From assembly GCA_964501575.1 (NCBI GenBank), contig CAZCTP010000005.1:2446-66445 (forward strand): a stretch of 64,000 nucleotides of DNA. Direction: 5' to 3'. Made by a program: the position numbers and the translations under genes. Positions 1 through 64,000 of this stretch are shown one piece after another. The notes below the pieces were generated by a model. The model was not told where the DNA came from, made no database searches, and worked only from the letters and a program-made list of their open reading frames with translations. Each line of letters begins with the position of its first letter. Positions within the stretch are counted from its first letter, which is position 1. The DNA comes from an uncultured Thermodesulfobacteriota bacterium (GTDB lineage: Bacteria > Desulfobacterota > CAZCTP01).

Positions 1-699
1 GGAATAAAATTGGAGAATGTAACTATTAAGGATCTTGGTGAAGCAAGCAGAGTAGTGATTGATAAGGATAATACCACAATTGTCGGAGGAACTGGCTCAA
101 AGGAAGCTATCCAGGAAAGAGCAAATCAAATAAGAAGGCTTATGGATCTTCCTATGACATCCGAATACGATAGAGAAAAATTACAGGAGAGATTGGCAAA
201 ATTGATAGGTGGTGTTGCTGTAATTAAGGCTGGGGGGGCTACAGAAGTAGATATGAAAGAGAAAAAAACAAGGATTGAGGATGCTATTAATGCAACAAAA
301 TCTGCTATAGAAGAAGGAGTTATTCCTGGTGGTGGAGTTGCCTTTATAAGAGCTTCTAAATCTCTGGATTCATTAAATTTAAATGGTGATCAAAAGATAG
401 GAATAAATATTATAAAAAAAGCTTTAGAAGAGCCTATTAAACAGATTGCTGAGAATTCCGGGCTTGAAGGGTCGATTGTAGTAGAAAAAATTAAGGAAAA
501 AGATGGAGCATTTGGGTATAATGCTCTTACAGAAAGATTTGAGGACCTAGTGGAGGCTGGGGTTATCGATCCTACTAAAATCGCAAGAATAGCCCTGCAG
601 AATGCTGCAAGTATAGCATCTTTAATGCTCACAACAGAGGCGGTAGTGGTAGAAATTCCAAAGAAGGAGGAAGGTGGTGGTATTCCACCAATGTATTAA
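1..699 (+). CDS. groEL: Chaperonin GroEL, C-terminal portion (5' end lies upstream of the window)
   Basis: The reading frame is open from base 1. The translation aligns with GroEL residues from about 305 to the C-terminus (DLG...[54 protein letters not shown]). Confidence 0.9.
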
Positions 700-704
700 A
701 CAAG

Positions 705-3461
705 ATGGATTATAAAGAGACATTAAATTTACCAAGAACAGAATTTCCAATGAAGGCTAATCTACCTGAAGTAGAGCCTGAGATACTAAAGGAATGGGAA
801 GGTAGGAGGTTATATGAGAAGATAATAGAAAAGCTTAAGGATAAAGAGAAGTTTATTCTTCATGATGGTCCTCCATATGCTAATGGCCATATTCATATGG
901 GGCATGCTTTAAACAAAATTTTAAAAGATATAATAATAAGATATAAAAGCATGTCGGGGTATAGATGTGACTACTTACCAGGATGGGACTGCCATGGGTT
1001 ACCTATAGAGCTTCAGGTGGATAAATATCTTGGTCAAAAGAAGAGATCTATGTCTATATTGGAATTTAGAGAGTTATGTAGAAGATATGCCAGTGAATAT
1101 ATAGATATTCAGAGAGAAGAATTTAAAAGGCTTGGTGTGTTCGGGGAATGGAATAATCCATATCTTACAATGGATTATAAATATGAAGCAACAATTATTA
1201 GAGAGCTTTCCAAATTTGCTGATAGAGGAGGATTAGTAAGAAGGAGAAAGCCTGTTTATTGGTGTATATCATGTGAAACAGCCCTTGCAGAGGCAGAAGT
1301 TGAATATGGTGAACATGAGTCACCTTCAATATATGTGAAGTTTCCATTAATTGGATCCTCAAACAGGTATCTTGTGATCTGGACAACCACTCCATGGACT
1401 ATTCCAGCAAATTTAGCTATTGCCCTGCATCCAGATTTTGAATATGCAGCTATAGAGATTGATAAAGAGATATTTATTTTAGCAGAGGGATTGATTGAGA
1501 ATTTTATAAAGGAAATAGGGGATAAATCTTATAAAATTATAGAAAGATTTAATTCATCTAAAATAGTTGGTAAAAAATGTCGTCATCCATATATTAATAG
1601 AGATTCATTAATAATAAATAGTCTTCATGTTAATCTTGATATAGGTTCTGGCTGTGTCCATATTGCTCCAGGTCATGGTGAGGAAGATTATCAATTAGGT
1701 TTAGAATATGGGCTTGACATATATTCTCCTGTGGATAAAAAGGGTGTATTTAATAAAGATGTGGAATATTTCGCTGGTATAAATGTATTTAAGGCAAATG
1801 AGCTTATAATAAAAAAATTAGAGGAGGTTGGATGCCTTATAAAAGCTGACACCATGAAGCACTCATACCCCCATTGTTGGAGATGTAAAAAACCATTAAT
1901 ATTTAGAGCTACTGATCAATGGTTTATATCAATGGATATAAATGATCTTAGAAAGAGAGCCCTTAAATCCATAGATTCTGTTAAATGGATACCCCCGTCA
2001 GGCAGGGATAGGATATATGGAATGATTTTAAACAGACCTGATTGGTGTATATCAAGACAAAGATTATGGGGAGTTCCTATTCCAGTATTTTATTGTAAGT
2101 CATGTAATAATATTCTTGTAAGAAGTAGTATTATGGAGCATGTTGCTGATATGGTTGAAAAGGATGGAGCAGATATATGGTTCATGCTTGAAGCAAGAGA
2201 GCTGTTACCTGAGGGGACAAGATGTGAAAGATGTAATGGAACAGAGTTTGAAAAAGAGAATGATATTCTTGATGTATGGTTTGACTCGGGTGTAAGCTAT
2301 GCAGCTGTGCTTAAAAAGAGAGGGAATTTAAGGGTTCCCGCTGATATGTATCTTGAAGGGAGTGATCAGCATAGAGGATGGTTCCATAGCTCTCTTTTAG
2401 CATCTGTTGGGGTTGGGGAAGGTGCTCCATATAGATCTGTATTGACACATGGGTTTGTTGTCGATGGAGATGGTAGAAAGATGTCAAAGACTCTGGGAAA
2501 TGTGATATCACCGAAGGAGATAATAGATAAATTTGGTGCAGAGATAGTTCGTCTATGGGTAGCATCTGAAGATTATAAAGAGGATCTAAGACTTTCTCAG
2601 GAAATATTGAAAAGATTATCCGAAGCATATAGGAAGATAAGAAATACATGTAGATATATGCTTGGCAATATATATGATTTTGATCCTGTTAAAGATGGTA
2701 TAAAATATAATAAACTTATTGAGATTGATAGATTAGCATTATATAGATTAAATATGCTTATAAATAGGGTGCGAAACGCCTATGAGAAATATGAATTTCA
2801 TATTGTATTTCATTCAATTCATAATTTTTCTATTGTAGAGATGAGTAATTTCTATCTGGATGTATTAAAGGATCGTCTATACACATTTAAAAAAGATTCA
2901 TTTGAAAGGAGATCAGCTCAAACAGTTATATATAACATAGTTGTCTCTATTGCTAAACTTATAGCTCCAATATTACCTTTTACAGCAGAGGAGGTATGGA
3001 GATATATTCCATCAAAGAAGAATAATGATAGTATTCATCTAACAGAATTCCCCGAGTTTAATGAGGCTTACAATGATACCGAATTAGCCAAGAGATGGAA
3101 TATATTGCTTGATGTTAGGGAGGATGTTAAAAAGGCTCTGGAAATTTCCAGAAATAATAGAGTTATAGGAAGTTCTCTAGACGCCTTAATAGATATAAAA
3201 GTAGAGGGGGAAATTTTTGAACTCTTAAACAGATATAAGGATGAGCTTAAAACAATATTTATTGTTTCTGAGGTAAGATTAAATAATGACGTAAAAGGTG
3301 ATATATATGAAAGTCTTACTATAAGTGGATTGAAGATAAAGGTAACAAGAGCTCCTGGTAAAAAGTGTGAGAGATGTTGGAATTATAGTACCACAGTAGG
3401 AGAAAATAGAATATTTCCATCTATATGTGATAGATGCATTAAAGTACTTAAAGAAAATTGA
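705..3461 (+). CDS. ileS: Isoleucyl-tRNA synthetase
   Basis: 918 aa with a class I HIGH motif (PYANGHIHMGH), KMSKS (KMSKTLGN) and a C-terminal CxxC...CxxC zinc finger. It starts 5 bp after the groEL stop. Confidence 0.95.
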   Translation: MDYKETLNLPRTEFPMKANLPEVEPEILKEWEGRRLYEKIIEKLKDKEKFILHDGPPYANGHIHMGHALNKILKDIIIRYKSMSGYRCDYLPGWDCHGLPIELQVDKYLGQKKRSMSILEFRELCRRYASEYIDIQREEFKRLGVFGEWNNPYLTMDYKYEATIIRELSKFADRGGLVRRRKPVYWCISCETALAEAEVEYGEHESPSIYVKFPLIGSSNRYLVIWTTTPWTIPANLAIALHPDFEYAAIEIDKEIFILAEGLIENFIKEIGDKSYKIIERFNSSKIVGKKCRHPYINRDSLIINSLHVNLDIGSGCVHIAPGHGEEDYQLGLEYGLDIYSPVDKKGVFNKDVEYFAGINVFKANELIIKKLEEVGCLIKADTMKHSYPHCWRCKKPLIFRATDQWFISMDINDLRKRALKSIDSVKWIPPSGRDRIYGMILNRPDWCISRQRLWGVPIPVFYCKSCNNILVRSSIMEHVADMVEKDGADIWFMLEARELLPEGTRCERCNGTEFEKENDILDVWFDSGVSYAAVLKKRGNLRVPADMYLEGSDQHRGWFHSSLLASVGVGEGAPYRSVLTHGFVVDGDGRKMSKTLGNVISPKEIIDKFGAEIVRLWVASEDYKEDLRLSQEILKRLSEAYRKIRNTCRYMLGNIYDFDPVKDGIKYNKLIEIDRLALYRLNMLINRVRNAYEKYEFHIVFHSIHNFSIVEMSNFYLDVLKDRLYTFKKDSFERRSAQTVIYNIVVSIAKLIAPILPFTAEEVWRYIPSKKNNDSIHLTEFPEFNEAYNDTELAKRWNILLDVREDVKKALEISRNNRVIGSSLDALIDIKVEGEIFELLNRYKDELKTIFIVSEVRLNNDVKGDIYESLTISGLKIKVTRAPGKKCERCWNYSTTVGENRIFPSICDRCIKVLKEN

Positions 3462-3925
3462 AGAGATATATAATACCCTTTTCAATATCTATAATATTTC
3501 TGGATCAGATTACAAAATATATGGTATCAAAATATCTTACTCTTTATGAATCTATAGAAATAATAGCGGGGAAATTTAATATTACTTATATAAAAAATAG
3601 GGGTGGAGCATTTGGTATATTGGGGTGGATAGATTCACCACTCCTGAATATTGGATTTTTATTATTATCTATATTAGCATTGATAATAATAATCCTGCTT
3701 ATAAAGAAAGCCGATGATAAAGCTGTTATTCCTAACATTTCATTCTCTTTAGTCCTTGGTGGAGCATTGGGTAATATGATAGATAGGATAAGGATAGGTG
3801 AAGTTATTGATTTTCTTGATATACACTGGAATTCTTATCATTGGCCAGCATTTAATATCGCGGATAGTGCAATAACTATAGGAATGATCCTTTTAATATT
3901 TGACATTATAAGGAGGAAGGGATGA
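3458..3925 (+). CDS. lspA: Lipoprotein signal peptidase II
   Basis: Four predicted TM segments and the conserved NRGGAFG and FNIADSAI motifs. The TTG start overlaps the ileS stop, reproducing the classic ileS-lspA arrangement. Confidence 0.75.
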   Translation: MKRYIIPFSISIIFLDQITKYMVSKYLTLYESIEIIAGKFNITYIKNRGGAFGILGWIDSPLLNIGFLLLSILALIIIILLIKKADDKAVIPNISFSLVLGGALGNMIDRIRIGEVIDFLDIHWNSYHWPAFNIADSAITIGMILLIFDIIRRKG

Positions 3926-4377
3926 ATAGTAAAATATTTACCAAGATTGTATGTGGTGTTTATGTGGTTACAGTAAAAAAGGATGATATTATAAATGGGA
4001 TTACCATTGCCTGGGCAAATAGGGTATCACATTCTCCTTCACTTATAATGATATCCGTGGGTAAGAAACATTTTAGTCATGAGTTAATTAAGGAAGGTAA
4101 GGTATTTGCATTAAATATTCTAAGTGATGAACAGAAGGATATAGCAAAAATTTTTGGGTTAAAATCGGGCAGAGGTATTAATAAATTTAAGGATATAGAA
4201 TATACTACAAAATCTACAGGATGTCCTATATTAAAGAATTGCATAGGATATTTAGATTGTAAGGTTGTTTCATCATTAGAAGCTGGGGACCATACCCTAT
4301 TTATAGGTGAAGTTATAGAAGGGGAGCTTTATAATGATAAGGCTACATTGATATATAATCCAGATGATTATTTTTGA
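3922..4377 (+). CDS. Flavin reductase-like domain protein (NAD(P)H:flavin oxidoreductase family)
   Basis: 151 aa with similarity to the PF01613-type flavin reductase fold. ATGA overlap with lspA. Confidence 0.55.
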   Translation: MNSKIFTKIVCGVYVVTVKKDDIINGITIAWANRVSHSPSLIMISVGKKHFSHELIKEGKVFALNILSDEQKDIAKIFGLKSGRGINKFKDIEYTTKSTGCPILKNCIGYLDCKVVSSLEAGDHTLFIGEVIEGELYNDKATLIYNPDDYF

Positions 4378-4383
4378 ATTTAT

Positions 4384-4467
4384 TGCCGAAGGGGGGACTC
4401 GAACCCCCACAAGGTTGCCCTTACTAGATCCTGAATCTAGTGCGTCTCCCAATTCCGCCACTTCGGC
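4384..4467 (-). tRNA. tRNA-Leu (anticodon CAG), class II with a long variable arm; no encoded CCA
   Basis: The reverse complement folds as a cloverleaf: acceptor stem GCCGAAG/CTTCGGC, anticodon stem CTAGA/TCTAG with loop TTCAGGA, T arm GGGGG-TTCGAGT-CCCCC, discriminator A. It is GC-rich against the AT-rich genome. Confidence 0.85.
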
Positions 4468-4510
4468 TTTATAATAAAAATTATATTATTAATTTTGGAG
4501 ATTTGTCAAT

Positions 4511-5446
4511 ATGAAGCTATTTAGAAAGATAGAGGATATTAAAGAGAAATTTAGAAACCCGGTACTTACAATAGGTAATTTTGATGGTGTGCATATAGGT
4601 CATAGAAGGATCTTTGATATAGTTAAGGAGAAAGCTTCGAAAATAAATGGAGATTCAGTGGTATTTACTTTCGAACCTCATCCTGTAAAGCTTCTTATTC
4701 CGAATAAAGGTCCGTTTCTTATAACTACCTTTGAGGAGAAGATAAGATTGATTGAAGAATCTGATATAGATATTATAGTATGTCCTAATTTTGATATGAA
4801 TTTCGCAAATCAGACTCCAAGAGAATTTATTGAAAATGTTTTTGTTAATATAATAGGGATTAAAGAAGTTGTAATAGGTTATGATTATCTATTTGGTAAA
4901 AATAGAAAAGGGAATATTAATACTATCAAGGATTTTGGTAAAGAATATGGATTTAATGTTGATGTAATCAAACCGATAAAAGTAGACAATACTATTGTTA
5001 GCTGCACAAAGATAAGGGAATATATAAAAAAAGGGATGGTAAAAGAGGCATCCCTATTATTAGGAAGAGATTATTATATTGATGGTTATGTAATCAGTGG
5101 AAGAGAAAGAGGAAGGAAGTTGGGATTTCCCACAGCCAATTTAAATCCTTATAATGAACTAATACCGAAGTCTGGAGTATATGTTGCTAAAATAGTATAT
5201 TCAAACAGGATGTTTGAAGGGGTGGTAAATATAGGTAATAATCCAACATTTAGCGATACTTCCTTTTCTATAGAGGCACATATGTTTAACTTCAATAAGG
5301 ATATATATGGAGAGAAGATAAGAATAATATTTATTGATAGATTAAGAGAAGAGGTAGCATTCAAGAATCCTGATGATTTAAAAAGACAGATAGAGATTGA
5401 TATAATAACCGCAAAGAAGATATTAAACCTGAGTTACTCAAAATAA
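4511..5446 (+). CDS. ribF: Bifunctional riboflavin kinase / FAD synthetase
   Basis: N-terminal FAD synthetase motif (GNFDGVHIGHRRI) and a C-terminal riboflavin kinase domain (GFPTANL...). 311 aa. Confidence 0.9.
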   Translation: MKLFRKIEDIKEKFRNPVLTIGNFDGVHIGHRRIFDIVKEKASKINGDSVVFTFEPHPVKLLIPNKGPFLITTFEEKIRLIEESDIDIIVCPNFDMNFANQTPREFIENVFVNIIGIKEVVIGYDYLFGKNRKGNINTIKDFGKEYGFNVDVIKPIKVDNTIVSCTKIREYIKKGMVKEASLLLGRDYYIDGYVISGRERGRKLGFPTANLNPYNELIPKSGVYVAKIVYSNRMFEGVVNIGNNPTFSDTSFSIEAHMFNFNKDIYGEKIRIIFIDRLREEVAFKNPDDLKRQIEIDIITAKKILNLSYSK

Positions 5447-5479
5447 TGTAAGCTTATTCTATTCTATGTCATTTTGGTA

Positions 5480-6082
5480 TCAATGAATATTACCGTGCAT
5501 CATTCCCTTTCCCATTTCTGGTATATTTATTTTCTGGTAACCAGTAGGTATTTCAAAGAGGTTATTAGGCTGTTTCTCAATCTTAATATTCTTAAGCTCC
5601 TGACTCCAGCTTCCATCAATAGCAGCTGATTTAATGGTGAAATCAATATCTGTCGCTATCCATTGATATACTTTAAATAAACTATCTCTGTATTTTAAAG
5701 TAACCTCATATTTTTTTGTAGGATGTCCATTTATAGTCTCTGTTCCGATAAGCTTTCTACTAACTTCCCCCTTAACCTTCTTCTCAAACTGTATTCCACT
5801 TTTAACATTAAAAGGAACCTCCATCCACATCCTTTGTTCAGGCATTATCATCCACATAATCTCTTTATCTTTCCTAATAATATTATAGCCTTTATGAACT
5901 GTATCCAAAACTTCCATTCGAATCTTATCCTGCTTATAGTAAATTTTACTTTTAAAAGTTCTACCTGAAGTCTTATGGATTGAATCAGCTGAAAATTCAA
6001 TAGCTATCACCGGATATATTAATAAAATAACACATCCCACAGCCAGAAACATCAATATTGATGACTTTCTTAACCTTTCCAT
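5480..6082 (-). CDS. Secreted hypothetical protein (N-terminal signal peptide; possible LolA-like/lipoprotein-sorting-like fold)
   Basis: 200 aa with a hydrophobic N-terminus (SILMFLAVGCVILLI). A strong SD (AGGAGGGGG) precedes the ATG. Function unknown. Confidence 0.55.
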   Translation of the reverse strand: MERLRKSSILMFLAVGCVILLIYPVIAIEFSADSIHKTSGRTFKSKIYYKQDKIRMEVLDTVHKGYNIIRKDKEIMWMIMPEQRMWMEVPFNVKSGIQFEKKVKGEVSRKLIGTETINGHPTKKYEVTLKYRDSLFKVYQWIATDIDFTIKSAAIDGSWSQELKNIKIEKQPNNLFEIPTGYQKINIPEMGKGMMHGNIH

Positions 6083-6321
6083 TTTTACCCCCTCCTATTT
6101 TTGACATTTAATATAACACATTTTACCCATTAATAATACAAATTTTTTATTTTCTTTAATCAGTTTGTCTATAGAGCTTACAAAAAGATAGACTACTTTT
6201 TAACCCGATTCCTTCTAAAGAAGTATCGGCTTCCATATCTTTCTGTCAGATTAAGAAGGGGAATTTGGTATATTTTGAAATGATATATTATAGATTCTAT
6301 TAGGAGTGAGTAGTATGATGA

Positions 6322-6349
6322 TTGACTTTTAAGAACAATATTATATAAT
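6322..6349 (+). promoter_or_regulatory. Candidate sigma70-type promoter (TTGACT-N16-TATAAT) for the 6450-16590 operon
   Basis: The hexamers were read directly from the sequence, about 100 nt upstream of the SDR start. Confidence 0.35.
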
Positions 6350-6449
6350 TAATATTATTGATAATTTATAAAATTATTATAAAATTATATATGATATCAA
6401 AAAGATTTTTATAATAAAGGGAGAAAATTAATAACTTTTAAGATAAAAG

Positions 6450-7259
6450 ATGGGTATATTATCAAAAAAAATAGCAATTATTACAGGAGGGGGAACTGGC
6501 ATAGGGAAGGCTATCTCCCTTGCCTATGCTAAAGAAGGATGTGATCTCGTAATAGCTCAAAGAACCTATGAAGCAGCTAAGAGGATGTCTGATCAGATAA
6601 AGAGTATGGGAAGGAGGGCCCTGGCATTAAAAACCGATATATCCAAGAGTGAGGATATCCGTAACCTTGTAAAAACCACTTTAGAAGAATTTGGAAGGAT
6701 AGATATATTGGTTAATAATGCAGCAGTATTCTTTCCGGTTCCCTTCTTAGAAATTTCAGAAGAGGAATTGGATATGGTGCTGTCTATAAACCTTAAAGGA
6801 ACCTTCTTACTCAGTCAGGCAGTGGCTAAAGAGATGGTCAAGAGGAGGAAAGGTAAAATTATAAATGTAGGTGCAGGACAGTCTTTACTTGGCATCCCCT
6901 TCTTCTCCCACTATGCCTCCTCAAAGGGAGGAATAAATGCTTTAACCAGGAGTATGGCAGCAGAGCTATCTCCCTATGGTATATATGTAAATGTAGTATC
7001 ACCTGGATATATCCTCACTGATAAGGTAATAGAGCTTCTTCCCCCTGAATTTGCTCAGGCGTTGACAGAGGTTATAACATCTTCAACCCCTTTAGGGAGG
7101 CTTGCCACCCCAGAAGAATGTGCTGGTGCAGCACTATATTTAGCATCTGATGAAAGTAATGGAGTGACAGGACATATTATTCCGGTAGATGGGGGCTGGA
7201 GTTCTGCTGTAAATTTGAATGAGATGATAAACAAATATAAGGAAAGGAGAGATAAATGA
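6450..7259 (+). CDS. Short-chain dehydrogenase/reductase (SDR)
   Basis: TGGGTGIG Rossmann motif, NNAA, and a YASSK catalytic Tyr-x3-Lys. 269 aa. Confidence 0.85.
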   Translation: MGILSKKIAIITGGGTGIGKAISLAYAKEGCDLVIAQRTYEAAKRMSDQIKSMGRRALALKTDISKSEDIRNLVKTTLEEFGRIDILVNNAAVFFPVPFLEISEEELDMVLSINLKGTFLLSQAVAKEMVKRRKGKIINVGAGQSLLGIPFFSHYASSKGGINALTRSMAAELSPYGIYVNVVSPGYILTDKVIELLPPEFAQALTEVITSSTPLGRLATPEECAGAALYLASDESNGVTGHIIPVDGGWSSAVNLNEMINKYKERRDK

Positions 7260-8812
7260 TGAAAGAATACGATCTTATAGTGGTTGGTTCAGGTCATAAT
7301 GGATTAATAGGAGGATGTTACTTAGCAAAGTCAGGATTAAAGGTTTTGGTCCTGGAAAAGAGAGAAATTCTTGGAGGTGGAGCCACAACAGAAGAGCTTA
7401 CCCTTCCTGGATTTAAACACGATGCCTGTTCCAGTGAACATGTTCTTATATTCTTTGGGCCGGTTATTAAAGAGCTTGAATTGGAGACCAGATATGGACT
7501 TGAATACTATTTCCATCCGGTTCTCTATGGGGTAGGTTTTATGGATGGAACAAGTATAGCTATGTATAAAGAGGTTAAAAAAACATGTGAGAGTATAGCT
7601 AAAGTTTCAGAGAAAGACGCAGATACTTATTTGTCCCTTTATAACAAATTTTTAAGTATTAAAGAGCCATTTTTGTCTCAGTCTTTTTCTCCACCTGTAG
7701 ACCCATCTGTCTTCTTTGGTAACTTAGAAAGGGTAGAAGGGGGAAAGGAGTTAGCCAGGCTCGCTATGTTAAATCCAAAGGAGGTTTTAGACGAATTATT
7801 TGAGGATGAAAGAACAAAGGGTTTTATATATGGGATGAGTGGAGCTGCATTATTGAATAGTCCTGATGAATTTGGAAGTGGTCTATCCATCTTTATTACC
7901 CTGGGTCTTCAATATTATGGAAAGATAGGAAAGGCTGTTGGTGGTGCAGGGATGTTAACATATTCTTTAAGGAAATGTCTTGAGGATAATGGGGGCGAGA
8001 CAAGAGTTAATTCTGAAGTAGATAGGATTATTGTAGAGGATGGTAAGGCTTCAGGAGTAAAGTTAAAAGATGGAGAAATAATAAAAGCAAAGAAGGCTAT
8101 TCTTGTTAATAGCCCACCTCATCTTATTGTAAAAATGGTAGGCAAAGACTATGTAGGAGAGGATTTCAGCAGAAAGGCAGAGAATTTTAGATTCGGAACG
8201 GGGCTCTTTGCTATCCATTTGGCCTTAGATGGTGAGGTAAATTTCAATGCTTCTGAATTAAATGGATGTGGAGCAACTATAATCTATGAAACCCTTTCTC
8301 ACAGTCTCAAGTGTTTCAATGAATGTAAAGAGGGAAGGATACCATGGGATAATATCTGTCTTTATTTTACAAATTATAATCTTGGACTTTCGTCCAGGGC
8401 AAAGAGAGCTCCTGAAGGGAAAGCAGCTGCACTTCTTATGGGAATACCTGTTCCTGCATTCTTTTCTGATGGGTCATCATGGCACTTTCATAAGATGAAA
8501 TTTGCTGAAGCTCTTATTTCAAAGCTGGAAGAATATGCACCTAATATAAGATCCCTAATTATTAAAAGCAGGATTGAATCCCCATCAGATATTGAAAGGA
8601 GAATACCAGGAATGGTAGGAGGGGATATTATGATAGGAAGAAATTCTTTAGAACAGTACTTTTTTAGGCCATTTCCTGGATATACACATTATAGAACATC
8701 TATACCAAATCTTTATATGACAGGGGGAGCTACCTGGCCTTCTGGTGGAATTTCTGGAGCTTCGGGTTATAACGTTGCAAATATAATAAAAGAGGATTTG
8801 AATATCAGATGA
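7256..8812 (+). CDS. FAD-dependent oxidoreductase, phytoene-desaturase (CrtI)-like / COG1233 family
   Basis: N-terminal GxGxxG dinucleotide-binding motif (VVGSGHNGL) followed by VLE...GG. 518 aa. ATGA overlap with the SDR. Confidence 0.7.
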   Translation: MMKEYDLIVVGSGHNGLIGGCYLAKSGLKVLVLEKREILGGGATTEELTLPGFKHDACSSEHVLIFFGPVIKELELETRYGLEYYFHPVLYGVGFMDGTSIAMYKEVKKTCESIAKVSEKDADTYLSLYNKFLSIKEPFLSQSFSPPVDPSVFFGNLERVEGGKELARLAMLNPKEVLDELFEDERTKGFIYGMSGAALLNSPDEFGSGLSIFITLGLQYYGKIGKAVGGAGMLTYSLRKCLEDNGGETRVNSEVDRIIVEDGKASGVKLKDGEIIKAKKAILVNSPPHLIVKMVGKDYVGEDFSRKAENFRFGTGLFAIHLALDGEVNFNASELNGCGATIIYETLSHSLKCFNECKEGRIPWDNICLYFTNYNLGLSSRAKRAPEGKAAALLMGIPVPAFFSDGSSWHFHKMKFAEALISKLEEYAPNIRSLIIKSRIESPSDIERRIPGMVGGDIMIGRNSLEQYFFRPFPGYTHYRTSIPNLYMTGGATWPSGGISGASGYNVANIIKEDLNIR

Positions 8813-11085
8813 TTATGGATGAGTATTCGGTTATAGGGAAAAGATTACCCAGGGTAGATGGAGTGATGAAGGTTACTGGAAAAGCCAAATATACTACTGA
8901 TCTTGTATTACCTGGGATGCTACATGGAAAGATTATTAGGTCTCCCTACCCCCATGCCAGGATCCTTAATATAGATACTTCAAAGGCTGAAAAACTTTTG
9001 GGAGTGAGGACTATTATAAAGGGCTCAGATTTTAATGAAATTAAAATAGGGCTTTTTGGGGACCCTGCTCAACTCGATGAACCCTTTTTAGCAGTAGATA
9101 GAGTTAGATTCATAGGAGAAGGAGTGGCAGCAGTAGCAGCTATAGACGAGGAGATAGCGGAAGAGGCTTTAGAACTTATCAAGGTAGAATATGAAGAACT
9201 TCCTTCTCTATTTAGTATGGAGGAAGCTATAAAGGAGGGTTCTTATCAGATACATGAAGGAACTGAAAGAAATATAGCTATGTCATTTTCTTCAGGGTTT
9301 GGTGATATAGATAAAGGATTCAGAGAATCTTATTATATTAGAGAGGATAGATTCTCTCTATCTCCACTTAATTCATGCTCCATGGAGACTCTGGTATCTA
9401 TAGCTGATTTTACCCCTGATGGGAAATTATCCCTATGGAGTCCAACTCAGACTCCATTTTTCCTCCGTAAACAGTTATCCAGGGCTTTAAATATGAGAGA
9501 AGGAGATATAAGGGTTATAAATCCATTTATGGGAGGAGCACACTGTTCGACAAAACATGAGGCGTTAACCCATCATATTTCCTCAGCTTTACTTTCAAAA
9601 AAGGCAGGACATCCGGTAAAGATAGAATTAAGTAGAGAGGAGGTATTTAATATAAACAGAGGGGCTCCCCCTGTTACAATTTACATTAAAACAGGAGTTA
9701 AGAAAAATGGTGAGATTGTAGCCAAGAAATATGAAATAGAGGCAGACTGTGGGGCATATAAGGGTATGAGTCCCCTTTTCCTTTATCTTTCGTACCTTTA
9801 TGCAAATTTCCCTTATCGGCTTCAAAATCTCAAATACGAAGGAAGATTAATCTATACAAATAATCCTCCCAATGCTACCCAGAGAAGTTGTGGATTGGTT
9901 TCTATAAATATAGCCGATGAGTCCCACTTAGGCATAATTTCAGAAGAGCTCGGTATGGATCCCTTTGAAATAAGGCTTAAAAATGCTTTAAGGGAGGGTG
10001 ATATAACTAAACAGAGGGTCAGGATCACAAGCTGTGGACTCTCTGAATCTATCAGAATGGTCAGAGAGAAATTAGGCTGGAATGGAGATAGAGCAATAGG
10101 GGTAGCTTGCGAAGGTTGTCCATCAGGTGCTAAGGCCTTTCTTCCCCATGATACGTCTTCTGCCTTTATAAATATCCATGAAGATGGGACTGTTACTCTA
10201 TTTACAGGACTTCCAGAACTTGGTCAGGGGTCTGATACGGTCATGGCTCAGATTGCTGCAGAAATTTTAGGTGTTTCATTAGAGGATATTAAAGTAATCT
10301 CCGGAGATACCGAGGGTGCGCCTATGGATTTAGGGAGCTATGGAAGTAGAGGGACATTCCAGGGAGGGAATGCTGTTAAGAATGCTGCTTTAGATGCAAG
10401 AAGTCAGCTTCTAATGGCTGCTGCAGAAAAGCTTTCTGTTAAGATAGACGATCTTATAATAAGAGAGAGAAATATATGGGTTAAGAATGACCCTGGAAAA
10501 AGAATCTCTGTTGCTGAGGCTGTTGAGTTTAGCCAAAATATTGGAGGGAAACCTGTCATGGGTAAGGGCTATTATAACCCCTCTTCAGATTTTTTAGATC
10601 CTCTTACTTTCAAAGGAAACATTTCCTTAGCATATAGCTTTGGAGCTCATGGGGTTGAATTAAAAGTAGATGAAGAGACGGGAGAGGTTGGGGTAATCAA
10701 TTCTATAATGGCTCATGACTGCGGTTTTCCTCTTAATCCCATGTCTGTTGAGGGCCAGATAGAAGGACAGATTTCTCAAGGATTGGGGCAGGCATTCTTT
10801 GAAAGGCGTTTTCTTGAAAATGGTCAGCAATTGAATCCAAATTTGCTTGATTATAAAATTCCCACTTCTTTAGAGATGCCCCCTGTAACACCAATCTTAG
10901 TTGAGACCATAGATCCAAATGGGCCATTCGGAGCAAAGGAGTGTGGAGAAGGACCTCAAGTGGGATTTATTGGAGCTATAATAAATGCTGTTTATAAGGC
11001 TGTGGGGGTAAGGATAAAGAAGATTCCTTTGACTCCGGAGATTATCCTAAAAGCTATAGATGAGAAGAGAAGGAGGAGAAGATGA
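8809..11085 (+). CDS. Molybdopterin-dependent hydroxylase large subunit (xanthine dehydrogenase / aldehyde oxidase family, Mo-binding)
   Basis: 758 aa with the N-terminal a/b-hammerhead signature (GK.LPRVDG..KVTGKAKYT.D) and a long MoCo-binding domain. ATGA overlap with the upstream gene. Confidence 0.8.
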   Translation: MIMDEYSVIGKRLPRVDGVMKVTGKAKYTTDLVLPGMLHGKIIRSPYPHARILNIDTSKAEKLLGVRTIIKGSDFNEIKIGLFGDPAQLDEPFLAVDRVRFIGEGVAAVAAIDEEIAEEALELIKVEYEELPSLFSMEEAIKEGSYQIHEGTERNIAMSFSSGFGDIDKGFRESYYIREDRFSLSPLNSCSMETLVSIADFTPDGKLSLWSPTQTPFFLRKQLSRALNMREGDIRVINPFMGGAHCSTKHEALTHHISSALLSKKAGHPVKIELSREEVFNINRGAPPVTIYIKTGVKKNGEIVAKKYEIEADCGAYKGMSPLFLYLSYLYANFPYRLQNLKYEGRLIYTNNPPNATQRSCGLVSINIADESHLGIISEELGMDPFEIRLKNALREGDITKQRVRITSCGLSESIRMVREKLGWNGDRAIGVACEGCPSGAKAFLPHDTSSAFINIHEDGTVTLFTGLPELGQGSDTVMAQIAAEILGVSLEDIKVISGDTEGAPMDLGSYGSRGTFQGGNAVKNAALDARSQLLMAAAEKLSVKIDDLIIRERNIWVKNDPGKRISVAEAVEFSQNIGGKPVMGKGYYNPSSDFLDPLTFKGNISLAYSFGAHGVELKVDEETGEVGVINSIMAHDCGFPLNPMSVEGQIEGQISQGLGQAFFERRFLENGQQLNPNLLDYKIPTSLEMPPVTPILVETIDPNGPFGAKECGEGPQVGFIGAIINAVYKAVGVRIKKIPLTPEIILKAIDEKRRRRR

Positions 11086-11570
11086 GGAACTATATTGATG
11101 TAAATCCTAAACTCTGTAACGGATGCAGAATATGTATGATGGTATGTTCTTTAGAAAAATCTGGTAAGTTCAATCAATTTAATACCGGTATATGGATAGA
11201 ATCCGATGATTTTAAAGGGATAAATAATCCTTTTATCTGTAGACAATGCAAAAGACCGGTATGTGTGGAGGTATGTCCTGCAGAAAAGGCATGGAAAAAA
11301 CCCTATGATTTTGATCCTCCCATATGTAGGGATGAGAAGAGTGGAATAGTGTTTCTTGATACAAGGAAGGAGAGTTGTATAGGTTGCAATGAGTGTATGC
11401 TTTCATGTCCCTTTGGATCAATAAGAGTAAACTTTGAAGATGAGAATTTAGTAAAGTGTGATCTCTGTGGAGGAGATCCTGAATGTGTTAAATTTTGTCC
11501 AACCAGAGCAATTGAATTTGTAGAAATGAGAAAACTAAATCAGAAGAAAATTATGGTTAAGGAGGGATAA
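11082..11570 (+). CDS. 4Fe-4S polyferredoxin (AorA-like electron-transfer subunit)
   Basis: 162 aa with four CxxCxxCxxxC(P)-type clusters (CNGCRICMMVC, CRQCKRPVCVEVCP, CIGCNECMLSCP, CDLCGG..CVKFCP). It overlaps both neighbours. Confidence 0.75.
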   Translation: MRNYIDVNPKLCNGCRICMMVCSLEKSGKFNQFNTGIWIESDDFKGINNPFICRQCKRPVCVEVCPAEKAWKKPYDFDPPICRDEKSGIVFLDTRKESCIGCNECMLSCPFGSIRVNFEDENLVKCDLCGGDPECVKFCPTRAIEFVEMRKLNQKKIMVKEG

Positions 11571-11572
11571 GA

Positions 11573-13480
11573 ATGTATGGATGGGCAGGAATAATTCTTG
11601 ATGTTGACCTTTCTTCAGGAAGGATAGAGAAAAAGCCCTTTGAAGAGGAGTTAGGAGTTAAGTATATAGGGGGTAGAGGAATAAATTCGAGAATTCTATA
11701 TAATGAATTAAAGCCAGGGATTAATCCATTTAGTCCGGAGAATATTATTATATTTGGTACTGGGCCTTTAGCAGGGACTATTGCTCCATCTCCAAGCAAA
11801 CTAAATGTTACCGCAAAGGCTCATTATAATTACTTGGGGACATCCAATGCTGGGGGTAGATTTGCATCTGAGCTGAAATGGGCAGGATATGATCATATTA
11901 TTATGCGAGGCAAAGCCCCTGAACCTGTATATTTGTGGATTGATGATGATGTGATTGAGCTTAAGTCTGCCAAACATTTATGGGGTAAAGATACATGGGA
12001 AACTGAGAGAATAATAAAAGAGGAGCTTGGGGATAGGGATGTTAAGATAGCTTCAATAGGTCCTGCTGGAGAGAACCTTGTTACCTTTTCAAGTATCACT
12101 TTTTCTCTTTATAGATCAGCAGCACAGACCGGAATGGGAGCAATTATGGGCTCAAAAAACCTTAAAGGGATTGCTGTGAGGGGAACTAAAAGTATAGAAG
12201 TTGCCAAGCCTACCTCCCTTAAAAGATTGACCAAGGATATTATTGATAGAATGATGAAGAATCACACCTATTCCTTTATGTCGGTCCATGGGACCCCTGC
12301 CTTTACCTATTCATATAATGAAAGGGGAAATCTCTCTATAAGAAATTTCAGGAAGTCAGGTCATTGGGATAAAGTGGAAGCATTCTCCCTTGAGAATATA
12401 TTTAAATATTATACTGCGGATAGAGCCTGCTTTGGTTGTCCTATTCACTGCAGCCATTTCTTTGTCCTAAAAGAAGGAGAATTTGCAGGAGAAAGGGGAG
12501 GTGGCATAGAATTTGGTCATCTACTCCCATTAGGAATCTCTCTTGACAACTCTAATCTCCTATCAGTATTTAAGGCTACCAATCTCTGCAACCAATATGG
12601 TATGGATACTCTGGAATTTTCCTTTGTTTTAGGAGCTGCTATAGAATGGTATGGAAAGGGAATTATTACAGATAAAGATACAGATGGAATTCCATTGGAG
12701 TGGGGTGATTATAGAGTAATTATAGATATGATTCCAAAAATTGCTAAAAGAGAAGGATTAGGTGATATTCTGGCTCAGGGAGCTATTAAAGCTGCAAAGA
12801 TTTTAGGAAAAGGAGCAGAGGAATGTATAAGCCATTGTAAAGGGATGGCAGTGGCAGCAGATGATGTGAGGCTTTCAAAGGGGACTGCTTTGAGTCATGT
12901 TACAGGGACGATACCTGCTCACCATGAAGAGGGAATGCCCACCCCAGAACTTTATCCAATGGATGCTGAAAGAGCAAAAGAGCTATTTGGAACTACAGAG
13001 GTTATAAATCCTTTATCCTATGATAAGGCATTATGTGTGATCTATTATCAGAATCAGTGCACTTTATTTGATTGTATAGAGCTGTGTAAATTTATATCTG
13101 AGTGGTTCGGTCAGGAAGTAATATTTAAAGATGTAGCTGAGCTATTCTCCTCGGCTACCGGTATCGATATAGATGCAAAGGATATGGAGATGGTTGGAGA
13201 GAGGGTTCATACCTTGGAAAGGGCGTTTAATGTAAGAGAGGGAATGAGAAGAGAGGATGATCATATGCATGGAAGAATAGTAAAAGAAGCCACTCAATCA
13301 GGACCCTTTAAAGGGGAGAGACTGGAACCTGAGAAATTTGAAGAGATGCTGGATAAATATTATGACTTGAGGGGATGGGATAAAAAGACAGGAATACCTT
13401 TAAGAAGTAAATTTAAAAAGGTAGGGCTTGAAGATATAGCAGAAGATCTGGAGAAAATAGGGATACCCCTGGAGGATTGA
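11573..13480 (+). CDS. aor: Tungsten-type aldehyde:ferredoxin oxidoreductase (AOR family)
   Basis: 635 aa matching the AOR family N- and C-terminal domains; the Cys ligand motif is CFGCPIHC. The SD is AAGGAGGG. Confidence 0.85.
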   Translation: MYGWAGIILDVDLSSGRIEKKPFEEELGVKYIGGRGINSRILYNELKPGINPFSPENIIIFGTGPLAGTIAPSPSKLNVTAKAHYNYLGTSNAGGRFASELKWAGYDHIIMRGKAPEPVYLWIDDDVIELKSAKHLWGKDTWETERIIKEELGDRDVKIASIGPAGENLVTFSSITFSLYRSAAQTGMGAIMGSKNLKGIAVRGTKSIEVAKPTSLKRLTKDIIDRMMKNHTYSFMSVHGTPAFTYSYNERGNLSIRNFRKSGHWDKVEAFSLENIFKYYTADRACFGCPIHCSHFFVLKEGEFAGERGGGIEFGHLLPLGISLDNSNLLSVFKATNLCNQYGMDTLEFSFVLGAAIEWYGKGIITDKDTDGIPLEWGDYRVIIDMIPKIAKREGLGDILAQGAIKAAKILGKGAEECISHCKGMAVAADDVRLSKGTALSHVTGTIPAHHEEGMPTPELYPMDAERAKELFGTTEVINPLSYDKALCVIYYQNQCTLFDCIELCKFISEWFGQEVIFKDVAELFSSATGIDIDAKDMEMVGERVHTLERAFNVREGMRREDDHMHGRIVKEATQSGPFKGERLEPEKFEEMLDKYYDLRGWDKKTGIPLRSKFKKVGLEDIAEDLEKIGIPLED

Positions 13481-13482
13481 GT

Positions 13483-13785
13483 ATGAAATCAGTTGAGGTA
13501 AGGCCATTTTTTAACCTGAGAAATATTATTAGAAAGGAGAGAGTAGAAATAGAGATAAAAAATGGGTTTACTGTTAGAGAGGTTATAGATAGACTGATAG
13601 ACTTATACGGTCCTTCCCTCAGAGATGCCCTTATAGACCCTGAAAGAGGGGATATACGTTCCTTTTACTGGATTCTTCTTAATGGAATGGATATCAGAGC
13701 ATTAGAGAAAGGGATAGATACTGAACTTAAGGGTGGAGAGATAATATCCATCATGCAATCCGTTGCAGGGGGTAAATTAAATTAA
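13483..13785 (+). CDS. MoaD/ThiS-like small protein with a C-terminal extension after Gly-Gly
   Basis: About 100 aa, ending ...SVAGGKLN. The ATG at 13483 sits 6 nt after GGAGGA; the tabulated TTG at 13477 is less likely. Confidence 0.5.
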   Translation: MKSVEVRPFFNLRNIIRKERVEIEIKNGFTVREVIDRLIDLYGPSLRDALIDPERGDIRSFYWILLNGMDIRALEKGIDTELKGGEIISIMQSVAGGKLN

Positions 13786-13799
13786 AAAAGGGGGTAAAT

Positions 13800-15011
13800 A
13801 TGAAAAGGGTATTATTAATAATCTCTATTTTGTGTTTATTTTTCAATATTTCCTTTGCAAAGGAGATAAAACCAGGGGTTGTTATAACAAAGGACAATTA
13901 TAAAGAATATCTTCCGGAGTTAAAGAGACTTATGACGAAATCTATGTTTAAGATTCATGTAGAGATAGAGGTTAAGAATGGATTGAAGACCATGCCTATT
14001 GTTGAGAGGGAGAAGTGGCTTTCCAAAAAGGGTTATAGGGATGCTACAAAGAAGTATTCCGGTAGATGTAAGATAGGTCCTAATATGGAGCTATTGAATT
14101 ATGTGGCTGGTGCCCCTTTCCCAAATCCAAAGAACGGGATAGAGTTAGCATGGGATATACAGCATACAATAACCTATGAGCAAGCGCATTTTATGGGTGA
14201 TTATGACCTCTATGATAAAGACAGGAAACCGGAAAGGAGGGTATCCAATAACTTCGGAGTAATTAAGTACATAGGGAGAACCTTTAATCCTCCAATGCCT
14301 GAGATAAAGCCTAATCCGGAGAGAATATGGTGGAAACTGTTCCAATATGTCACGTATCCCTTTGATGCAAGAGGATTTATTGTAACAAGAAAAAGATATC
14401 TTGATATAAAAAAGGAGGATGATATGTGGGCATACCTACCTACATTAAGGAGAATTAGGAGACTTACAGGGGCAGATGTTCAGGATCCTTTACTTGGGTC
14501 AGACTACTGTATAGACGATTATTCTGGGTGGACCCAGAGAGTAAATCCAAAGGTTATGAGCTTTAAATTCTTAGGGGAGAGAGAAATTCTATTCCCTTCC
14601 TATCATGTAGAAGATAAACCCTTTCCCATTACCCCTGAGGAATATTTAAAGGATAAAGGTGGAGCCCTTCAGGTGCCATGGTGTAAGATAAGGGTCTATA
14701 TTCTTGAGGTTGACATGCATGATCCCACATACATGTATAGTAAGAGATTACTATATGTTGATAGAGATATTGGAGATTTCAGACCTATACATGAGGAGTG
14801 CTTTGACCAGAGGGGAAGGCTGTGGAGAACTCAGGAGAATATGCAAAGAGCCTATACTTATAGGGAAAGCCATTGCTGGCCTATATCAATAGTTAGAGAC
14901 CATCAGTCCGGACACTATACTATGATCCCTCTCTATAAGCAATACCTAGATGATCCTAATTTGACGCCATCCTATTTTGAGATAAGACAGCTCATAAAGA
15001 GGGGGAGATAA
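13800..15011 (+). CDS. Secreted DUF1329-like protein (LolA-like fold predicted)
   Basis: 403 aa with a signal peptide (MKRVLLIISILCLFFNISFA) and an N-terminal ITKDNYKEYLP segment resembling DUF1329. SD GGGGGT. Confidence 0.5.
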   Translation: MKRVLLIISILCLFFNISFAKEIKPGVVITKDNYKEYLPELKRLMTKSMFKIHVEIEVKNGLKTMPIVEREKWLSKKGYRDATKKYSGRCKIGPNMELLNYVAGAPFPNPKNGIELAWDIQHTITYEQAHFMGDYDLYDKDRKPERRVSNNFGVIKYIGRTFNPPMPEIKPNPERIWWKLFQYVTYPFDARGFIVTRKRYLDIKKEDDMWAYLPTLRRIRRLTGADVQDPLLGSDYCIDDYSGWTQRVNPKVMSFKFLGEREILFPSYHVEDKPFPITPEEYLKDKGGALQVPWCKIRVYILEVDMHDPTYMYSKRLLYVDRDIGDFRPIHEECFDQRGRLWRTQENMQRAYTYRESHCWPISIVRDHQSGHYTMIPLYKQYLDDPNLTPSYFEIRQLIKRGR

Positions 15012-15048
15012 AACTATAATATTTGATAAATAAATAAAGGAGGATAAG

Positions 15049-16590
15049 ATGGAGAATTATGACATAATAATCTGTGGGGGAGGACATAACGGGCTTACAT
15101 GTGGGGCGTATCTTACTAAAGCAGGGCTTAGTGTTTTAGTAGTGGAAAGGCGTCCTGTGGTTGGTGGAGGGGTTGTTACAGAAAGTATATTTTCAGATAA
15201 AGGCTTTAAGGTAGATTTAGGAGGACATGCCCATGCTCTAATCCAGGCAAATCCTATGATAACAGATAATGAACTTGAATTAGATAGATTTGGTCTTGAA
15301 TATATATATCCAGAGTATCTATACGGACATCCATTTCTTGATGGCTCTTATATAATTCAATCCAGAGATGTAAATAAAACGTGTGATAGCTTGGCAAAAT
15401 TTTCCCAGAGGGATGCATCATCATTCTTAGAACTTTATAATCTATTCTTAAAATTTAAGGATATGATAGTTACTCTCCTCTTCTCTCCACCTCCTCCCTT
15501 AAGTGAAATGATAAAGGGTTTAGAAAGCAGTGAAGATGGTAGAGAATTATTAAGAATAATGCTTCAGAGCCCGATAGATTTTGTCAATGAAAGGTTTGAG
15601 AATGATAAGGTAAAGGCATGGCTTTACTGGTGGGGACTTCAGATAGGAGGAAGGCCTGATCAGGAGGGAACAGCCCTGTTATTTATGTGTTTACTTACCC
15701 TTGTTCAGCATTTTGGGTTCGGATATCCCAAGGGGGGTGGAGGGAAATTGAGTGAAGCCCTGGCTAAATATATTACCTCAAATGGAGGGACTATAAGAAC
15801 AAATGCAAAGGTTAAAAGGGTAATAGTAGAGAATGGAAGGGCTAAGGGTATAGAACTTTCTGATGGAGAGATTATATTTGCAAAGAAAGGAATAGTCTCA
15901 AATATTCATTTAAAGCTTCTATTCCCTGAGATGGTGGGAAGAGAGAATGTATCATCTTCATTTATTAAGAGTGTAGAGAGATTTAAAATAGGATTTTCAG
16001 GTTTTGGAATACATCTTGCTCTGAATGAAGCTTTAAGATTCAAGGTAGAGGAGATAAATAAATGCTCTGTCTTCGCAGTTGCTGAAAGTGTTAGCGATGT
16101 TTTAGAGAATTATGATGATATAGTAAAGGGAAATCCCTTTAGCAAAGAACCTCTTGTAATTGGAGTCTGTTCTACTATAGATGATCCCACAAGAGCTCCT
16201 GATGGAAAGCATGTGCTATTCCTATTTAGATTTGTCCCCTACAATATAGGAAATATGAAGTGGAAAGGTGCAAGGGAGAAGGTAGCTGGTGATATGATGG
16301 AAAAGCTCAAAAGGTATGCTCCAAATATGGATGATAAGAATATAATAGGTAAATTTATTGATGATCCAGTTACCATAGAGGCACGGAATCCATGTATGAT
16401 CCGCGGAGATATCTTTCAGGGTGATATATCCCTGTATCAGTTTGGTCCTATGAGGCCATTGATAAGGTTTAATTATAAGATGCCTGTTGAGGGGCTCTAT
16501 CTCTGTGGACCCTCTACCCATCCAGGAGGATCGGTAACTGGAGGGGGAAGAGCCTGCGCAAAGGCTGTATTAAAGGATTTAGGATTATAA
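15049..16590 (+). CDS. FAD-dependent oxidoreductase, phytoene-desaturase (CrtI)-like, paralog of 7256-8812
   Basis: ICGGGHNGL GxGxxG motif. 513 aa. SD AAGGAGGA. Confidence 0.7.
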   Translation: MENYDIIICGGGHNGLTCGAYLTKAGLSVLVVERRPVVGGGVVTESIFSDKGFKVDLGGHAHALIQANPMITDNELELDRFGLEYIYPEYLYGHPFLDGSYIIQSRDVNKTCDSLAKFSQRDASSFLELYNLFLKFKDMIVTLLFSPPPPLSEMIKGLESSEDGRELLRIMLQSPIDFVNERFENDKVKAWLYWWGLQIGGRPDQEGTALLFMCLLTLVQHFGFGYPKGGGGKLSEALAKYITSNGGTIRTNAKVKRVIVENGRAKGIELSDGEIIFAKKGIVSNIHLKLLFPEMVGRENVSSSFIKSVERFKIGFSGFGIHLALNEALRFKVEEINKCSVFAVAESVSDVLENYDDIVKGNPFSKEPLVIGVCSTIDDPTRAPDGKHVLFLFRFVPYNIGNMKWKGAREKVAGDMMEKLKRYAPNMDDKNIIGKFIDDPVTIEARNPCMIRGDIFQGDISLYQFGPMRPLIRFNYKMPVEGLYLCGPSTHPGGSVTGGGRACAKAVLKDLGL

Positions 16591-16715
16591 TTAGACAGAA
16601 CAGGTATTAAAACTATTTCATATGAATTAAAGATTCACTCTCTTAGAAAATAAGTGATACTGCCTACCCATATTAAAAATTTGCTTTTATTCTTTAAATA
16701 TATTATTCTTTAAAT

Positions 16716-16895
16716 ATGGAACATAAAGAAATAATAGAAAAATTAAAAACTATATTTAGTTTATCAAAAGAGCTCGTAGAAGCAAGGATACCAGCTTTAG
16801 AGGGTGATGTAGAAATAATACTTTCAATAGTAGGAGATAAACTCAGGTATATTGTTCCTGAAGAATTTTATGAGCATATTGTAAAATATGAATGA
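16716..16895 (+). CDS. Hypothetical small protein (59 aa), not in the ORF track (below its length cutoff)
   Basis: Open ATG-to-TGA frame (MEHKEIIEKLKTIFSLSKELVEARIPALEGDVEIILSIVGDKLRYIVPEEFYEHIVKYE) in a 560-bp intergenic gap. Codon composition resembles the genome, but no clear SD. Confidence 0.25.
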   Translation: MEHKEIIEKLKTIFSLSKELVEARIPALEGDVEIILSIVGDKLRYIVPEEFYEHIVKYE

Positions 16896-17062
16896 AAAGA
16901 AGAATAACTGATAGAAGAAAAATATTAAAAACTGTTCCAAAGCTTAGAAAAATTAAGAGAAGGAAAAAGGATAACAAATAAATGTCATCCAAGATGTATC
17001 CTATCGGCTGCAAAGGTATACCTTGTATTTGAGCATTTCTATCTCTCAGTTTGTAAATTATT

Positions 17063-17091
17063 TTGATATTTCTATTATAATTTATTATAAT
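17063..17091 (+). promoter_or_regulatory. Candidate sigma70-type promoter (TTGATA-N17-TATAAT) for por
   Basis: The hexamers were read directly; a second overlapping option is TTGTAA(17051)-N19-TATAAT(17076). It lies about 58 nt upstream of the por ATG, which has SD AGAGGAGG. Confidence 0.45.
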
Positions 17092-17149
17092 AAAAATTTA
17101 TATTTTTATAAAAACCTGCAATTGGTTAATGTAAAAAGAGGAGGAATAT

Positions 17150-20100
17150 ATGAAAAGAAGAATGATAACTGTTGATGGTTGTACAGCATGTGCACATGTA
17201 GTACATGCTACAAATGAGATAATAACAATTTATCCAATAACTCCTTCTTCACCTATTGCAGAGATCTGCGATTCAAAATCTGCAGCAGGTGAAGTAAATA
17301 TATGGGGGACAGTGCCAAAGGTTAATGAGATGCAATCTGAAGCAGGAGCTGCTGGAGCAGTTCATGGTTCTCTGACAACTGGGGCTCTTTGCACAACAAT
17401 TACAGCTTCTCAGGGACTTTTATTAATGATACCCAATATGTATAAAATTGCAGGAGAACTCACATCCACAGTATTCCACATAACTTCTCGTTCTCTTGCA
17501 TGTCAGGCACTTTCTATATTTGGAGACCATTCAGATGTAATGGCTGCAAGGTCAACCGGCTTTGCAATGCTTTGTTCTAAAGATGTTCAGGAAGCTATGG
17601 ATTTTGCACTCATATCCCAGGCTTCAACGCTCGAATCCAGAATACCATTTATGCATTTTTTTGATGGTTTCAGAACATCTCATGAGATACAGAAGATAGA
17701 AGAACTTACCTTTGATGATATGCGGGCTATTATAGATGATGAGTTTGTTATAGCCCACCGTATGAGGGGACTTACATCCGATCATCCAAATATAAGGGGA
17801 ACCTCTCAAAATCCTGATGTATACTTTCAGGGACGTGAAACGGTAAATAAATATTATGATGCAACTCCTCAAGTTGTTCAGAAGGTTATGGATAAATTTG
17901 CAGATTTAGTTGGAAGGCAGTACAGAATATTTGATTATTTTGGAGACCCTGAAGCTGAAAGAGTCATTGTAATTATGGGATCAGCAGGAGATACTGTGTT
18001 AAGTACTATTGAGTCATTAAATGCAAGGGGTGAAAAGCTTGGAATGATTCAAGTGAGGCTTTATAGGCCATTTGATACAAATGGTTTTGCGGAGGTTCTT
18101 CCTTCAACTGTCAAAGCAATTGCTGTGCTTGACCGCACTAAAGAACCTGGTGCGATAGGTGAGCCTTTATACCTTGATGTCAGATCAGCTGTTGGTGAAG
18201 CAATAGAAAGAGGAATAGCGGAGTTTAAAACTTATCCTAAAATTGTTGGCGGCCGTTACGGTCTTGGTTCAAAAGATTTTACCCCTGCTATGGTAAAAGC
18301 TGTATTTGACAATTTATCAAAGGATCAGCCGAAAAACCATTTCACTATTGGTATAGAAGATGATGTGACTCATACCAGCATTGAATATGATAAGTCATTT
18401 AGTTTAGATGAAAGAGGTGTTTATCGTGCCATGTTTTATGGATTGGGTTCTGATGGGACTGTGGGAGCAAATAAAAATACTATTAAGATTATCGGAACCG
18501 AGACAGATAATTATGCCCAGGGGTATTTTGTATATGACTCAAAGAAATCTGGAGCTATAACTATATCTCATCTTCGTTTCGGTAAAGAGAAAATACGCAA
18601 TCCTTATCTTTTGTCAAAGGCTAACTTTATTGCATGTCATAATCCTTCATTTCTTGAAAAATACGATATGTTATCCAATGCAGAAGAAGGAGCAATTTTC
18701 CTGCTTACAACATCATATAAAAAAGATAAGGTTTGGGATACCCTACCTATAGAAGTTCAAGAACAGCTTATAAACAAAAAGATGAAGTTTTATATAATTG
18801 ATGCTATATCCCTTGCTGAAGAGATTGGGCTTGGTGCAAGAATTAATATTATTATGCAGACAGCTTTCTTTATAATATCCGGAATTCTACCAAAGGAGGA
18901 GGCTATAAAATCTATAAAAACTGAAATCGAAAAGACCTATATAAAAAAGGGGAATGAAGTTGTTGAGATGAACTATGCTGCAGTAGATAGGGCCCTACAG
19001 AATATAGAAGAAGTTCCTGTACCTAATAAGGTTACAAGTAAGATAAGAATGAAACCTCCTATCCCTGAAGATTCTCCTGATTTTGTTAAGAATGTGACGG
19101 CTAAGATTATTGCTGGGAAGGGAGATTCTCTTCCTGTTTCAGCTATACCTGATGATGGCACCTGGCCAACAGGAACCACTCAGTATGAAAAGAGAAATAT
19201 AGGGGTTTATATCCCAGTATGGGAACCTGAGATTTGTATACAATGTGGTCAATGTGCCTTTGTATGTCCTCATGCAGCTATAAGAATTAAGGCATACGAA
19301 CCAGCCTTATTAAAGAACGCCCCTTCAGATTTCAAATCTGTTGATGCAATTGGTAAGGATTTAAAAGGGCTTAAATTTACTGTTCAAGTAGCGCCAGAAG
19401 ACTGTACAGGTTGTGGTTCATGTTCCTATATGTGTCCAGCGCGTAAGAAGGATGCTGAAGGTAATAAGATTGCTGATTTTAAAGCAATAAATATGAAATT
19501 GCAGGAACCACTTAGACATAAAGAGGCAAAAAATTATAAATTTTTTCTGAATTTACCGGAAACTGATCCATCAAGATACAAAATTTCAACCATTAAAGGA
19601 AGTCAGTTAGCAAGACCTCTATTTGAGTATAGTGGTGCCTGTGCAGGGTGTGGAGAAACGCCATATATAAAGTTACTTACACAGTTGTTTGGTGATAGAT
19701 TAATTATTGGTAATGCAACAGGTTGTTCATCTATATATGGTGGAAATCTTCCAACTACACCTTATGCAAAGAGAGCCGATGGAAGAGGTCCAGCATGGTC
19801 AAATTCACTCTTCGAGGACGCAGCGGAATTTGGATATGGTATGAGACAAACATTAGACAAATTTTATTTACAGGCAATAGAGCTAATAGATAAGTTTGCT
19901 TCGGACCCCTCATATTCGCATGTAAAGGAACTTTTCAATTCGATTAAGAATGCTGATCAATCTAATCAAGAGGGTATTGAACGACAAAGAGCACGTGTTG
20001 AAGAACTTAAAAGAATACTTTCTAAAGATAATTCTACTGTAGTAAAATGGTTTCTTTCCCTTGCTGACTATTTGGTCAAGAAGTCTGTATGGGCTATTGG

Positions 20101-20734
20101 TGGTGATGGTTGGGGATATGATATTGGCTATGGAGGCGTAGACCATGTTCTTGCATCAGGTGAGAATGTAAATCTTCTGATTCTTGATACGGAGGTCTAT
20201 TCAAACACAGGCGGACAGATGTCAAAGTCAACTCCATTAGCAGCTGTAGCTCAGTTTGCTGCAGGGGGTAAGAGAACTCCTAAAAAGAATATAGGACTTA
20301 TTATGACTACATATGGTAATGTTTATGTTGCCCAGGTAGCTTTTGGTGCCAATCCTGCCCAGACAATAAAGGCCTTCTTAGAGGCTGACGCATACAATGG
20401 ACCTTCATTGATTATTGCCTACTCTAATTGTATATCCCATGGTATAGATATGAGCAAAGGGATTGAGGAACAGAGGAAGGCTGTTAGCTGTGGACATTGG
20501 CCTCTCTACCGCTATAATCCAGAACTTGAGCGCCAGGGTAAAAGTCCTCTTATTATTGATAGTAAGGAACCTACTATCTCTTTTGAAGAATATGCATATA
20601 ATGAAAATCGTTATAGAGCACTTAGGTCTCTTAATCCTGAATTAGCAGCAGAACTTATTAAACAGGCAAATGCCGAAGTAAGAAGAAGATGGCAATATCT
20701 TAAACATTTATCAAAATGGATTCCAGAAGTATAG
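17150..20734 (+). CDS. por: Pyruvate:ferredoxin (flavodoxin) oxidoreductase, single-polypeptide type
   Basis: 1194 aa with two ferredoxin-type clusters (CIQCGQCAFVCP, CTGCGSCSYMCP) and a TPP-binding region (GGDGWGYDIGYGG). Nearly all of the 1194 residues align to the PFOR/NifJ family. Confidence 0.9.
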   Translation: MKRRMITVDGCTACAHVVHATNEIITIYPITPSSPIAEICDSKSAAGEVNIWGTVPKVNEMQSEAGAAGAVHGSLTTGALCTTITASQGLLLMIPNMYKIAGELTSTVFHITSRSLACQALSIFGDHSDVMAARSTGFAMLCSKDVQEAMDFALISQASTLESRIPFMHFFDGFRTSHEIQKIEELTFDDMRAIIDDEFVIAHRMRGLTSDHPNIRGTSQNPDVYFQGRETVNKYYDATPQVVQKVMDKFADLVGRQYRIFDYFGDPEAERVIVIMGSAGDTVLSTIESLNARGEKLGMIQVRLYRPFDTNGFAEVLPSTVKAIAVLDRTKEPGAIGEPLYLDVRSAVGEAIERGIAEFKTYPKIVGGRYGLGSKDFTPAMVKAVFDNLSKDQPKNHFTIGIEDDVTHTSIEYDKSFSLDERGVYRAMFYGLGSDGTVGANKNTIKIIGTETDNYAQGYFVYDSKKSGAITISHLRFGKEKIRNPYLLSKANFIACHNPSFLEKYDMLSNAEEGAIFLLTTSYKKDKVWDTLPIEVQEQLINKKMKFYIIDAISLAEEIGLGARINIIMQTAFFIISGILPKEEAIKSIKTEIEKTYIKKGNEVVEMNYAAVDRALQNIEEVPVPNKVTSKIRMKPPIPEDSPDFVKNVTAKIIAGKGDSLPVSAIPDDGTWPTGTTQYEKRNIGVYIPVWEPEICIQCGQCAFVCPHAAIRIKAYEPALLKNAPSDFKSVDAIGKDLKGLKFTVQVAPEDCTGCGSCSYMCPARKKDAEGNKIADFKAINMKLQEPLRHKEAKNYKFFLNLPETDPSRYKISTIKGSQLARPLFEYSGACAGCGETPYIKLLTQLFGDRLIIGNATGCSSIYGGNLPTTPYAKRADGRGPAWSNSLFEDAAEFGYGMRQTLDKFYLQAIELIDKFASDPSYSHVKELFNSIKNADQSNQEGIERQRARVEELKRILSKDNSTVVKWFLSLADYLVKKSVWAIGGDGWGYDIGYGGVDHVLASGENVNLLILDTEVYSNTGGQMSKSTPLAAVAQFAAGGKRTPKKNIGLIMTTYGNVYVAQVAFGANPAQTIKAFLEADAYNGPSLIIAYSNCISHGIDMSKGIEEQRKAVSCGHWPLYRYNPELERQGKSPLIIDSKEPTISFEEYAYNENRYRALRSLNPELAAELIKQANAEVRRRWQYLKHLSKWIPEV

Positions 20735-20793
20735 AATAGAGAATGAAATTAAAATTTTTATAACTTAAAACTAATAAAAATTAGAGGGATAAT

Positions 20794-21422
20794 ATGGAAA
20801 TTATTCAAGCAATTAAAGAAAGACGTTCAATTAATTTTTTGATCCGAGTAAAAAAATTTCAAATAGTGAGTTAAAAGAATTGATAGACCTTGCTAACCTC
20901 TCACCATCTTCCTTCAATTTACAGCCATGGAAGGTTATAGTAGTAAGAAACCCTGAAAAGAAGAGAGTTTTAAGAGAGTGCGCTTTTCATCAACCTAAGA
21001 TTGAAGAAGCCCCTGTAGTATTAATTATAATTGCTGATCTAAAAGCTGTTGAGGAAAATATGGAAAAAGCGCTTAATAGTTGGCAAGAGCTCGGATATAT
21101 AAAATCTGATGAAAGAGATACCTATATCGGTATGATAAATAATCTTTATGGAGAGACGGAAAGTCTTAAAAGGAAGTTATTTGCAGTAAAGAATGCTTCT
21201 TTATTTGCCATGAACCTCATGATTGCAGCAAAGGTATTAGATTTTGATACACATCCAATGGACGGATTTGAGGAAGATAAGATAAAAAAAGAATTTAATA
21301 TACCCGAGGATGAAATAATCCCGATGCTTATAGCTGTTGGTAATCTAAAGCCAGAAATAATACTTCTTAAAAGAGCATTTAGGAGAAGCTTTGAAGAATT
21401 TGTAATATTTGAAAATGTATAG
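20794..21422 (+). pseudogene. Nitroreductase-family gene interrupted by a 1-nt frameshift in a T6 homopolymer (20835-20840); possibly a sequencing error
   Basis: The ATG at 20794 (SD AGAGGGA) encodes MEIIQAIKERRSIN..., the canonical nitroreductase N-terminus, and then stops after 26 codons. The rest of the family (FDPSKKISNSELKELIDLANLSPSSFNLQPWK...) continues in the other frame. Confidence 0.6.
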
Positions 21423-21703
21423 CGAGGCCGGTCCTGTCCCAATGAGTAGGATTGACTAGCTAATATAAAAGTAGAGAATATCTTGTTTTCGAATATTCCC
21501 TGCGGCTTGTCGTAGAGAGCTTCAAATATACTAAAAAAGTTTCTGAGGACTTCCTCAAAAATTTTATAGCAGTATATAAACTATTATATAAGAAACTTCT
21601 TCCTTTAAATTTCTTTAAATTTTTTTATTTCCAAAAACTTTTGATATTACAGTAATTATCTTCAATATAAACGAATTCTTAGAAAACTATAGTATATTTT
21701 AAA

Positions 21704-21733
21704 TTGACATAATTATAATTTTAGATATATAAT
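21704..21733 (+). promoter_or_regulatory. Candidate sigma70-type promoter (TTGACA-N18-TATAAT) for the 21786-22553 two-gene unit
   Basis: The hexamers were read directly. Confidence 0.4.
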
Positions 21734-21735
21734 TA

Positions 21736-21753
21736 AATAATAATAATAATAAT
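21736..21753. repeat. (AAT)6 microsatellite in the 5' leader
   Basis: Six perfect AAT units were read directly. Confidence 0.8.
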
Positions 21754-21785
21754 ATAAAAATTATTATAAAGGAGGTGATAAAATA

Positions 21786-22277
21786 ATGAATAAGAATCTA
21801 CTAAAGGTAACCCGCTTAATACCATCCTCAGTGGTATTGATAAGTGTTGGAACTTCTGAAAAATCCGATGTTATGACAGCTACTGCTACGTTTGTTTCTG
21901 AAGATCTGCCTTTAATTACTGTAAGTGTTGCTAAACATCTTATCTCCAATGAAATTATAGAAAAATCTGGAGAATTTGTCCTCAATATTCCCTCTATTAA
22001 TCAGGTTGAACTTACAAGAGAGATAGGCGCTACTCATGGTAAAGAGGTGAATAAATTTAAAAGATTTAATATTGAGACTGAAAGGGCAAAGAGGATTAAT
22101 TCTCCTTTAGTAAAAGGATGCTTTGCTAATATTGAATGTAAGGTTATCACATCTATCCCGGTTAGCAACTATACTCTTTATCTGGCTGAGGCTATAGAAT
22201 ATAGAATCGATGACAAACTGTTTCCTATTGTGTGGCATAAGGATAAATACTTTGCTTTAAAAGAAGAAATAAATTAA
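21786..22277 (+). CDS. Flavin reductase-like domain protein
   Basis: 163 aa with similarity to the PF01613-type flavin reductase fold; paralog of 3922-4377. SD AAGGAGGTGA. Confidence 0.6.
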   Translation: MNKNLLKVTRLIPSSVVLISVGTSEKSDVMTATATFVSEDLPLITVSVAKHLISNEIIEKSGEFVLNIPSINQVELTREIGATHGKEVNKFKRFNIETERAKRINSPLVKGCFANIECKVITSIPVSNYTLYLAEAIEYRIDDKLFPIVWHKDKYFALKEEIN

Positions 22278-22295
22278 GGAAACAAGGAGGTAAAA

Positions 22296-22553
22296 ATGTC
22301 TGATAAATTAAAAGAAGCTTATGTATGCAAAACATGTGGTAAGATAGGAAAGATTGAACATTTATGTAATCCTGCTACTGAATTCAAACTTTTAAATGTT
22401 GAACCTTCTAATTGCCAATTCTGTGGAGAAAATATTAAAACTCCTTATCATATGTGTAAAGGTAAACTTCAGGAGGCAGAATATGTCTGTGGACAATGTG
22501 GAAGGATAGCACTCAATGAAGAGTGCCTCTGTGTACCAGAAAAAATAAATTAA
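22296..22553 (+). CDS. Small cysteine-rich protein (10 Cys, three CxxC), predicted metal-binding, internally duplicated
   Basis: Two copies of EAYVCxxCGxI(x6)LC.P (residues 7-26 and 60-81). SD AAGGAGGT. A rho-independent terminator follows. Confidence 0.6.
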   Translation: MSDKLKEAYVCKTCGKIGKIEHLCNPATEFKLLNVEPSNCQFCGENIKTPYHMCKGKLQEAEYVCGQCGRIALNEECLCVPEKIN

Positions 22554-22559
22554 AATCAA

Positions 22560-22586
22560 GGGAGAGGCTTCTCTCCCTTTTTGTTT
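22560..22586 (+). terminator. Rho-independent terminator
   Basis: GGGAGAG-gctt-CTCTCCC hairpin followed by TTTTTGTTT. Confidence 0.75.
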
Positions 22587-22798
22587 ATATTTACCTAATT
22601 ATTGTTTACTATTACTTACAAATAATTTTGTGTAGAAATTATTAACACTGTCATTATAAATAAAGATTTTATAATCCTGCAAATAGCTATCAATAGGTTT
22701 AAAAGAAATTGACAATTATTTATATTTTTGTTAAATATAAAATAAAATAGCTTCTTAATTTATTTTATATAAATATAATAAATATAGGGGGTGTGAAT

Positions 22799-24316
22799 AT
22801 GCAGGTAAATGTGGCTCAAATTAAAGAATTAATAACTGCCTATATACCCAATTTAATTGGAGCTATAGCTATTTTAATTTTGGGATGGTTAATTTCTTTA
22901 CTTGTTACTGCTATTGTCCGTGCGGGACTCAGGCATACAACCCTGGATAATAGACTGGCACGTTGGATTATGGGGGAAGAGGCTGCTAAGAAGATAGAGG
23001 TTGAAGAAGGAATTGCTAAAGGAATATTTTATTTACTTATGCTCTTTGTACTGGTTGCATTCTTCCAGGCTCTTGGACTTACCCTTATCACTGAACCTAT
23101 AAATAGATTTTTAACCAAACTCTTTCAATTTATCCCTCAATTATTAGGAGCTCTGATATTATTAATTATAGCGTGGTTCGTAGCAGGAACTCTAAGACTT
23201 ATCATTTCAAAGCTATTAAGCACAAGTAAGTTTGATGAGATTGTAGGAGAAAAGGTTGGAAGGGAAGAGAAGAAGCCTATCCCGTTGACAAAAACAATTG
23301 CTGATACTGTATACTGGCTGGTATTTCTGCTTTTCTTACCTGCGATATTAAGTACTTTGGCTCTGGAAGGTCTTCTTGAACCTATCAGAGAAATGGTCAA
23401 CAGAATCCTGACCTTTCTACCAAATATATTTGCAGCTGGTTTAATCCTTGGAGCAGGGTGGTTTGTTGCTCGTATTATTCAAAGAATTGTCACCAATCTA
23501 TTAACCGCTATTGGAACCGATAGATTGGGTGAGCAGGTAGGAATAGGGACAGTTTTGGGTACTGAAAGACTTTCTGGACTCCTTGGCTTCATAGTCTATA
23601 TTCTAATCCTTATTCCAGTACTTATTGCTTCTCTGAATGCATTAAAGCTTGAAGCGGTGACCAAACCAGCAAGCAATATGCTTAATATGATTCTTCAAGC
23701 CATTCCATCTATATTTGCTGCTGCTCTATTATTGACTATATCCTATATAATAGGACGTCTGGTGGCAAATTTAATCGCTACCCTACTTGCAAATGCTGGT
23801 TTTAATAAGATTATGGTCTGGCTGGGAATAGGAGAGGAGAGTTCAGAGGGAACAAAAACCCCTTCAAATATATTAGGCTATCTGGTTCTGGTTATAATTA
23901 TGCTTCTCGCTATAATTGAAGTTTTTCAGATTCTGGGATTTGGTGCTGCAGCTGATTTAATTAGTCAATTTATAATATTTATAAGTCATGTCATTTTAGG
24001 ATTGATTATATTCGGTATTGGATTATACTTAGCTAATCTTGCCTCCAAGACTATTCAGGCGAGCAGTACAACCCAGGCTAATCTGTTAGCCCTTGCAGCA
24101 CGTATCACCATTCTGATTTTTGCAGGAGCAATGGGTTTAAGACAGATGGGACTGGCAAATGAGATTATTAACTTAGCCTTTGGTTTACTGCTTGGAGCAA
24201 TAGCAATCGCAATAGCGATCGCTTTTGGATTAGGAGGTCAGAAGATAGCTGCTCAAGAATTGGATGAGTGGATTAAATCATTAAGATCAAAATCCAAGAA
24301 ATCACAAAGAAATTAA
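22799..24316 (+). CDS. Polytopic membrane protein built from tandem conserved-TM-helix (MscS N-terminal-type) repeats; no MscS channel domain
   Basis: Four to five repeats of about 95 aa, each with IP.L.GALILLIIAWFVAG.L..II..LL......G..VG. The ATG at 22799 lies 7 nt after GGGGG (the tabulated GTG at 22793 is less likely). 505 aa. Confidence 0.65.
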   Translation: MQVNVAQIKELITAYIPNLIGAIAILILGWLISLLVTAIVRAGLRHTTLDNRLARWIMGEEAAKKIEVEEGIAKGIFYLLMLFVLVAFFQALGLTLITEPINRFLTKLFQFIPQLLGALILLIIAWFVAGTLRLIISKLLSTSKFDEIVGEKVGREEKKPIPLTKTIADTVYWLVFLLFLPAILSTLALEGLLEPIREMVNRILTFLPNIFAAGLILGAGWFVARIIQRIVTNLLTAIGTDRLGEQVGIGTVLGTERLSGLLGFIVYILILIPVLIASLNALKLEAVTKPASNMLNMILQAIPSIFAAALLLTISYIIGRLVANLIATLLANAGFNKIMVWLGIGEESSEGTKTPSNILGYLVLVIIMLLAIIEVFQILGFGAAADLISQFIIFISHVILGLIIFGIGLYLANLASKTIQASSTTQANLLALAARITILIFAGAMGLRQMGLANEIINLAFGLLLGAIAIAIAIAFGLGGQKIAAQELDEWIKSLRSKSKKSQRN

Positions 24317-25179
24317 TCTCCCCTCTCAAAATGCTTTTTCAATACACTCATCATGAGTGGAAGGGGGGCTTTCTCCCCTGTCCATAATTCAAAGCTTAAT
24401 GCTCCTTGATAACAAAGCATTCCCAATCCATTAGCACACCGCAGTCCCAAGGACTTTGCCCTTAGAATAAATATAGGCTCTTCCGGATTATAAACAGTAT
24501 CAAATATAACTGAATCCCTGGATAAAACTTCCAGAGGAATAGAAAGTTCAACATTTATATTTTTCATACCTACAGGGGTGGCATTTATAAATATATCAGA
24601 TTCTCTTAAATACTCAGATATAACCCCATCTTCCAGAGGTATCGCAATAAATTCTGTTGATCTAAATATCTCTCTGTATTGATTTATGAGCTTTTTCCCC
24701 TTATCCAAGCTCCGATTTGCAACCACAATTCTCTTTGCTCCATCTTTTGCAAGGCTCACGAGGATAGCTCTTGCAGCTCCACCTGCTCCAAGCATAAATA
24801 TTCGTTTAGCAGAGGGAGAGATCCCAAGATCATTCTTTAGAGCATATAAGAAACCTAACCCATCGGTATTGGTCCCTATAAGCCTTCCCTGATTATTTAA
24901 GATAGTATTAACAGCTCCTATTAATCTTCCCTCTTCCTCTACTTCATCCAGATATTTAATAACTTCCTCTTTATGAGGAATGGTTACATTAATCCCTCTT
25001 ATATTTAACCCTTTCATTCCTTGAATTGCATCTCTTAAATCAGAAGGTTTTACTTCAAAGGGAAGGTAAATACAGTCTAAACCGAGGTACTCAAATGCAC
25101 TATTATGCATAAGGGGTGACAGGGTATGTTCTATTGGATATCCAAATATCCCAAAAATTTTTGTCTTTCCCGAAATCAT
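24313..25179 (-). CDS. aroE: Shikimate dehydrogenase
   Basis: Homology begins at MISGKTKIFGIFGYPIEHTLSPLMHN, and a GAGGAARA Rossmann motif is present. The tabulated upstream ATG at 25221 adds 14 residues with no counterpart in the family and would place a TGnTATAAT box inside the coding sequence. Confidence 0.75.
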   Translation of the reverse strand: MISGKTKIFGIFGYPIEHTLSPLMHNSAFEYLGLDCIYLPFEVKPSDLRDAIQGMKGLNIRGINVTIPHKEEVIKYLDEVEEEGRLIGAVNTILNNQGRLIGTNTDGLGFLYALKNDLGISPSAKRIFMLGAGGAARAILVSLAKDGAKRIVVANRSLDKGKKLINQYREIFRSTEFIAIPLEDGVISEYLRESDIFINATPVGMKNINVELSIPLEVLSRDSVIFDTVYNPEEPIFILRAKSLGLRCANGLGMLCYQGALSFELWTGEKAPLPLMMSVLKKHFERGD

Positions 25180-25191
25180 AAAATTATTTTT

Positions 25192-25200
25192 ATTATAGCA
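25192..25200 (-). promoter_or_regulatory. Extended -10 element (TGCTATAAT) 12 nt upstream of the aroE ATG; short-leader transcript suggested
   Basis: Read directly on the minus strand; no SD is present. Confidence 0.3.
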
Positions 25201-25275
25201 TATAAAAAATAATGCTTGCATGTAAACTACAAAAATTTTATATTATAAAAAGATTCTAAAAGGAGGTAATCTAAA

Positions 25276-26367
25276 TTGGCACGTAAAGGGAAAAGAGCGG
25301 TATTAGTAAAGCCAGATCAACCTATAGAAATATGGGAACTTCCGGTACCATTGCCCCAACCTGGAGGAGTATTGCTAAAGGTAGAAATGGGAGGAGTATG
25401 TGGTACCGATGTTCACCTGTGGCATGGTGATATGGAACTACCCTATCCTATTGTACTCGGGCATGAGGGAATAGGTATAATTGAAGAGTTTGGAGAAGGA
25501 TTAACCAAAGATTATGCTGGAACCCCCCTAAAAGTTGGGGACAGAGTTTATTGGGCCCCTATTAAACCTTGTTACCATTGTTATTACTGTACTGTAATAA
25601 AGGATTTTTCTCTATGTGAAGAGATGGTAATATTTGAACATGCAGAAAAACCTAACTGGGCAAGCTATAATGAGTATGCATGGCTTCCTGCAGGAATGCC
25701 ATTTTACAGAATCCCTGATGATACTCCCTCTGAATCTGTAATCGCCTTTGGATGTGCCATGCCTACTATGCTTCAGGGTCTGGAAAGATTAGGAGGAGTG
25801 GAACCCAATCAAACAGTTGTAATTCAGGGAGCTGGGCCAGTAGGACTTGCAGCTACCCTTCTTGCCAGACTTTCAGGAGCAAGGAAGATTATAAATATTG
25901 GGGCACCAAAACACAGGTTGGAGATGGCAATACGTTTTGGAGCAACTCATACAATCAATATAGACGAAATCCAAGGAGAAGAAAACAGGATTAAACGTTG
26001 TCATGAACTTACTGAAGGGATGGGAGCTGATGTGGTTATAGAGGCTGCAGGAGTGCTTGCCGCCTTTTCAGAAGGTCTTAAGATGCTTGCAAAAAATGGA
26101 AGATACCTTATAGTAGGATTATGGTCGGGTAAGGGAGCTATCCCTCTGGATCCAAGGTATATAAATAATAATAACCTTAAAGTTATAGGAACTGCCTTAG
26201 CCCAACCCCAGCATTATTACAGAGCAATTCAGTTGGCTCAGGCACATCATAAAGAATTTCCTATGGTTGAAATTGTTACCCATCGTTTCCCGATTGAAAA
26301 AAGTCAGGAGGCTCTTGAAGCGGTAGCTAAGCTCGAAACGGTTAAAGCAGTAATTATTCCTTCCTGA
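25276..26367 (+). CDS. Zinc-dependent alcohol dehydrogenase family (MDR)
   Basis: GHEGIG Zn motif, structural-Zn Cys cluster (CYHCYYC) and a GAGPVGL Rossmann fold. TTG start 8 nt after AAGGAGGT. Confidence 0.8.
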   Translation: MARKGKRAVLVKPDQPIEIWELPVPLPQPGGVLLKVEMGGVCGTDVHLWHGDMELPYPIVLGHEGIGIIEEFGEGLTKDYAGTPLKVGDRVYWAPIKPCYHCYYCTVIKDFSLCEEMVIFEHAEKPNWASYNEYAWLPAGMPFYRIPDDTPSESVIAFGCAMPTMLQGLERLGGVEPNQTVVIQGAGPVGLAATLLARLSGARKIINIGAPKHRLEMAIRFGATHTINIDEIQGEENRIKRCHELTEGMGADVVIEAAGVLAAFSEGLKMLAKNGRYLIVGLWSGKGAIPLDPRYINNNNLKVIGTALAQPQHYYRAIQLAQAHHKEFPMVEIVTHRFPIEKSQEALEAVAKLETVKAVIIPS

Positions 26368-26371
26368 ACTT

Positions 26372-26962
26372 TTATCTTAAATTTAATCTCTTTTTACAGA
26401 TGGGGCAAAAATCAGGCCCTTTTATATCAGTATCTCTGAGGGAATTTGAGAAATGCATTATACATCTCGGATTATTACAATGCCTGAGTCCATAGGTATG
26501 TCCCAGTTCATGGATTGCTTCCTTTAAAGTTCGTTCTAAGAATAATCTTCTATCAGCTTTAAAACTATAATATTCCTGACGAAGTCTTGTAAGAGATATA
26601 ATGCATATATTATTTCTAATATCTGCTTCTCCAAAGACAAAATTTAATCCGGTGACATATAGATCCCTATCTATGATACCCAATATTCTTTCAGCCTGCG
26701 TTTTGAATTTATCTAAACCCCTGAGTATCTTTGAGGAATAATACTGAGCTCTTTTCGAATTAAAGGCATATTCTGGGAGAGGCTCTGGACCAGAAATTTT
26801 TACTGAAAAATCAAAATATTTTTGAAGCTCTTTACCTAAGAAGTTAAGATTTTCTTTCTCAATTTTACCAAAGGGTACTATAAGTAAATTGTTTTGGGGT
26901 TTAGATTTTATGGACGTATTGAATAGAGATAAAAAAGAAAGGGATATTATTAAATACTTCAT
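26372..26962 (-). CDS. Archaemetzincin-like zinc metalloprotease with signal peptide
   Basis: HELGHTYGLRHCNNPRCIM (HExxHxxGxxHCx4CxM) together with an N-terminal signal sequence. Confidence 0.7.
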   Translation of the reverse strand: MKYLIISLSFLSLFNTSIKSKPQNNLLIVPFGKIEKENLNFLGKELQKYFDFSVKISGPEPLPEYAFNSKRAQYYSSKILRGLDKFKTQAERILGIIDRDLYVTGLNFVFGEADIRNNICIISLTRLRQEYYSFKADRRLFLERTLKEAIHELGHTYGLRHCNNPRCIMHFSNSLRDTDIKGPDFCPICKKRLNLR

Positions 26963-27369
26963 AGTTTTAATATACCATAAAAATTTAGCATGAAAAATAG
27001 AAAGAAAATTATAATAATTTAAAATTAAAATAAAATAATAAAATATTGATAAATTAAAGTTAGAATATTCCTATTATTGCTTTAAATGAGCTTTCTAATT
27101 TCATCAAAAGTTTATATAAAATTTCCCTGAGAATTGTCGAAGGAATAAATTCACAACAGTAAATATCTATTTTTTGAAATAGGAGATACAGAATGTGACA
27201 ACAAATTGTTTTATCAATTCATAATTTGTTCTTTATGTTATTCTGAATTAATAAATTTGTGAAATTTAAGAAATTACTGTTTTCGACAGAGCAGGGCGTT
27301 TCCGGTTATTCCCCAGAAAATGATTGATATTGGATGAAAAAATATTTAAAATAAAAAAGGAGGTGTATT

Positions 27370-27924
27370 ATGAAACCTACTGATCAATTAAAAGAAGAGC
27401 ATAAAGCAATAAAGTTGATGTTGGATATCTTGGAAAAGATTTATAGAAAGCTTGAAGCTGGAGAAGAAATAAATAAAGAGGATCTTGATAAAATTTTAGA
27501 GTTTACCAGTGTATTTATAAGCAAATGCCATCATGGGAAAGAAGAAGATTTACTTTTCCCAGCTATGGAAGAAGCAGGTGTTCCCAGGAAGGGAGGGCCA
27601 ATAGAAGTTATGATTGAAGAGCATGATATAGGTAGAGAATGTGTAAAAGCTTTGAATGGAGCTATTAAAAAATATAAAACAAATGATACAGAAGCTATAG
27701 ATGAAATAATTAAAAATGCCAGGAATTATGTTGGCCTTCTTAGGACACACATTGATAAAGAAGATAATATACTTTATTCAATGGCAGATGCACATCTTTC
27801 AAGAGAGAAGCAAGATAAGTTATTGAAGGAATTCGAAATTGTTGAAAACGAAAAGATTGGCATAGGGAAGCATGAAGAGTTTCATAAACTTTTACACCAT
27901 TTAAAAGATGTTTACTTAAAATGA
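27370..27924 (+). CDS. Hemerythrin-like HHE cation-binding domain protein
   Basis: Repeated H/E ligand motifs (H.E.....H, CHHGKEEDLLFP, HIDKEDN). SD AAGGAGGTG. Confidence 0.7.
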   Translation: MKPTDQLKEEHKAIKLMLDILEKIYRKLEAGEEINKEDLDKILEFTSVFISKCHHGKEEDLLFPAMEEAGVPRKGGPIEVMIEEHDIGRECVKALNGAIKKYKTNDTEAIDEIIKNARNYVGLLRTHIDKEDNILYSMADAHLSREKQDKLLKEFEIVENEKIGIGKHEEFHKLLHHLKDVYLK

Positions 27925-28189
27925 TTTATAATTAGCAAAATTACCTATCAGTTGATAAAATAGGAATTTATAAAAGGTTTAGAGGTAATTCCTTTATCTT
28001 TTTTCCCTCCCCTGAGTGTTTTTCTTTAAAACCTTAACCTCGGTTATCCTTTGGAAGAAGGGAAGTTAATTTAGGAACAAAAATTCTTTAATCCTTTCCA
28101 GGTAAAAAGGAAATATTTTGGGGGCTTTATGCCCCAATTGTCAAGAATTAATGAATTCACTATAAATTGCTGTTTGTTGGGATTAAAGT

Positions 28190-28218
28190 TTGACACGAAT
28201 TTCTTTTTAAAATAAAAT
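28190..28218 (+). promoter_or_regulatory. Candidate sigma70-type promoter (TTGACA-N17-TAAAAT)
   Basis: The hexamers were read directly, about 27 nt upstream of the ATG at 28245. Confidence 0.45.
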
Positions 28219-28244
28219 GTGTTATTAAATGGTGGTATAATTAA

Positions 28245-29189
28245 ATGAGACTTGCAAAGGAAAAAAAATCTACTTTATTCACAATTCTTCTTATAATTAT
28301 TATTACTTTCCTTTCCTGTGGCAAATATAGTGATGAAAAGGTAATAAATTTAGAAGAAAAGGAATCGATAAAAGAGGGGAGAAATGTTTCCAAAGATGAA
28401 TCTCTTCGTATTGCTGTAGGTGGGATGATTACACCAAGAGAGGGATTTTCTTACTACAAGAGACTTCTTGATTATATAGGTGAAAAATTAGGGAAATATG
28501 TTGATTTTGTTGATAGGGAGGATTATGCAGAGATTAATAGATTGCTGAAGTCAGGTAATATTGATGTAGCCTTTGTATGTGGTGGTCCTTATGTTGATGG
28601 TCATGAAGACTTTGGGCTTGAACTTCTTGTAGCTCCTGTTATAAATGGGAAGACTGTTTATTATTCATATATTATAGTGAATAGGAACAGTGATATAAAA
28701 GAAATTGAGGATCTTAGAGGGAAAATATTTGCCTTTACTGATCCACTTTCAAATACTGGGGAACTTGTTCCCACCTATATGCTTTCCAAGATGAATGAGA
28801 CTCCGGATACATTTTTTAAAAAGTGTGTTTTTACATACGCCCATGACAGGTCTATAGAAGCAGTTGCCCAGAAACTTGTGGATGGTGCTGCGGTTGATAG
28901 CCTGATATGGGAATATTTAAATAAGGTCAACCCCAAATTGACCTCAGAAACAAGAATAATAAAGAGATCACCCCCTTATGGGATTCCACCTGTAGTAGTA
29001 CGTCCTGACCTTGATCCTGAATTAAAGAAGAGGATTAAGGATATATTCCTTAATATACATAGAGATAAAGAGGGACAGAAGATATTAGAGGGAATGATGA
29101 TCGAGAAATTTGTTCAGATAGATGATAGTGCCTATGACTCTATAAGGGCGATGAAAAATTGGCTAAAAGAATCACTTCATGGTGAATAA
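28245..29189 (+). CDS. Periplasmic substrate-binding lipoprotein, PhnD/SsuA-like
   Basis: Lipobox-like FLSC, followed by similarity to the phosphonate-binding PBP fold (RIAVGGM...VDVAFVCGGPY). Confidence 0.65.
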   Translation: MRLAKEKKSTLFTILLIIIITFLSCGKYSDEKVINLEEKESIKEGRNVSKDESLRIAVGGMITPREGFSYYKRLLDYIGEKLGKYVDFVDREDYAEINRLLKSGNIDVAFVCGGPYVDGHEDFGLELLVAPVINGKTVYYSYIIVNRNSDIKEIEDLRGKIFAFTDPLSNTGELVPTYMLSKMNETPDTFFKKCVFTYAHDRSIEAVAQKLVDGAAVDSLIWEYLNKVNPKLTSETRIIKRSPPYGIPPVVVRPDLDPELKKRIKDIFLNIHRDKEGQKILEGMMIEKFVQIDDSAYDSIRAMKNWLKESLHGE

Positions 29190-29198
29190 AAATAAAAG

Positions 29199-30860
29199 AT
29201 GTTTGGATTGAGAAATAAGTTTCTCATTGTTAATTTTTTTATAGGATTACTGGCAGGAATATTAATTTTATTGTCTATAAAGAGTATACTCCATAAGAAA
29301 CTCCTTATAGAATTGCAGAAGAGAGGAGTATTTATGGCAAGACATCTGGCTAAGCTGTCCTCTCAGAGATTGTTGACAGAAAAAATTTTTCTACTACAAA
29401 TGGATATAAATGATTTTAAGAAGTCTAATGATGATATTGAATACATTTTTATTAAAGATTCTCATGGGAAAGTGGTTGTTCATACCTTTAGAAATGGATT
29501 TCCTGTTCAACTTAAAAATTATAATGAATTAAAAGATGGTCAGCAGTGCAGTATAAAGGAGTTCTCATCAAGCAGGGGTATAATCTATGATATAGCGGTT
29601 CCGATTGTAATGGGCAGATTAGGGGTTGCCCATATTGGATTAACAGAAAGGTTTATAAAAAAGAGCACTTCTGAAATTGTATGGGTAGTTTTACGTATAA
29701 TCTTTGTTATTCTATTTATAAGTGGAATGTTAGCCATTCTATTTTCTATGAAGATCACAAAGCCTATTTCAAAACTTGTTGAGGCTTCAAAGGAGATAGG
29801 TGCGGGTAATCTTAGGCATCGTGTAGATATAAAATCCAAGGATGAGATAGGTGAGCTTGCAAAAACCTTTAATACAATGGCTGATAGTCTGCTTAACTCT
29901 CGTAATAGACTTGAGAAAGAGATTGCTGAAAGAAAGATCACCCAGATAGGGCTTGAGGAATCTGTTGAGTTTCTTAATTCAATCTTTGATAGTATAAGGG
30001 ACCCCTTTGTAATACTGGATAGAGATCTCAGGATTATAAGGGTAAACAATGCATACGCTCGGATTAAAGGTAAACCAGTGGATTCCTTAGCAGGAGGAAC
30101 ATGTTATAGAATTCTTGAAGGAAGGGATAACATATGTGATAATTGTGTAATAGAAAAAACCTTTAAATCAGGTGAACCATGTATAAAGGAGAAAAAGGTT
30201 TTATTGCCTGAAGGCTCTGAAGCATGGTTTGAACTTTATACTTATCCAATTTATGATAAAGAAAGTTCGATAAGATATGTAATTGAGTATACTCGTGATA
30301 TTACCGGGAGGAAGAAGGCTGAGGAGGAAACAAAGAGATTGATAAAAGAACTTGAAGAACTTTCAAGAACAGATAGTCTTACAGGAGTCTTTAACAGGAG
30401 GGTATTACTTGAGTTGCTTGAATATAACTTAAATAGAGCAAAGAGATATAGTAATAATCTTTCAGTGATATTATGTGATGTAGACAGATTTAAAGAGATT
30501 AATGATACTTATGGCCACCCTGTGGGTGATGTAGTACTTAAGACGATTGCTCAACTTATGAGAGATACACTGAGATCTATTGATATTATTGTACGGTATG
30601 GTGGTGATGAATTTTTGATAATGCTTCCAGAAACAGCTTTATATGGTGCAATGGATGTAGCTGAAAGGATCAGGAATGGGGTAGAGAAAACGCAAATTAG
30701 TGTTTCCGATAATATAAATATCAATCTTACATTGAGTCTTGGAGTAGTGGATTGTAAAGATATTTCCGATGTGAATGATATATTAAGAATCGTAGATTAC
30801 GCACTCTATGAATCAAAGAAAGGCGGTAGAAATAGAATATATGCATCTGGATTAAAGTAG
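29199..30860 (+). CDS. Diguanylate cyclase with periplasmic sensor loop, HAMP, PAS and GGDEF domains
   Basis: Two TM segments flank a periplasmic region of about 135 aa, followed by HAMP, PAS and GGDEF (RYGGDEFLIMLP). It starts 10 bp after the PBP gene. Confidence 0.85.
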   Translation: MFGLRNKFLIVNFFIGLLAGILILLSIKSILHKKLLIELQKRGVFMARHLAKLSSQRLLTEKIFLLQMDINDFKKSNDDIEYIFIKDSHGKVVVHTFRNGFPVQLKNYNELKDGQQCSIKEFSSSRGIIYDIAVPIVMGRLGVAHIGLTERFIKKSTSEIVWVVLRIIFVILFISGMLAILFSMKITKPISKLVEASKEIGAGNLRHRVDIKSKDEIGELAKTFNTMADSLLNSRNRLEKEIAERKITQIGLEESVEFLNSIFDSIRDPFVILDRDLRIIRVNNAYARIKGKPVDSLAGGTCYRILEGRDNICDNCVIEKTFKSGEPCIKEKKVLLPEGSEAWFELYTYPIYDKESSIRYVIEYTRDITGRKKAEEETKRLIKELEELSRTDSLTGVFNRRVLLELLEYNLNRAKRYSNNLSVILCDVDRFKEINDTYGHPVGDVVLKTIAQLMRDTLRSIDIIVRYGGDEFLIMLPETALYGAMDVAERIRNGVEKTQISVSDNININLTLSLGVVDCKDISDVNDILRIVDYALYESKKGGRNRIYASGLK

Positions 30861-31074
30861 TAGTATTATGATAATATAAAAACTTTTAACTAATAGTAAG
30901 AGTGTAGATTCTATACTCTGGGATATGACAAGAATTAAAAAGGGATCTTGAGTGAAGATTGTAAGCTTTCAAAATAGCTCCAAAAATATTTAGGTTATTC
31001 AATGGGAAATAATTTATATGAGAATTTAATATGATATAATGGATTGTCAAAGATTATATGAATGAGGTGAGTAT

Positions 31075-32220
31075 ATGTTTTTAGAGCTTACTCAGGATGA
31101 AAGGAGTATTAGAGATATAGCTAAAAGATTTGCTAGAGAGAAGGTTTTTCCAAGAGCTAAAGAGATAGATGAAGGAGATGAATATCCAGAGGATTTATTT
31201 AAGCTTTTAGCAGAGATGGGATATTTTGGGATGATAGTCCCAGAGAAATATGGAGGGGTAGGAGGTAGTCTATTGTCCCTATGTTTGGTGATAGAAGAGC
31301 TTGCAAAGGTATGCGGGTCTACCTCTTTAAATGTTGGTGTTCAAACCGGAGGTATGATGCCAATTATTATTGCCGGGAATGAAGACCAAAAACAGGGATA
31401 TCTTCCTAAGCTTGCGGCTGGTGAATATATATCTGCATTGGCAATTACAGAACCGGATGCAGGTTCTGATGTTTCCTCTATAAAGACAAAGGCTTATTTA
31501 GATGGGAATGAGTGGGTTATAAGTGGTAATAAATGTTTTATAACCAATGGGGGAGTTGCTCATATATATTCAGTTTTTGCGAAAACAGATCCAGAACTTG
31601 GAAGGAAAGGAATAAGTGTATTTCTGGTTGAAAAGGAGAGGAGAGGACTATATTTTGGTAAAGTTGAAAATAAAATGGGTATGAGAGGTTCAAGGACATC
31701 CGAAGTAATTTTTGATAATCTAAGAATACCTGAGGGAAATATGCTTGGGAAGAGAGGAGATGGTTTTAAGATAGCTATGGAAACCTTAAGGATAACAAGG
31801 CCTACAATTGCTGCTCAGGGAGTTGGTATTGCACAGGGAGCATTTGAATATGCATTGAGTTATGCAAAGGAAAGGAAACAGTTTGGAAAGCCTATTACCT
31901 CATTTCAGGCAATCCAGTTTATGCTTGCAGATATAGCAACAGAGATTGAAGCAGCAAGGCTCCTTGTTTATAAAGCTGCATCTCTTATTGATAGAGGTGA
32001 AGAAGATATAGCAATGATAAGCTCCATGGCAAAGAGGTTTGCAACCGATGTTGCCATGAAGACAACAATAGATGCTGTTCAAATTCTTGGAGGATATGGA
32101 TACATGAAGGATCATCCAGTAGAAAGGATGATGAGGGATGCAAAGCTCCTACAGATATATGAAGGGACAAATCAGATTCAGAGAAATATAATAGCAAAGG
32201 AGTTGATTAAAGATGTCTAA
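31075..32220 (+). CDS. Acyl-CoA dehydrogenase
   Basis: 381 aa with the ACAD N-terminal, middle and C-terminal domains, including the catalytic Glu region near the C-terminus (YEGTNQIQ). Confidence 0.85.
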
Positions 32221-32692
32221 GTTAACCCATTTTGATGATCAGGGAAGGTCAAAAATGGTGGATATTACGGATAAGGATATTACAAATAGAGAGGCTGTAG
32301 CTTCATGTTATGTAATTGTAAATCCTGATACATTTAGTCTTATAGTAAATAAAGAGATAGAGAAGGGAGACGTATTTGAAGTTGCAAGAATAGCCGGTAT
32401 AATGGGGGGTAAAAAGACAGGTGAACTTATTCCAATGTGTCATCCATTGAATATTACATCCATTGATATAAAGTTCTATCCTGTAAATGAGGAGAGCAAG
32501 ATAAAGGTGGAGTCTACAGTAAAAATAGTTGGTAGAACTGGGGTTGAGATGGAAGCCTTAATATCTGCTACTATAGCTGCACTTACAATATATGATATGT
32601 GTAAAGGGGTAGATAAAGGGATAACAATAACAGATATAAAGCTTATAAGTAAAAAGGGGGGTAAAAGCGGGGATTTCTTCAGGGAATCCTGA
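32213..32692 (+). CDS. moaC: Cyclic pyranopterin monophosphate synthase accessory protein
   Basis: 159 aa, all of which align to MoaC. It overlaps the ACAD stop. Confidence 0.85.
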
Positions 32693-33683
32693 GCTTCTGA
32701 TATTTTCTTACTGCCAGATTATGTTCTCTAAGATTAGTTGAATAATAATGGGTTCCATCGTTTTTTGAGACGAAATATAGATAGTTACTCTTAGCAGGAT
32801 ACAAAGCAGCAATTATTGATTCCTCTCCAGGGTTACAGATAGGTCCTATAGGAAGTCCATTAATAACATATGTATTAAAAGGAGTAGGCTTCTTTAAGTC
32901 TCTCTTCCTTATATTTCCATTAAAGTCTTTAAAAATCCCGTATATAACAGTTGGATCGCTCTGGAGTCTCATGCCTATCTTAAGCCTGTTGTGTAATACA
33001 GATGAAACCCTAAATTTTTCACTCATAAGGAAAGCTTCTTTTTCTATTATAGATGCTAAAATAATTATATCTTTTTTATTCATTCCTTTTCTCTTCTCTA
33101 TAGGATAATATTTCTTTAGATATATTTCATTGAAGTGCGAAACCATCTTTTTTATAATATCCTCTGGAGGGATTCCCTTTCTGAAATAATATGTATCAGG
33201 GAACAGATATCCTTCCACACTTATGCCATCAATTCCTAAGGAATGGATTAAATCTTTATTAAATGCTGCTTTAATAAATGACTTTGAATCACATATTCCA
33301 TCATTTTCAAGTAATTTTCCTATTTGATAGATATTATAACCCTCTGGAATTGTGACTCTGTGTTCTAAGCTTCTTCCTCTTTCCAATATATTTAACAATT
33401 CTCTTAATGGGGTTGATGTATAGAGCTCATATTCACCAGCCTTGATATTTACTTCATAGTATTTAGCAAGGAGTATAAAATTCCACTCATTTTTTATAAT
33501 TCCCTTAACTTTTAATATCTTTGCAATATCAGAAATATTTTCCCCTGGTGATATTAGTACAATTTTCTTTATATGAGGATTATTCACTGTTCTATATTTA
33601 TCGAAATAGAACAAGAGCAGTACAGATATTACAATAAGGATAGTACTCAGTATTAATATTACTCTTCGTATACTACTTTTCAC
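32679..33683 (-). CDS. mltG: Endolytic murein transglycosylase (YceG-like)
   Basis: N-terminal TM segment plus a YceG-like domain. 334 aa. It overlaps ruvX. Confidence 0.8.
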   Translation of the reverse strand: MKSSIRRVILILSTILIVISVLLLFYFDKYRTVNNPHIKKIVLISPGENISDIAKILKVKGIIKNEWNFILLAKYYEVNIKAGEYELYTSTPLRELLNILERGRSLEHRVTIPEGYNIYQIGKLLENDGICDSKSFIKAAFNKDLIHSLGIDGISVEGYLFPDTYYFRKGIPPEDIIKKMVSHFNEIYLKKYYPIEKRKGMNKKDIIILASIIEKEAFLMSEKFRVSSVLHNRLKIGMRLQSDPTVIYGIFKDFNGNIRKRDLKKPTPFNTYVINGLPIGPICNPGEESIIAALYPAKSNYLYFVSKNDGTHYYSTNLREHNLAVRKYQKLRIP

Positions 33684-34083
33684 CCCTTATACTATCTAAA
33701 TATCCTTGGAGAATAAATGTAGCTGCCAATTTATCCACAGTTTTCTTTCTCTTTTTTCTACTTACATTTCCATCTATAAGTACCCTACTTGCAGCCTTTG
33801 TAGAAAATCTTTCATCCCAGGTTGTTACGGGAACGTGGAGGAGGGCTTCTATCTCATTTATAAAAATTAAAACCTCCTCCACTTCCTTACCCATACTTCC
33901 ATCTTCTCTGATCGGAAGACCTACCACTATCTTTTTAACTTCCATCTCCTCTACAATATCTTTAAGTATTGATATATTCTCAGTTTCTATAACTTTTAAC
34001 CCATTGGCAATTATAGAATTCTCATCACTAATAGCAATACCTATCCTCTTTTTTCCAAAATCTAATCCTAAAATTCTTCCCAT
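33673..34083 (-). CDS. ruvX: Putative pre-16S rRNA nuclease / Holliday-junction resolvase YqgF
   Basis: N-terminal ILGLDFGKKRIGIAISD, an RNase H-like fold. 136 aa. Confidence 0.8.
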   Translation of the reverse strand: MGRILGLDFGKKRIGIAISDENSIIANGLKVIETENISILKDIVEEMEVKKIVVGLPIREDGSMGKEVEEVLIFINEIEALLHVPVTTWDERFSTKAASRVLIDGNVSRKKRKKTVDKLAATFILQGYLDSIRGEK

Positions 34084-34869
34084 CTATCTTCTGAATTTAG
34101 AGAAGTCAGGTTTTCTCTTTTCAAGAAATGCATTCTGTCCTTCTAGTGCCTCACCAGTCTTAAAATAATCCGGGGCTAACATCCTTTGATAGGAGAGAGG
34201 GTCATGTCGCATATAATCAAATTCACTCTCGAAGGTCGCTTTCAAAACTCTTAAACATGTGGGGCTCATAGAGAGTATCTCCTGGCACCATTTATCTACT
34301 TCTTCATCTAACTTCTCCATAGGTACAACAGCATTTACAAGCCCCATTTCAAGAGCTTCCTTTGCAGTATATCTCCTACACAAATACCACATCTCCCTTG
34401 CTTTTTTTGCTCCGATTACTCTTACAAGATAACTTACAATATATCCACCAGCAGGGCTTCCAACCCTTGGTCCGTTTTGACCAAATATAGCATGTTCCGC
34501 TGCAATGGTTAAATCACAATAGTATGCTACATGATTTCCCCATCCTATTGCATATCCATTAACTCTTGCAATAACAGGTTTTAGACAGTTTCTTATTGCA
34601 TTATGAATATCTATGTAATAGTCCCATATATCTGGAAAACCTTTATTTTTTTCCCAATTTATATCTCCTCCGGCACAGAATGCTTTATCTCCAGCTCCTG
34701 TCAGAACAACCACACCTATTGTTTTGTCATCGGTGGCATCATGAAATGCCTTTATCATCTCGAGCATTGTTTCATCCGTAACAGCATTCCGGACATGAGG
34801 ACGATTGATAGTTATTCTTGCAACTCCATCCTTCTTTTCATATATTATATCCTTAAAATCCAGTCCCAT
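34084..34869 (-). CDS. MenB/BadI-family crotonase (1,4-dihydroxy-2-naphthoyl-CoA synthase-like)
   Basis: High similarity to MenB over the whole length (LTGAGDKAFCAGGD, GYAIGWG, C-terminal KRKPDFSKF). Confidence 0.75.
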   Translation of the reverse strand: MGLDFKDIIYEKKDGVARITINRPHVRNAVTDETMLEMIKAFHDATDDKTIGVVVLTGAGDKAFCAGGDINWEKNKGFPDIWDYYIDIHNAIRNCLKPVIARVNGYAIGWGNHVAYYCDLTIAAEHAIFGQNGPRVGSPAGGYIVSYLVRVIGAKKAREMWYLCRRYTAKEALEMGLVNAVVPMEKLDEEVDKWCQEILSMSPTCLRVLKATFESEFDYMRHDPLSYQRMLAPDYFKTGEALEGQNAFLEKRKPDFSKFRR

Positions 34870-34880
34870 ATAAAACCTCC

Positions 34881-35219
34881 TTAAAAATATTTAACTATAT
34901 CATTCATTATATCAAAACCTGCTCCACCAGAAAATACTATACCCACTCCAATAGCCTCTTTTATCTCTTCCTTTTTTGCACCAAGCTCATAGGCAATCGG
35001 TATATAATAGGGGAATATGTTATTCAGCCTCATAGCAGTGGCTATGCTTAAAGCCATAAGAACCTTAGTCTTTCTATCCAGAGCTCCATCACCCATTAGT
35101 TTATTTCTCATAAGCAAATAACCTTCCAATATATCTGGAAACTTATCTGCAACTGGTCTAACCTTATCTGGTAGCGAATTTGATATTTCCTTGAGTATAT
35201 TTAGTATATTTTCATTCAT
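34881..35219 (-). CDS. Carboxymuconolactone decarboxylase (AhpD-like) family protein
   Basis: 112 aa with the CMD-domain pattern. It is contiguous with the UbiD stop. Confidence 0.55.
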   Translation of the reverse strand: MNENILNILKEISNSLPDKVRPVADKFPDILEGYLLMRNKLMGDGALDRKTKVLMALSIATAMRLNNIFPYYIPIAYELGAKKEEIKEAIGVGIVFSGGAGFDIMNDIVKYF

Positions 35220-36719
35220 TTAAATCCTCCTCTCAGCCATACTCTTAGCATATGGAGATTGCATTGCTCTTCCCTTATTTATCTCATTATCTGTGAACCA
35301 TCTTTTCAGGTCAACCTTTGGATGTTTCCCCAGTCTAAATTTCCATTTATTGGCATACGGGATCGTCGCATCAATTCCTATTACAGAGGCAAGTCCTATT
35401 CTACCTGGATCATCAGCTTTCTCTGTTGGAAAGTTGGCTGTTCCCCTTATATCATTCAATATCACGTAATCACTGGCTGGATCAGCTCTTGTCATTATAG
35501 CCCAAAGTACTTCCTCCGGATCATATATATTTACATCCTCATCCACTATAACAACCATTCTTAAACCGGCAAGTGCTGTAAATGCAGAAAGGATAATATT
35601 CTTCTGATATCCTTCGTCCCTCCTCCTCCTTTTCTTTACCTGGATTACTATTCCACCAAAGGATTTCATACCATCTAATATATGGGTATCTATAACAAGT
35701 CCAGGACATATTCTATTACCCACATCATACATAGATGCTTCCCTTAAGAAACTACATATATTGTTGCCATCGATAGAATGGGCAAGGGGAGTAAAGAATA
35801 TCGGGTCATCTCTATGGGTTATGGCTGTAGCTTGAAATTTATATGTTTTATAGGATTTTCCGAGATAGCCAGGATATTCCGGGAAGAAAGGGGCCTTTCC
35901 AATCTCCCCCAATTTTTTTGCCTCCTCACTTTCCCATACCGTCTCCTTTGTATCAACATACCCTTCAATAACCCATTCGGCACAGGCAAGTGCATAGGCA
36001 TCAACTGTTTTAGCATTGACTATCTCAACAGGAGTTCCCTGAAGCGCACCAGCTATACCCAATTCATTACATCCAACAGGTACTGAAATCTTCATTCCGC
36101 CACCACCTGCTGCAATCCATATTGCGGGAGATGTACATATATTTATTGTTAATGGTAGTCTGCCTTTATTATCTGCAGTCCTTAATACATGATGCTCAAA
36201 ATGGGTATTAAGATTTATTGATAGACTTGACCAATCTTTACCCTGAAAGTGGGCTCTATTAAATGATATATGAAAGCCGCTTTCAGGGTTTCCTACCAAG
36301 GTATTCCCTCCTCCTAAAATTCTTCCTGCATCCTCTTCAGTATGTTTTATTATAGGTAGTGTAGCAAGAACATCTATACCCTTTGTAATAACATTCTTCT
36401 GGGACGGAGCGCTGTCCACAACTGTTGGATTTAGGGGATTCTTCATTGCATCAAGACACTTAAATTTGAATTTTCTATGGTCATCAATATCAAATATCCT
36501 TGCTACTCTTTCTCTCTTAGCACATATATTTGTTGTTATTTTATGTCCAGGATATCCCTTTATATTCTCAAACAGAAGGGCTGGCCCCCCATCAAATGCC
36601 TTTGCAATACCAGATACTTCATATATTGGATCAACTTCATTCTTCACAACAAATATATCACCGATATCTTTTAAGTATTCAATTGTAGACCTTGTACTTG
36701 TAATATCTTTCTTAGCCAT
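35220..36719 (-). CDS. UbiD-family (prFMN-dependent) reversible decarboxylase
   Basis: 499 aa aligning across the full UbiD fold. Confidence 0.8.
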   Translation of the reverse strand: MAKKDITSTRSTIEYLKDIGDIFVVKNEVDPIYEVSGIAKAFDGGPALLFENIKGYPGHKITTNICAKRERVARIFDIDDHRKFKFKCLDAMKNPLNPTVVDSAPSQKNVITKGIDVLATLPIIKHTEEDAGRILGGGNTLVGNPESGFHISFNRAHFQGKDWSSLSINLNTHFEHHVLRTADNKGRLPLTINICTSPAIWIAAGGGGMKISVPVGCNELGIAGALQGTPVEIVNAKTVDAYALACAEWVIEGYVDTKETVWESEEAKKLGEIGKAPFFPEYPGYLGKSYKTYKFQATAITHRDDPIFFTPLAHSIDGNNICSFLREASMYDVGNRICPGLVIDTHILDGMKSFGGIVIQVKKRRRRDEGYQKNIILSAFTALAGLRMVVIVDEDVNIYDPEEVLWAIMTRADPASDYVILNDIRGTANFPTEKADDPGRIGLASVIGIDATIPYANKWKFRLGKHPKVDLKRWFTDNEINKGRAMQSPYAKSMAERRI

Positions 36720-36740
36720 ATTTGTTCCTCCTTCAATAAG

Positions 36741-37076
36741 TTATACTTCAAAAGCCAAATTTTTAAACCCTTTCTGGCAGTCTCTATCCAGAGATCCACC
36801 AGCAACTCCAGGAATAAATGATATTGTGTCATTATCCTTTAATATTCTATTTAACATTTCTTCAGAATTTGCAGATATACCATTAAGAAGTATAGAGATT
36901 CCAGGAATCCCTGTTTTTGGATTTATAATAATACTTCTCTTAAATTCTTCCCCGTATTTCTTGATAATAATATCTATAAATTCTCTCAAGTTAACCTCTT
37001 TATTAAGAGTAAAAATTTCCACCTCCTTTCCTATTATATTCTTAAGACTCAGATAATATTTAACTTCAACTTTCAT
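36741..37076 (-). CDS. MoaD/ThiS-like small protein with a 17-aa tail after Gly-Gly
   Basis: ...FIPGVAGG followed by SLDRDCQKGFKNLAFEV. It overlaps the upstream AOR by 11 nt. Confidence 0.5.
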   Translation of the reverse strand: MKVEVKYYLSLKNIIGKEVEIFTLNKEVNLREFIDIIIKKYGEEFKRSIIINPKTGIPGISILLNGISANSEEMLNRILKDNDTISFIPGVAGGSLDRDCQKGFKNLAFEV

Positions 37077-38928
37077 ATAAATCGTTTATTAAATCATCAA
37101 GTTCCAGTTCTATAAGCTTATCTTTTGATGGCTTCGCATTTTCAATGTTCCAATCCATTGCAATAAGATATTCTTTAATCTGGGTATCAAGGTCTACTGT
37201 AACGTCTTTGTTTGGACCATCTGGCTGTGGGGGACTTCCTGTTACTCTACCTGGAACCCTGAATTTTAAAGGATTTATTCCCTCTCTTATATTAAAGGCT
37301 TGAAGCATATTTGCAATCCTTTCACCCCTTTTTAAAGCTTCCTCCATGCTTATATTCCATCCTGTAACAGAGCTCAGGAATTTAGGAACTATCGTAGTAT
37401 CAAAGAGGAATTGACCAAACATGCATAGTCCTGATGAACTTAATATATGCATATAATTGCTTAATTTTTTATGATTTTCAGCCTTTCCTGAATAACTGTA
37501 CTTATCATGGGGTTTAATATCTATACCCTTTGGTTCAACCCCTTCAGCCCAATGAGCTCCACCTCTGGTATGTCTTGCTGGGGTTGGGTCCATCTTATAT
37601 GTCGTTGCTATTCCAGGAAGATGTTTGGGGTCTCTCATAGGAACTTCCTGGCCAGCTATATGGATAGCAAATTCTTCTGAACCATTACCAATTTTTTCTG
37701 AAGCCTTCTTTACCCCATCAGCAAGAACATCTCCAAATCCTTCTCTTTTAGCCAATTTTTCTGTCATTTTCACAATGGATTCATGATTCCCCCATCTTAG
37801 TTCTATTTCATCAGTGTCATTAAGGGTTATTATCCCGTTTTCAAAGCATTCAATTGCGAAGGCTATTGTAACTCCTGCTGATATGGTATCAATACCATAT
37901 CTATTACATATATCATTTGCTTTTATTATTGATTCCACATTATCATTGAGGCACATATTACCAAATGCAGCAAGGGTCTCATGTTCGGGTTTCTTCGCAT
38001 CGTCTAATTGATAACCGCCCTCTTTAACAGATACAATTCCTCCGCATGCCACCGGACATCTATAACATGCATACTTCCTTTTTAGGTATTTGATAACATT
38101 AGAATCCGATATTAGCTCCGGGTTAGGGAAATCTACTGGGGCTATTCCTCCATAATTTTTAACCGGGGTTTCTCCAGCCTTTGTCCATACAGCTGTAACC
38201 CCGCATGTTCCAAAATTCCTGAAAACATCAACAAGATGTCCTTTAAATCCTTCAAGAAACTCCTTCCTTAAATTTTCTGTATCCTCTTTATTAGCTATCT
38301 TAATCTCCATATCTCCCTTTGCAGCAATAGCTTTAAGCCTTTTTGAACCCATTATGGCTCCAAGCCCAGATCTTGCTGCAGCTCTTCCTTTATTTGACAT
38401 AATAGCCGATATTAATGATAATTCCTCACCTGATTGTCCAATACACGCAACCTCTGTCTTTTCGCCGTGTCTATTTTTTATTATCTCTTCTGTTTCAAAT
38501 GTATCCTTACCCCATAGATCTGATGCATCCCTCACTTCGGCCTTACCATTCTCTATATATAGATATACTGGTTTATCCGAAATACCACTGAATAAGACCC
38601 CATCATAACCTGATCGCTTTAATGCAACTCCAAAGTATCCACCACTATTTGCATCTCCCCATGTTCCTGTGAGTGGAGACTTTCCAATAGCTGTAAATCT
38701 TGAACCAGTTAATGCGGGAGTTCCGGTTAATGGCCCAGTCATTATACCAAAGTAGCTCTCAGCACTTAGTGGAGAAACTTTTGCCTTCTGTCTACTATAT
38801 ATTAGTCTACATCCAAGCCCATAACCTCCTATAAATTTATTACATATTTCCTCATTTAACTCTTCTTCTTTTACTCTTCTATTGGAAAGATCCACATTAA
38901 GAATCTTTCCCATGTATCCACCTTTCAT
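37066..38928 (-). CDS. aor: Tungsten-type aldehyde:ferredoxin oxidoreductase (second AOR paralog)
   Basis: 620 aa with the AOR Cys motif CYRCPVAC. SD AAGGAGGA. Confidence 0.85.
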   Translation of the reverse strand: MKGGYMGKILNVDLSNRRVKEEELNEEICNKFIGGYGLGCRLIYSRQKAKVSPLSAESYFGIMTGPLTGTPALTGSRFTAIGKSPLTGTWGDANSGGYFGVALKRSGYDGVLFSGISDKPVYLYIENGKAEVRDASDLWGKDTFETEEIIKNRHGEKTEVACIGQSGEELSLISAIMSNKGRAAARSGLGAIMGSKRLKAIAAKGDMEIKIANKEDTENLRKEFLEGFKGHLVDVFRNFGTCGVTAVWTKAGETPVKNYGGIAPVDFPNPELISDSNVIKYLKRKYACYRCPVACGGIVSVKEGGYQLDDAKKPEHETLAAFGNMCLNDNVESIIKANDICNRYGIDTISAGVTIAFAIECFENGIITLNDTDEIELRWGNHESIVKMTEKLAKREGFGDVLADGVKKASEKIGNGSEEFAIHIAGQEVPMRDPKHLPGIATTYKMDPTPARHTRGGAHWAEGVEPKGIDIKPHDKYSYSGKAENHKKLSNYMHILSSSGLCMFGQFLFDTTIVPKFLSSVTGWNISMEEALKRGERIANMLQAFNIREGINPLKFRVPGRVTGSPPQPDGPNKDVTVDLDTQIKEYLIAMDWNIENAKPSKDKLIELELDDLINDLYES

Positions 38929-39141
38929 GATTCCTCCTTAAAATAAAAATATTTATTGAAAGCATTCAACAGATCCATAGAGCCTTAAATATTTAAAAAT
39001 CATCTTGATTTATATAAAAAAACCTCCTCAATTCTTATATTATCATTTTATTTAAAAAGTTATAAATTTCTCTTTTCTAAAAAATCTGTTCTAAATGTCA
39101 AAATCTCAGAAATATAATATCTAATATTCCAACTATACACT

Positions 39142-39927
39142 TCATATATCCACCACTTCATTAACAATATTGACAGGGGTCCCTATATAAAACCTCTTCC
39201 TACTTATAATAGGAATTTTTATCCTGTTGAGATCTACTATTGCTTCAGCCATTTTGATCCCTGTAATCATCGGGTCTACAATTGGCACTCCATCTATCTC
39301 AAATATACCCATCTTTGTCAACATAGGTGATAGCAGACCACATCCTGCTATTATAACATCAGCACCATCATCAATACAGGAATAGGCAACTTCTTCGAAG
39401 CTTTCTATAGCAAGCTTATAATCACCTACTACACACCCAAAGAATTCCTGAGAAGAAAGTCTAATAGATCTTACAGGATTATTTGCAATTACCTGCTTTT
39501 CCATCCTATATTTATGAATATTTTCCTCAATTTCTCCTATATAGTTAGGATCAGATGTCACAATAGCAAATCTTTTACCTAAGATAGAGGCAAAATGCAT
39601 TGATGATTCAGCAATTCCAATAACAGGTATGTTCATTAGTTGACGGAGTGCAAAGAGGGATGGGTCAAAGAAACATGTTATTACAAGGGCATCATATCCT
39701 TCCTTCTCACTTTTTAAAGCATTCTTAAGTATATCTCTGTCATTTAAGAATCTCAATCCTGGAAAGGATATAAACTCAGGATTTAAACCCCTATCCAGAG
39801 CCTTTATTACTATCTCAGTATCGGGCCTTTTTACCATATTATGGCATTCCTTAACTGTGTTTATATAGGGCTTAAATATCTTTGATTCAAGATCCATTTT
39901 TGCTGGAAGCTGACACCATATTCTCAT
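39142..39927 (-). CDS. Asp/Glu/hydantoin racemase family protein
   Basis: Pattern ALVITCFFDPSL...IPVIGIAESS, resembling hydantoin racemase / arylmalonate decarboxylase family members. The ATG lies 5 nt after GGAGG, which is embedded in the ACAD 3' end. Confidence 0.55.
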   Translation of the reverse strand: MRIWCQLPAKMDLESKIFKPYINTVKECHNMVKRPDTEIVIKALDRGLNPEFISFPGLRFLNDRDILKNALKSEKEGYDALVITCFFDPSLFALRQLMNIPVIGIAESSMHFASILGKRFAIVTSDPNYIGEIEENIHKYRMEKQVIANNPVRSIRLSSQEFFGCVVGDYKLAIESFEEVAYSCIDDGADVIIAGCGLLSPMLTKMGIFEIDGVPIVDPMITGIKMAEAIVDLNRIKIPIISRKRFYIGTPVNIVNEVVDI

Positions 39928-41097
39928 TTATGCCTCCATTAACATTCCTAATCTTAATATTTGGTTTGTTCCGTCATATATCTGAAGTATTTTTGCATCC
40001 CTCATATACTTTTCTACCGGATATTCCTTCATATATCCGTAACCGCCGAGAATCTGGACAGCATTTGATGTTATCTCCATAGCAACATCTCCACCAAAAA
40101 CCTTTGCCATACTTGCAAGGGGAATATCTGGATAGGGATGATTATCATAATACCAGCATGCTTTATATACAAGGTTTCTTGCTGCCTCAATCTTCATCTT
40201 CATATCTGCAAGCATAAGTGCAACAGCCTGATGGTTTATAATAGGTTGTTTCCATGTAATTCTCTGTTTTGCATACTCAAGGGCAGTTTCATAAGCAGCT
40301 CTTGCTAATCCAACAGCCATTGCACCGGTTCCAGGCCCAGTTATGCATAACACATCAGGGACCATAACAGCCCCTCTTCCTTCTTCGCCTAACATATTTT
40401 CTTTTGATACTTGAACATTATCCATTATTAGCTCTGTATTTGACATAAGTCTCTGCCCCATCTTGTCTTCAACCTTACCAATGGAGAATCCGGGAGTTCC
40501 TTCTTCTAAGAAGAATATTGTCGCAGTCTCCATAAGAGGTTTGCTCAGGTCATTTCTTGTAAGTATTCCATATAGCTTTGAAACCCCACCATTTGTAATA
40601 AAACATTTCGTTCCATTTAAGATATAATGATCTCCATCTCTTTTACAGGTAGCTTTTGGCCCTATCTCGGGATCAGGAAATGGACAAAATAGGTCTGAAC
40701 CACTATGGGGTTCTGTTGCAGCAAATGCAAATAATCCTTTATTTGCGAGGGGAAGCCATTTTTCTTTCTGTTCTTCTGTTCCATACTTTGCTATACACCA
40801 TGCTGATGCCGCACTGACACAGAAAGATTCTCCCATGCCAGCATCAGCAGCCCCAATCTCTTCAATAACAATAGCTAAGTCAAGAACTTTGCCTCCTCCT
40901 CCCCCATACTTTTCTGGAACAAGCAAGGAATTAAATCCTAAGTCTAACCATTTTTGAACAATATCCTTTGGATAACAATCCTTTGGGTCTTGCTTTCTGT
41001 CATATTCTGGAGCAGCAGGCTTTATTTCATTCTGAGCAAATCTCCTCGCTGTTTCCTGAAGACGCTTTTGGTCTTCTGTTAATCTAAAATCTATCAT
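39928..41097 (-). CDS. Acyl-CoA dehydrogenase
   Basis: 389 aa; ACAD domains span the protein. Confidence 0.8.
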   Translation of the reverse strand: MIDFRLTEDQKRLQETARRFAQNEIKPAAPEYDRKQDPKDCYPKDIVQKWLDLGFNSLLVPEKYGGGGGKVLDLAIVIEEIGAADAGMGESFCVSAASAWCIAKYGTEEQKEKWLPLANKGLFAFAATEPHSGSDLFCPFPDPEIGPKATCKRDGDHYILNGTKCFITNGGVSKLYGILTRNDLSKPLMETATIFFLEEGTPGFSIGKVEDKMGQRLMSNTELIMDNVQVSKENMLGEEGRGAVMVPDVLCITGPGTGAMAVGLARAAYETALEYAKQRITWKQPIINHQAVALMLADMKMKIEAARNLVYKACWYYDNHPYPDIPLASMAKVFGGDVAMEITSNAVQILGGYGYMKEYPVEKYMRDAKILQIYDGTNQILRLGMLMEA

Positions 41098-41113
41098 TTT
41101 TAAACCTCCTTTT

Positions 41114-42145
41114 TTAGTAGTTTACTTTCCCCACATAGAACTCCTCATCGGGTTCCCTTGGGGTTATGCCTATAGCCCTTAAGGAAGCTCTATATCTCTC
41201 TTTAATATGTTCATATAGCCTGTGAACAGGAAGTCTAAGGGGACCACCATTGAATCCCACAAGCCATCCCATATATTTCCATTCGGGGTAATGGTAAGTG
41301 CCTTGAAGAAGGGTTGGGTACAATCTTTCCATCCATATAGCCCTTGCTGGTTGAAGCTGCCAATATAATTCCATCCCTTTGTTCATATCTCCCTTCTGCA
41401 TCAGATTAAAATATTGGGTAAGTCTTGGATTGTCCGGAGTCTGGAGATATTCATAGGGCCCGGCCCCCGCCCACTGCATTCCATATTTCTCAATCCATAT
41501 TGGCCAATTTGCCTCCGAGGGATCCTGAACCAATATCTTATGTCCGTACAGCCTCTGAGCTTCAGCAAACCCGGCTACACTAAGTGTTCCATACTTCATA
41601 CCAACTACATTTTCAATATCAGCCATTTGGTTAAGAAGCTGGGGCGGAAAAGCACTTGGATGAAATCTCTCAAAATTATATTTATGTGATGGGTATAGAT
41701 TTATTGCAAGGTCTGTAGAATTACATATTCTTTCTGTGAAATCATATATTTCTTTTTCACTCTTTGGATAAAAATAGGGAGGATAACCAAGTAATGCTGA
41801 GTCGCATCCACAACCTTCTGCGTATTTTACCATCTCAAGTGTATCCTCAAAGGAATTAAAGCTCAACCATAGAGATATGAATATTTTACCCTTTGCTTCA
41901 TCTACTGCTATCTCCATAAATTTTTTCATTTCTTCTTTCGTTGTTCCTGCATCTGGAACAAGAAGGGTTGAGAAGAATCCATGTTTTATACATTCTTTTA
42001 CATCGTGTCTGATTCCTTTTTCATCCAAGTTTCTGAGATCAGGAGTGAAGGATGGAAATAAGCAATTTTCAATTCCCTTAAAATTTTCTTTGGCCCATTC
42101 CTTTGCTTCTGATTTTCTATATTTCATATTTCCTCCTTTTTTCAT
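41114..42145 (-). CDS. DapA/NAL-family class I aldolase-like protein (dihydrodipicolinate synthase family)
   Basis: GTT(K)EE, AEGCGCDSALL..P.Y and VVGMKYG (putative Schiff-base Lys) align with the DapA family. The ATG at 42127 is an alternative start. Confidence 0.5.
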   Translation of the reverse strand: MKKGGNMKYRKSEAKEWAKENFKGIENCLFPSFTPDLRNLDEKGIRHDVKECIKHGFFSTLLVPDAGTTKEEMKKFMEIAVDEAKGKIFISLWLSFNSFEDTLEMVKYAEGCGCDSALLGYPPYFYPKSEKEIYDFTERICNSTDLAINLYPSHKYNFERFHPSAFPPQLLNQMADIENVVGMKYGTLSVAGFAEAQRLYGHKILVQDPSEANWPIWIEKYGMQWAGAGPYEYLQTPDNPRLTQYFNLMQKGDMNKGMELYWQLQPARAIWMERLYPTLLQGTYHYPEWKYMGWLVGFNGGPLRLPVHRLYEHIKERYRASLRAIGITPREPDEEFYVGKVNY

Positions 42146-42401
42146 AAATTATTTTTACTAAAAAATCAAGCTTTTAGAAATAGAGTTTAAAAATTATAGA
42201 TTTAACCTCCTTTTATGATTTGTTTTTCAAAAGTAGTTTATATTATAAAATCATTTAAATAAAATTACAATTTCTTATTGTCTGAATTAAGAGATTGATT
42301 TTATTGATAAGCACATAAAACTTGTTTGTTTAACTCTGTTGATTGTGGGTATTATGTGGTTTTGAACGTAGTTACAAAGTAAGTATCTTCTAAGATAATC
42401 A

Positions 42402-42430
42402 TTGACAATAAGTCTAATATATTATATATT
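42402..42430 (+). promoter_or_regulatory. Candidate sigma70-type promoter (TTGACA-N17-TATATT) for uppP
   Basis: The hexamers were read directly, about 17 nt upstream of the ATG at 42448. Confidence 0.4.
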
Positions 42431-42447
42431 GTAGAGAAAAGTCTCTA

Positions 42448-43203
42448 ATGAATATATCTTATGCGATCTTATTAGGAATATTGCAAGGGTTAACAGAATT
42501 TTTGCCTATAAGCAGCTCAGCTCATCTTGTAATTGTCCAGTCCTATATAAAAGATTTTCATCAACCTGGGGCATTATTTGATATTACACTACATTTTGGA
42601 ACATTGTTGGCGATATTCATATATTTCAGAAAGGAAATAAAGAATATATTGTTTAATAATAGAAAAGTAATAATTTTAATAGTAATTGGAAGTATACCAA
42701 CCGGGATAATAGGACTATTACTTAAAGATTATGCAGAGATTCTCTTTTCATCCCTATCTTTATCTTCATTAATGCTTATTGTAACAGGCATTCTTTTGTA
42801 TATAGCATCTAAATTTAATAATAACGGGAAAAAAGAGATAAGGAAATCTGATGCTATATTAATAGGTGTTATTCAAGGGCTTTCTGTAATTCCTGGTATA
42901 TCCCGATCTGGATCAACCATATCTGTAGGTATATATAGGGGAATAAAGGCTGAACATGCTGCAGAATTCTCGTTTTTGCTTTCAATCCCAGCAGTATTGG
43001 GAGCGAATATTTTAAGTATGAGAGATTTCGTTTTACTTTCTGGAACCGAGGTAAGCTATTACATTATTGGAATGCTTACTTCGTTTTTGTCCGGTCTTAT
43101 AGGTTTGCATTTCCTTATGAAATTTATAAATAGATTAAACTATTTTTCATATTATTGTTTTGCTATTGGAGGTATAAATCTAATTGAAGCCTTCAAAATA
43201 TAA
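42448..43203 (+). CDS. uppP: Undecaprenyl-diphosphate phosphatase
   Basis: N-terminal GILQGLTEFLPISSSAHL, a C-terminal repeat (GISRSG), and 8 TM segments. Confidence 0.85.
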   Translation: MNISYAILLGILQGLTEFLPISSSAHLVIVQSYIKDFHQPGALFDITLHFGTLLAIFIYFRKEIKNILFNNRKVIILIVIGSIPTGIIGLLLKDYAEILFSSLSLSSLMLIVTGILLYIASKFNNNGKKEIRKSDAILIGVIQGLSVIPGISRSGSTISVGIYRGIKAEHAAEFSFLLSIPAVLGANILSMRDFVLLSGTEVSYYIIGMLTSFLSGLIGLHFLMKFINRLNYFSYYCFAIGGINLIEAFKI

Positions 43204-45190
43204 TAAAGAGATTATAGGGATAATATCATTCTCATTGGCTGTATTTATTGGTATAAGTTTATTTTCGTACAATTCCAATGACATCTCATTCAGTAATATA
43301 GATAATAGAGGAATTAGTAATTTAGGTGGATGGGTAGGGGCATATTTATCCAATATTTTATTTCAGGTAATAGGATTGAGTTCATATCTTATACCTTTTA
43401 TTTTACTATATGTATCAATAAACTTTTTTATAGATAAAGAATTTAAAAAGTCTGAATTTATAGGGATAGTCACATTCATAATTTCAGGTTCATCCATTAT
43501 TGCTTTGACATTTCCCTATGTATCAATTAATGGGAATAGAATATTGGGAGGAGGAATATTTGGTTCCTTTATTTCAAATATATTAATAGAATACTTCAAT
43601 ATTACAGGGACATTTATTCTCCTTTTATCAGCAGTTATCTTGTCAATTATATTAATTGGTAATGTATCTGTCTATTCTCTCTTTAAATCAATTAGTATAA
43701 AAAGAAGTCCTTTGAAAGTTAATACTAAGCAAAATGTTCCAGTAACTCAGGATGCTGATGTATCTATAAAACCTGAGATTGACTCAAAATCCATGACAGA
43801 TCAAGGCTACCAAGCTCCTCCAATAAGTTTACTGAACTCCCCTGGATCTTCAGTATCTAAACTTGAAAAAGATGAATTGATAAACAATTCAAAAATTCTT
43901 GAAGATAGATTAAAAGGATTTGGTGTTAATGGTAAAATTGTAGAAGTGCATCCTGGCCCAGTAATAACAATTTATGAGTTCGAACCTGCCCCAGGTGTAA
44001 AAATAAATAAGATAGTTAATCTTTCACATGATTTATCTTTAGCCCTGAAGGCTCCATCAATTAGGATAGTTGCTCCTATTCCGGGAAAGTCTGTAGTTGG
44101 TATAGAGATTCCTAATACTGTCAGAGATACAGTTTATCTAAAAGAAATATTGAAATCTAATGAATTTAATAATTCAAAGTCAAAGCTTACATTGGCTTTA
44201 GGAAAGGATATATTTGGAAATCCGGTGATAACAGACCTTACAAAGATGCCTCATCTATTAATTGCTGGTGCAACCGGAGCAGGTAAGAGTGTTGGTTTAA
44301 ACTCTATGATATGTAGTATTTTATATAAAGCTACACCGGATGATGTTAAACTAATGATGATAGACCCGAAGATGTTAGAACTTTCGCTATACGATGGGAT
44401 TCCTCATCTTCTTATTCCAATAGTTACAGATTATAAGAAATCTGCCCCAGCATTAAAAGGAATTGTAGAAGAGATGGAAAATAGATATAGAATAATGGCT
44501 GATATTGGTGTAAGAAATATAGATAGGTATAACCAAAAGGTAGGTAAAGAAGGTAAGAAGATTCCATATATAGTTGTTATTATTGATGAACTTGCTGATC
44601 TTATGATTGTGTCAGCAAGAGAAGTGGAGGAATCTATTGCAAGATTAGCTCAGATGGCAAGAGCGGCTGGGATACACCTTATTGTAGCCACTCAGAGGCC
44701 ATCTGTTGATGTTTTGACAGGTATAATAAAGGTTAATTTTCCTGCAAGAATCTCTTTTAAAGTTACTTCAAGAGTGGATTCAAGGACTATTCTTGATGCT
44801 ATTGGAGCAGAGAGTTTGCTTGGATCAGGAGATATGCTATTTCTTCCTCCAGGGACCTCAAAGCTCAAGAGAATCCATGGAGCATATATATCCGAGTTAG
44901 AGATAAAGAGAGTTGTGAACTTTCTGAGAAAATATAAGACACCAGAATATAATGAGGAGATAATGAAATGGGGGGAGAGCGATTTTAATGAAGATGAAGA
45001 GCAGGATGAGAAATATAAAGAGGCAGTGGAGATAGTTCTACAAACAGGACAGGCATCAATATCTCTTATTCAGAGAAGATTGAAGATAGGTTTTAATAGG
45101 GCTGCGAGAATGATTGAGATGATGGAGAAGGAAGGTATAGTGGGACCTCAAGAGGGAGGGAAGCCAAGGGAGGTATTATTAAAGGAATAG
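43184..45190 (+). CDS. ftsK: DNA translocase FtsK
   Basis: N-terminal TM segments, Walker A (AGATGAGKS), Walker B (VVIIDELADL) and a C-terminal gamma winged-helix domain. Confidence 0.9.
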   Translation: MKPSKYNKEIIGIISFSLAVFIGISLFSYNSNDISFSNIDNRGISNLGGWVGAYLSNILFQVIGLSSYLIPFILLYVSINFFIDKEFKKSEFIGIVTFIISGSSIIALTFPYVSINGNRILGGGIFGSFISNILIEYFNITGTFILLLSAVILSIILIGNVSVYSLFKSISIKRSPLKVNTKQNVPVTQDADVSIKPEIDSKSMTDQGYQAPPISLLNSPGSSVSKLEKDELINNSKILEDRLKGFGVNGKIVEVHPGPVITIYEFEPAPGVKINKIVNLSHDLSLALKAPSIRIVAPIPGKSVVGIEIPNTVRDTVYLKEILKSNEFNNSKSKLTLALGKDIFGNPVITDLTKMPHLLIAGATGAGKSVGLNSMICSILYKATPDDVKLMMIDPKMLELSLYDGIPHLLIPIVTDYKKSAPALKGIVEEMENRYRIMADIGVRNIDRYNQKVGKEGKKIPYIVVIIDELADLMIVSAREVEESIARLAQMARAAGIHLIVATQRPSVDVLTGIIKVNFPARISFKVTSRVDSRTILDAIGAESLLGSGDMLFLPPGTSKLKRIHGAYISELEIKRVVNFLRKYKTPEYNEEIMKWGESDFNEDEEQDEKYKEAVEIVLQTGQASISLIQRRLKIGFNRAARMIEMMEKEGIVGPQEGGKPREVLLKE

Positions 45191-45264
45191 GGATTGTTGC
45201 ATTATTAATATTTATTATATTAATTTTTAATATTAGAGATAGCTTTAGCCTTGAAAGGGATATA

Positions 45265-45816
45265 TTGGATAGGATGCAATTAATATATGAGGAAGCAGAT
45301 GATATAAAGGGTAATTTTATTCAGGAGTCTTTCTTAAAGTCCTTAAATAAATGGGATAAAATGGAAGGGGAGTTTTATATTAAAAAACCTGGAATGATGC
45401 GATGGAATTATAAAAAGCCATATATTCAGGAGATAATAATTTATGGTAGGAAGATATGGATCTATTATCCTTTAGAGAAGGAAGTAACTGTGAATAAATT
45501 ATCAGATGCATTGATAGATAATATTTCAATAACCTTTCTATTAGGTGCTGGAAATATAAAGAAAGATTTCAATATTAAAATGGCTAAGGTCCCTTATTCA
45601 TTTAATCTCTTTCCAAAGAATCAAATGGGAGATGTAGATAGAATATTCATAAATATTGATAGTAAGAGTTATTTAATAAAACTAATGGAGATCCATGACA
45701 TATATGGGAATATAAATAGGCTAAAGTTTAATAATCTTTCAATAAATAATAATATTTCTTTATCTTTGTTTATTTTTAAACCACCAAAAGATGTGGAGAT
45801 AATAGGTGAAGAATAA
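45265..45816 (+). CDS. lolA: Outer-membrane lipoprotein carrier protein LolA (N-terminus uncertain)
   Basis: The LolA-family pattern runs through the ORF. An in-frame hydrophobic segment lies upstream of the tabulated TTG start; see findings. Confidence 0.6.
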   Translation: MDRMQLIYEEADDIKGNFIQESFLKSLNKWDKMEGEFYIKKPGMMRWNYKKPYIQEIIIYGRKIWIYYPLEKEVTVNKLSDALIDNISITFLLGAGNIKKDFNIKMAKVPYSFNLFPKNQMGDVDRIFINIDSKSYLIKLMEIHDIYGNINRLKFNNLSINNNISLSLFIFKPPKDVEIIGEE

Positions 45817-46048
45817 AATTAAGAGTAATCTTATCTTAAATACATTGGGAGAATATTGTCCTATTCCTATAATTAAGACTCAGGAGTATATAAATAAAAT
45901 AAAAATGGGCGAAGTACTTGAGATATTATCGGATGATAAAGGAATTATAAAAGATATGATAGACTGGTGTAAGGGTAGTGGCAATGAGTTTATAGGGTTT
46001 GATAAGGATAATGATAAGTATAGACTATATATAAAAAGATTGGTATAG
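45806..46048 (+). CDS. TusA-like sulfurtransferase
   Basis: 80 aa with the N-terminal LNTLGEYCPIPIIKT motif (CPxP active-site Cys). GTG start overlapping lolA. Confidence 0.65.
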   Translation: MKNKIKSNLILNTLGEYCPIPIIKTQEYINKIKMGEVLEILSDDKGIIKDMIDWCKGSGNEFIGFDKDNDKYRLYIKRLV

Positions 46049-46058
46049 GGAGAACATC

Positions 46059-46823
46059 TTGGAAGATAGAAGACTCGGTGATGAATGGATAGACTGGAGT
46101 GGTAACTTAAATGATTATGAGTGGGATATAAAGGAAAGGAAACGTCTTTTCTTTGGTTTCTCTATAGTTGTATTTTCTCTTTTAATAACAGGGTCTCTAT
46201 TTTTAGGGTATCTAATAAAACCCCGTCTGAATCAAATAACTCCTCTCTTATCAAAGATAATATTTTTATTCTTCTTTTTTATCCTATCCCTTATATTTTT
46301 ATGGTTTTTCCTTTTAGCAATATCTACAATCACGGGTAAAAACTATCTTCCATTTCCAAGGTTAAACTATGCCATTTTGGATTTCTTCTTAATAAGAGCT
46401 ATATGGCTTGGAGAGAAACTTGGAATATCAAAGGATAGGATGTGTAATTCCTTTATAAAGGTAAATAATGCTCTTGTAAAAAGCATAAAGGGCATATACT
46501 ATAGGGATAAACTTTTAATTTTATTACCTCGATGTTTAGATAAGAGAGTGATAGATGTGATAAAAGATATATGTAAAAGATATAAATGTGAAATAATGAT
46601 AGTAGGTGGGGGGAATCTGGCAAGGAAGATAATCCTTGAAAAGAAGCCTACTGCTATAATAGGGGTTGCATGTGAGAGAGATCTTGTTAGTGGAATAAAG
46701 GATGTAGCAAAGAATATTCCAGTGATAGGAATCGCAAATAAGAGGCCTAAAGGTCCATGTAAGGATACCTATATAGATATCAATCAGTTAGAGGAGGCTA
46801 TTAAATTCTTTAGCTATGGGTAG
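46059..46823 (+). CDS. Membrane protein with Cys-rich cytoplasmic domain (DUF116-like)
   Basis: Two TM helices followed by a domain carrying conserved Cys (LPRCL, C..YKC, VAC). TTG start 6 nt after GGGAG. Confidence 0.45.
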   Translation: MEDRRLGDEWIDWSGNLNDYEWDIKERKRLFFGFSIVVFSLLITGSLFLGYLIKPRLNQITPLLSKIIFLFFFFILSLIFLWFFLLAISTITGKNYLPFPRLNYAILDFFLIRAIWLGEKLGISKDRMCNSFIKVNNALVKSIKGIYYRDKLLILLPRCLDKRVIDVIKDICKRYKCEIMIVGGGNLARKIILEKKPTAIIGVACERDLVSGIKDVAKNIPVIGIANKRPKGPCKDTYIDINQLEEAIKFFSYG

Positions 46824-47850
46824 TATAAAGGCAATAGCTTTGATATCTGGAGGGCTTGATAGTAAGCTCTCCACAAAGATAATAAAGGATATGGGAGTAG
46901 ATATAATAGGGCTTAATTTCTATACCGGATTCTGTATTGTTGAGCAGAAAAGGAGAATAGGAAGAAAAGGGAAAGATGGGGAACTTCCAAGAAATGAGGC
47001 ATTGAAATCCTCTTCAGATATTGGTATACCTCTTGAGATAATTGATATATCTGAGGAGTATCTTAAAATGGTTGTAAATCCAAAATTTGGATACGGTGCA
47101 AATGTTAATCCATGTATTGATTGCAGGATATATATGTTAAGAGAGGCAAAAAGGTTAATGGAAGAAAAGGGTGCAAGTTTTGTAGTTACAGGAGAGGTTT
47201 TAGGAGAGAGACCCATGTCCCAGAACAGAAAAGCACTTGATATAGTTGAGAATGAGAGCGATCTAAAGGGGCTTATACTCCGTCCACTTTCTGCAAAGCT
47301 CCTTTCACCAACCCTACCAGAAATAAATAGATGGGTTGATAGAGATAAACTATACTCAATCCAGGGAAGATCAAGAAAGGAACAGATGAAATTGGCAAAG
47401 GAGTTTGGCATAGAAGAATATCCTCAACCAGCTGGAGGTTGCTGTTTTCTGACTGATGAGAACTATGCAAGGAGGTTTAGGGACCTGCTTGCCCATAAAG
47501 GAGTATTAACCCATGATGATGTGATACTTTTAAGTGTTGGAAGACATTTTAGAATATCTGAAGGTTTAAAGATTATCGTTGGAAGAAATGAAGGGGAGAA
47601 TAATTTACTTGAAAGGTATAAAAGAGGGAGATATATTTTTAAAGTAAATGGTTTTCCAGGACCATTAACATTGGCAGAAGGGATTATAGATAGAGAAGAA
47701 GAAAAAAGGATAATCTCTGCTATAACAGTAAGATATAGTGATTGCAAGAATAATAAAGGAATTGAGGTTATATTGGATAGGGATGGAGTGCATGAGATTA
47801 TTAAGATTGATGAAGTATATGATATTTCAATAGAGGAGATGAGGATATAA
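46816..47850 (+). CDS. ThiI-like PP-loop ATP pyrophosphatase (sulfurtransferase family) lacking a THUMP domain
   Basis: SGGLDS PP-loop at residue 11, a ThiI-like TGEVLGE...SQ...LILRPL block, and a C-terminal domain with a GGCCF motif. Confidence 0.6.
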   Translation: MGSIKAIALISGGLDSKLSTKIIKDMGVDIIGLNFYTGFCIVEQKRRIGRKGKDGELPRNEALKSSSDIGIPLEIIDISEEYLKMVVNPKFGYGANVNPCIDCRIYMLREAKRLMEEKGASFVVTGEVLGERPMSQNRKALDIVENESDLKGLILRPLSAKLLSPTLPEINRWVDRDKLYSIQGRSRKEQMKLAKEFGIEEYPQPAGGCCFLTDENYARRFRDLLAHKGVLTHDDVILLSVGRHFRISEGLKIIVGRNEGENNLLERYKRGRYIFKVNGFPGPLTLAEGIIDREEEKRIISAITVRYSDCKNNKGIEVILDRDGVHEIIKIDEVYDISIEEMRI

Positions 47851-47852
47851 AT

Positions 47853-48104
47853 ATGGATGATGTAGAAAAAATAAGGGTATTTAGAGATATTATAAGAGGA
47901 TCTGATCTAAAGGTCGTAGCAAAGGAGTTTATAAACGTTATAGAGAGGATGATTATTCTTGAGCTTATGGCAGAAGATAGAGGGATTAATATAGAAGAGG
48001 AGATAGAGAAACTATATGATGATAAATGGGAGAAGATTAAGGAAGACAGGGATAACTATATAGATTTTGTAATTGGGAGGATAGTATACCAATTAGAGGG
48101 TTAA
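47853..48104 (+). CDS. Hypothetical small acidic protein
   Basis: 83 aa and tightly packed in the operon, 2 bp after the previous gene and 1 bp before tldD. Confidence 0.45.
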   Translation: MDDVEKIRVFRDIIRGSDLKVVAKEFINVIERMIILELMAEDRGINIEEEIEKLYDDKWEKIKEDRDNYIDFVIGRIVYQLEG

Positions 48105-48105
48105 T

Positions 48106-49503
48106 ATGGGCATTAATGATTTCAACCTGAGTATGATATTAAAAAAAGCTCTTAAGAATGGTGGATTGTTTGCTGACATATATTATGAGAGGAGTATTCC
48201 TACATCTATAATCCTTGATGATAATAGGATAGAGAAAGTTATATCAGGGATTGATGAAGGGGTTGGAATAAGGGTTGTAGATAGTAAATATAGGGTATTA
48301 TATGCGTATACTAATGAGATAGAAAAGGAGAGTCTTTTAAAACTTGCGGATAATATAGCAGTGATGATAAAAGAGAAGATATACGAAAAGAATATAAACA
48401 TAATGAAGAGGGTCCCATCATTGAAATTACCCATATCAAAACTTCCTGATACAGTAGATATAAACTATAAGATAGAGATTGTTAAAAGGGGAAATGATAG
48501 GGCAGTTTCTATGGATAAAAGAGTAAGGCAGGTTAAAGTGGTATATAGAGATTTAATTAAGAATGTTGCTATAGCCAATTCAGATGGATTATATATTGAA
48601 GATGATAGAGTAGAGACTCTCTTCTTTATTCAGGTTGTAGCCTATGATAATGGGGTTATCCAGACAGGCTATGAAGCTGTTGGAGGAGCTATCGGAATAG
48701 AGCTATTCGATGAGAATACACCGGAAGATGTGGCAGAGAAATCTGCAAGGAGAGGATTGATGATGCTTACTGCAAAAAAGGCTCCTTCCGGGAAAATGCC
48801 TGTTGTATTATCGAGTGAAGCAGGAGGGACGATGATACATGAAGCGATTGGACATGGTCTTGAGGCTGACCTTGCAATGGATGGTTTATCGGTATATTCA
48901 AATAAGTTGGGAGAAAGAGTTGCATCACCTCAGATAACTGTAATAGATGATTCAACCATTCCTCATAAAAGAGGCTCCTTTTCCTTTGATGATGAGGGTA
49001 TTGAATCTCAGAAAACAGTTCTTTTAGATAAGGGAATTCTCGTTAATTATCTATATGATAGGGTCTCTGCGATGAAGTATAATACAAAACCCACCGGGAA
49101 TGGGAGAAGAGAATCATATCAGTTTCAGCCAATACCAAGGATGAGCAATACATTTATTGCCCCTGGAGATAGCAATCCAGTAGATATTATAAAAGATACA
49201 TATAAGGGACTGTTTGTTAAAAAGATGGGAGGGGGTCAGGTAAATACTGTTAATGGTGATTTTGTTTTTGAGGTTAGTGAGGGATATCTAATCGAAAATG
49301 GGAAAATTGGAGAGCCTGTGAGGGGAGCAACCCTGACAGGGAATGGCCCCAAGATTTTAAAGATAATAGACAAGGTAGGTAATGATCTCGGATTTTCCTT
49401 AGGTACATGTGGTAAAGATGGCCAGGGGGTACCTGTAGGGGATGCTCAGCCAACACTGAGAATACCTGAAATAGTTGTTGGAGGAGAAAGATTAGAATAT
49501 TAA
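48106..49503 (+). CDS. tldD: Metalloprotease TldD
   Basis: HEAIGHGLE zinc motif. 465 aa. Confidence 0.85.
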   Translation: MGINDFNLSMILKKALKNGGLFADIYYERSIPTSIILDDNRIEKVISGIDEGVGIRVVDSKYRVLYAYTNEIEKESLLKLADNIAVMIKEKIYEKNINIMKRVPSLKLPISKLPDTVDINYKIEIVKRGNDRAVSMDKRVRQVKVVYRDLIKNVAIANSDGLYIEDDRVETLFFIQVVAYDNGVIQTGYEAVGGAIGIELFDENTPEDVAEKSARRGLMMLTAKKAPSGKMPVVLSSEAGGTMIHEAIGHGLEADLAMDGLSVYSNKLGERVASPQITVIDDSTIPHKRGSFSFDDEGIESQKTVLLDKGILVNYLYDRVSAMKYNTKPTGNGRRESYQFQPIPRMSNTFIAPGDSNPVDIIKDTYKGLFVKKMGGGQVNTVNGDFVFEVSEGYLIENGKIGEPVRGATLTGNGPKILKIIDKVGNDLGFSLGTCGKDGQGVPVGDAQPTLRIPEIVVGGERLEY

Positions 49504-49541
49504 AATTAATAGTATCTATAATTCTTATTGTAACCTTCTCT

Positions 49542-51272
49542 GTGGGGGCCCATGGATTTGAGAGAATAAGAAGGGCTGCTGTCAGCGGTAAATTCTATCC
49601 CTCAAATCCAAAAGCACTTTCTTCAATGATAAATAGATTCTTAAAAAATGTTCGTGATAGGAAGGTAAAGATAGAGGGTAAGATAGTGGCTATTATAGTT
49701 CCCCATGCCGGTTATAAATATTCCGGGAGGATATCTGCATATTCATATAAGGCCCTAAAAGGATATAAATTTGATTCAATTATTATTATAGGTCCAAGTC
49801 ATTTTATTCCATTTAATGGTGTATCTGTATATAATAGAGGATATTTTGAAACCCCACTCGGAAAAGTTCCTGTAGATTCAGAGCTTGCAGAGAAGATAAT
49901 AAATTATGATAGCTCAATATCATTTAGAGAGGAAGCTCATATAATGGAGCATTCTTTAGAGGTCCAGCTTCCATTTTTACAGACCATATTTAAGGATATA
50001 AAGATAGTTCCAATAGCCATGGGGTTGCAGGATAGAAAGATGGTTAATATATTGTCGGATGCATTGATAAAGAATCTTTCAAATAAGAATGTTCTTATAA
50101 TAGCAAGCTCAGATCTTTCCCATTATCATCCAGCTAAAGAAGCAAAAAAGCTTGATTCTGAGGGGATAAAATCTATTAAATCCCTTGATTATGATGGGTT
50201 TATGAAAAAGCTTGAGAATGGAAAGACTGAATTCTGCGGAGGAGGTGCTGTAGCTGTTGCATTAAGGGTAGCAGAAGAATTGGGTGCGGATGGAGTAAAG
50301 ATATTAAAATACGGAGATTCCGGTGATATTACCGGGGATAAATCTGCTGTTGTTGGATATCTTTCAGCAGTGATCTTTAAAGGTGAGAAAATTTTGATAT
50401 CCGATGATGGTAAAAAAGAACTGCTAATTATTGCAAGAAGATCAATAGAGGAATATATTAAACACAGGAGAATTCCTGAATTTAAGATCAAAAATAAAGA
50501 GATTTTTAATAAAAGGGGAGTATTTGTTACACTAAAGAAGAATGGTATATTAAGAGGATGTATAGGAATAATAAAACCTGTATTCCCTCTATATAAAGCA
50601 GTTATTAGGTCCGCTATTTCTTCTGCCTTTAATGATCCAAGATTTCTTCCATTATCAAAGAATGAAATTAAAGATATAGATATAGAGATCTCTGCTCTAT
50701 CTCCATTAAGAAGGGTAGAAGATGTATCAGAGATAAAGGTTGGAACCCATGGAATATTGATAGAAAAAGGACCTCATAGAGGAATACTACTACCTCAGGT
50801 TGCTGTTGAGTATAGATGGGATAGGGATAGATTTCTTGAAGCAACATGCAGGAAAGCTGGATTGCCAAAAGATGCGTGGAAGAAGGGAGGTCAGATATAT
50901 ATATTTACTGCTGATATATTCAATGAAGATGATTTTTTATTGCCTTCTAATATAGATAAGTGGAAAAAGAAAGGGAAAATAAAAGCTTACAGTTCTTTGA
51001 ATCTTTTTGAATATCTGAATGGAGGAGCTGATATATATATTAAAAATGGATTTAGAGAGCTTCTTGTCCAGGAATATTCTTATAAAAATCTGAATATTAC
51101 TGTAGAGATATATAAAATGGACAATAAGAATGATGCAAAAAAGGTATATAATAGGGCTAAAGAAAGAAATTATATAGAACTATTGAAGGATAGATATATC
51201 TTAAGAATTTACTCCCCTGATAATATAAATGTAGCTCCCTTTGCTGAGAAAGTAGTAAATAGAATAAAGTGA
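49542..51272 (+). CDS. Fused Memo (AmmeMemoRadiSam protein B)-AMMECR1 (protein A) protein with a C-terminal extension of about 115 aa
   Basis: The N-terminal RRAAVSGKFYP pattern and the IVPHAGY...PSH region match the Memo family. The AMMECR1 domain (IARRSIEEYI...GILRGCIG) follows. GTG start; N-terminus uncertain. Confidence 0.65.
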   Translation: MGAHGFERIRRAAVSGKFYPSNPKALSSMINRFLKNVRDRKVKIEGKIVAIIVPHAGYKYSGRISAYSYKALKGYKFDSIIIIGPSHFIPFNGVSVYNRGYFETPLGKVPVDSELAEKIINYDSSISFREEAHIMEHSLEVQLPFLQTIFKDIKIVPIAMGLQDRKMVNILSDALIKNLSNKNVLIIASSDLSHYHPAKEAKKLDSEGIKSIKSLDYDGFMKKLENGKTEFCGGGAVAVALRVAEELGADGVKILKYGDSGDITGDKSAVVGYLSAVIFKGEKILISDDGKKELLIIARRSIEEYIKHRRIPEFKIKNKEIFNKRGVFVTLKKNGILRGCIGIIKPVFPLYKAVIRSAISSAFNDPRFLPLSKNEIKDIDIEISALSPLRRVEDVSEIKVGTHGILIEKGPHRGILLPQVAVEYRWDRDRFLEATCRKAGLPKDAWKKGGQIYIFTADIFNEDDFLLPSNIDKWKKKGKIKAYSSLNLFEYLNGGADIYIKNGFRELLVQEYSYKNLNITVEIYKMDNKNDAKKVYNRAKERNYIELLKDRYILRIYSPDNINVAPFAEKVVNRIK

Positions 51273-51374
51273 TTGAAAGAGTAATTTTATATTATAGTAT
51301 TTTTCCAGAATATAATAATATACAGACCTAAAATGCCTTCTCTCTTTTTATTTATTCTATAAGCCTAACAAAGG

Positions 51375-51896
51375 TCAAGTAGCTTTCATCTTCTTTTGGT
51401 AGGTATCGAACCACTTCTGGTCTGCTAAAACCACAGAAGTCTCCACCTGTCGTTTTGGAACCGACCAATATATTCTAAGCAATCGATCCTTTTCTTTCAG
51501 AGAAACCAACCTAAAACCACGCTTTTCATAAAAACGGATAGCCCAGATAGCATCTGCCCATGTACCGATCAATATTGGGCGGTTTGTCTGCATTTGAAGA
51601 CAAGAAAGCAACTTTCCTCCTATACCCTGATTCCGCTTAACTGTCCGAACATAGGCATGTCTTATGAGAGTTACATCTCTAACATGTTGAATACCCATTA
51701 CACCAACCAATTTACTATTTTCCTCATATCCCCAGAATATTATACCTTCATCGTCTATTTCATGTCGAAGCTCATCTTTAGACATATAAGGTTCTTTCCA
51801 GCAATCTGTGGGGATAACCCCTTTATACGCTTTAGCAGCATCATTAATAATCTCATATATTATTTCAAACTCACTGTTCGTACATCTACGAATCAT
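51375..51896 (-). CDS. GNAT-family N-acetyltransferase
   Basis: Acetyl-CoA binding motif RNQGIGGKLL. 173 aa. Confidence 0.7.
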   Translation of the reverse strand: MIRRCTNSEFEIIYEIINDAAKAYKGVIPTDCWKEPYMSKDELRHEIDDEGIIFWGYEENSKLVGVMGIQHVRDVTLIRHAYVRTVKRNQGIGGKLLSCLQMQTNRPILIGTWADAIWAIRFYEKRGFRLVSLKEKDRLLRIYWSVPKRQVETSVVLADQKWFDTYQKKMKAT

Positions 51897-52040
51897 AGCT
51901 TTCGTATTTACTCTAAATGAAATAATATCTTCACTTTATTTTCTATTTAGTAAAAATATGCATCTTTTATTTCTATATTATATTATTGTAATCTATTTTT
52001 AAAGAGGTTTCTATTTATAATATTAAATTCAAAACAGTAC

Positions 52041-52069
52041 TTGACTTTAAGACTAAAGATAGTTAAAAT
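52041..52069 (+). promoter_or_regulatory. Candidate sigma70-type promoter (TTGACT-N17-TAAAAT) for the second ubiD-family gene
   Basis: The hexamers were read directly; the SD before the ATG at 52126 is AAAGGAG. Confidence 0.4.
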
Positions 52070-52125
52070 TTATACAATTTAAATAAGTAGAAATTAAGAG
52101 AAAGTGATCATGAAAAGGAGTTAAT

Positions 52126-53604
52126 ATGGCATATAAAGATTTTAGAGAATTTTTAGAAAGGTTAGAAAATATAGGAGAATTAAAACATATTAATGCAGAG
52201 GTAGATTGGAATGATGAGGTGGCTGCAGTAGCAGAAGAAGGATTAGCCAGAAAAGCCCCTGTCCTTATATTCGAAAATGTGAAGGACTATAAAGATACCC
52301 ATGGAAGAAGAATTGCTATAAATTGCCTTGCAAGCTGGAAGAGAATGGCTTTAGCTTTAAACATGGATACAGATGATCCCAAAAATATGATGTCTGAATA
52401 TAGAAAAAGGATAAAAAATCCGATAAAGCCTGTGTTATTGTCCCGTGGTCCTTGTAAGGAAGTTATTCATATAGGTAATGATGTAAATATATATGAATTT
52501 CCTATTATAAAACTAAGTCCAAAAGATGGTGGGAGATATACAAGATGGCAATTATGTATCACAAAAGACCCTGAGACAGGATGGGTAAATGTTGGAACAT
52601 ATAATTCTATGCTTTTTGGAGAGAAGGATGCTGTAACTACATCTCCTGTTAGAACTCAGCATATGGCTGTTCATGCAAGGAAGTATCAGGCTATGGGTAA
52701 GAAAATGCCTTATGCTATTGCAATAGGCTGTGAACCGGTGACAGCTATTATGGGATGTGCTCCTTTTAAAGTCGGTGTGAATGAATTTGATATGGCAGGA
52801 GCATTAAGGGGAGAGCCTGTAGAACTTGTAAAATGTGAGACTATAGATCTAGAGGTCCCAGCAACTGCAGAGATAATAATAGAAGGAGAGATAGATTTAG
52901 ATCCAAAGACATATAGACCTGAGGGACCAGGTGGTAGATATAGTGGATACTATGCATCCATAACAAAGAAGAATTTAGCCCCCGTTTTAAAAATAAAATG
53001 TATAACCCACAGAAATGATCCAATATACTGGACGTATATTACAGGTAGGGATGCTCATATAGCTCCGACAGGTCCTGGATACGCTATCAATTTTCAAACA
53101 TGTGCATTAGTATGGGAACACTTAGAAGAGGTAGGGATAGAGGGCATAAGTGGAGTATGGAGTGATCCGAGTGCTCAATGGACTACTCTATTTATTTCCA
53201 TGGATGTAAAGCATTATGGTGATCCTAAGATGGTAGCTGCTCAGATATGGGGCAATCCAAAGTTTTCAATGATGGGGAAATTTATTGTGATAGTAGATTC
53301 TGATATAGATGTATTTAACTTAAACCAGATAAATCATGCAATAGCTAATAGAGTCAGAGGTAGGGAGGATATAATAATATATAGAGATACTATAGGGTCC
53401 CCCATAGAACCCGGAGTATCTCCTGATATAGTCCAAAAACTTGATATAGGAAAGTGGGATAGGGTATTAATAGATGCAACATGGCCCTATGAATGGGAGC
53501 CGAGGGAAGAATGGGGAGGGGAAAAACATCCCCTAAAGACCATTTCAGATCCTCATATGAGAGAAAGAGTCAGGAATAGATGGAAGGAGTTTGGATTAGA
53601 ATAG
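52126..53604 (+). CDS. UbiD-family (prFMN-dependent) decarboxylase, second paralog
   Basis: 492 aa aligning across the full UbiD fold, including the EGP.G.YSGYY region. Confidence 0.8.
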   Translation: MAYKDFREFLERLENIGELKHINAEVDWNDEVAAVAEEGLARKAPVLIFENVKDYKDTHGRRIAINCLASWKRMALALNMDTDDPKNMMSEYRKRIKNPIKPVLLSRGPCKEVIHIGNDVNIYEFPIIKLSPKDGGRYTRWQLCITKDPETGWVNVGTYNSMLFGEKDAVTTSPVRTQHMAVHARKYQAMGKKMPYAIAIGCEPVTAIMGCAPFKVGVNEFDMAGALRGEPVELVKCETIDLEVPATAEIIIEGEIDLDPKTYRPEGPGGRYSGYYASITKKNLAPVLKIKCITHRNDPIYWTYITGRDAHIAPTGPGYAINFQTCALVWEHLEEVGIEGISGVWSDPSAQWTTLFISMDVKHYGDPKMVAAQIWGNPKFSMMGKFIVIVDSDIDVFNLNQINHAIANRVRGREDIIIYRDTIGSPIEPGVSPDIVQKLDIGKWDRVLIDATWPYEWEPREEWGGEKHPLKTISDPHMRERVRNRWKEFGLE

Positions 53605-53623
53605 ATATCTCTTTCCGATAAGT

Positions 53624-54862
53624 TTATATCTCTATTTTCTTTCCCTTTGTTTCGGGTAGTAACCATACCCATAGTCCGGCTAACAAGGCTGAGAGAGCGC
53701 CCAGGGATATTCCGCCTGCAAGGCCATATATTTTAGCTACTGCAGCAATTATAACAGGAGTGAAAAAATTAATCCCTCTTGCAAGGTTGAATATAGAATT
53801 TGCTGCAGTATTCCTTACCCTTGTAGGGAATAATTCTGTAAATAGAGGCCCAAAATTTGAGAATATTCCTGTTCCAATGCCAGTCAGAAACATAAAAAAG
53901 AGGATTAATTTAGGATATTCCGAAATAATATTCCAGAATATAGTTATCATTAATAACCCGGAGGCCATAAGGGTAGAGTATATTGAAAAAGAGAGTTTTC
54001 TCCCGTATCTATCAGAAAAAAATCCAAAGGATAAATATCCTATTATTTCTCCAATTACTACTATGAGCATTTTACTCCCTGATTTTGCTATTGTGAGCCC
54101 TCTTTCTTCTACTAAATATCCAGGAAGCCATGAATATGTAAACCAATATGCTGACATAGTAAACATAGTTAGAATAAGACTTATAAAGAACGGGGATCTA
54201 AGCTCTTTTGAAAATAACTGTAAAAATCTATTTTTCTCTTTTATAATATCTTTTGTTTCCATTGCTTTTCTTTTAAGCCATACATCAGATTCAGGCATCC
54301 ATATCCTGATGACTCCGGCTAATATTGCTGGTAATGATGATACTATAAATGTAGCTCTCCATCCAAATCTTGGAGCAAATAAGCTTCCCATTATTGCTGC
54401 TGTTCCTACTCCCAAAGGGGCTCCTGTTTGCATATATGCACCGAATCTACCTCTTTTGGATGGTGGAAAGGTTTCACCTATAAGAGTCTGTCCTATTCCC
54501 CATTCACCTCCTACACCTAATCCTGTAATTCCTCTCCATATCAAAAGCCACCATAAATTCATTGTAAGCCCACACATAAATACACCCACGCTATATATTA
54601 TGATAGTCCACTGAAGCATAGCTTTTCTTCCATATCTATCAGCTAAATAACCGAATATTATTCCTCCTATTGCAGTAGTTGCAAGAGATACTCCCCAGAC
54701 TATAGATAATTCCATCTTTGTAAATCCAAATTCATTTCCGATGGGTATAAGTAGGAAGGAATACAAAATAAGATCATAAAAGTCAAAAATCCAACCAGCC
54801 CAGCTCATGAATAAGATTAAATAATGGGCCTTTGTTAATTTCTTATATTCATTTAAGAGCAT
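53624..54862 (-). CDS. MFS transporter
   Basis: 12 predicted TM segments and MFS motif A (GYLADRYGRK). Confidence 0.8.
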   Translation of the reverse strand: MLLNEYKKLTKAHYLILFMSWAGWIFDFYDLILYSFLLIPIGNEFGFTKMELSIVWGVSLATTAIGGIIFGYLADRYGRKAMLQWTIIIYSVGVFMCGLTMNLWWLLIWRGITGLGVGGEWGIGQTLIGETFPPSKRGRFGAYMQTGAPLGVGTAAIMGSLFAPRFGWRATFIVSSLPAILAGVIRIWMPESDVWLKRKAMETKDIIKEKNRFLQLFSKELRSPFFISLILTMFTMSAYWFTYSWLPGYLVEERGLTIAKSGSKMLIVVIGEIIGYLSFGFFSDRYGRKLSFSIYSTLMASGLLMITIFWNIISEYPKLILFFMFLTGIGTGIFSNFGPLFTELFPTRVRNTAANSIFNLARGINFFTPVIIAAVAKIYGLAGGISLGALSALLAGLWVWLLPETKGKKIEI

Positions 54863-54863
54863 T

Positions 54864-56072
54864 CTATTTATTAAATACTACTTTAAAAAATTCTCTTTTC
54901 CCGATCTTCAATTTATATTCTCTATCTGTCTTTATCTCTATCTTTTCATTCTCAATTTTTTTTTCATCTATTGCCACTCCCCCCTGTTTTATTATCCTTC
55001 TTGCTTCAGAATTGCTCTTAACATATTTTGAGACCATGGTTATTAGTTTTGGAAGCCATATACTATCTCCTCTACATTCAATAATCTTTGTTTCTGCATT
55101 ATCAGGAAATTCTTTTAATCTGAATATTGAGTCGAATTCCTTAGCTACTCTTTCCCCTTTTCCTTTGCCATGAAATCTATTTACGATCTCTATACCAAGT
55201 CTAACTTTTGCATCCCTTGGATTTTCTTTGCCTTCTTTTATATTCTTTTTTAAAGTTTCAAGCTCTTCTGATGATATATCGCTTAATAATTCATAATATT
55301 TTAGCATTAGTTCATCAGAAATAGACATTATCTTTCCAAACATATCCTTTGGTGCTTCATCTATCCCTATATAATTATTAAGGGACTTGCTCATTTTATT
55401 AACTCCATCAAGTCCCTCTAATATAGGAAGAGTTATTATTACCTGAGGTTCCTGACCATATTCTCTTTGTAATTCTCGAGCTACAAGAAGATTAAACTTT
55501 TGATCTGTTCCTCCAATCTCCACATCAGCATTTAATACAATAGAGTCATATCCCTGAAGAAGAGGATATAGAAACTCATGAATTCCTATAGGTCTTTTAT
55601 TTGAAAATCTTTTCTCAAAATCATCCCTTTCAAGCATTCTTGCTACAGTATATTTTGATGCTAATTCTATAATATCAACAGCATTCATACTATTTATCCA
55701 ACTACTGTTAAATACTATCTCTGTTTTTTCAGGATCAAGGATTTTGAATATCTGATTTTTATATGTCTCTGCATTCTTTAAAACTTCTTCTCTAGTCAAC
55801 TTCTTTCTTACATCTGATCTTCCGGAAGGGTCTCCGATCATTCCAGTGAAATCACCTATTAGAAAATATACTTTATGCCCTAGGTCTTGAAAATGCTTCA
55901 GCTTTTGAATAAGGATAGTATGTCCAAGGTGTATATCAGGAGCTGTTGGATCAAACCCTGCCTTTACAGTAAGCTGTTTGCCTTCCTTAAGCTTCTTGAT
56001 TAACTCTTCCTCAATAAATATTTCCTTTATTCCTCTTTTTATTATATCTAACTCTTTATTGATGTTCTTCAA
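54864..56072 (-). CDS. tyrS: Tyrosyl-tRNA synthetase
   Basis: HLGH (HIGH-type) motif, KMSKS and a C-terminal S4-like domain. 402 aa. Confidence 0.9.
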
Positions 56073-56847
56073 GTGGCACTACTATCCTTTTTATTCTTGT
56101 GCTTTTACCTGTTTCAGGGTCTATATCTATTATAACCCCATTTAATCTAATATCTCTTTTTGCAACTTGGAATCTCTTTGGCAAACATGTCAGGAATTTT
56201 TCTATAATTATATCCTTATCAACACCTATAACAGAATCCATAGCCCCTGTCATACCAACGTCGCTTATATATGCAGTTCCATTTGGCAATATTCTCTCAT
56301 CAGCTGTTTGAACATGTGTATGAGTTCCTATTACTGCACTAACTTTTCCATCAAGGAACCAACCCATGGCAATCTTTTCTGATGTAGCTTCAGCATGAAA
56401 ATCTACTATTATTATATTTGTTTCTCCACTTAATTTATTAATTTCTCTGAGTGATGCCCTAAAAGGACAATCTATATTTTTCATGAAGACCCTTCCTACA
56501 AGGGATATTATTCCCACCTTTTTACTATATTTGGTATTTATTAAGATCCATCCATTTCCAGGAATATCCTCAGGATAATTAGCAGGGCGAAGTATCCTTT
56601 TTTCTGATGAGAAAAAATCTATTATTTCCTTTTTATCCCATATATGGTTACCAGAAGTTATAACATCAATCCCACACTCTAAAAGTTCTTTAGCATTTTT
56701 AGGAGTTACTCCAAATCCTCCAGAAGCATTTTCTCCATTTGCAAGTATTATATCTATATTATTTTCATCCTTTATCTTATTTAAAAGTTTACGTACAGCA
56801 TTTCTACCAGGCCCTCCAACAATATCACCAATAAAAAATAGTCTCAT
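56056..56847 (-). CDS. ymdB: YmdB-like metallophosphoesterase (2',3'-cNMP phosphodiesterase family)
   Basis: GDIVG...GNH metallophosphoesterase motifs. It overlaps rny, reproducing the conserved rny-ymdB pairing. Confidence 0.8.
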
Positions 56848-58415
56848 TTAGCATACTCCGTAGCTCTTGTCTCCCTTATAGTTGTTACCTTTATCTGCCC
56901 AGGATATGTGAGCTCCTTTTCTATCTTTCTTGCAATCTCTCTGGAGAGTAGGGTAGATTCTTCATCTGTTATATTTTCACTTTTTACCATTATCCTTAAC
57001 TCTCTTCCAGCCTGGATTGCATAAGCTTTTTCTACCTGTGGAAATGAATAGGCTATCCTTTCAAGATCCTGGAGCCTCTTGATATATGTTTCAATCATTT
57101 CTCTCCTTGCACCTGGTCTTGCTGCAGATAATGCATCAGCAGCTTGAATAAGATTAGCTAATATATTATCAGGATTATCATCATGATGATATGCTATTGC
57201 TTCAACAATATTATCAGATTCACCATATTTTTTTATCAATTCAGCCCCTATTTGAGCATGAGATCCTTCTACTTCATGATTTACTGCTTTCCCTATATCA
57301 TGAAGTAGGCCGGCTCTTTTAGCTTCCTTCTCATTTAGTTTTAACTCAGCAGCCATTATTCCTGCTAAAAATGCTACTTCTAATGAATGTTGAAGATTAT
57401 TTTGTCCATAGCTTGTTCTAAATTTTAATTTCCCTATATATTTTATTAGCTCAGGATGAACGCCATGTACTCCAACATCAAAGGTTGCCTGTTCTCCAGC
57501 CTCTTTTATGCTATTTTCTACCTCCTTTTCTGCCTCTTTAACAACCTCTTCAATCCTTCCTGGATGTATCCTACCATCAGCTATTAATCTGTCAAGAGAA
57601 ATTTTGGCTATCTCTCTTCTTATCGGATCATAGGAGGATAATATGACAGCTTCTGGTGTATCATCTACTATAAGACTAATTCCTGTAGTAGCTTCTATAG
57701 CCCTTATATTTCTTCCTTCTCTACCGATTATCCTTCCCTTCATATCTTCATTAGGTAAATCTACAACAGAAACAGTTCTCTCTGCAACATAATTTCCTGA
57801 ATATCTCTGGATTGCTAAACTCAATATCTTCTTTGCCTTTTTATCAGCCTCCTCCTTAGCTTCATCCTCAATACGCTTTATCATCTTTGCTGCTTCATAC
57901 TTTGTTTCATCTATAAGTGAATCCATTAAAAGTTTTTTTGCTTCACTCTGAGTTAAATTAGCAATTCTTTCAAGTTCTTTTTTTGATTTCTCTATCAACT
58001 CATTATATTTATGTTCCTGGCTCGCAACATTTCTTTCTTGCTCTATTAAGGTTTTTTCCCTTTTTGTGACTTCTATTTCCTTTTTTTCTAATAGATCCAC
58101 TTTTTTATCAATATTTTCTTCTCTTTGAATCAATCTTCTCTCTAAATTATTAAGTTCAGCCCTTCTCTCCCTTACTTCTTTTTCAAATTCTGACTTAGAT
58201 TTATATAAAAATTCTTTTGCTTCTAAGATACCCTTCTTTTTTATCTCTTCAGCCTCTTTTTTTGCATCCTCTAATATGTTTTTAGCCTTATTAGCAGCAA
58301 AGAAAATCCTCCTCTCTGTGATTTTCGTCCTTATTAAATATCCTATAATTCCACCTAACAACAAAGATATCGCAATAAATATTGTATTTAAAATATTAAT
58401 CTCCTCCTTTCGCAT
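56844..58415 (-). CDS. rny: Ribonuclease Y
   Basis: N-terminal TM segment, a coiled coil, a KH domain ([15 protein letters not shown]) and an HD domain (LLHDIGKA). Confidence 0.9.
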
Positions 58416-58974
58416 GGATTATTCTCTTCTCGCTAATTATCATGTTGACCTTTATGTCCCCTTTTCTATATGGAATATGATCAATAATCTGAAAATCATA
58501 TGCTAAACCTATCGTATATACATCTTTATTTAGTAGTGTCCTGTCATAAAATCCCTTTCCATATCCCAAACGATTTCCGTTCAAATCAAAAGATATTCCC
58601 GGCACTAATATTATGTCCAAATCATTAGGGTATATAAATCTTGATTTATCAGGATTAGGTTCAGGTATGTTAAATGTTCCTATTCTAAGATTTTGAAACC
58701 CATCAATAGAGAAGAAATTTATTATACCTTTATTGATATCTACCCATGGTAAAGTAACAATTTTATTATTAATAAGGCAATGTTTAAGTATTTCATCTGT
58801 TAATACTTCATTATTGATACTATAATAAAGAGCTATTGTGTTTGCTTTTAAAGAGGAAATCTTTCTTATAGACTCTTCTTGAATAATCTTACTCTTTTCA
58901 TATATCTCTATATTTGATAGAGAAAGACGTTTTTTCAGAAGAGTATTTCTAATATCCCTTCTTATATCTCCCAT
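58396..58974 (-). CDS. 5-formyltetrahydrofolate cyclo-ligase
   Basis: 192 aa matching the 5-FTHF cyclo-ligase family. Confidence 0.7.
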
Positions 58975-59109
58975 CTTAATATATGGGGAATTTTAGAAAT
59001 TAATAGGGATATTGCTCACATGGAGAAGTATAGATTTTTTATATTTAAAAGCTATTTTTTTCATAATATTTTATAAATCCCTTTAATTTCAAAAGTTCCC
59101 AATGTTTTA

Positions 59110-59391
59110 TTATAAAATAATTTTATCTATAAGAGCTATTAACTCCTTTGATCTATTTTCCACACAATCAAAAAGTGATTTTTTTTCTTCTTTAATAACA
59201 AAATATTCATCAGCGATATTTAAAGCCGCTAATATTACAATTTTTTGTAACTCTACCATTCTTGTTATTTTCTGGAGCTCCCGGATCTTTTTATCCACAT
59301 AGTCAGCTATTCTCTTCATATAATCTTCATCTCTGTCACCTTTTATTGTAAACCTCTGATCAAGAATGTTTATTTCTATACCTTTATCCAA
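59110..59391 (-). CDS. zapA: Cell division protein ZapA
   Basis: 93 aa: INILDQRFTIKGD followed by a coiled coil. Confidence 0.75.
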   Translation of the reverse strand: MDKGIEINILDQRFTIKGDRDEDYMKRIADYVDKKIRELQKITRMVELQKIVILAALNIADEYFVIKEEKKSLFDCVENRSKELIALIDKIIL

Positions 59392-59402
59392 CCATTTTCC
59401 TC

Positions 59403-59630
59403 TTATTGAAAATTAATATCTTCCAGTCGGGCTAATAAGCTTTCCACCTTTTTATATATTTCTTCTCTCTCATTCTTTAACATGTCTATTTTTTCATTGA
59501 GCACTCTAATATTTTCATCTTTTTCTCTTAAACCATTAATCAATTCATCCCTTTCTTTTTTTAAACTATTATACCTTTCCATTAATTTAATTATTTTTTC
59601 TTCTAAGGTCTTAAATTCTTTTAATTCCAT
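59403..59630 (-). CDS. ZapB-like coiled-coil protein (75 aa, starting at the ATG at 59630)
   Basis: Heptad-rich MELKEFKTLEEKIIKLMERYNSLKKERDEL.... The tabulated TTG start at 59669 coincides with a -35 hexamer. Confidence 0.5.
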   Translation of the reverse strand: MELKEFKTLEEKIIKLMERYNSLKKERDELINGLREKDENIRVLNEKIDMLKNEREEIYKKVESLLARLEDINFQ

Positions 59631-59639
59631 AATATTTTT

Positions 59640-59669
59640 ATTATAGTGTACTATTAACATATTAGTCAA
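59640..59669 (-). promoter_or_regulatory. Sigma70-type promoter TTGACT-N18-TATAAT driving a near-leaderless ZapB-like/zapA transcript
   Basis: The -35 is the revcomp of 59664-59669 and the -10 is the revcomp of 59640-59645. The ATG lies 9 nt after the -10. Confidence 0.5.
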
Positions 59670-59740
59670 GACTCTTTTCTCTTTTGGGTGGAAATGTTCA
59701 TGCAGATGGTGGTACAGTTAAGTTAGTAAAGATAATGACT

Positions 59741-60943
59741 TTAAAATAGCTTTACTTCAACTATATCACCCTTCTCCATTAAGTCTACATTTTCAGGAAT
59801 CTCGATATATCCGTCTGCATCAGACATACTGGATATATCCGATGATTCTTTAAAAACAGGATATGCCACTCCCTTTTCAACTTTTACTGTAAGGAATTGA
59901 TGTCTCCCAATAGTAGAAACTTCCCTTTTCCCAAGGGGGAGCCGAAGAGCCCTTTCTTCCTTTTCAGGGAGTCTTGCTATCTTTCTTATCATAGGGGCTA
60001 ATATTATATATCCATTTGACAGGCATGAGGTCGGATGTCCTGGCATTCCAAGAACGATCTTTTTATTTACTCTACCAAGCAGGGTAGGTTTCCCGGGTTT
60101 TATAGCTATTCCATGGAATAATACCTCCCCCATTTCTTCTATAACATCCATTAATATATCCATTTCCCCTACCGAAGAACCACCAGAGAATACTATAACA
60201 TTCCATCTATTTTCGTTAAGCACCCTTCTTATATCATTTCTATTGTCAGATAGGGTTGGCAGGATTTCCGGGATCCCTCCATTCTCAATAACGATAGCTC
60301 CTAAGGTATATGAATTTATATTGTATATTTTCCCTGGTTCAAGTGGACTCCCCGGTTCAGAAATCTCATTGCCGGTAGAGAATATTCCTATAACCGGCTT
60401 TTTAAAGACTTTTATCCTATCTATCCCTAATGCTGCTATAGCCCCTATCTTTGGAGGAGCTAATACCTCACCTTTCTTTATAATATTAGTCCCTTTAGGG
60501 ATATCACTCCCTTTTTTAGATACATTTTCCCATGGATATACTGGTTTAAATATAAAAACATCCTTTCCTTTAATCTCGGTATTTTCAACTATTACTATTG
60601 CATCAGCTCCTCCTGGAATCATTGCGCCGGTTGCAATCTCAGAACACTCTCCTTTATTCAAACTTTTTTTAGGTATGTCTCCAGCATATATTTTCTCTAT
60701 AAGTTTTAGTGCTGATGGATTAAACTTTGTTGCTCCAAATGTATCTTCTGCCTTAACAGCGTAACCATCCATAGCAGCTCTATTAAAACCGGGAACATCT
60801 ATTGGAGAGGTTATATCAAGTGATAGAACTCTTCCTGCAGAGTTAAGCAGATTAACTTCCTCATATTCATTGATATGGTCTATGGAATCAAGACATATTT
60901 TTAAAGCATCTTTTACAGAAATCAAAGATTTTATAGGTCTCAT
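59741..60943 (-). CDS. moeA: Molybdopterin molybdenumtransferase
   Basis: 400 aa aligning across the MoeA N-terminal, MoCF-binding and C-terminal domains. Confidence 0.85.
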   Translation of the reverse strand: MRPIKSLISVKDALKICLDSIDHINEYEEVNLLNSAGRVLSLDITSPIDVPGFNRAAMDGYAVKAEDTFGATKFNPSALKLIEKIYAGDIPKKSLNKGECSEIATGAMIPGGADAIVIVENTEIKGKDVFIFKPVYPWENVSKKGSDIPKGTNIIKKGEVLAPPKIGAIAALGIDRIKVFKKPVIGIFSTGNEISEPGSPLEPGKIYNINSYTLGAIVIENGGIPEILPTLSDNRNDIRRVLNENRWNVIVFSGGSSVGEMDILMDVIEEMGEVLFHGIAIKPGKPTLLGRVNKKIVLGMPGHPTSCLSNGYIILAPMIRKIARLPEKEERALRLPLGKREVSTIGRHQFLTVKVEKGVAYPVFKESSDISSMSDADGYIEIPENVDLMEKGDIVEVKLF

Positions 60944-61000
60944 AAACCTTCCTTATAGATTTAAGCGATAAATTTTCATAATAAATTGAAATGTTCTATC

Positions 61001-61783
61001 CTAACACCCCTTGAAAGAAGGTTTTCTCTTTTCAAGGAATGCGGAAACTCCTTCTTTTTTATCCTCTGATGCCATTATTGTAGCAAGTTGAGTAGCTTCA
61101 AACATTGCTCCCTGATCAAGGCTTGTATCAAGACCAAAATTAATAGCCTGAATAGCAAGCTTTATAGAGAGTGGTGATTTTGTCATTATCTTCTTCGCTA
61201 TCCCTATACAGGTATTCATAAGCTCTTTCTGAGGAACGACTTTATTTGCAAGTCCTATTTTTAATGCTTCTTCAGCATCTATATAATCTCCGGTAAGCAT
61301 ATACCATAGAGCTCTTCCCTTGCCTATAAGTCTTGGTAATCTTTGAGTTCCTGCATATCCAGGGATAACACCAAGTCCGAGCTCCGGGAGCCCTAATTTT
61401 GCATTATCTGATAATATTCTTAATGTACATGCCATTGCTAGTTCACATCCTCCTCCAAGTGCAAATCCATTAACAGCTGCGATTATAGGTTTCCCCATGT
61501 TATCCATATAATTTAAAAGAATCTGTCCCTTCCTTGCAAAATAAGGAGTATTTACTGGATTTAGATCAAGGAATTCATTTACATCTGCTCCAGCTACAAA
61601 TGCTTTATCTCCAGCCCCCGTTAAAATACTAACTCTTATATTTCCATTTTTATCAATATCTTCCATTACTATCCTTAATTCCTCAATTACTGTTCTATTA
61701 AGCGCATTTAGTTTGTCAGGTCTATTTATTGTCACAATAGCAATTCCTTCTTTTTCTTCATATAGTAGAGTCTTAAGATCCAT
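61001..61783 (-). CDS. Enoyl-CoA hydratase (crotonase family)
   Basis: 260 aa with ILTGAGDKAFVAGAD and GGGCELA motifs. SD AAGGAGG. Confidence 0.8.
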   Translation of the reverse strand: MDLKTLLYEEKEGIAIVTINRPDKLNALNRTVIEELRIVMEDIDKNGNIRVSILTGAGDKAFVAGADVNEFLDLNPVNTPYFARKGQILLNYMDNMGKPIIAAVNGFALGGGCELAMACTLRILSDNAKLGLPELGLGVIPGYAGTQRLPRLIGKGRALWYMLTGDYIDAEEALKIGLANKVVPQKELMNTCIGIAKKIMTKSPLSIKLAIQAINFGLDTSLDQGAMFEATQLATIMASEDKKEGVSAFLEKRKPSFKGC

Positions 61784-61813
61784 ATTAGTACCTCCTTATT
61801 AAATTTCTAAAAT

Positions 61814-61842
61814 ATATTAACCCTGATATTAACTAATGTCAA
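61814..61842 (-). promoter_or_regulatory. Candidate promoter (TTGACA-N17-TAATAT) for the enoyl-CoA hydratase gene, overlapping a direct repeat
   Basis: Read on the minus strand; a second TGACATTA copy lies 27 bp upstream. Confidence 0.35.
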
Positions 61843-62017
61843 TGGTTTGATTTGAGCTGATAATGTCAGTTGTTTGTCTCCTATATTGGCTATATCAAAA
61901 ATTATATAGGTTGATTATAATTCTGGAATAATTATCAAGGAAGCTTCTTCACTAATTTCTACGTAATATCCTTGGCACTATTTTAAAATATTACTATTAG
62001 CAAAAAAGTTTATTCCT

Positions 62018-63760
62018 TCAGCTATTTCTTTCAAATTCCCTATATGCGTTTGTTATAGGCATCCTTCTATCTTTACCAAAAGCCCTTGGTGTAATTTTTA
62101 TTCCTGGCGGAGATTGACGCCTTTTATACTCACTTTTATCAATCATTCTTATAACCTTTTCTACAATATCTCTTTTATATCCCATCTTAACTATTTCATT
62201 AAATGGAATATCATCTTCTACATACGCCTTTAATATTGGATCCAGAGTATTATATTGAGGTAGAGTATCTGTATCTTTTTGATTCGGCTTTAATTCTGCA
62301 GTTGGTTCTTTTATTAAAACTCTTTCTGGTATAACACTGGATATTGAGTTTCTATATCTTGCCAATTCATAGACCATTGTCTTAGGAAGGTCCTTAATTA
62401 CCGCAAATCCTCCTGCCATATCCCCATAAAGAGTTGCATATCCAACCCCCATCTCACTTTTATTACCAGTTGTCAATACAAGCCATCCAAACTTATTTGA
62501 TAGGGCCATGAGTATGTTTCCCCTTATCCTAGCCTGAAGATTCTCCTCTGTTATGTCTCTATCTTTTCCTTTAAATGGTTCTGAAAGGGATTTAAGAAAT
62601 GAATCAAATATATCCTTTATCAGAATAGTTATAACTCTTATTCCTAAGTTTTCTGCCAATGTTTCTGCATCTTCTATACTCTCTTTAGAGGTATATTGAG
62701 ATGGAAGTATTACTCCTATAATATTATCTTTACCTAAAGCGTCTACTGCGATTACTCCTGTTAAGGATGAATCTATACCACCACTAAGTCCCACTACTCC
62801 CTTATTGAATCCATTTTTTCTCAGATAGTCCTTTGTACCTATAACAAGAGCTTTATATATCTCTTCTATAGGTGAAAGCACTTCTATATTCCTTGATAAT
62901 ATAGGAGATTTATCAGCCCTTTTTGTATCTTTAAGTTTTATAAACTTTACCCCTTCTTTATAGGGATCACATAAAAACCTATCTCTCTTACCTCTGGGAT
63001 CATGTAGTCTACTGCTAAATATTGAATCTGCATCAAGATCCTTAATAATGAGCTCTTCTTCAAATGCTCTCCCATGTTCAATCAACTCTCCTTTTTCATT
63101 AAATATCATGCTACGACCATCAAATACCAATTCATCTTGCCCTCCTACAAGATTCACATAAGCTAAGATAATTTTATTATCTGATGCTCTTGTAGCAAGC
63201 ATTTTCTCTTTAAATTTTACCTTCTCAGCATGGAATGGTGATGCATTTATATTTATTATTATCTCTCCACCTGATAGAGCTTGAGTCCTTTCTGGTCCAT
63301 TAGGATACCATATATCCTCACATATGTTTATTCCAAAGGTAATCCTGTTTAATGAAAATAGTATGATATCCTTACCAGTCTGAAAGTATCTATATTCATC
63401 AAATACTCCATAGTTTGGAAGAAATATCTTATGATAAATAGCTGATATCTCCCCATCATTTATAATAGCTGCTGAATTATATATATCCACATTCTTATCC
63501 ACAAATCCTACTATAGCTGTTATTCCCTCACTATGAATTGCTATTTCATGAATTCCCTTTATGTTATCATCTATAAATTGTGGCTTGAGCAAAAGATCCT
63601 CTGGAGGATAGCCAGTTACTGCCATTTCAGGGAATATAATAATATCAACTCCCATCCTCTTTGCCTCATCTATGTAGCTTATAATCTTTTTTACATTTCC
63701 TTCAATATCGCCAACAGTAGAATTTATTTGAGCCATTCCCAACCTAATTTCTCTCATCAT
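62018..63760 (-). CDS. nadE: Glutamine-dependent NAD+ synthetase
   Basis: N-terminal CN-hydrolase domain plus a C-terminal NAD synthetase PP-loop (GLSGGIDSS). 580 aa. Confidence 0.85.
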
Positions 63761-63966
63761 TATCCCCTTTCTCTATATTTACATTCTTTATTAAAACATT
63801 CCTTTCCCCTATTTCTTTCTATCATAAATGGAAAACCACATACCGGGCACTTAACAGGTACTGGCTTATAGGGTATAGCAAATTTACATTTGGGATACTT
63901 ACTGCATCCATAAAATATACCTCTTTTTGAAACCTTCTCAATTAATTCACCATCGCACTCCTTCAT
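63760..63966 (-). CDS. Small topoisomerase-type C4 zinc-finger protein
   Basis: CxxC...CxxC pairs (CSKYPKC, CPVCG, CFNKEC) resembling zf-C4_Topoisom repeats. It lies close to the window edge. Confidence 0.45.
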
Positions 63967-64000
63967 AGGGCATTTAACATTTGTGCTTAATGGTTTTGTA

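Follow-up and report, generated by a model that had tools for sequence, protein, structure and literature searches.

The stretch of DNA analysed here (64,000 nucleotides from an uncultured Thermodesulfobacteriota bacterium, hereafter the window) carries a string of five minus-strand ORFs, found exactly where the earlier note had located them, and the five family assignments made there were correct according to Pfam, NCBIfam and PDB matches. The string and its minus-strand neighbours are given in the order of transcription.

41114-42145, minus strand: DHDPS-like aldolase-fold protein (Pfam/NCBIfam matches)
39928-41097, minus strand: acyl-CoA dehydrogenase, ACAD (Pfam/NCBIfam matches)
39142-39927, minus strand: hydantoin/Asp-Glu-racemase-like protein (Pfam/NCBIfam matches; both Cys motifs)
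37066-38928, minus strand: AOR_A, aldehyde:ferredoxin oxidoreductase (620 aa; AFOR_N and AFOR_C full length)
36741-37076, minus strand: MoaD_A, MoaD/ThiS-like protein (111 aa; TIGR01687, moaD_arch, 51.6 bits against a cut-off of 49.5)
35220-36719, minus strand: UbiD1, prFMN-type UbiD (499 aa; all three UbiD domains)
34881-35219, minus strand: CMD/AhpD-like protein (112 aa; Pfam CMD)
34084-34869, minus strand: MenB/BadI-type crotonase, ECH (261 aa)
33673-34083, minus strand: ruvX, housekeeping (Pfam and NCBIfam matches)
32679-33683, minus strand: mltG, housekeeping (Pfam and NCBIfam matches)

From AOR_A to MltG, the successive gaps and overlaps amount to -11, 21, 0, 11, 0 and -11 bp. The MoaD_A gene overlaps the AOR_A stop by 11 bp, the start codon of the CMD-like gene directly follows the UbiD1 stop, and ruvX and mltG follow the crotonase directly and close the compact run at its 3' end, which agrees with the earlier description of an overlapping or contiguous string running on into ruvX-mltG. 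A Shine-Dalgarno sequence (AAGGAGG) lies upstream of AOR_A, and an AT-rich gap of 213 bp sets the string off from the upstream trio at 39142-42145, in which the racemase-like protein displays VITCFFDP and IIAGCGLL in its translation. Given that no internal promoter or terminator above background was detectable within the seven genes, co-expression of AOR_A with UbiD1 is likely, leaving room for a functional link, and the string and ruvX-mltG are probably transcribed together. Short distances between genes are normal in the window: at most 25 bp (median 9 bp) separates 25 of the 41 same-strand neighbour pairs, the unrelated GroEL-IleRS-LspA among them. Adjacency by itself is therefore weak evidence, and the finding that genes are "contiguous or overlapping" carries little information in this compact Syntrophales-like genome.

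AOR_A belongs to the AOR family, with full-length matches to AFOR_N (248 bits) and AFOR_C (352 bits) and a CxxCxxxC motif in its translation. Its nearest characterised relatives are the AORs 9g7j (368 bits) and 1aor of P. furiosus (365 bits), while other structures scored well below these (FOR, 263 bits; BamB 4z3w, 203 bits). The earlier designation as a W-AOR holds with respect to the family, but the tungsten is unsupported, as the metal (W or Mo) is not readable from sequence. A MoaD-family gene directly after an AOR gene occurs a second time in the window.

11082-13785, plus strand: second AOR unit, comprising a 4Fe-4S protein, AOR_B and MoaD-like_B (Pfam matches)
13477-13785, plus strand: MoaD-like_B (TIGR01687, 51.6 bits)

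The copies of the two units are 33% (AOR) and 36% (MoaD) identical, both MoaD-like proteins score above the TIGR01687 cut-off, and each of their genes overlaps the respective AOR gene. A VAGG is followed by a 17-residue tail in MoaD_A, and a GG motif by three residues in MoaD_B, so that a free C-terminal Gly-Gly would require processing of both copies. This arrangement resembles the described conserved AOR-MoaD gene neighbourhood (Iyer, Burroughs and Aravind 2006; PMC1779556) and the published case of the aorD/aorE genes (PMC6365974) in aorABCDE of Aromatoleum aromaticum. Unlike in aorABCDE, AOR_A is of the single-subunit archaeal type without an adjacent Fer4 or FAD subunit in the place of AorA (Fe-S) or AorC (FAD), whereas AOR_B has a Fer4 partner. 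Since no UbiD gene was found near the second Fer4-AOR-MoaD-like unit, AOR and MoaD-like protein constitute a module of their own, which is self-contained, conserved and present twice in the window.

UbiD1 matched the Pfam models UbiD_N, UbiD and UbiD_C at full length (57, 115 and 76 bits, all above the cut-offs), and by far its best solved relative is Pcd of Thauera chlorobenzoica (8oz5/8pmk; 278 bits to 8oz5 over the full length), followed by HmfF with 176 bits. The catalytic network of R155, E263 and E281 is complete and is accompanied by H150, H173 and E219 as in Pcd. Both proteins share the catalytic Arg, a His at the position of the canonical Asn ligand, within the stretch H-I-S-F-N-R (motif H-x-x-x-N-R), and two acidic residues that are 18 rather than 5 positions apart. 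Across 119 UbiD1 homologues, the motif and an acidic spacing of 17-18 residues hold, and the Arg and both Glu are kept in all 119. Pcd is a thioester-specific enzyme. UbiD1 is no Pcd orthologue, with an identity to Pcd of 33% compared to 48-49% for the Pcd-proper group (L009, L010, L013, L014) and a position in a different sub-branch, and thioester specificity would therefore be extrapolated. Nor does it group with carboxylases, the phenylphosphate carboxylase models scoring 52-72 bits.

The neighbours of the UbiD1 family point to CoA-ester metabolism. Two family-III CoA-transferases adjoin the family gene in L010 and L013, and family members at 45% identity lie directly upstream of such a pair; CoA_trans A/B genes are found in L004/L005, AMP-ligases in L001 and L017, and a thiolase-like protein with DUF35 in L008. 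Together with the placement in the Pcd-like branch, these CoA-transferase and CoA-ligase neighbours suggest that UbiD1 is probably a carboxy-acyl- or carboxy-aryl-CoA decarboxylase acting on a CoA thioester. Its product would then likely be a CoA ester and leave no free acid for the AOR to reduce; to our knowledge, AORs do not act on thioesters. A CoA-ligase or CoA-transferase was identified neither in the Pfam-scanned part of the window (ORFs outside 17150-29189) nor among the precomputed contig labels. According to reviews, a CoA-transferase or CoA-ligase and UbiX are present in all known phthalate clusters (PMC13040137). In contrast to these clusters (SptAB family-III CoA-transferase, Pcd and UbiX), the genes around UbiD1 encode an AOR, a CMD-fold protein and a BadI-like crotonase, with no CoA-transferase, CoA-ligase or UbiX identified alongside.

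The crotonase shares a sub-branch with MenB and BadI, scoring 284 bits against MenB of G. kaustophilus, with about half of the aligned residues identical to MenB as judged by eye, and it keeps G86, G156, S161, F270 and K273. It nevertheless remained below the curated cut-offs for both enzymes (PRK07396, 311.6 versus 380 bits, and TIGR01929, 285.9 versus 342.7 bits, for MenB; TIGR03210, 289.9 versus 467.6 bits, for BadI). Moreover, Ala replaces Asp163, Phe replaces Tyr97 and Tyr258, and Glu replaces Arg91 (E. coli MenB numbering), consistently across the subfamily; Ala is found at the position of Asp163 in 117 of the 120 best homologues. Asp163, Tyr97 and Tyr258 are catalytic residues of MenB. 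Genes of the crotonase family sit with ACADs, a second ECH, an OYE-type reductase, Zn-ADH and SDRs, an SDR being present in 30 and an ACAD in 11 of 80 loci, and the frequent SDR is reminiscent of the badH-badI pair. ACADs are encoded in the window at 31075 and 39928, and no SDR adjoins the crotonase gene. The protein belongs to a separate BadI/MenB-like subfamily, of which we know no characterised member, and is predicted to be of the beta-oxoacyl-CoA (ring) hydrolase type. For the CMD-like protein (Pfam CMD, 40.4 bits, cut-off 23), the best PDB match was AhpD 5dik with 39.5 bits. Neither this protein nor its 91% identical relative contains a cysteine, so that the CxxC active-site motif of AhpD/CMD-type peroxidases is absent.

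The combination of these genes is hardly conserved. ECH, CMD or MoaD genes were found in none of the 17 other UbiD1-family loci and an AOR in a single one (L014), where it is divergent from the UbiD1-family gene and paired with a molybdate transporter. Other pterin (Mo/W) oxidoreductases near UbiD1-family genes are XDH-like (L002, L016) or molybdopterin enzymes (L004, L017). Conversely, the 80 ECH-family loci include no CMD homologue and only one with a UbiD1-family gene (L099), in which both families share a co-directional cluster with SDR and HGD-D/BcrAD genes. The order UbiD1-CMD-ECH-RuvX was kept only in a congeneric contig (L106) of 85% nucleotide identity, where UbiD1, CMD and ECH are conserved at 90-94% versus 73% for RuvX; the order ECH-RuvX-MltG was kept in L019 and L106. 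The neighbourhood thus shows no conservation outside the congeneric contig, which counts against a functional link, as the earlier note itself had set out.

The window contains a second, solitary UbiD gene, flanked on one side by a divergent GNAT gene and on the other by a convergent gene for an MFS transporter, in line with its earlier description as an orphan.

52126-53604, plus strand: UbiD2 (TIGR00148, 315.3 bits against a cut-off of 244.85)

As had also been observed before, neither UbiD is accompanied by UbiX. PF02441 gave zero matches among the scanned ORFs of the window (those outside 17150-29189), tblastn with an E. coli UbiX query (approximate sequence) yielded nothing below E = 3.5 in the window, and UbiX was absent from the precomputed Pfam labels of the genes called at contig positions 34-83089 (84 kb). 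The UbiX gene presumably lies in another part of the genome; a location away from UbiD is common.

We lean towards reading the string as a composite, in which the compact organisation of a Syntrophales-type genome has brought an AOR-MoaD unit next to a second, distinct group of CoA-ester enzymes. This reading builds on the family and branch placements, the motifs and the statistics of gene neighbourhoods, together with the AOR-MoaD pairing described in the literature. AOR_A would interconvert aldehydes and free acids with ferredoxin as redox partner, and MoaD_A may act as a dedicated sulfur carrier for the synthesis of the pterin (W or Mo) cofactor of the AOR. In the second unit, the prFMN-dependent UbiD1 would decarboxylate a CoA thioester with a carboxylated aryl, alkenyl or alicyclic moiety, the crotonase would hydrolyse a beta-oxoacyl-CoA by retro-Claisen cleavage of a ring or chain, the flanking acyl-CoA dehydrogenases would provide or use enoyl-CoA intermediates, and the cysteine-less CMD-fold protein might serve as an accessory. 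A metabolic link between the two units would be a further extrapolation, and the second unit may itself be a chance juxtaposition, given that UbiD1 and ECH families meet in one of the 80 ECH loci and in none of the 17 UbiD1 loci. What counts against the composite is that no CoA-activating gene to supply the CoA ester was identified in the scanned window and the contig labels. Anaerobic aromatic or alicyclic CoA-ester metabolism nevertheless holds as the general flavour of the region, as proposed previously.

A single catabolic operon, with all five genes acting on one substrate family, appears unlikely. In that case, AOR_A would form an acid by oxidising an aromatic or alicyclic (carboxy)aldehyde, an enzyme encoded elsewhere would activate this acid with CoA, UbiD1 would decarboxylate the carboxy-acyl-CoA, and the BadI-like crotonase would open the ring after beta-oxidation; the upstream racemase-like, ACAD and aldolase-fold proteins may feed in, for example from a phthalate-like or cyclohexane-dicarboxylate-like compound. 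The operon-like spacing without internal terminators above background, the recurrence of pterin oxidoreductases near UbiD1-family genes, the linkage of both families in L099 and the higher conservation of UbiD1, CMD and ECH than of RuvX in L106 are consistent with such an operon. However, these pterin enzymes come from three unrelated families and may recur because they share gene-rich anaerobic catabolic islands, the AOR-UbiD1 pairing is found only here, the AOR of L014 having a different orientation and partner, a CoA-activating gene was not identified in the scanned window or the contig labels, and unrelated genes are tightly spaced throughout the window. The latter observation, which extends to housekeeping genes and to ruvX-mltG in the very same run, and the rarity of shared loci would also suit pure coincidence in a streamlined genome, with AOR-MoaD, UbiD1, CMD and ECH unrelated and UbiD1 and ECH in different pathways. 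We consider this somewhat less probable still, as both enzymes come from CoA-ester families, L099 independently unites these families, and the order is retained in L106.

The carboxylation-reduction module put forward in the earlier note, in which UbiD1 would form a free acid by carboxylating an aromatic or unsaturated compound, and reduction to the aldehyde by the AOR would pull this unfavourable reaction forward, would be the natural counterpart to cascades of UbiD and carboxylic-acid reductase. AORs are reversible, only the small MoaD-like gene separates AOR_A from UbiD1, and the genes are probably co-transcribed. We regard this module as improbable, given that UbiD1 falls into the thioester-specific Pcd branch instead of grouping with carboxylases, its relatives are tied to CoA-activating enzymes, and AOR-MoaD is an independent conserved unit whose adjacency to UbiD1 is not conserved. 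The MDR/Zn-ADH at 25276, previously thought to fit an acid-reducing route, is encoded on the opposite strand in an unrelated setting, with about 7.7 kb between it and the nearer end of the string and 12.6 kb between it and the AOR gene. Menaquinone biosynthesis, in which a UbiD would serve as the MqnL of the futalosine route and the crotonase would take the part of MenB, is highly improbable. It has the family-level resemblance of the crotonase to MenB in its favour, but UbiD1 and UbiD2 reached only 108.8 and 226.3 bits with the MqnL model TIGR03701 (cut-off 495.9), the crotonase falls below both MenB cut-offs and lacks the residues at 163, 97 and 258, and neither the Pfam-scanned parts of the window nor the precomputed labels covering the remainder of the 84 kb showed a further men or mqn gene.

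Compared to the standard AOR and CoA-ester enzymes of the composite, UbiD2 is the less ordinary item of the region. Like UbiD/Fdc1, it retains the fold and the first Glu (E266), along with N155, H179 and E220 as prFMN/metal ligands. In alignments to 7pda, VdcC and HudA, however, the canonical Glu-Arg-Glu/Asp network is incomplete, with Asn160 in place of the catalytic Arg (Arg173 of Fdc1) and Arg271 in place of the acid-base Glu (Glu282 of Fdc1). In Fdc1, activity was retained only in Glu-to-Asp changes, and R173K was inactive (PMC5818171). Of the 150 best representatives of 50%-clusters, 146 carry the Arg and 146 a Glu or Asp. Asn and Arg occur together in all eleven 90%-clusters (51-86% identity), whereas 107 others combine Arg and Glu. 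UbiD2 belongs to a Syntrophales subfamily with a coupled swap of two key catalytic residues; the N/R group is monophyletic, and all 12 full-length cluster members keep both residues.

The gene string on the minus strand that the earlier note had read as a candidate module for carboxylation and reduction is real, and six-frame ORF lists together with Pfam and NCBIfam scans place every named gene of it as follows.

37066-38928, minus strand: AOR (AOR_A)
36741-37076, minus strand: MoaD/ThiS-like protein
35220-36719, minus strand: UbiD1
34881-35219, minus strand: CMD/AhpD-fold protein
34084-34869, minus strand: ECH, a MenB/BadI-type crotonase
same string, minus strand: ruvX and mltG

The intergenic distances from AOR to mltG range from -11 to +21 bp. 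Close gene spacing, however, says little in this genome: 25 of the 41 same-strand neighbour pairs in the window are separated by 25 bp or less, GroEL-IleRS-LspA among them. Promoter and terminator scans between 32 and 43 kb gave counts not above those of shuffled sequence and thus define no operon boundaries. An AT-rich spacer of 213 bp, which carries a good Shine-Dalgarno sequence, precedes AOR_A; upstream of this spacer are a racemase-like gene, an acyl-CoA dehydrogenase (ACAD) and a DHDPS-fold gene. No Moco/Tuco riboswitch or other RNA was found upstream of AOR, and Rfam at gathering thresholds returned a single tRNA in the window. The racemase-like gene (39142-39927, minus strand) encodes a protein of the hydantoin/Asp-Glu-racemase family that keeps both catalytic-type Cys motifs (VITCFFDP, IIAGCGLL) without a match in the NCBIfam scan, and shares an operon with the ACAD and the divergent DHDPS-fold protein.

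The best reading of the string is that of a composite, in which an ordinary AOR-MoaD unit stands beside CoA-ester enzymes; the two parts are probably co-transcribed. AOR_A is full-length and falls within the AOR clade proper, matching AORs of solved structure at 365-368 bits and BamB at 203 bits, and the small protein encoded 3' of it exceeds the MoaD-family cut-off. Strictly adjacent AOR and MoaD genes are a published conserved neighbourhood, read as dedicated cofactor synthesis (PMC1779556), and the Aromatoleum AOR operon, whose last two genes are MoaD-like, resembles the window in having AOR with a MoaD-like gene downstream (PMC6365974). A second, independent unit at 11082-13785 (plus strand) consists of a 4Fe-4S protein, AOR_B and MoaD-like_B, with no UbiD nearby; identity is 33% between the two AORs and 36% between the two MoaD-like proteins. 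The published pairing and this UbiD-less second copy argue that AOR and its MoaD-like partner form a unit of their own. Both MoaD-like proteins carry VAGG near the C-terminus, followed by 17 (36741-37076) or 3 (13477-13785) extra residues, so that proteolysis would be required to expose a free Gly-Gly end; near neither gene was a JAMM protease observed.

AOR_B itself lies in a co-directional cluster of overlapping genes (6450-16590, plus strand) in the order SDR, CrtO-like FAD oxidoreductase, XDH-family Mo subunit, 4Fe-4S protein, AOR_B, MoaD-like_B, DUF1329/LolA-like protein and second FAD oxidoreductase. The nearest model to the XDH-family subunit is 4-hydroxybenzoyl-CoA reductase alpha (677 bits against a cut-off of 995), and FAD or 2Fe-2S subunit genes do not adjoin it. 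Such a Mo hydroxylase beside AOR is an unusual pairing. The density of Mo/W enzymes and of cofactor genes (moaC, moeA) on the contig is unusually high, and another set just past the 3' end of the window adds to it with a 4Fe-4S protein, an NrfD/DmsC membrane subunit, a small ORF and an 849-aa molybdopterin oxidoreductase (L021, 835-5260).

UbiD1 aligns over its full length with Pcd, the phthaloyl-CoA decarboxylase, at 278 bits, the next solved UbiD reaching 176 bits. It shares with Pcd a His in place of the canonical Asn ligand (H-I-S-F-N-R) and a distance of 18 residues between the two catalytic acidic residues, where the canonical distance is five; its Arg and both Glu are invariant across 119 homologues. 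In contrast to the Acidobacteria/Chloroflexota group, which is 48-49% identical to Pcd, UbiD1 is only 33% identical, and it belongs to a sub-branch sister to the Pcd-proper group. Two Pcd-proper loci (L010, L013) have two family-III CoA-transferases downstream, as in phthalate clusters. The neighbours of the UbiD1 sub-branch vary and are mostly CoA-related, namely an AMP-ligase with hydantoinase-like genes (L001), CoA-transferase A/B (L004/L005), or HGD-D/BcrAD, two crotonases and an SDR (L099). We therefore regard UbiD1 as a putative prFMN-dependent decarboxylase of some carboxylated CoA thioester. Paralogues resembling UbiD2, the solitary second UbiD of the window, adjoin UbiD1 homologues at L004, L006, L016 and L017 and were considered as partner subunits. 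With the canonical R and E, and sharing only about 30% identity with UbiD2, they are not its orthologues.

The crotonase reaches neither the curated cut-off for MenB nor that for BadI. Asp163, Tyr97 and Tyr258 of E. coli MenB have roles in catalysis. In the alignment Asp163, Tyr97, Tyr258 and Arg91 are replaced by Ala, Phe, Phe and Glu, respectively, and Ala occupies the Asp163 position in 117 of the 120 best crotonase homologues, which together with the scores marks a distinct and widespread subfamily and rules out MenB. Its relatives have acyl-CoA dehydrogenases, a second crotonase, an OYE-type reductase, Zn-ADH, SDRs and CoA-activating enzymes as neighbours, with an SDR in 30 and ACADs in 11 of 80 metagenomic loci. 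A predicted role as a BadI-like beta-oxoacyl-CoA hydrolase fits these contexts. The CMD-fold protein has no cysteine and hence cannot be a CxxC peroxidase of the AhpD type.

Gene order was compared across genomes. UbiD1-CMD-ECH-RuvX is kept on L106, an ENA contig of 85% nucleotide identity, and CMD-ECH-RuvX-MltG on L019, a MAG fragment; both are congeners, so that the kept order carries little weight. On L106, compared with window 33859-35915, the UbiD1, CMD and ECH proteins are 90-94% identical (UbiD1 90.5% over the part covered by the contig) and the adjoining housekeeping RuvX only 73%. Beyond the genus, the closest relative of UbiD1 is 63% identical. Among 17 UbiD1-family loci (12 from a genome-collection scan with UbiD1, five from contig look-ups), ECH, CMD and MoaD are absent throughout, and AOR occurs once (L014), in divergent orientation and paired with a molybdate transporter. 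The 80 ECH-family loci, from a metagenome scan with the crotonase, contain no CMD, MoaD or RuvX, a non-adjacent AOR in two cases and a UbiD1-family gene in one; a CMD homologue was not found near UbiD1-family or ECH-family genes at any locus examined. The linkage of the string thus disappears at greater evolutionary distance. The only independent support for a UbiD1-ECH link is L099 (44-8502, groundwater-type metagenome), where co-directional genes encode, in this order, an HGD-D component, a BcrAD/BadFG ATPase, an ECH-subfamily crotonase (GSPAGG motif), a second crotonase, an SDR, a radical SAM protein, a PNPOx-like flavoprotein, a 103-aa orphan and a UbiD1-family decarboxylase (59% identical). 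The 103-aa protein, 5' of the decarboxylase gene, resembles neither CMD nor MoaD-like proteins.

The earlier interpretation as a whole is partly supported. Its coupling of UbiD carboxylation with AOR reduction is unlikely, given a self-contained AOR-MoaD unit and an AOR-UbiD1 pairing seen in this window only. A single operon leading from an aldehyde to ring cleavage would agree with the tight spacing, itself of little information here, and we consider it rather improbable. The alternative of menaquinone biosynthesis is contradicted: both UbiDs are below the MqnL cut-off, UbiD1 being far below those for MqnL and phenylphosphate carboxylase, and the crotonase lacks the MenB residues. The string combines known families in an arrangement specific to its lineage, and its value is mostly corrective: it should be labelled neither as menaquinone biosynthesis nor as a CO2-fixing carboxylation-reduction module. 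Notable are the uncharacterised Pcd-like UbiD sub-branch and the uncharacterised BadI/MenB-like crotonase subfamily, new candidates for the anaerobic breakdown, in syntrophs, of acids of aromatic, alicyclic or plasticiser type, as well as a UbiD subfamily whose catalytic network is re-wired.

The latter is represented by UbiD2 (52126-53604, plus strand), which is isolated as previously described and provides the most unusual finding of our analysis. The Glu-Arg-Glu network is regarded as essential to UbiD catalysis and cofactor maturation. In Fdc1, activity survives only Glu-to-Asp changes, and R173K is inactive (PMC5818171). Aligned with 7pda, VdcC and HudA, UbiD2 has Asn160 at the site of the catalytic Arg (Arg173-equivalent) and Arg271 at that of the acid-base Glu (Glu282-equivalent); the canonical acid-base residue is thus lost, while the first Glu and the residues that bind cofactor and metal are kept. 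Among the best 150 representatives from a library of 1.84 billion proteins, Arg is present in 146 and Glu or Asp in 146, and none combines both changes. Both occur in 12 of 12 full-length members of UbiD2's own 90% cluster (34 sequences, some named as Syntrophales MAGs) and in ten more clusters, the most distant at 51% identity, which excludes sequencing error; Arg/Glu is found in the remaining 107 scored clusters, and a neighbour-joining tree recovers the N/R group as monophyletic. The names given to near-identical UbiD2 proteins put the organism of the window in the Syntrophales. We know of no description of this coupled exchange, and the literature searched, with searches not targeted at the substitution, contained none. 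A re-wired site could imply altered chemistry or an altered role: the enzyme may use another proton donor, catalyse a reaction other than decarboxylation or help to handle the cofactor. Only tentatively, and with the balance against it, do we propose the joint reading that UbiD2 may represent an undescribed monophyletic Syntrophales subfamily with a re-wired prFMN site and that UbiD1-CMD-ECH may act in a new route of thioester decarboxylation and ring opening, for which some dicarboxylated aromatic or alicyclic compound could be the substrate. For enzymology the UbiD2 subfamily matters more than the gene string, as a natural lineage with the conserved N/R pair makes it possible to test directly to what extent prFMN chemistry relies on the Glu-Arg-Glu network.

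The earlier note had also seen no UbiX, and this holds: tblastn across the window and the Pfam-scanned window ORFs gave none, nor did precomputed Pfam labels of called genes at 17150-29189 and flanks, labels that cover 84 kb of contig Ga0434945_000127 (JGI metagenome 3300038380). UbiX was met only at L017, an unrelated Chloroflexi locus (MAG JACPSA010000010.1, about 6200-19100), which also holds four UbiD paralogues, one a frameshifted UbiD1-type, two AMP-ligases and a molybdopterin oxidoreductase.

The contexts of N/R-type members differ. UbiD2 abuts an MFS transporter, and its orthologues at L024/L025 (86% identical; 459-4840) are immediately followed by a TRAP transporter (DctQ, DctM, DctP), a ferredoxin and a fumarate-reductase-like flavoprotein, which suggests that the substrate may be an imported carboxylate. 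YceI is polyisoprenoid-binding, and the U32 peptidase family includes UbiU/UbiV. The N/R-type protein P0419 (L107/L108, 1-9470; 54% identical to UbiD2) is encoded divergently from a YceI-MMPL-ketoacyl synthase-U32-U32-B12 radical SAM cluster, neighbours that hint at a quinone or isoprenoid-lipid context. Also in the window, a single 576-aa ORF (49542-51272, plus strand) fuses Memo, AMMECR1 and a DUF6599 segment.

Follow-up and report, generated by a model that had tools for sequence, protein, structure and literature searches.

The window, that is the whole 64-kb stretch of DNA that was analysed, contains a co-directional string of nine genes, which begins at uppP/ftsK, not at lolA, and continues with lolA, tusA, a DUF116 gene, a thiI-like/NFACT-R gene, a DUF2018 gene, tldD and memo-ammecr1 (Table 1). 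The seven ORFs from lolA onwards, here genes 1 to 7, had been described in the initial annotation as an operon; their common orientation, overlaps of 11 and 8 nt and gaps of 10, 2, 1 and 38 nt were re-derived identically, and the domain calls for all seven were borne out by profile searches. Independent JGI gene calls on the source contig give the same ORFs, save for a LolA start 9 nt later. The uppP and ftsK genes overlap by 20 nt, and a promoter-like site, the best in the region, lies just 5' of uppP, at 42402-42430 (11 of 12 matches, a consensus match alone). The window is 93% coding; its same-strand gaps have a median of 5 bp and 72% of them are 40 bp or less. The tight spacing of the seven genes is the norm for the host genome and no more than chance would give.

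Table 1. Genes of the co-directional string and the two portions of gene 7 (positions in the 64-kb window; all listed ORFs are on the + strand)
Feature	Position	Strand	Source of the assignment
uppP/bacA, undecaprenyl-diphosphatase family	42448-43203	+	PF02673 BacA in JGI gene table
ftsK, DNA translocase	43184-45190	+	FtsK_4TM, FtsK_alpha, FtsK_SpoIIIE, FtsK_gamma domains
Gene 1, LolA ORF, first canonical start	45265-45816	+	ORF list
Gene 2, TusA-like sulfur carrier	45806-46048	+	ORF list, PF01206
Gene 3, DUF116 membrane protein	46059-46823	+	ORF list, PF01976
Gene 4, ThiI-like PP-loop ATPase + NFACT-R_2	46816-47850	+	ORF list, PF18297, PF02568, PF03054
Gene 5, DUF2018 small acidic helical protein	47853-48104	+	ORF list, PF09442
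Gene 6, TldD-family metalloprotease	48106-49503	+	ORF list, three PmbA_TldD domains
Gene 7, Memo-AMMECR1-DUF6599-like	49542-51272	+	ORF list, TIGR04336, TIGR04335, PF20244
Gene 7, Memo (AmmeMemoRadiSam B) + AMMECR1 (A) portion	49542-50933	+	TIGR04336, TIGR04335
Gene 7, C-terminal tail, 112 aa, DUF6599-like	50934-51272	+	PF20244

Gene 1 matches TIGR00547 (127.4 bits, cut-off 112, over model positions 23-201 only) and also PF03548. The protein translated from its first canonical start, TTG 45265, has no signal peptide; the frame 5' of this codon encodes ...KGIGIVALLIFIILIFNIRDSFS..., and a Shine-Dalgarno-like sequence, AAGGGAGG, precedes ATT 45175/45178. Because of this upstream in-frame stretch, and since no signal peptide results from TTG 45265, the start is probably ATT 45175 or 45178, overlapping the ftsK stop, and the gene would then span 45175-45816; a LolA signal peptide is present only with translation from one of these two codons. 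The position directly 3' of ftsK is that of the ftsK-lolA synteny of Proteobacteria, with the overlap being probable here, while the ATT start codon, if right, is unusual by comparison with the proteobacterial arrangement. The order in E. coli is lrp-ftsK-lolA-rarA-serS. Since lolA follows ftsK as in Proteobacteria, gene 1 is accounted for without any tie to the downstream genes: it goes with ftsK and not with them.

Gene 2 gives 74.3 bits with PF01206, and the Cys-Pro-x-Pro motif of the family is found as CPIP at residues 18-21. Gene 4 is matched at residues 5-158 by the Pfam models ThiI (PF02568, 33.7 bits) and MnmA HUP (PF03054, 31 bits); neither a THUMP nor a rhodanese domain was detected in it by Pfam profile search at E <= 0.01, and its C-terminal part is an NFACT-R_2 RNA-binding domain (PF18297, 71.6 bits, residues 242-336), which had been overlooked in the initial annotation. 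An alignment of 20 sequences revealed that the PP-loop motif S11-G12-G13-L14-D15-S16 (SGGLDS), C100-x-x-C103, G184-R185-x-R187-x-x-Q190 and C209-C210 are invariant, together with R243, R246 and R257 of the NFACT-R_2 part. The best PDB match is MnmA (E 7e-4), the similarity to solved thiolases being marginal. Gene 4 is a predicted tRNA uridine thiolase (s4U).

The same pairing was proposed by Burroughs and Aravind (RNA Biol 2014; PMC4075521), who described TusA and a ThiI-like PP-loop/NFACT-R (DUF814) enzyme as a predicted alternative pathway for tRNA 4-thiouridylation; the motifs of the family are SGGxDS, CxxC, an internal Cys, GRxRxxQ and conserved Arg in NFACT-R, and TusA is the sole broadly conserved neighbour of the enzyme, with IscU/NifU in Aquificota. 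Thus the sulfur-relay or thiolation activity initially read from the TusA-like protein and the PP-loop enzyme matches this module, and the pairing is not new, since it was already predicted in 2014. In the literature after that year no paper was found on the NFACT-R-type ThiI family, and the s4U activity is a prediction. In a route following Burroughs and Aravind (2014), a cysteine desulfurase would load a persulfide onto the CPxP cysteine of TusA; the tRNA would be held by the NFACT-R domain of gene 4 in the stead of THUMP, the target uridine would be adenylated by the PP-loop domain, and sulfur delivery would yield thiouridine, predicted to be s4U8.

Neighbourhood scans were performed on the best-scoring 80 loci for each of two queries, gene 4 and the gene 7 fusion, with 10 kb on each side. 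A TusA homologue is found in 50/81 gene 4 loci, the window's own counted, nearly always adjoining and on the same strand. Fe-S genes are also met near gene 4 homologues, with IscU as the gene immediately upstream in 10 loci, NifU-like genes present in 11 and Mrp/NUBPL immediately upstream in 4-6; these three flank the homologues across several phyla. In the archaeal rhodanese-less TtuI/ThiI a CXXC + C arrangement binds a catalytic [4Fe-4S] cluster (PMC9825150). Because of the invariant CxxC and C(C) cysteines and of the flanking Fe-S assembly genes, the comparison suggests that sulfur transfer by gene 4 may, like that of archaeal TtuI, proceed via a [4Fe-4S] cluster.

The other genes of the string do not recur in this way. 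In the 80 gene 4 loci, which are drawn from many phyla, AMMECR1, DUF116, DUF2018 and LolA are absent within 10 kb (0/80 each; for DUF2018 the best E in a relaxed search was 0.31), TldD and a Memo-like gene occur in one locus each, and FtsK and the gene 7 tail were confined to the contig of the window; clustering the neighbours de novo led to the same outcome as the profile counts. Around the Memo-AMMECR1 fusions, TusA, gene 4, DUF116, DUF2018, TldD and LolA were found within 10 kb in 0/80 loci. The main neighbour there is a radical SAM gene, present in 36/80 and directly upstream in 19.

Part of the order is kept in a sister lineage (contigs L162 and L163, gene 4 80% identical), which has FtsK-LolA-TusA-gene 4-DUF2018-TldD and no DUF116. 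The C-terminus of FtsK lies directly 5' of LolA in L162, and in both contigs the N-terminus of TldD follows DUF2018, where the contigs end. Members of the clade share the order LolA-TusA-gene 4-DUF2018-TldD, with amino-acid identities of 65-80% and junctions of 0-2 nt. Gene 5 itself gives 37.5 bits with PF09442; its sister counterparts are 75% identical and hold the same position directly 3' of gene 4, at a junction that is a 2-nt gap in the window and a stop and start sharing one base in L162/L163. The placement of DUF2018 directly after gene 4 is kept in the sister lineage only. Given the kept order, a clade-specific functional coupling is possible, especially of gene 4 with DUF2018.

An oddity left over is the DUF116 gene inside the TusA/ThiI pair. 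Gene 3 matches PF01976 with 105 bits (cut-off 25), has four invariant cysteines, C159, C177, C205 and C234, and in the AlphaFold model (pLDDT 88.7) consists of four long helices followed by a Rossmann-like alpha/beta domain with the four Cys. It is set exactly inside the pair, with a 10-nt gap before and an 8-nt overlap after, and its GC3 is no different from that of the neighbouring genes. TusA and gene 4 are in one strand run in the window but with DUF116 between them, whereas they are directly adjacent in the sister contig; this insertion is specific to the present lineage. Elsewhere DUF116 occurs in four contexts, ThiC, MoaA with an HMPTM-type radical SAM gene, NifU, and YfiH-like, none of which includes TusA or gene 4, and it comes immediately 3' of ThiC, NifU or a radical SAM gene. 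Where DUF116 sits in the window, Gemmatimonadota/Latescibacterota loci (L015, L020, L022 and L025) have the Fe-S carrier Mrp/NUBPL, likewise flanked by TusA and gene 4. Its position, cysteines and GC3 are compatible with a real accessory role of DUF116.

Gene 6 contains the first, second and third PmbA_TldD domains (PF01523, PF19290 and PF19289) and an intact HExxxH motif, HEAIGH; its score with NF008006 is 340 bits, under the equivalog cut-off of 513. A PmbA/TldE paralogue was found neither in the window nor in the flanking contig parts (about 83 kb inspected). The tldD and pmbA genes are unlinked in E. coli too.

The Memo part of gene 7 (residues 10-278) gives 293 bits with TIGR04336 (cut-off 26) and the AMMECR1 part (residues 293-460) 182.3 bits with TIGR04335 (cut-off 99), the LRGCIG motif being invariant. 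The initial annotation was right about the fusion and about an additional C-terminal domain, now seen to be 112 aa long and DUF6599-like. The A/B fusion is no novelty, being common and already annotated: the best 120 homologues show the same two-domain fusion in 120/120 cases, under the JGI name 'AmmeMemoRadiSam system protein B/...A'. The other fusions among these 120 end at about 80% of the gene 7 query, and the DUF6599-like tail is unique to gene 7 among the top homologues. The tail matches PF20244 with 34 bits (cut-off 27) over profile positions 4-69 of 186, and, like the N-terminal region of DUF6599 proteins, contains the motif LFEYLNGGADIY; of its 687 relatives nearly all stand alone, as proteins of 270-320 aa whose N-termini are of the signal or lipoprotein kind. 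By its profile coverage the tail is to be classed as a DUF6599 fragment, not a typical or full-length member; it has no signal peptide and is joined to a cytoplasmic-type enzyme. The fusion of a fragment of this secreted-protein family to a Memo-AMMECR1 protein is a further oddity of the region.

It had also been noticed that no radical SAM gene lies within 12 kb of gene 7, and this could be extended to the 64-kb window and the inspected contig. The radical SAM genes neighbouring 24 fusion loci served to build a profile, which matched no ORF of the window even at E <= 10; the CxxxCxxC motif is in no window ORF of at least 100 aa, and the annotation of the contig, inspected over 34-22790, 46145-67179 and 61347-83089, includes no PF04055 there.

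Taken together, the region is quite probably a run of nine unrelated housekeeping genes, co-directional in a compact genome, with no dedicated seven-gene system and with TusA/ThiI-NFACT-R as the sole conserved module. Indeed, this pair is the only putative functional module at the locus with conservation support, and because only TusA and gene 4 travel together in other genomes, the rest of the string is read as an ordinary housekeeping run. The tldD and memo-ammecr1 genes are independent, and their adjacency to the string is seen inside this clade only. The initial annotation had taken the seven genes together as possibly one maturation system not yet described, inserting sulfur and including a processing protease. 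In this view sulfur would come from TusA and the PP-loop enzyme, the substrate modified by Memo-AMMECR1 might be the small acidic protein, and TldD would process that substrate. Such a system is suggested by co-directional genes with overlaps or gaps of 38 nt or less; moreover, proteases of the TldD type have some modified peptides, such as microcin B17, among their substrates, AmmeMemoRadiSam is presumed to carry out a modification although it is uncharacterised, and the radical SAM partner is not nearby. Against this, the scans show TusA and gene 4 recurring alone, and the TusA/gene 4 and Memo-AMMECR1 halves occur together in 0/160 other loci; the spacing is the genome norm and the string also takes in uppP, ftsK and lolA; about half of the fusion loci with ample flanks likewise lack an adjacent radical SAM gene (present in 11/21, none in 10/21); and the A/B fusion is common, while even in the sister lineage the gene set is not the same. 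At the neighbourhood level each half has its orthodox partner (TusA in 50/81, radical SAM in 36/80), the outcome that had been named beforehand as pointing to a chance juxtaposition, and a single seven-gene system is very improbable.

No more credit can be given to a separate two-gene module of TldD and Memo-AMMECR1-DUF6599, in which an enzyme modifying proteins or peptides would be paired with its protease, independently of the thiolation pair: the genes lie side by side, 38 nt apart, and the DUF6599 tail is unusual and found in gene 7 alone among the top matches, but TldD is within 10 kb in none of the 80 fusion loci. A clade-specific extended thiolation operon is unlikely, if less remote, with DUF116 and/or DUF2018 recruited to TusA/ThiI-NFACT-R, and TldD and Memo-AMMECR1 as passengers; DUF116 would act as Fe-S/sulfur donor or anchor and DUF2018 as a small acidic helical partner. 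It would account for DUF2018 abutting gene 4 in both clade members, for DUF116 occupying the Mrp/NUBPL slot, for the Rossmann-like domain of DUF116 with its four invariant Cys and for the genes that DUF116 directly follows elsewhere (ThiC, NifU or a radical SAM gene).

With the housekeeping run as the preferred reading, its members can be set beside known systems. Gene 6 shares with the TldD/PmbA pair the three-domain TldD architecture and the HExxxH motif, but differs in its sub-cut-off score and in having no PmbA in the roughly 83 kb inspected, where the partner may be elsewhere in the genome. Similarly, gene 7 corresponds to components B and A of the AmmeMemoRadiSam system (TIGR04335, TIGR04336, TIGR04337), far over the cut-offs and in the common B-A fused order; unlike that system, the region has no radical SAM gene in the same roughly 83 kb, though one may exist elsewhere in the genome, and unlike its 120 closest fusions the protein has the extra 112-aa tail. 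The archaeal TtuI/ThiI (PMC9825150) resemble gene 4, whose function is predicted, as rhodanese-less PP-loop U-thiolases with CxxC and a distal Cys; they retain THUMP, whereas gene 4 has NFACT-R instead. The closest likeness is to the family of PMC4075521, which has a PP-loop without THUMP or rhodanese, a C-terminal NFACT-R, the same motifs and a TusA with CPxP in the operon. In the present locus, by contrast, DUF116 separates tusA from the enzyme gene and DUF2018 comes after the latter, neither of which is reported there, while the 80-locus survey agrees with that work on TusA as neighbour and on IscU/NifU in Aquificota.

Genes 1-7, all on the plus strand, are probably a juxtaposition of housekeeping genes that encloses one genuine, already predicted two-gene module, formed by the TusA-like protein and the ThiI-like PP-loop enzyme of gene 4, and not the seven-gene sulfur-inserting maturation system with a processing protease proposed in the initial annotation. 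At the level of single genes that proposal was partly right: ORF calling located all seven where they had been placed, with the described overlaps of 11 and 8 nt and gaps of 10, 2, 1 and 38 nt. The independently made JGI gene calls agree on the 109-kb contig to which the window belongs (Ga0434945_000127, metagenome 3300038380), and Pfam and NCBIfam profile searches upheld every domain call. For gene 4 the PP-loop reading was correct, while its C-terminal NFACT-R_2 domain, the decisive feature, had been overlooked.

Tight gene spacing carries no signal here, since 93% of the window is coding and the median gap between same-strand neighbours is 5 bp (47 pairs; 72% at 40 bp or less, 55% at 10 bp or less). 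The co-directional run begins upstream of gene 1, at uppP, which shares an overlap of 20 nt with ftsK; because lolA in turn probably overlaps the end of ftsK, the string comprises nine genes, delimited by a divergent intergenic region and a convergent acetyltransferase gene. Between 42100 and 52200, both promoter consensus matches (56, against 50.3 ± 7.7 in shuffled sequences) and terminator candidates (4 against 3.8) are at background level, thus these scans do not define an operon or transcription units. Neither the first canonical lolA start nor the one chosen by JGI yields a signal peptide; the frame stays open further upstream, where it encodes a classic one, KGIGIVALLIFIILIFNIRDSFS. This upstream stretch contains no ATG, GTG or TTG codon, and two of its ATT codons come after a Shine-Dalgarno-like sequence, AAGGGAGG. 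The sequence suggests that lolA likely starts at a non-canonical ATT, which would overlap the ftsK stop codon. The same ftsK-lolA adjacency is found in E. coli, and the link to ftsK accounts for the presence of lolA.

Features of the nine-gene string (window positions) and of the compared loci (positions in each locus)
Feature	Position	Strand	Assignment
Divergent intergenic region	42146-42447		upstream bound of string
uppP	42448-43203	+	first gene of string
lolA frame, open back to	45118	+	
ATT codons in lolA frame	45175, 45178	+	
Gene 1, first canonical start	45265 (TTG)	+	LolA, TIGR00547, 127 bits (cut-off 112)
Gene 1, JGI start	45274 (ATG)	+	
Gene 2		+	TusA, PF01206, 74 bits; CPIP motif
Gene 3		+	DUF116, 105 bits
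Gene 4		+	ThiI/MnmA-like PP-loop domain, no THUMP, no rhodanese
Gene 4 C-terminus	residues 242-336	+	NFACT-R_2, PF18297, 71.6 bits
Gene 5		+	DUF2018, 37.5 bits
Gene 6		+	TldD, three domains; HEAIGH motif
Gene 7		+	Memo (TIGR04336, 293 bits), AMMECR1 (TIGR04335, 182 bits), 112-aa tail
Gene 7 tail		+	DUF6599, match confined to profile positions 4-69 of 186
Acetyltransferase gene	51375-51896	convergent	downstream bound of string
Mrp/NUBPL gene, L015, L020, L022, L025	about 8400-10000		PF10609, 347 bits
Stand-alone DUF6599 near fusion, L123	4728-5624	+	
Stand-alone DUF6599 near fusion, L123	11453-12328	-	
Stand-alone DUF6599 near fusion, L129	12182-12802		
Stand-alone DUF6599 near fusion, L110	2-610		
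Stand-alone DUF6599 near fusion, L148	4217-6313		
Polytopic membrane protein, L123	5635-7773	-	no Pfam match
Zinc-ribbon protein, L146	11458-11745		FmdB type, PF09723
153-aa protein, L090	644-1105		
DUF116 followed by an ORF, L164-L166	5798-6601	same for both	ORF unannotated
DUF116 followed by an ORF, L167-L169	about 5750-6540	same for both	ORF unannotated

The surroundings of gene 4 were surveyed in its best 80 loci in reference genomes (±10 kb; 81 with the window's contig), from phyla that include Aquificota, Acidobacteriota, Omnitrophota, Gemmatimonadota, Latescibacterota, Myxococcota, Thermodesulfobacteriota and Gammaproteobacteria; all ORFs of at least 40 aa were searched against each window protein with phmmer and two subsequent profile iterations. 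TusA is present in 50 of the 81 loci and almost always abuts gene 4 on the same strand; this conservation shows that the two form a module. None of the other 80 loci contains DUF116, DUF2018, LolA, FtsK, AMMECR1 or the gene 7 tail; besides the window, TldD lies near gene 4 in a single locus (L072, opposite strand) and a Memo-like gene in another (L040). When the three genes flanking gene 4 on each side were clustered de novo, the same picture emerged. IscU, NifU and Mrp genes adjoin gene 4 homologues in at least three phyla.

Several arrangements recur in this survey. A five-gene cluster, IscU - ThiI-like/NFACT-R - TusA - DUF1858 - NifU-like, is found in 10-11 Aquificota loci (L005, L007, L011, L019, L024, L026, L028, L031, L038, L052, L065). 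In four Gemmatimonadota/Latescibacterota loci an Mrp/NUBPL-type Fe-S carrier ATPase is encoded between tusA and the gene 4 homologue, directly upstream of the latter; further copies lie 493 bp from gene 4 in locus L009 and at 1.8 kb in L007. A second, divergent PP-loop/NFACT-R paralogue (scoring about 200-220 bits against the family profile) occurs within 10 kb in six loci of Omnitrophota and Thermodesulfobacteriota (L003, L006, L017, L055, L067, L076), in the last three just upstream, with only a shorter related ORF in between. The small DUF1858 protein is not among the conserved neighbours named in the retrieved sections of PMC4075521.

Gene 4 has a single close relative, 80% identical, in GCA_027061605.1 and an ENA contig; it lies on contigs of 2-2.5 kb that encode, in order, the FtsK C-terminus, LolA, TusA, gene 4, DUF2018 and the TldD N-terminus, with 65-80% amino-acid identity to the window; 67 bp separate TusA and gene 4, and DUF116 is missing. 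The clade keeps the synteny, which is no surprise among relatives; DUF116 is what varies. For DUF2018, a PDB sequence search returned nothing significant (best E 0.42), and neither did a relaxed profile search for similar small ORFs next to gene 4 across the 80 loci (best E 0.31), where the weak, non-significant top scores belong to Aquificota ORFs downstream of gene 4, one of them in the DUF1858 cluster.

The Memo-AMMECR1 fusion of gene 7 is found in all 120 top homologues listed (45-54% identity, 457-553 aa, with one outlier of 795 aa carrying extra domains), and JGI already names such proteins 'AmmeMemoRadiSam system protein B/...protein A'; their matches span only some 80% of gene 7, so these fusions lack its tail. 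Gene 7 starts with GTG, and a protein identical to it (P0121) was also found. In 80 metagenome fusion loci no ORF matches LolA, TusA, DUF116, gene 4, DUF2018, TldD, FtsK or UppP. A radical SAM protein is the commonest neighbour, and in 19 loci its gene immediately precedes the fusion in the same orientation; a profile of this neighbour detects the partner in 36 of the 80 loci and in 11 of the 21 whose flanks reach at least 5 kb each way, therefore roughly half of the fusions have no adjacent radical SAM gene, like the window. The reported absence of such a gene near gene 7 was confirmed, since no window ORF matches this profile; CxxxCxxC is absent from every window ORF of at least 100 aa. Annotations of contig stretches 34-22790, 46145-67179 and 61347-83089 contain no PF04055, and a second TldD/PmbA gene is absent from the same stretches. 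Nothing was found that ties tldD or memo-ammecr1 to the thiolation pair, or the two genes to one another, and a literature search on AmmeMemoRadiSam returned incidental mentions only.

A search of 1.84 billion representatives with the tail gave 687 relatives (E ≤ 1e-3); almost all of these stand alone, are 270-320 aa long and align to it over their residues ~30-110. The motif LYDYIDGGA is shared by the stand-alone DUF6599 proteins (LFEYLNGGA in gene 7), and three retrieved ones (P0362-P0364) have a signal or lipoprotein peptide at their N-terminus; the gene 7 fragment, by contrast, has no signal peptide and is joined to an enzyme of cytoplasmic type. In 5 of the 80 loci the fusion has stand-alone DUF6599 genes no more than 10 kb away, in one case as its immediate, convergent neighbour; the three-part Memo-AMMECR1-DUF6599 architecture appears rare. 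Other neighbours of the fusion are a large membrane protein (about 700 aa, polytopic; 20 loci, L123 and 19 others; in 9 it is encoded immediately downstream, on the other strand), DUF362 proteins (10 loci), an FmdB-type zinc-ribbon protein immediately downstream (8 loci) and, immediately upstream in 6 loci, a 153-aa protein whose sequence we take to resemble D-aminoacyl-tRNA deacylase.

By the refuting condition set in the initial annotation itself, the surveys around genes 4 and 7 argue against genes 1-7 as one system; the interpretation at that level was wrong. The TusA/gene 4 module had already been predicted (PMC4075521). Because conservation splits the genes into unrelated housekeeping genes, the claimed new system loses its importance; little is new beyond two minor clade-specific peculiarities. 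DUF116 inside the TusA/ThiI pair and the DUF6599 fragment on Memo-AMMECR1 may be entry points to two uncharacterised families.

A role for DUF116 in the module is conceivable and, in our judgement, improbable: it would be a four-cysteine metal/Fe-S-binding membrane protein serving cluster-dependent sulfur enzymes, recruited here into the TusA/ThiI-NFACT-R operon as an Fe-S/sulfur accessory. It occupies, between tusA and gene 4, the same slot as Mrp/NUBPL in the four loci of the table, and in other genomes its gene comes immediately after ThiC, an HMPTM-type radical SAM gene or NifU, which may indicate an Fe-S or radical-SAM theme. Its homologues compared for context (43-52% identity) occupy four different surroundings: LytB - radical SAM - RNase Y - ThiC - DUF116 - 238-aa unknown (three related MAGs), MoaA - HMPTM-type radical SAM - DUF116 - 221-aa unknown, NifU - DUF116, and cell-division cluster - Cu-oxidase_4 - DUF116; TusA and gene 4 are absent from all four. 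The unannotated 221-238 aa ORF follows DUF116 on the same strand in two of them. Recent horizontal import of DUF116 is unsupported (GC3 0.29, against 0.23-0.32 in its neighbours), and the literature search retrieved incidental mentions or unrelated DUF116x families only. If the accessory role were true, it would give the long-uncharacterised DUF116 family its first functional context, with DUF116 supplying or repairing the [4Fe-4S] cluster of the tRNA thiolase and, elsewhere, of ThiC or radical SAM enzymes.

The two-gene module corresponds to a known prediction. Burroughs and Aravind (RNA Biol 2014; PMC4075521) described the combination of a ThiI-like PP-loop domain with DUF814/NFACT-R in one protein that lacks THUMP and rhodanese; the family keeps its ATP-binding residues along with an internal Cys and the CxxC specific to ThiI, has the extra motifs GRxRxxQ and TxxE, and is predicted to serve an alternative pathway of tRNA 4-thiouridylation, with TusA taking the place of rhodanese and NFACT-R that of THUMP. 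Gene 4 is exactly such a protein, and it is a typical member since the family motif residues are invariant in a 20-sequence alignment (S11-G-G-L-D-S16, C100, C103, G184-R185-x-R187-x-x-Q190, C209, C210, R243, R246, R257); at least 8,000 candidate homologues were found at E ≤ 1e-10, with identical architecture in 120 of 120 among the matches listed. No later work joining NFACT-R/DUF814 with ThiI or s4U emerged from a literature search, thus the activity of the family is still a predicted one. [quoted passage not shown]

The remaining value of the string is modest: one more clear example of the TusA + ThiI-like/NFACT-R module, with predicted activity, two architectural oddities, and a survey of 80 loci that independently supports the company of the gene 4 family with Fe-S assembly genes, which turns a [4Fe-4S]-dependent mechanism into a concrete and testable proposal. 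Such sulfur transfer by gene 4 would agree with its invariant CxxC + C(C) and with the Fe-S gene neighbours; these features fit the [4Fe-4S]-dependent mechanism shown for the rhodanese-less archaeal TtuI, which carries a CXXC + C motif (PMC9825150).
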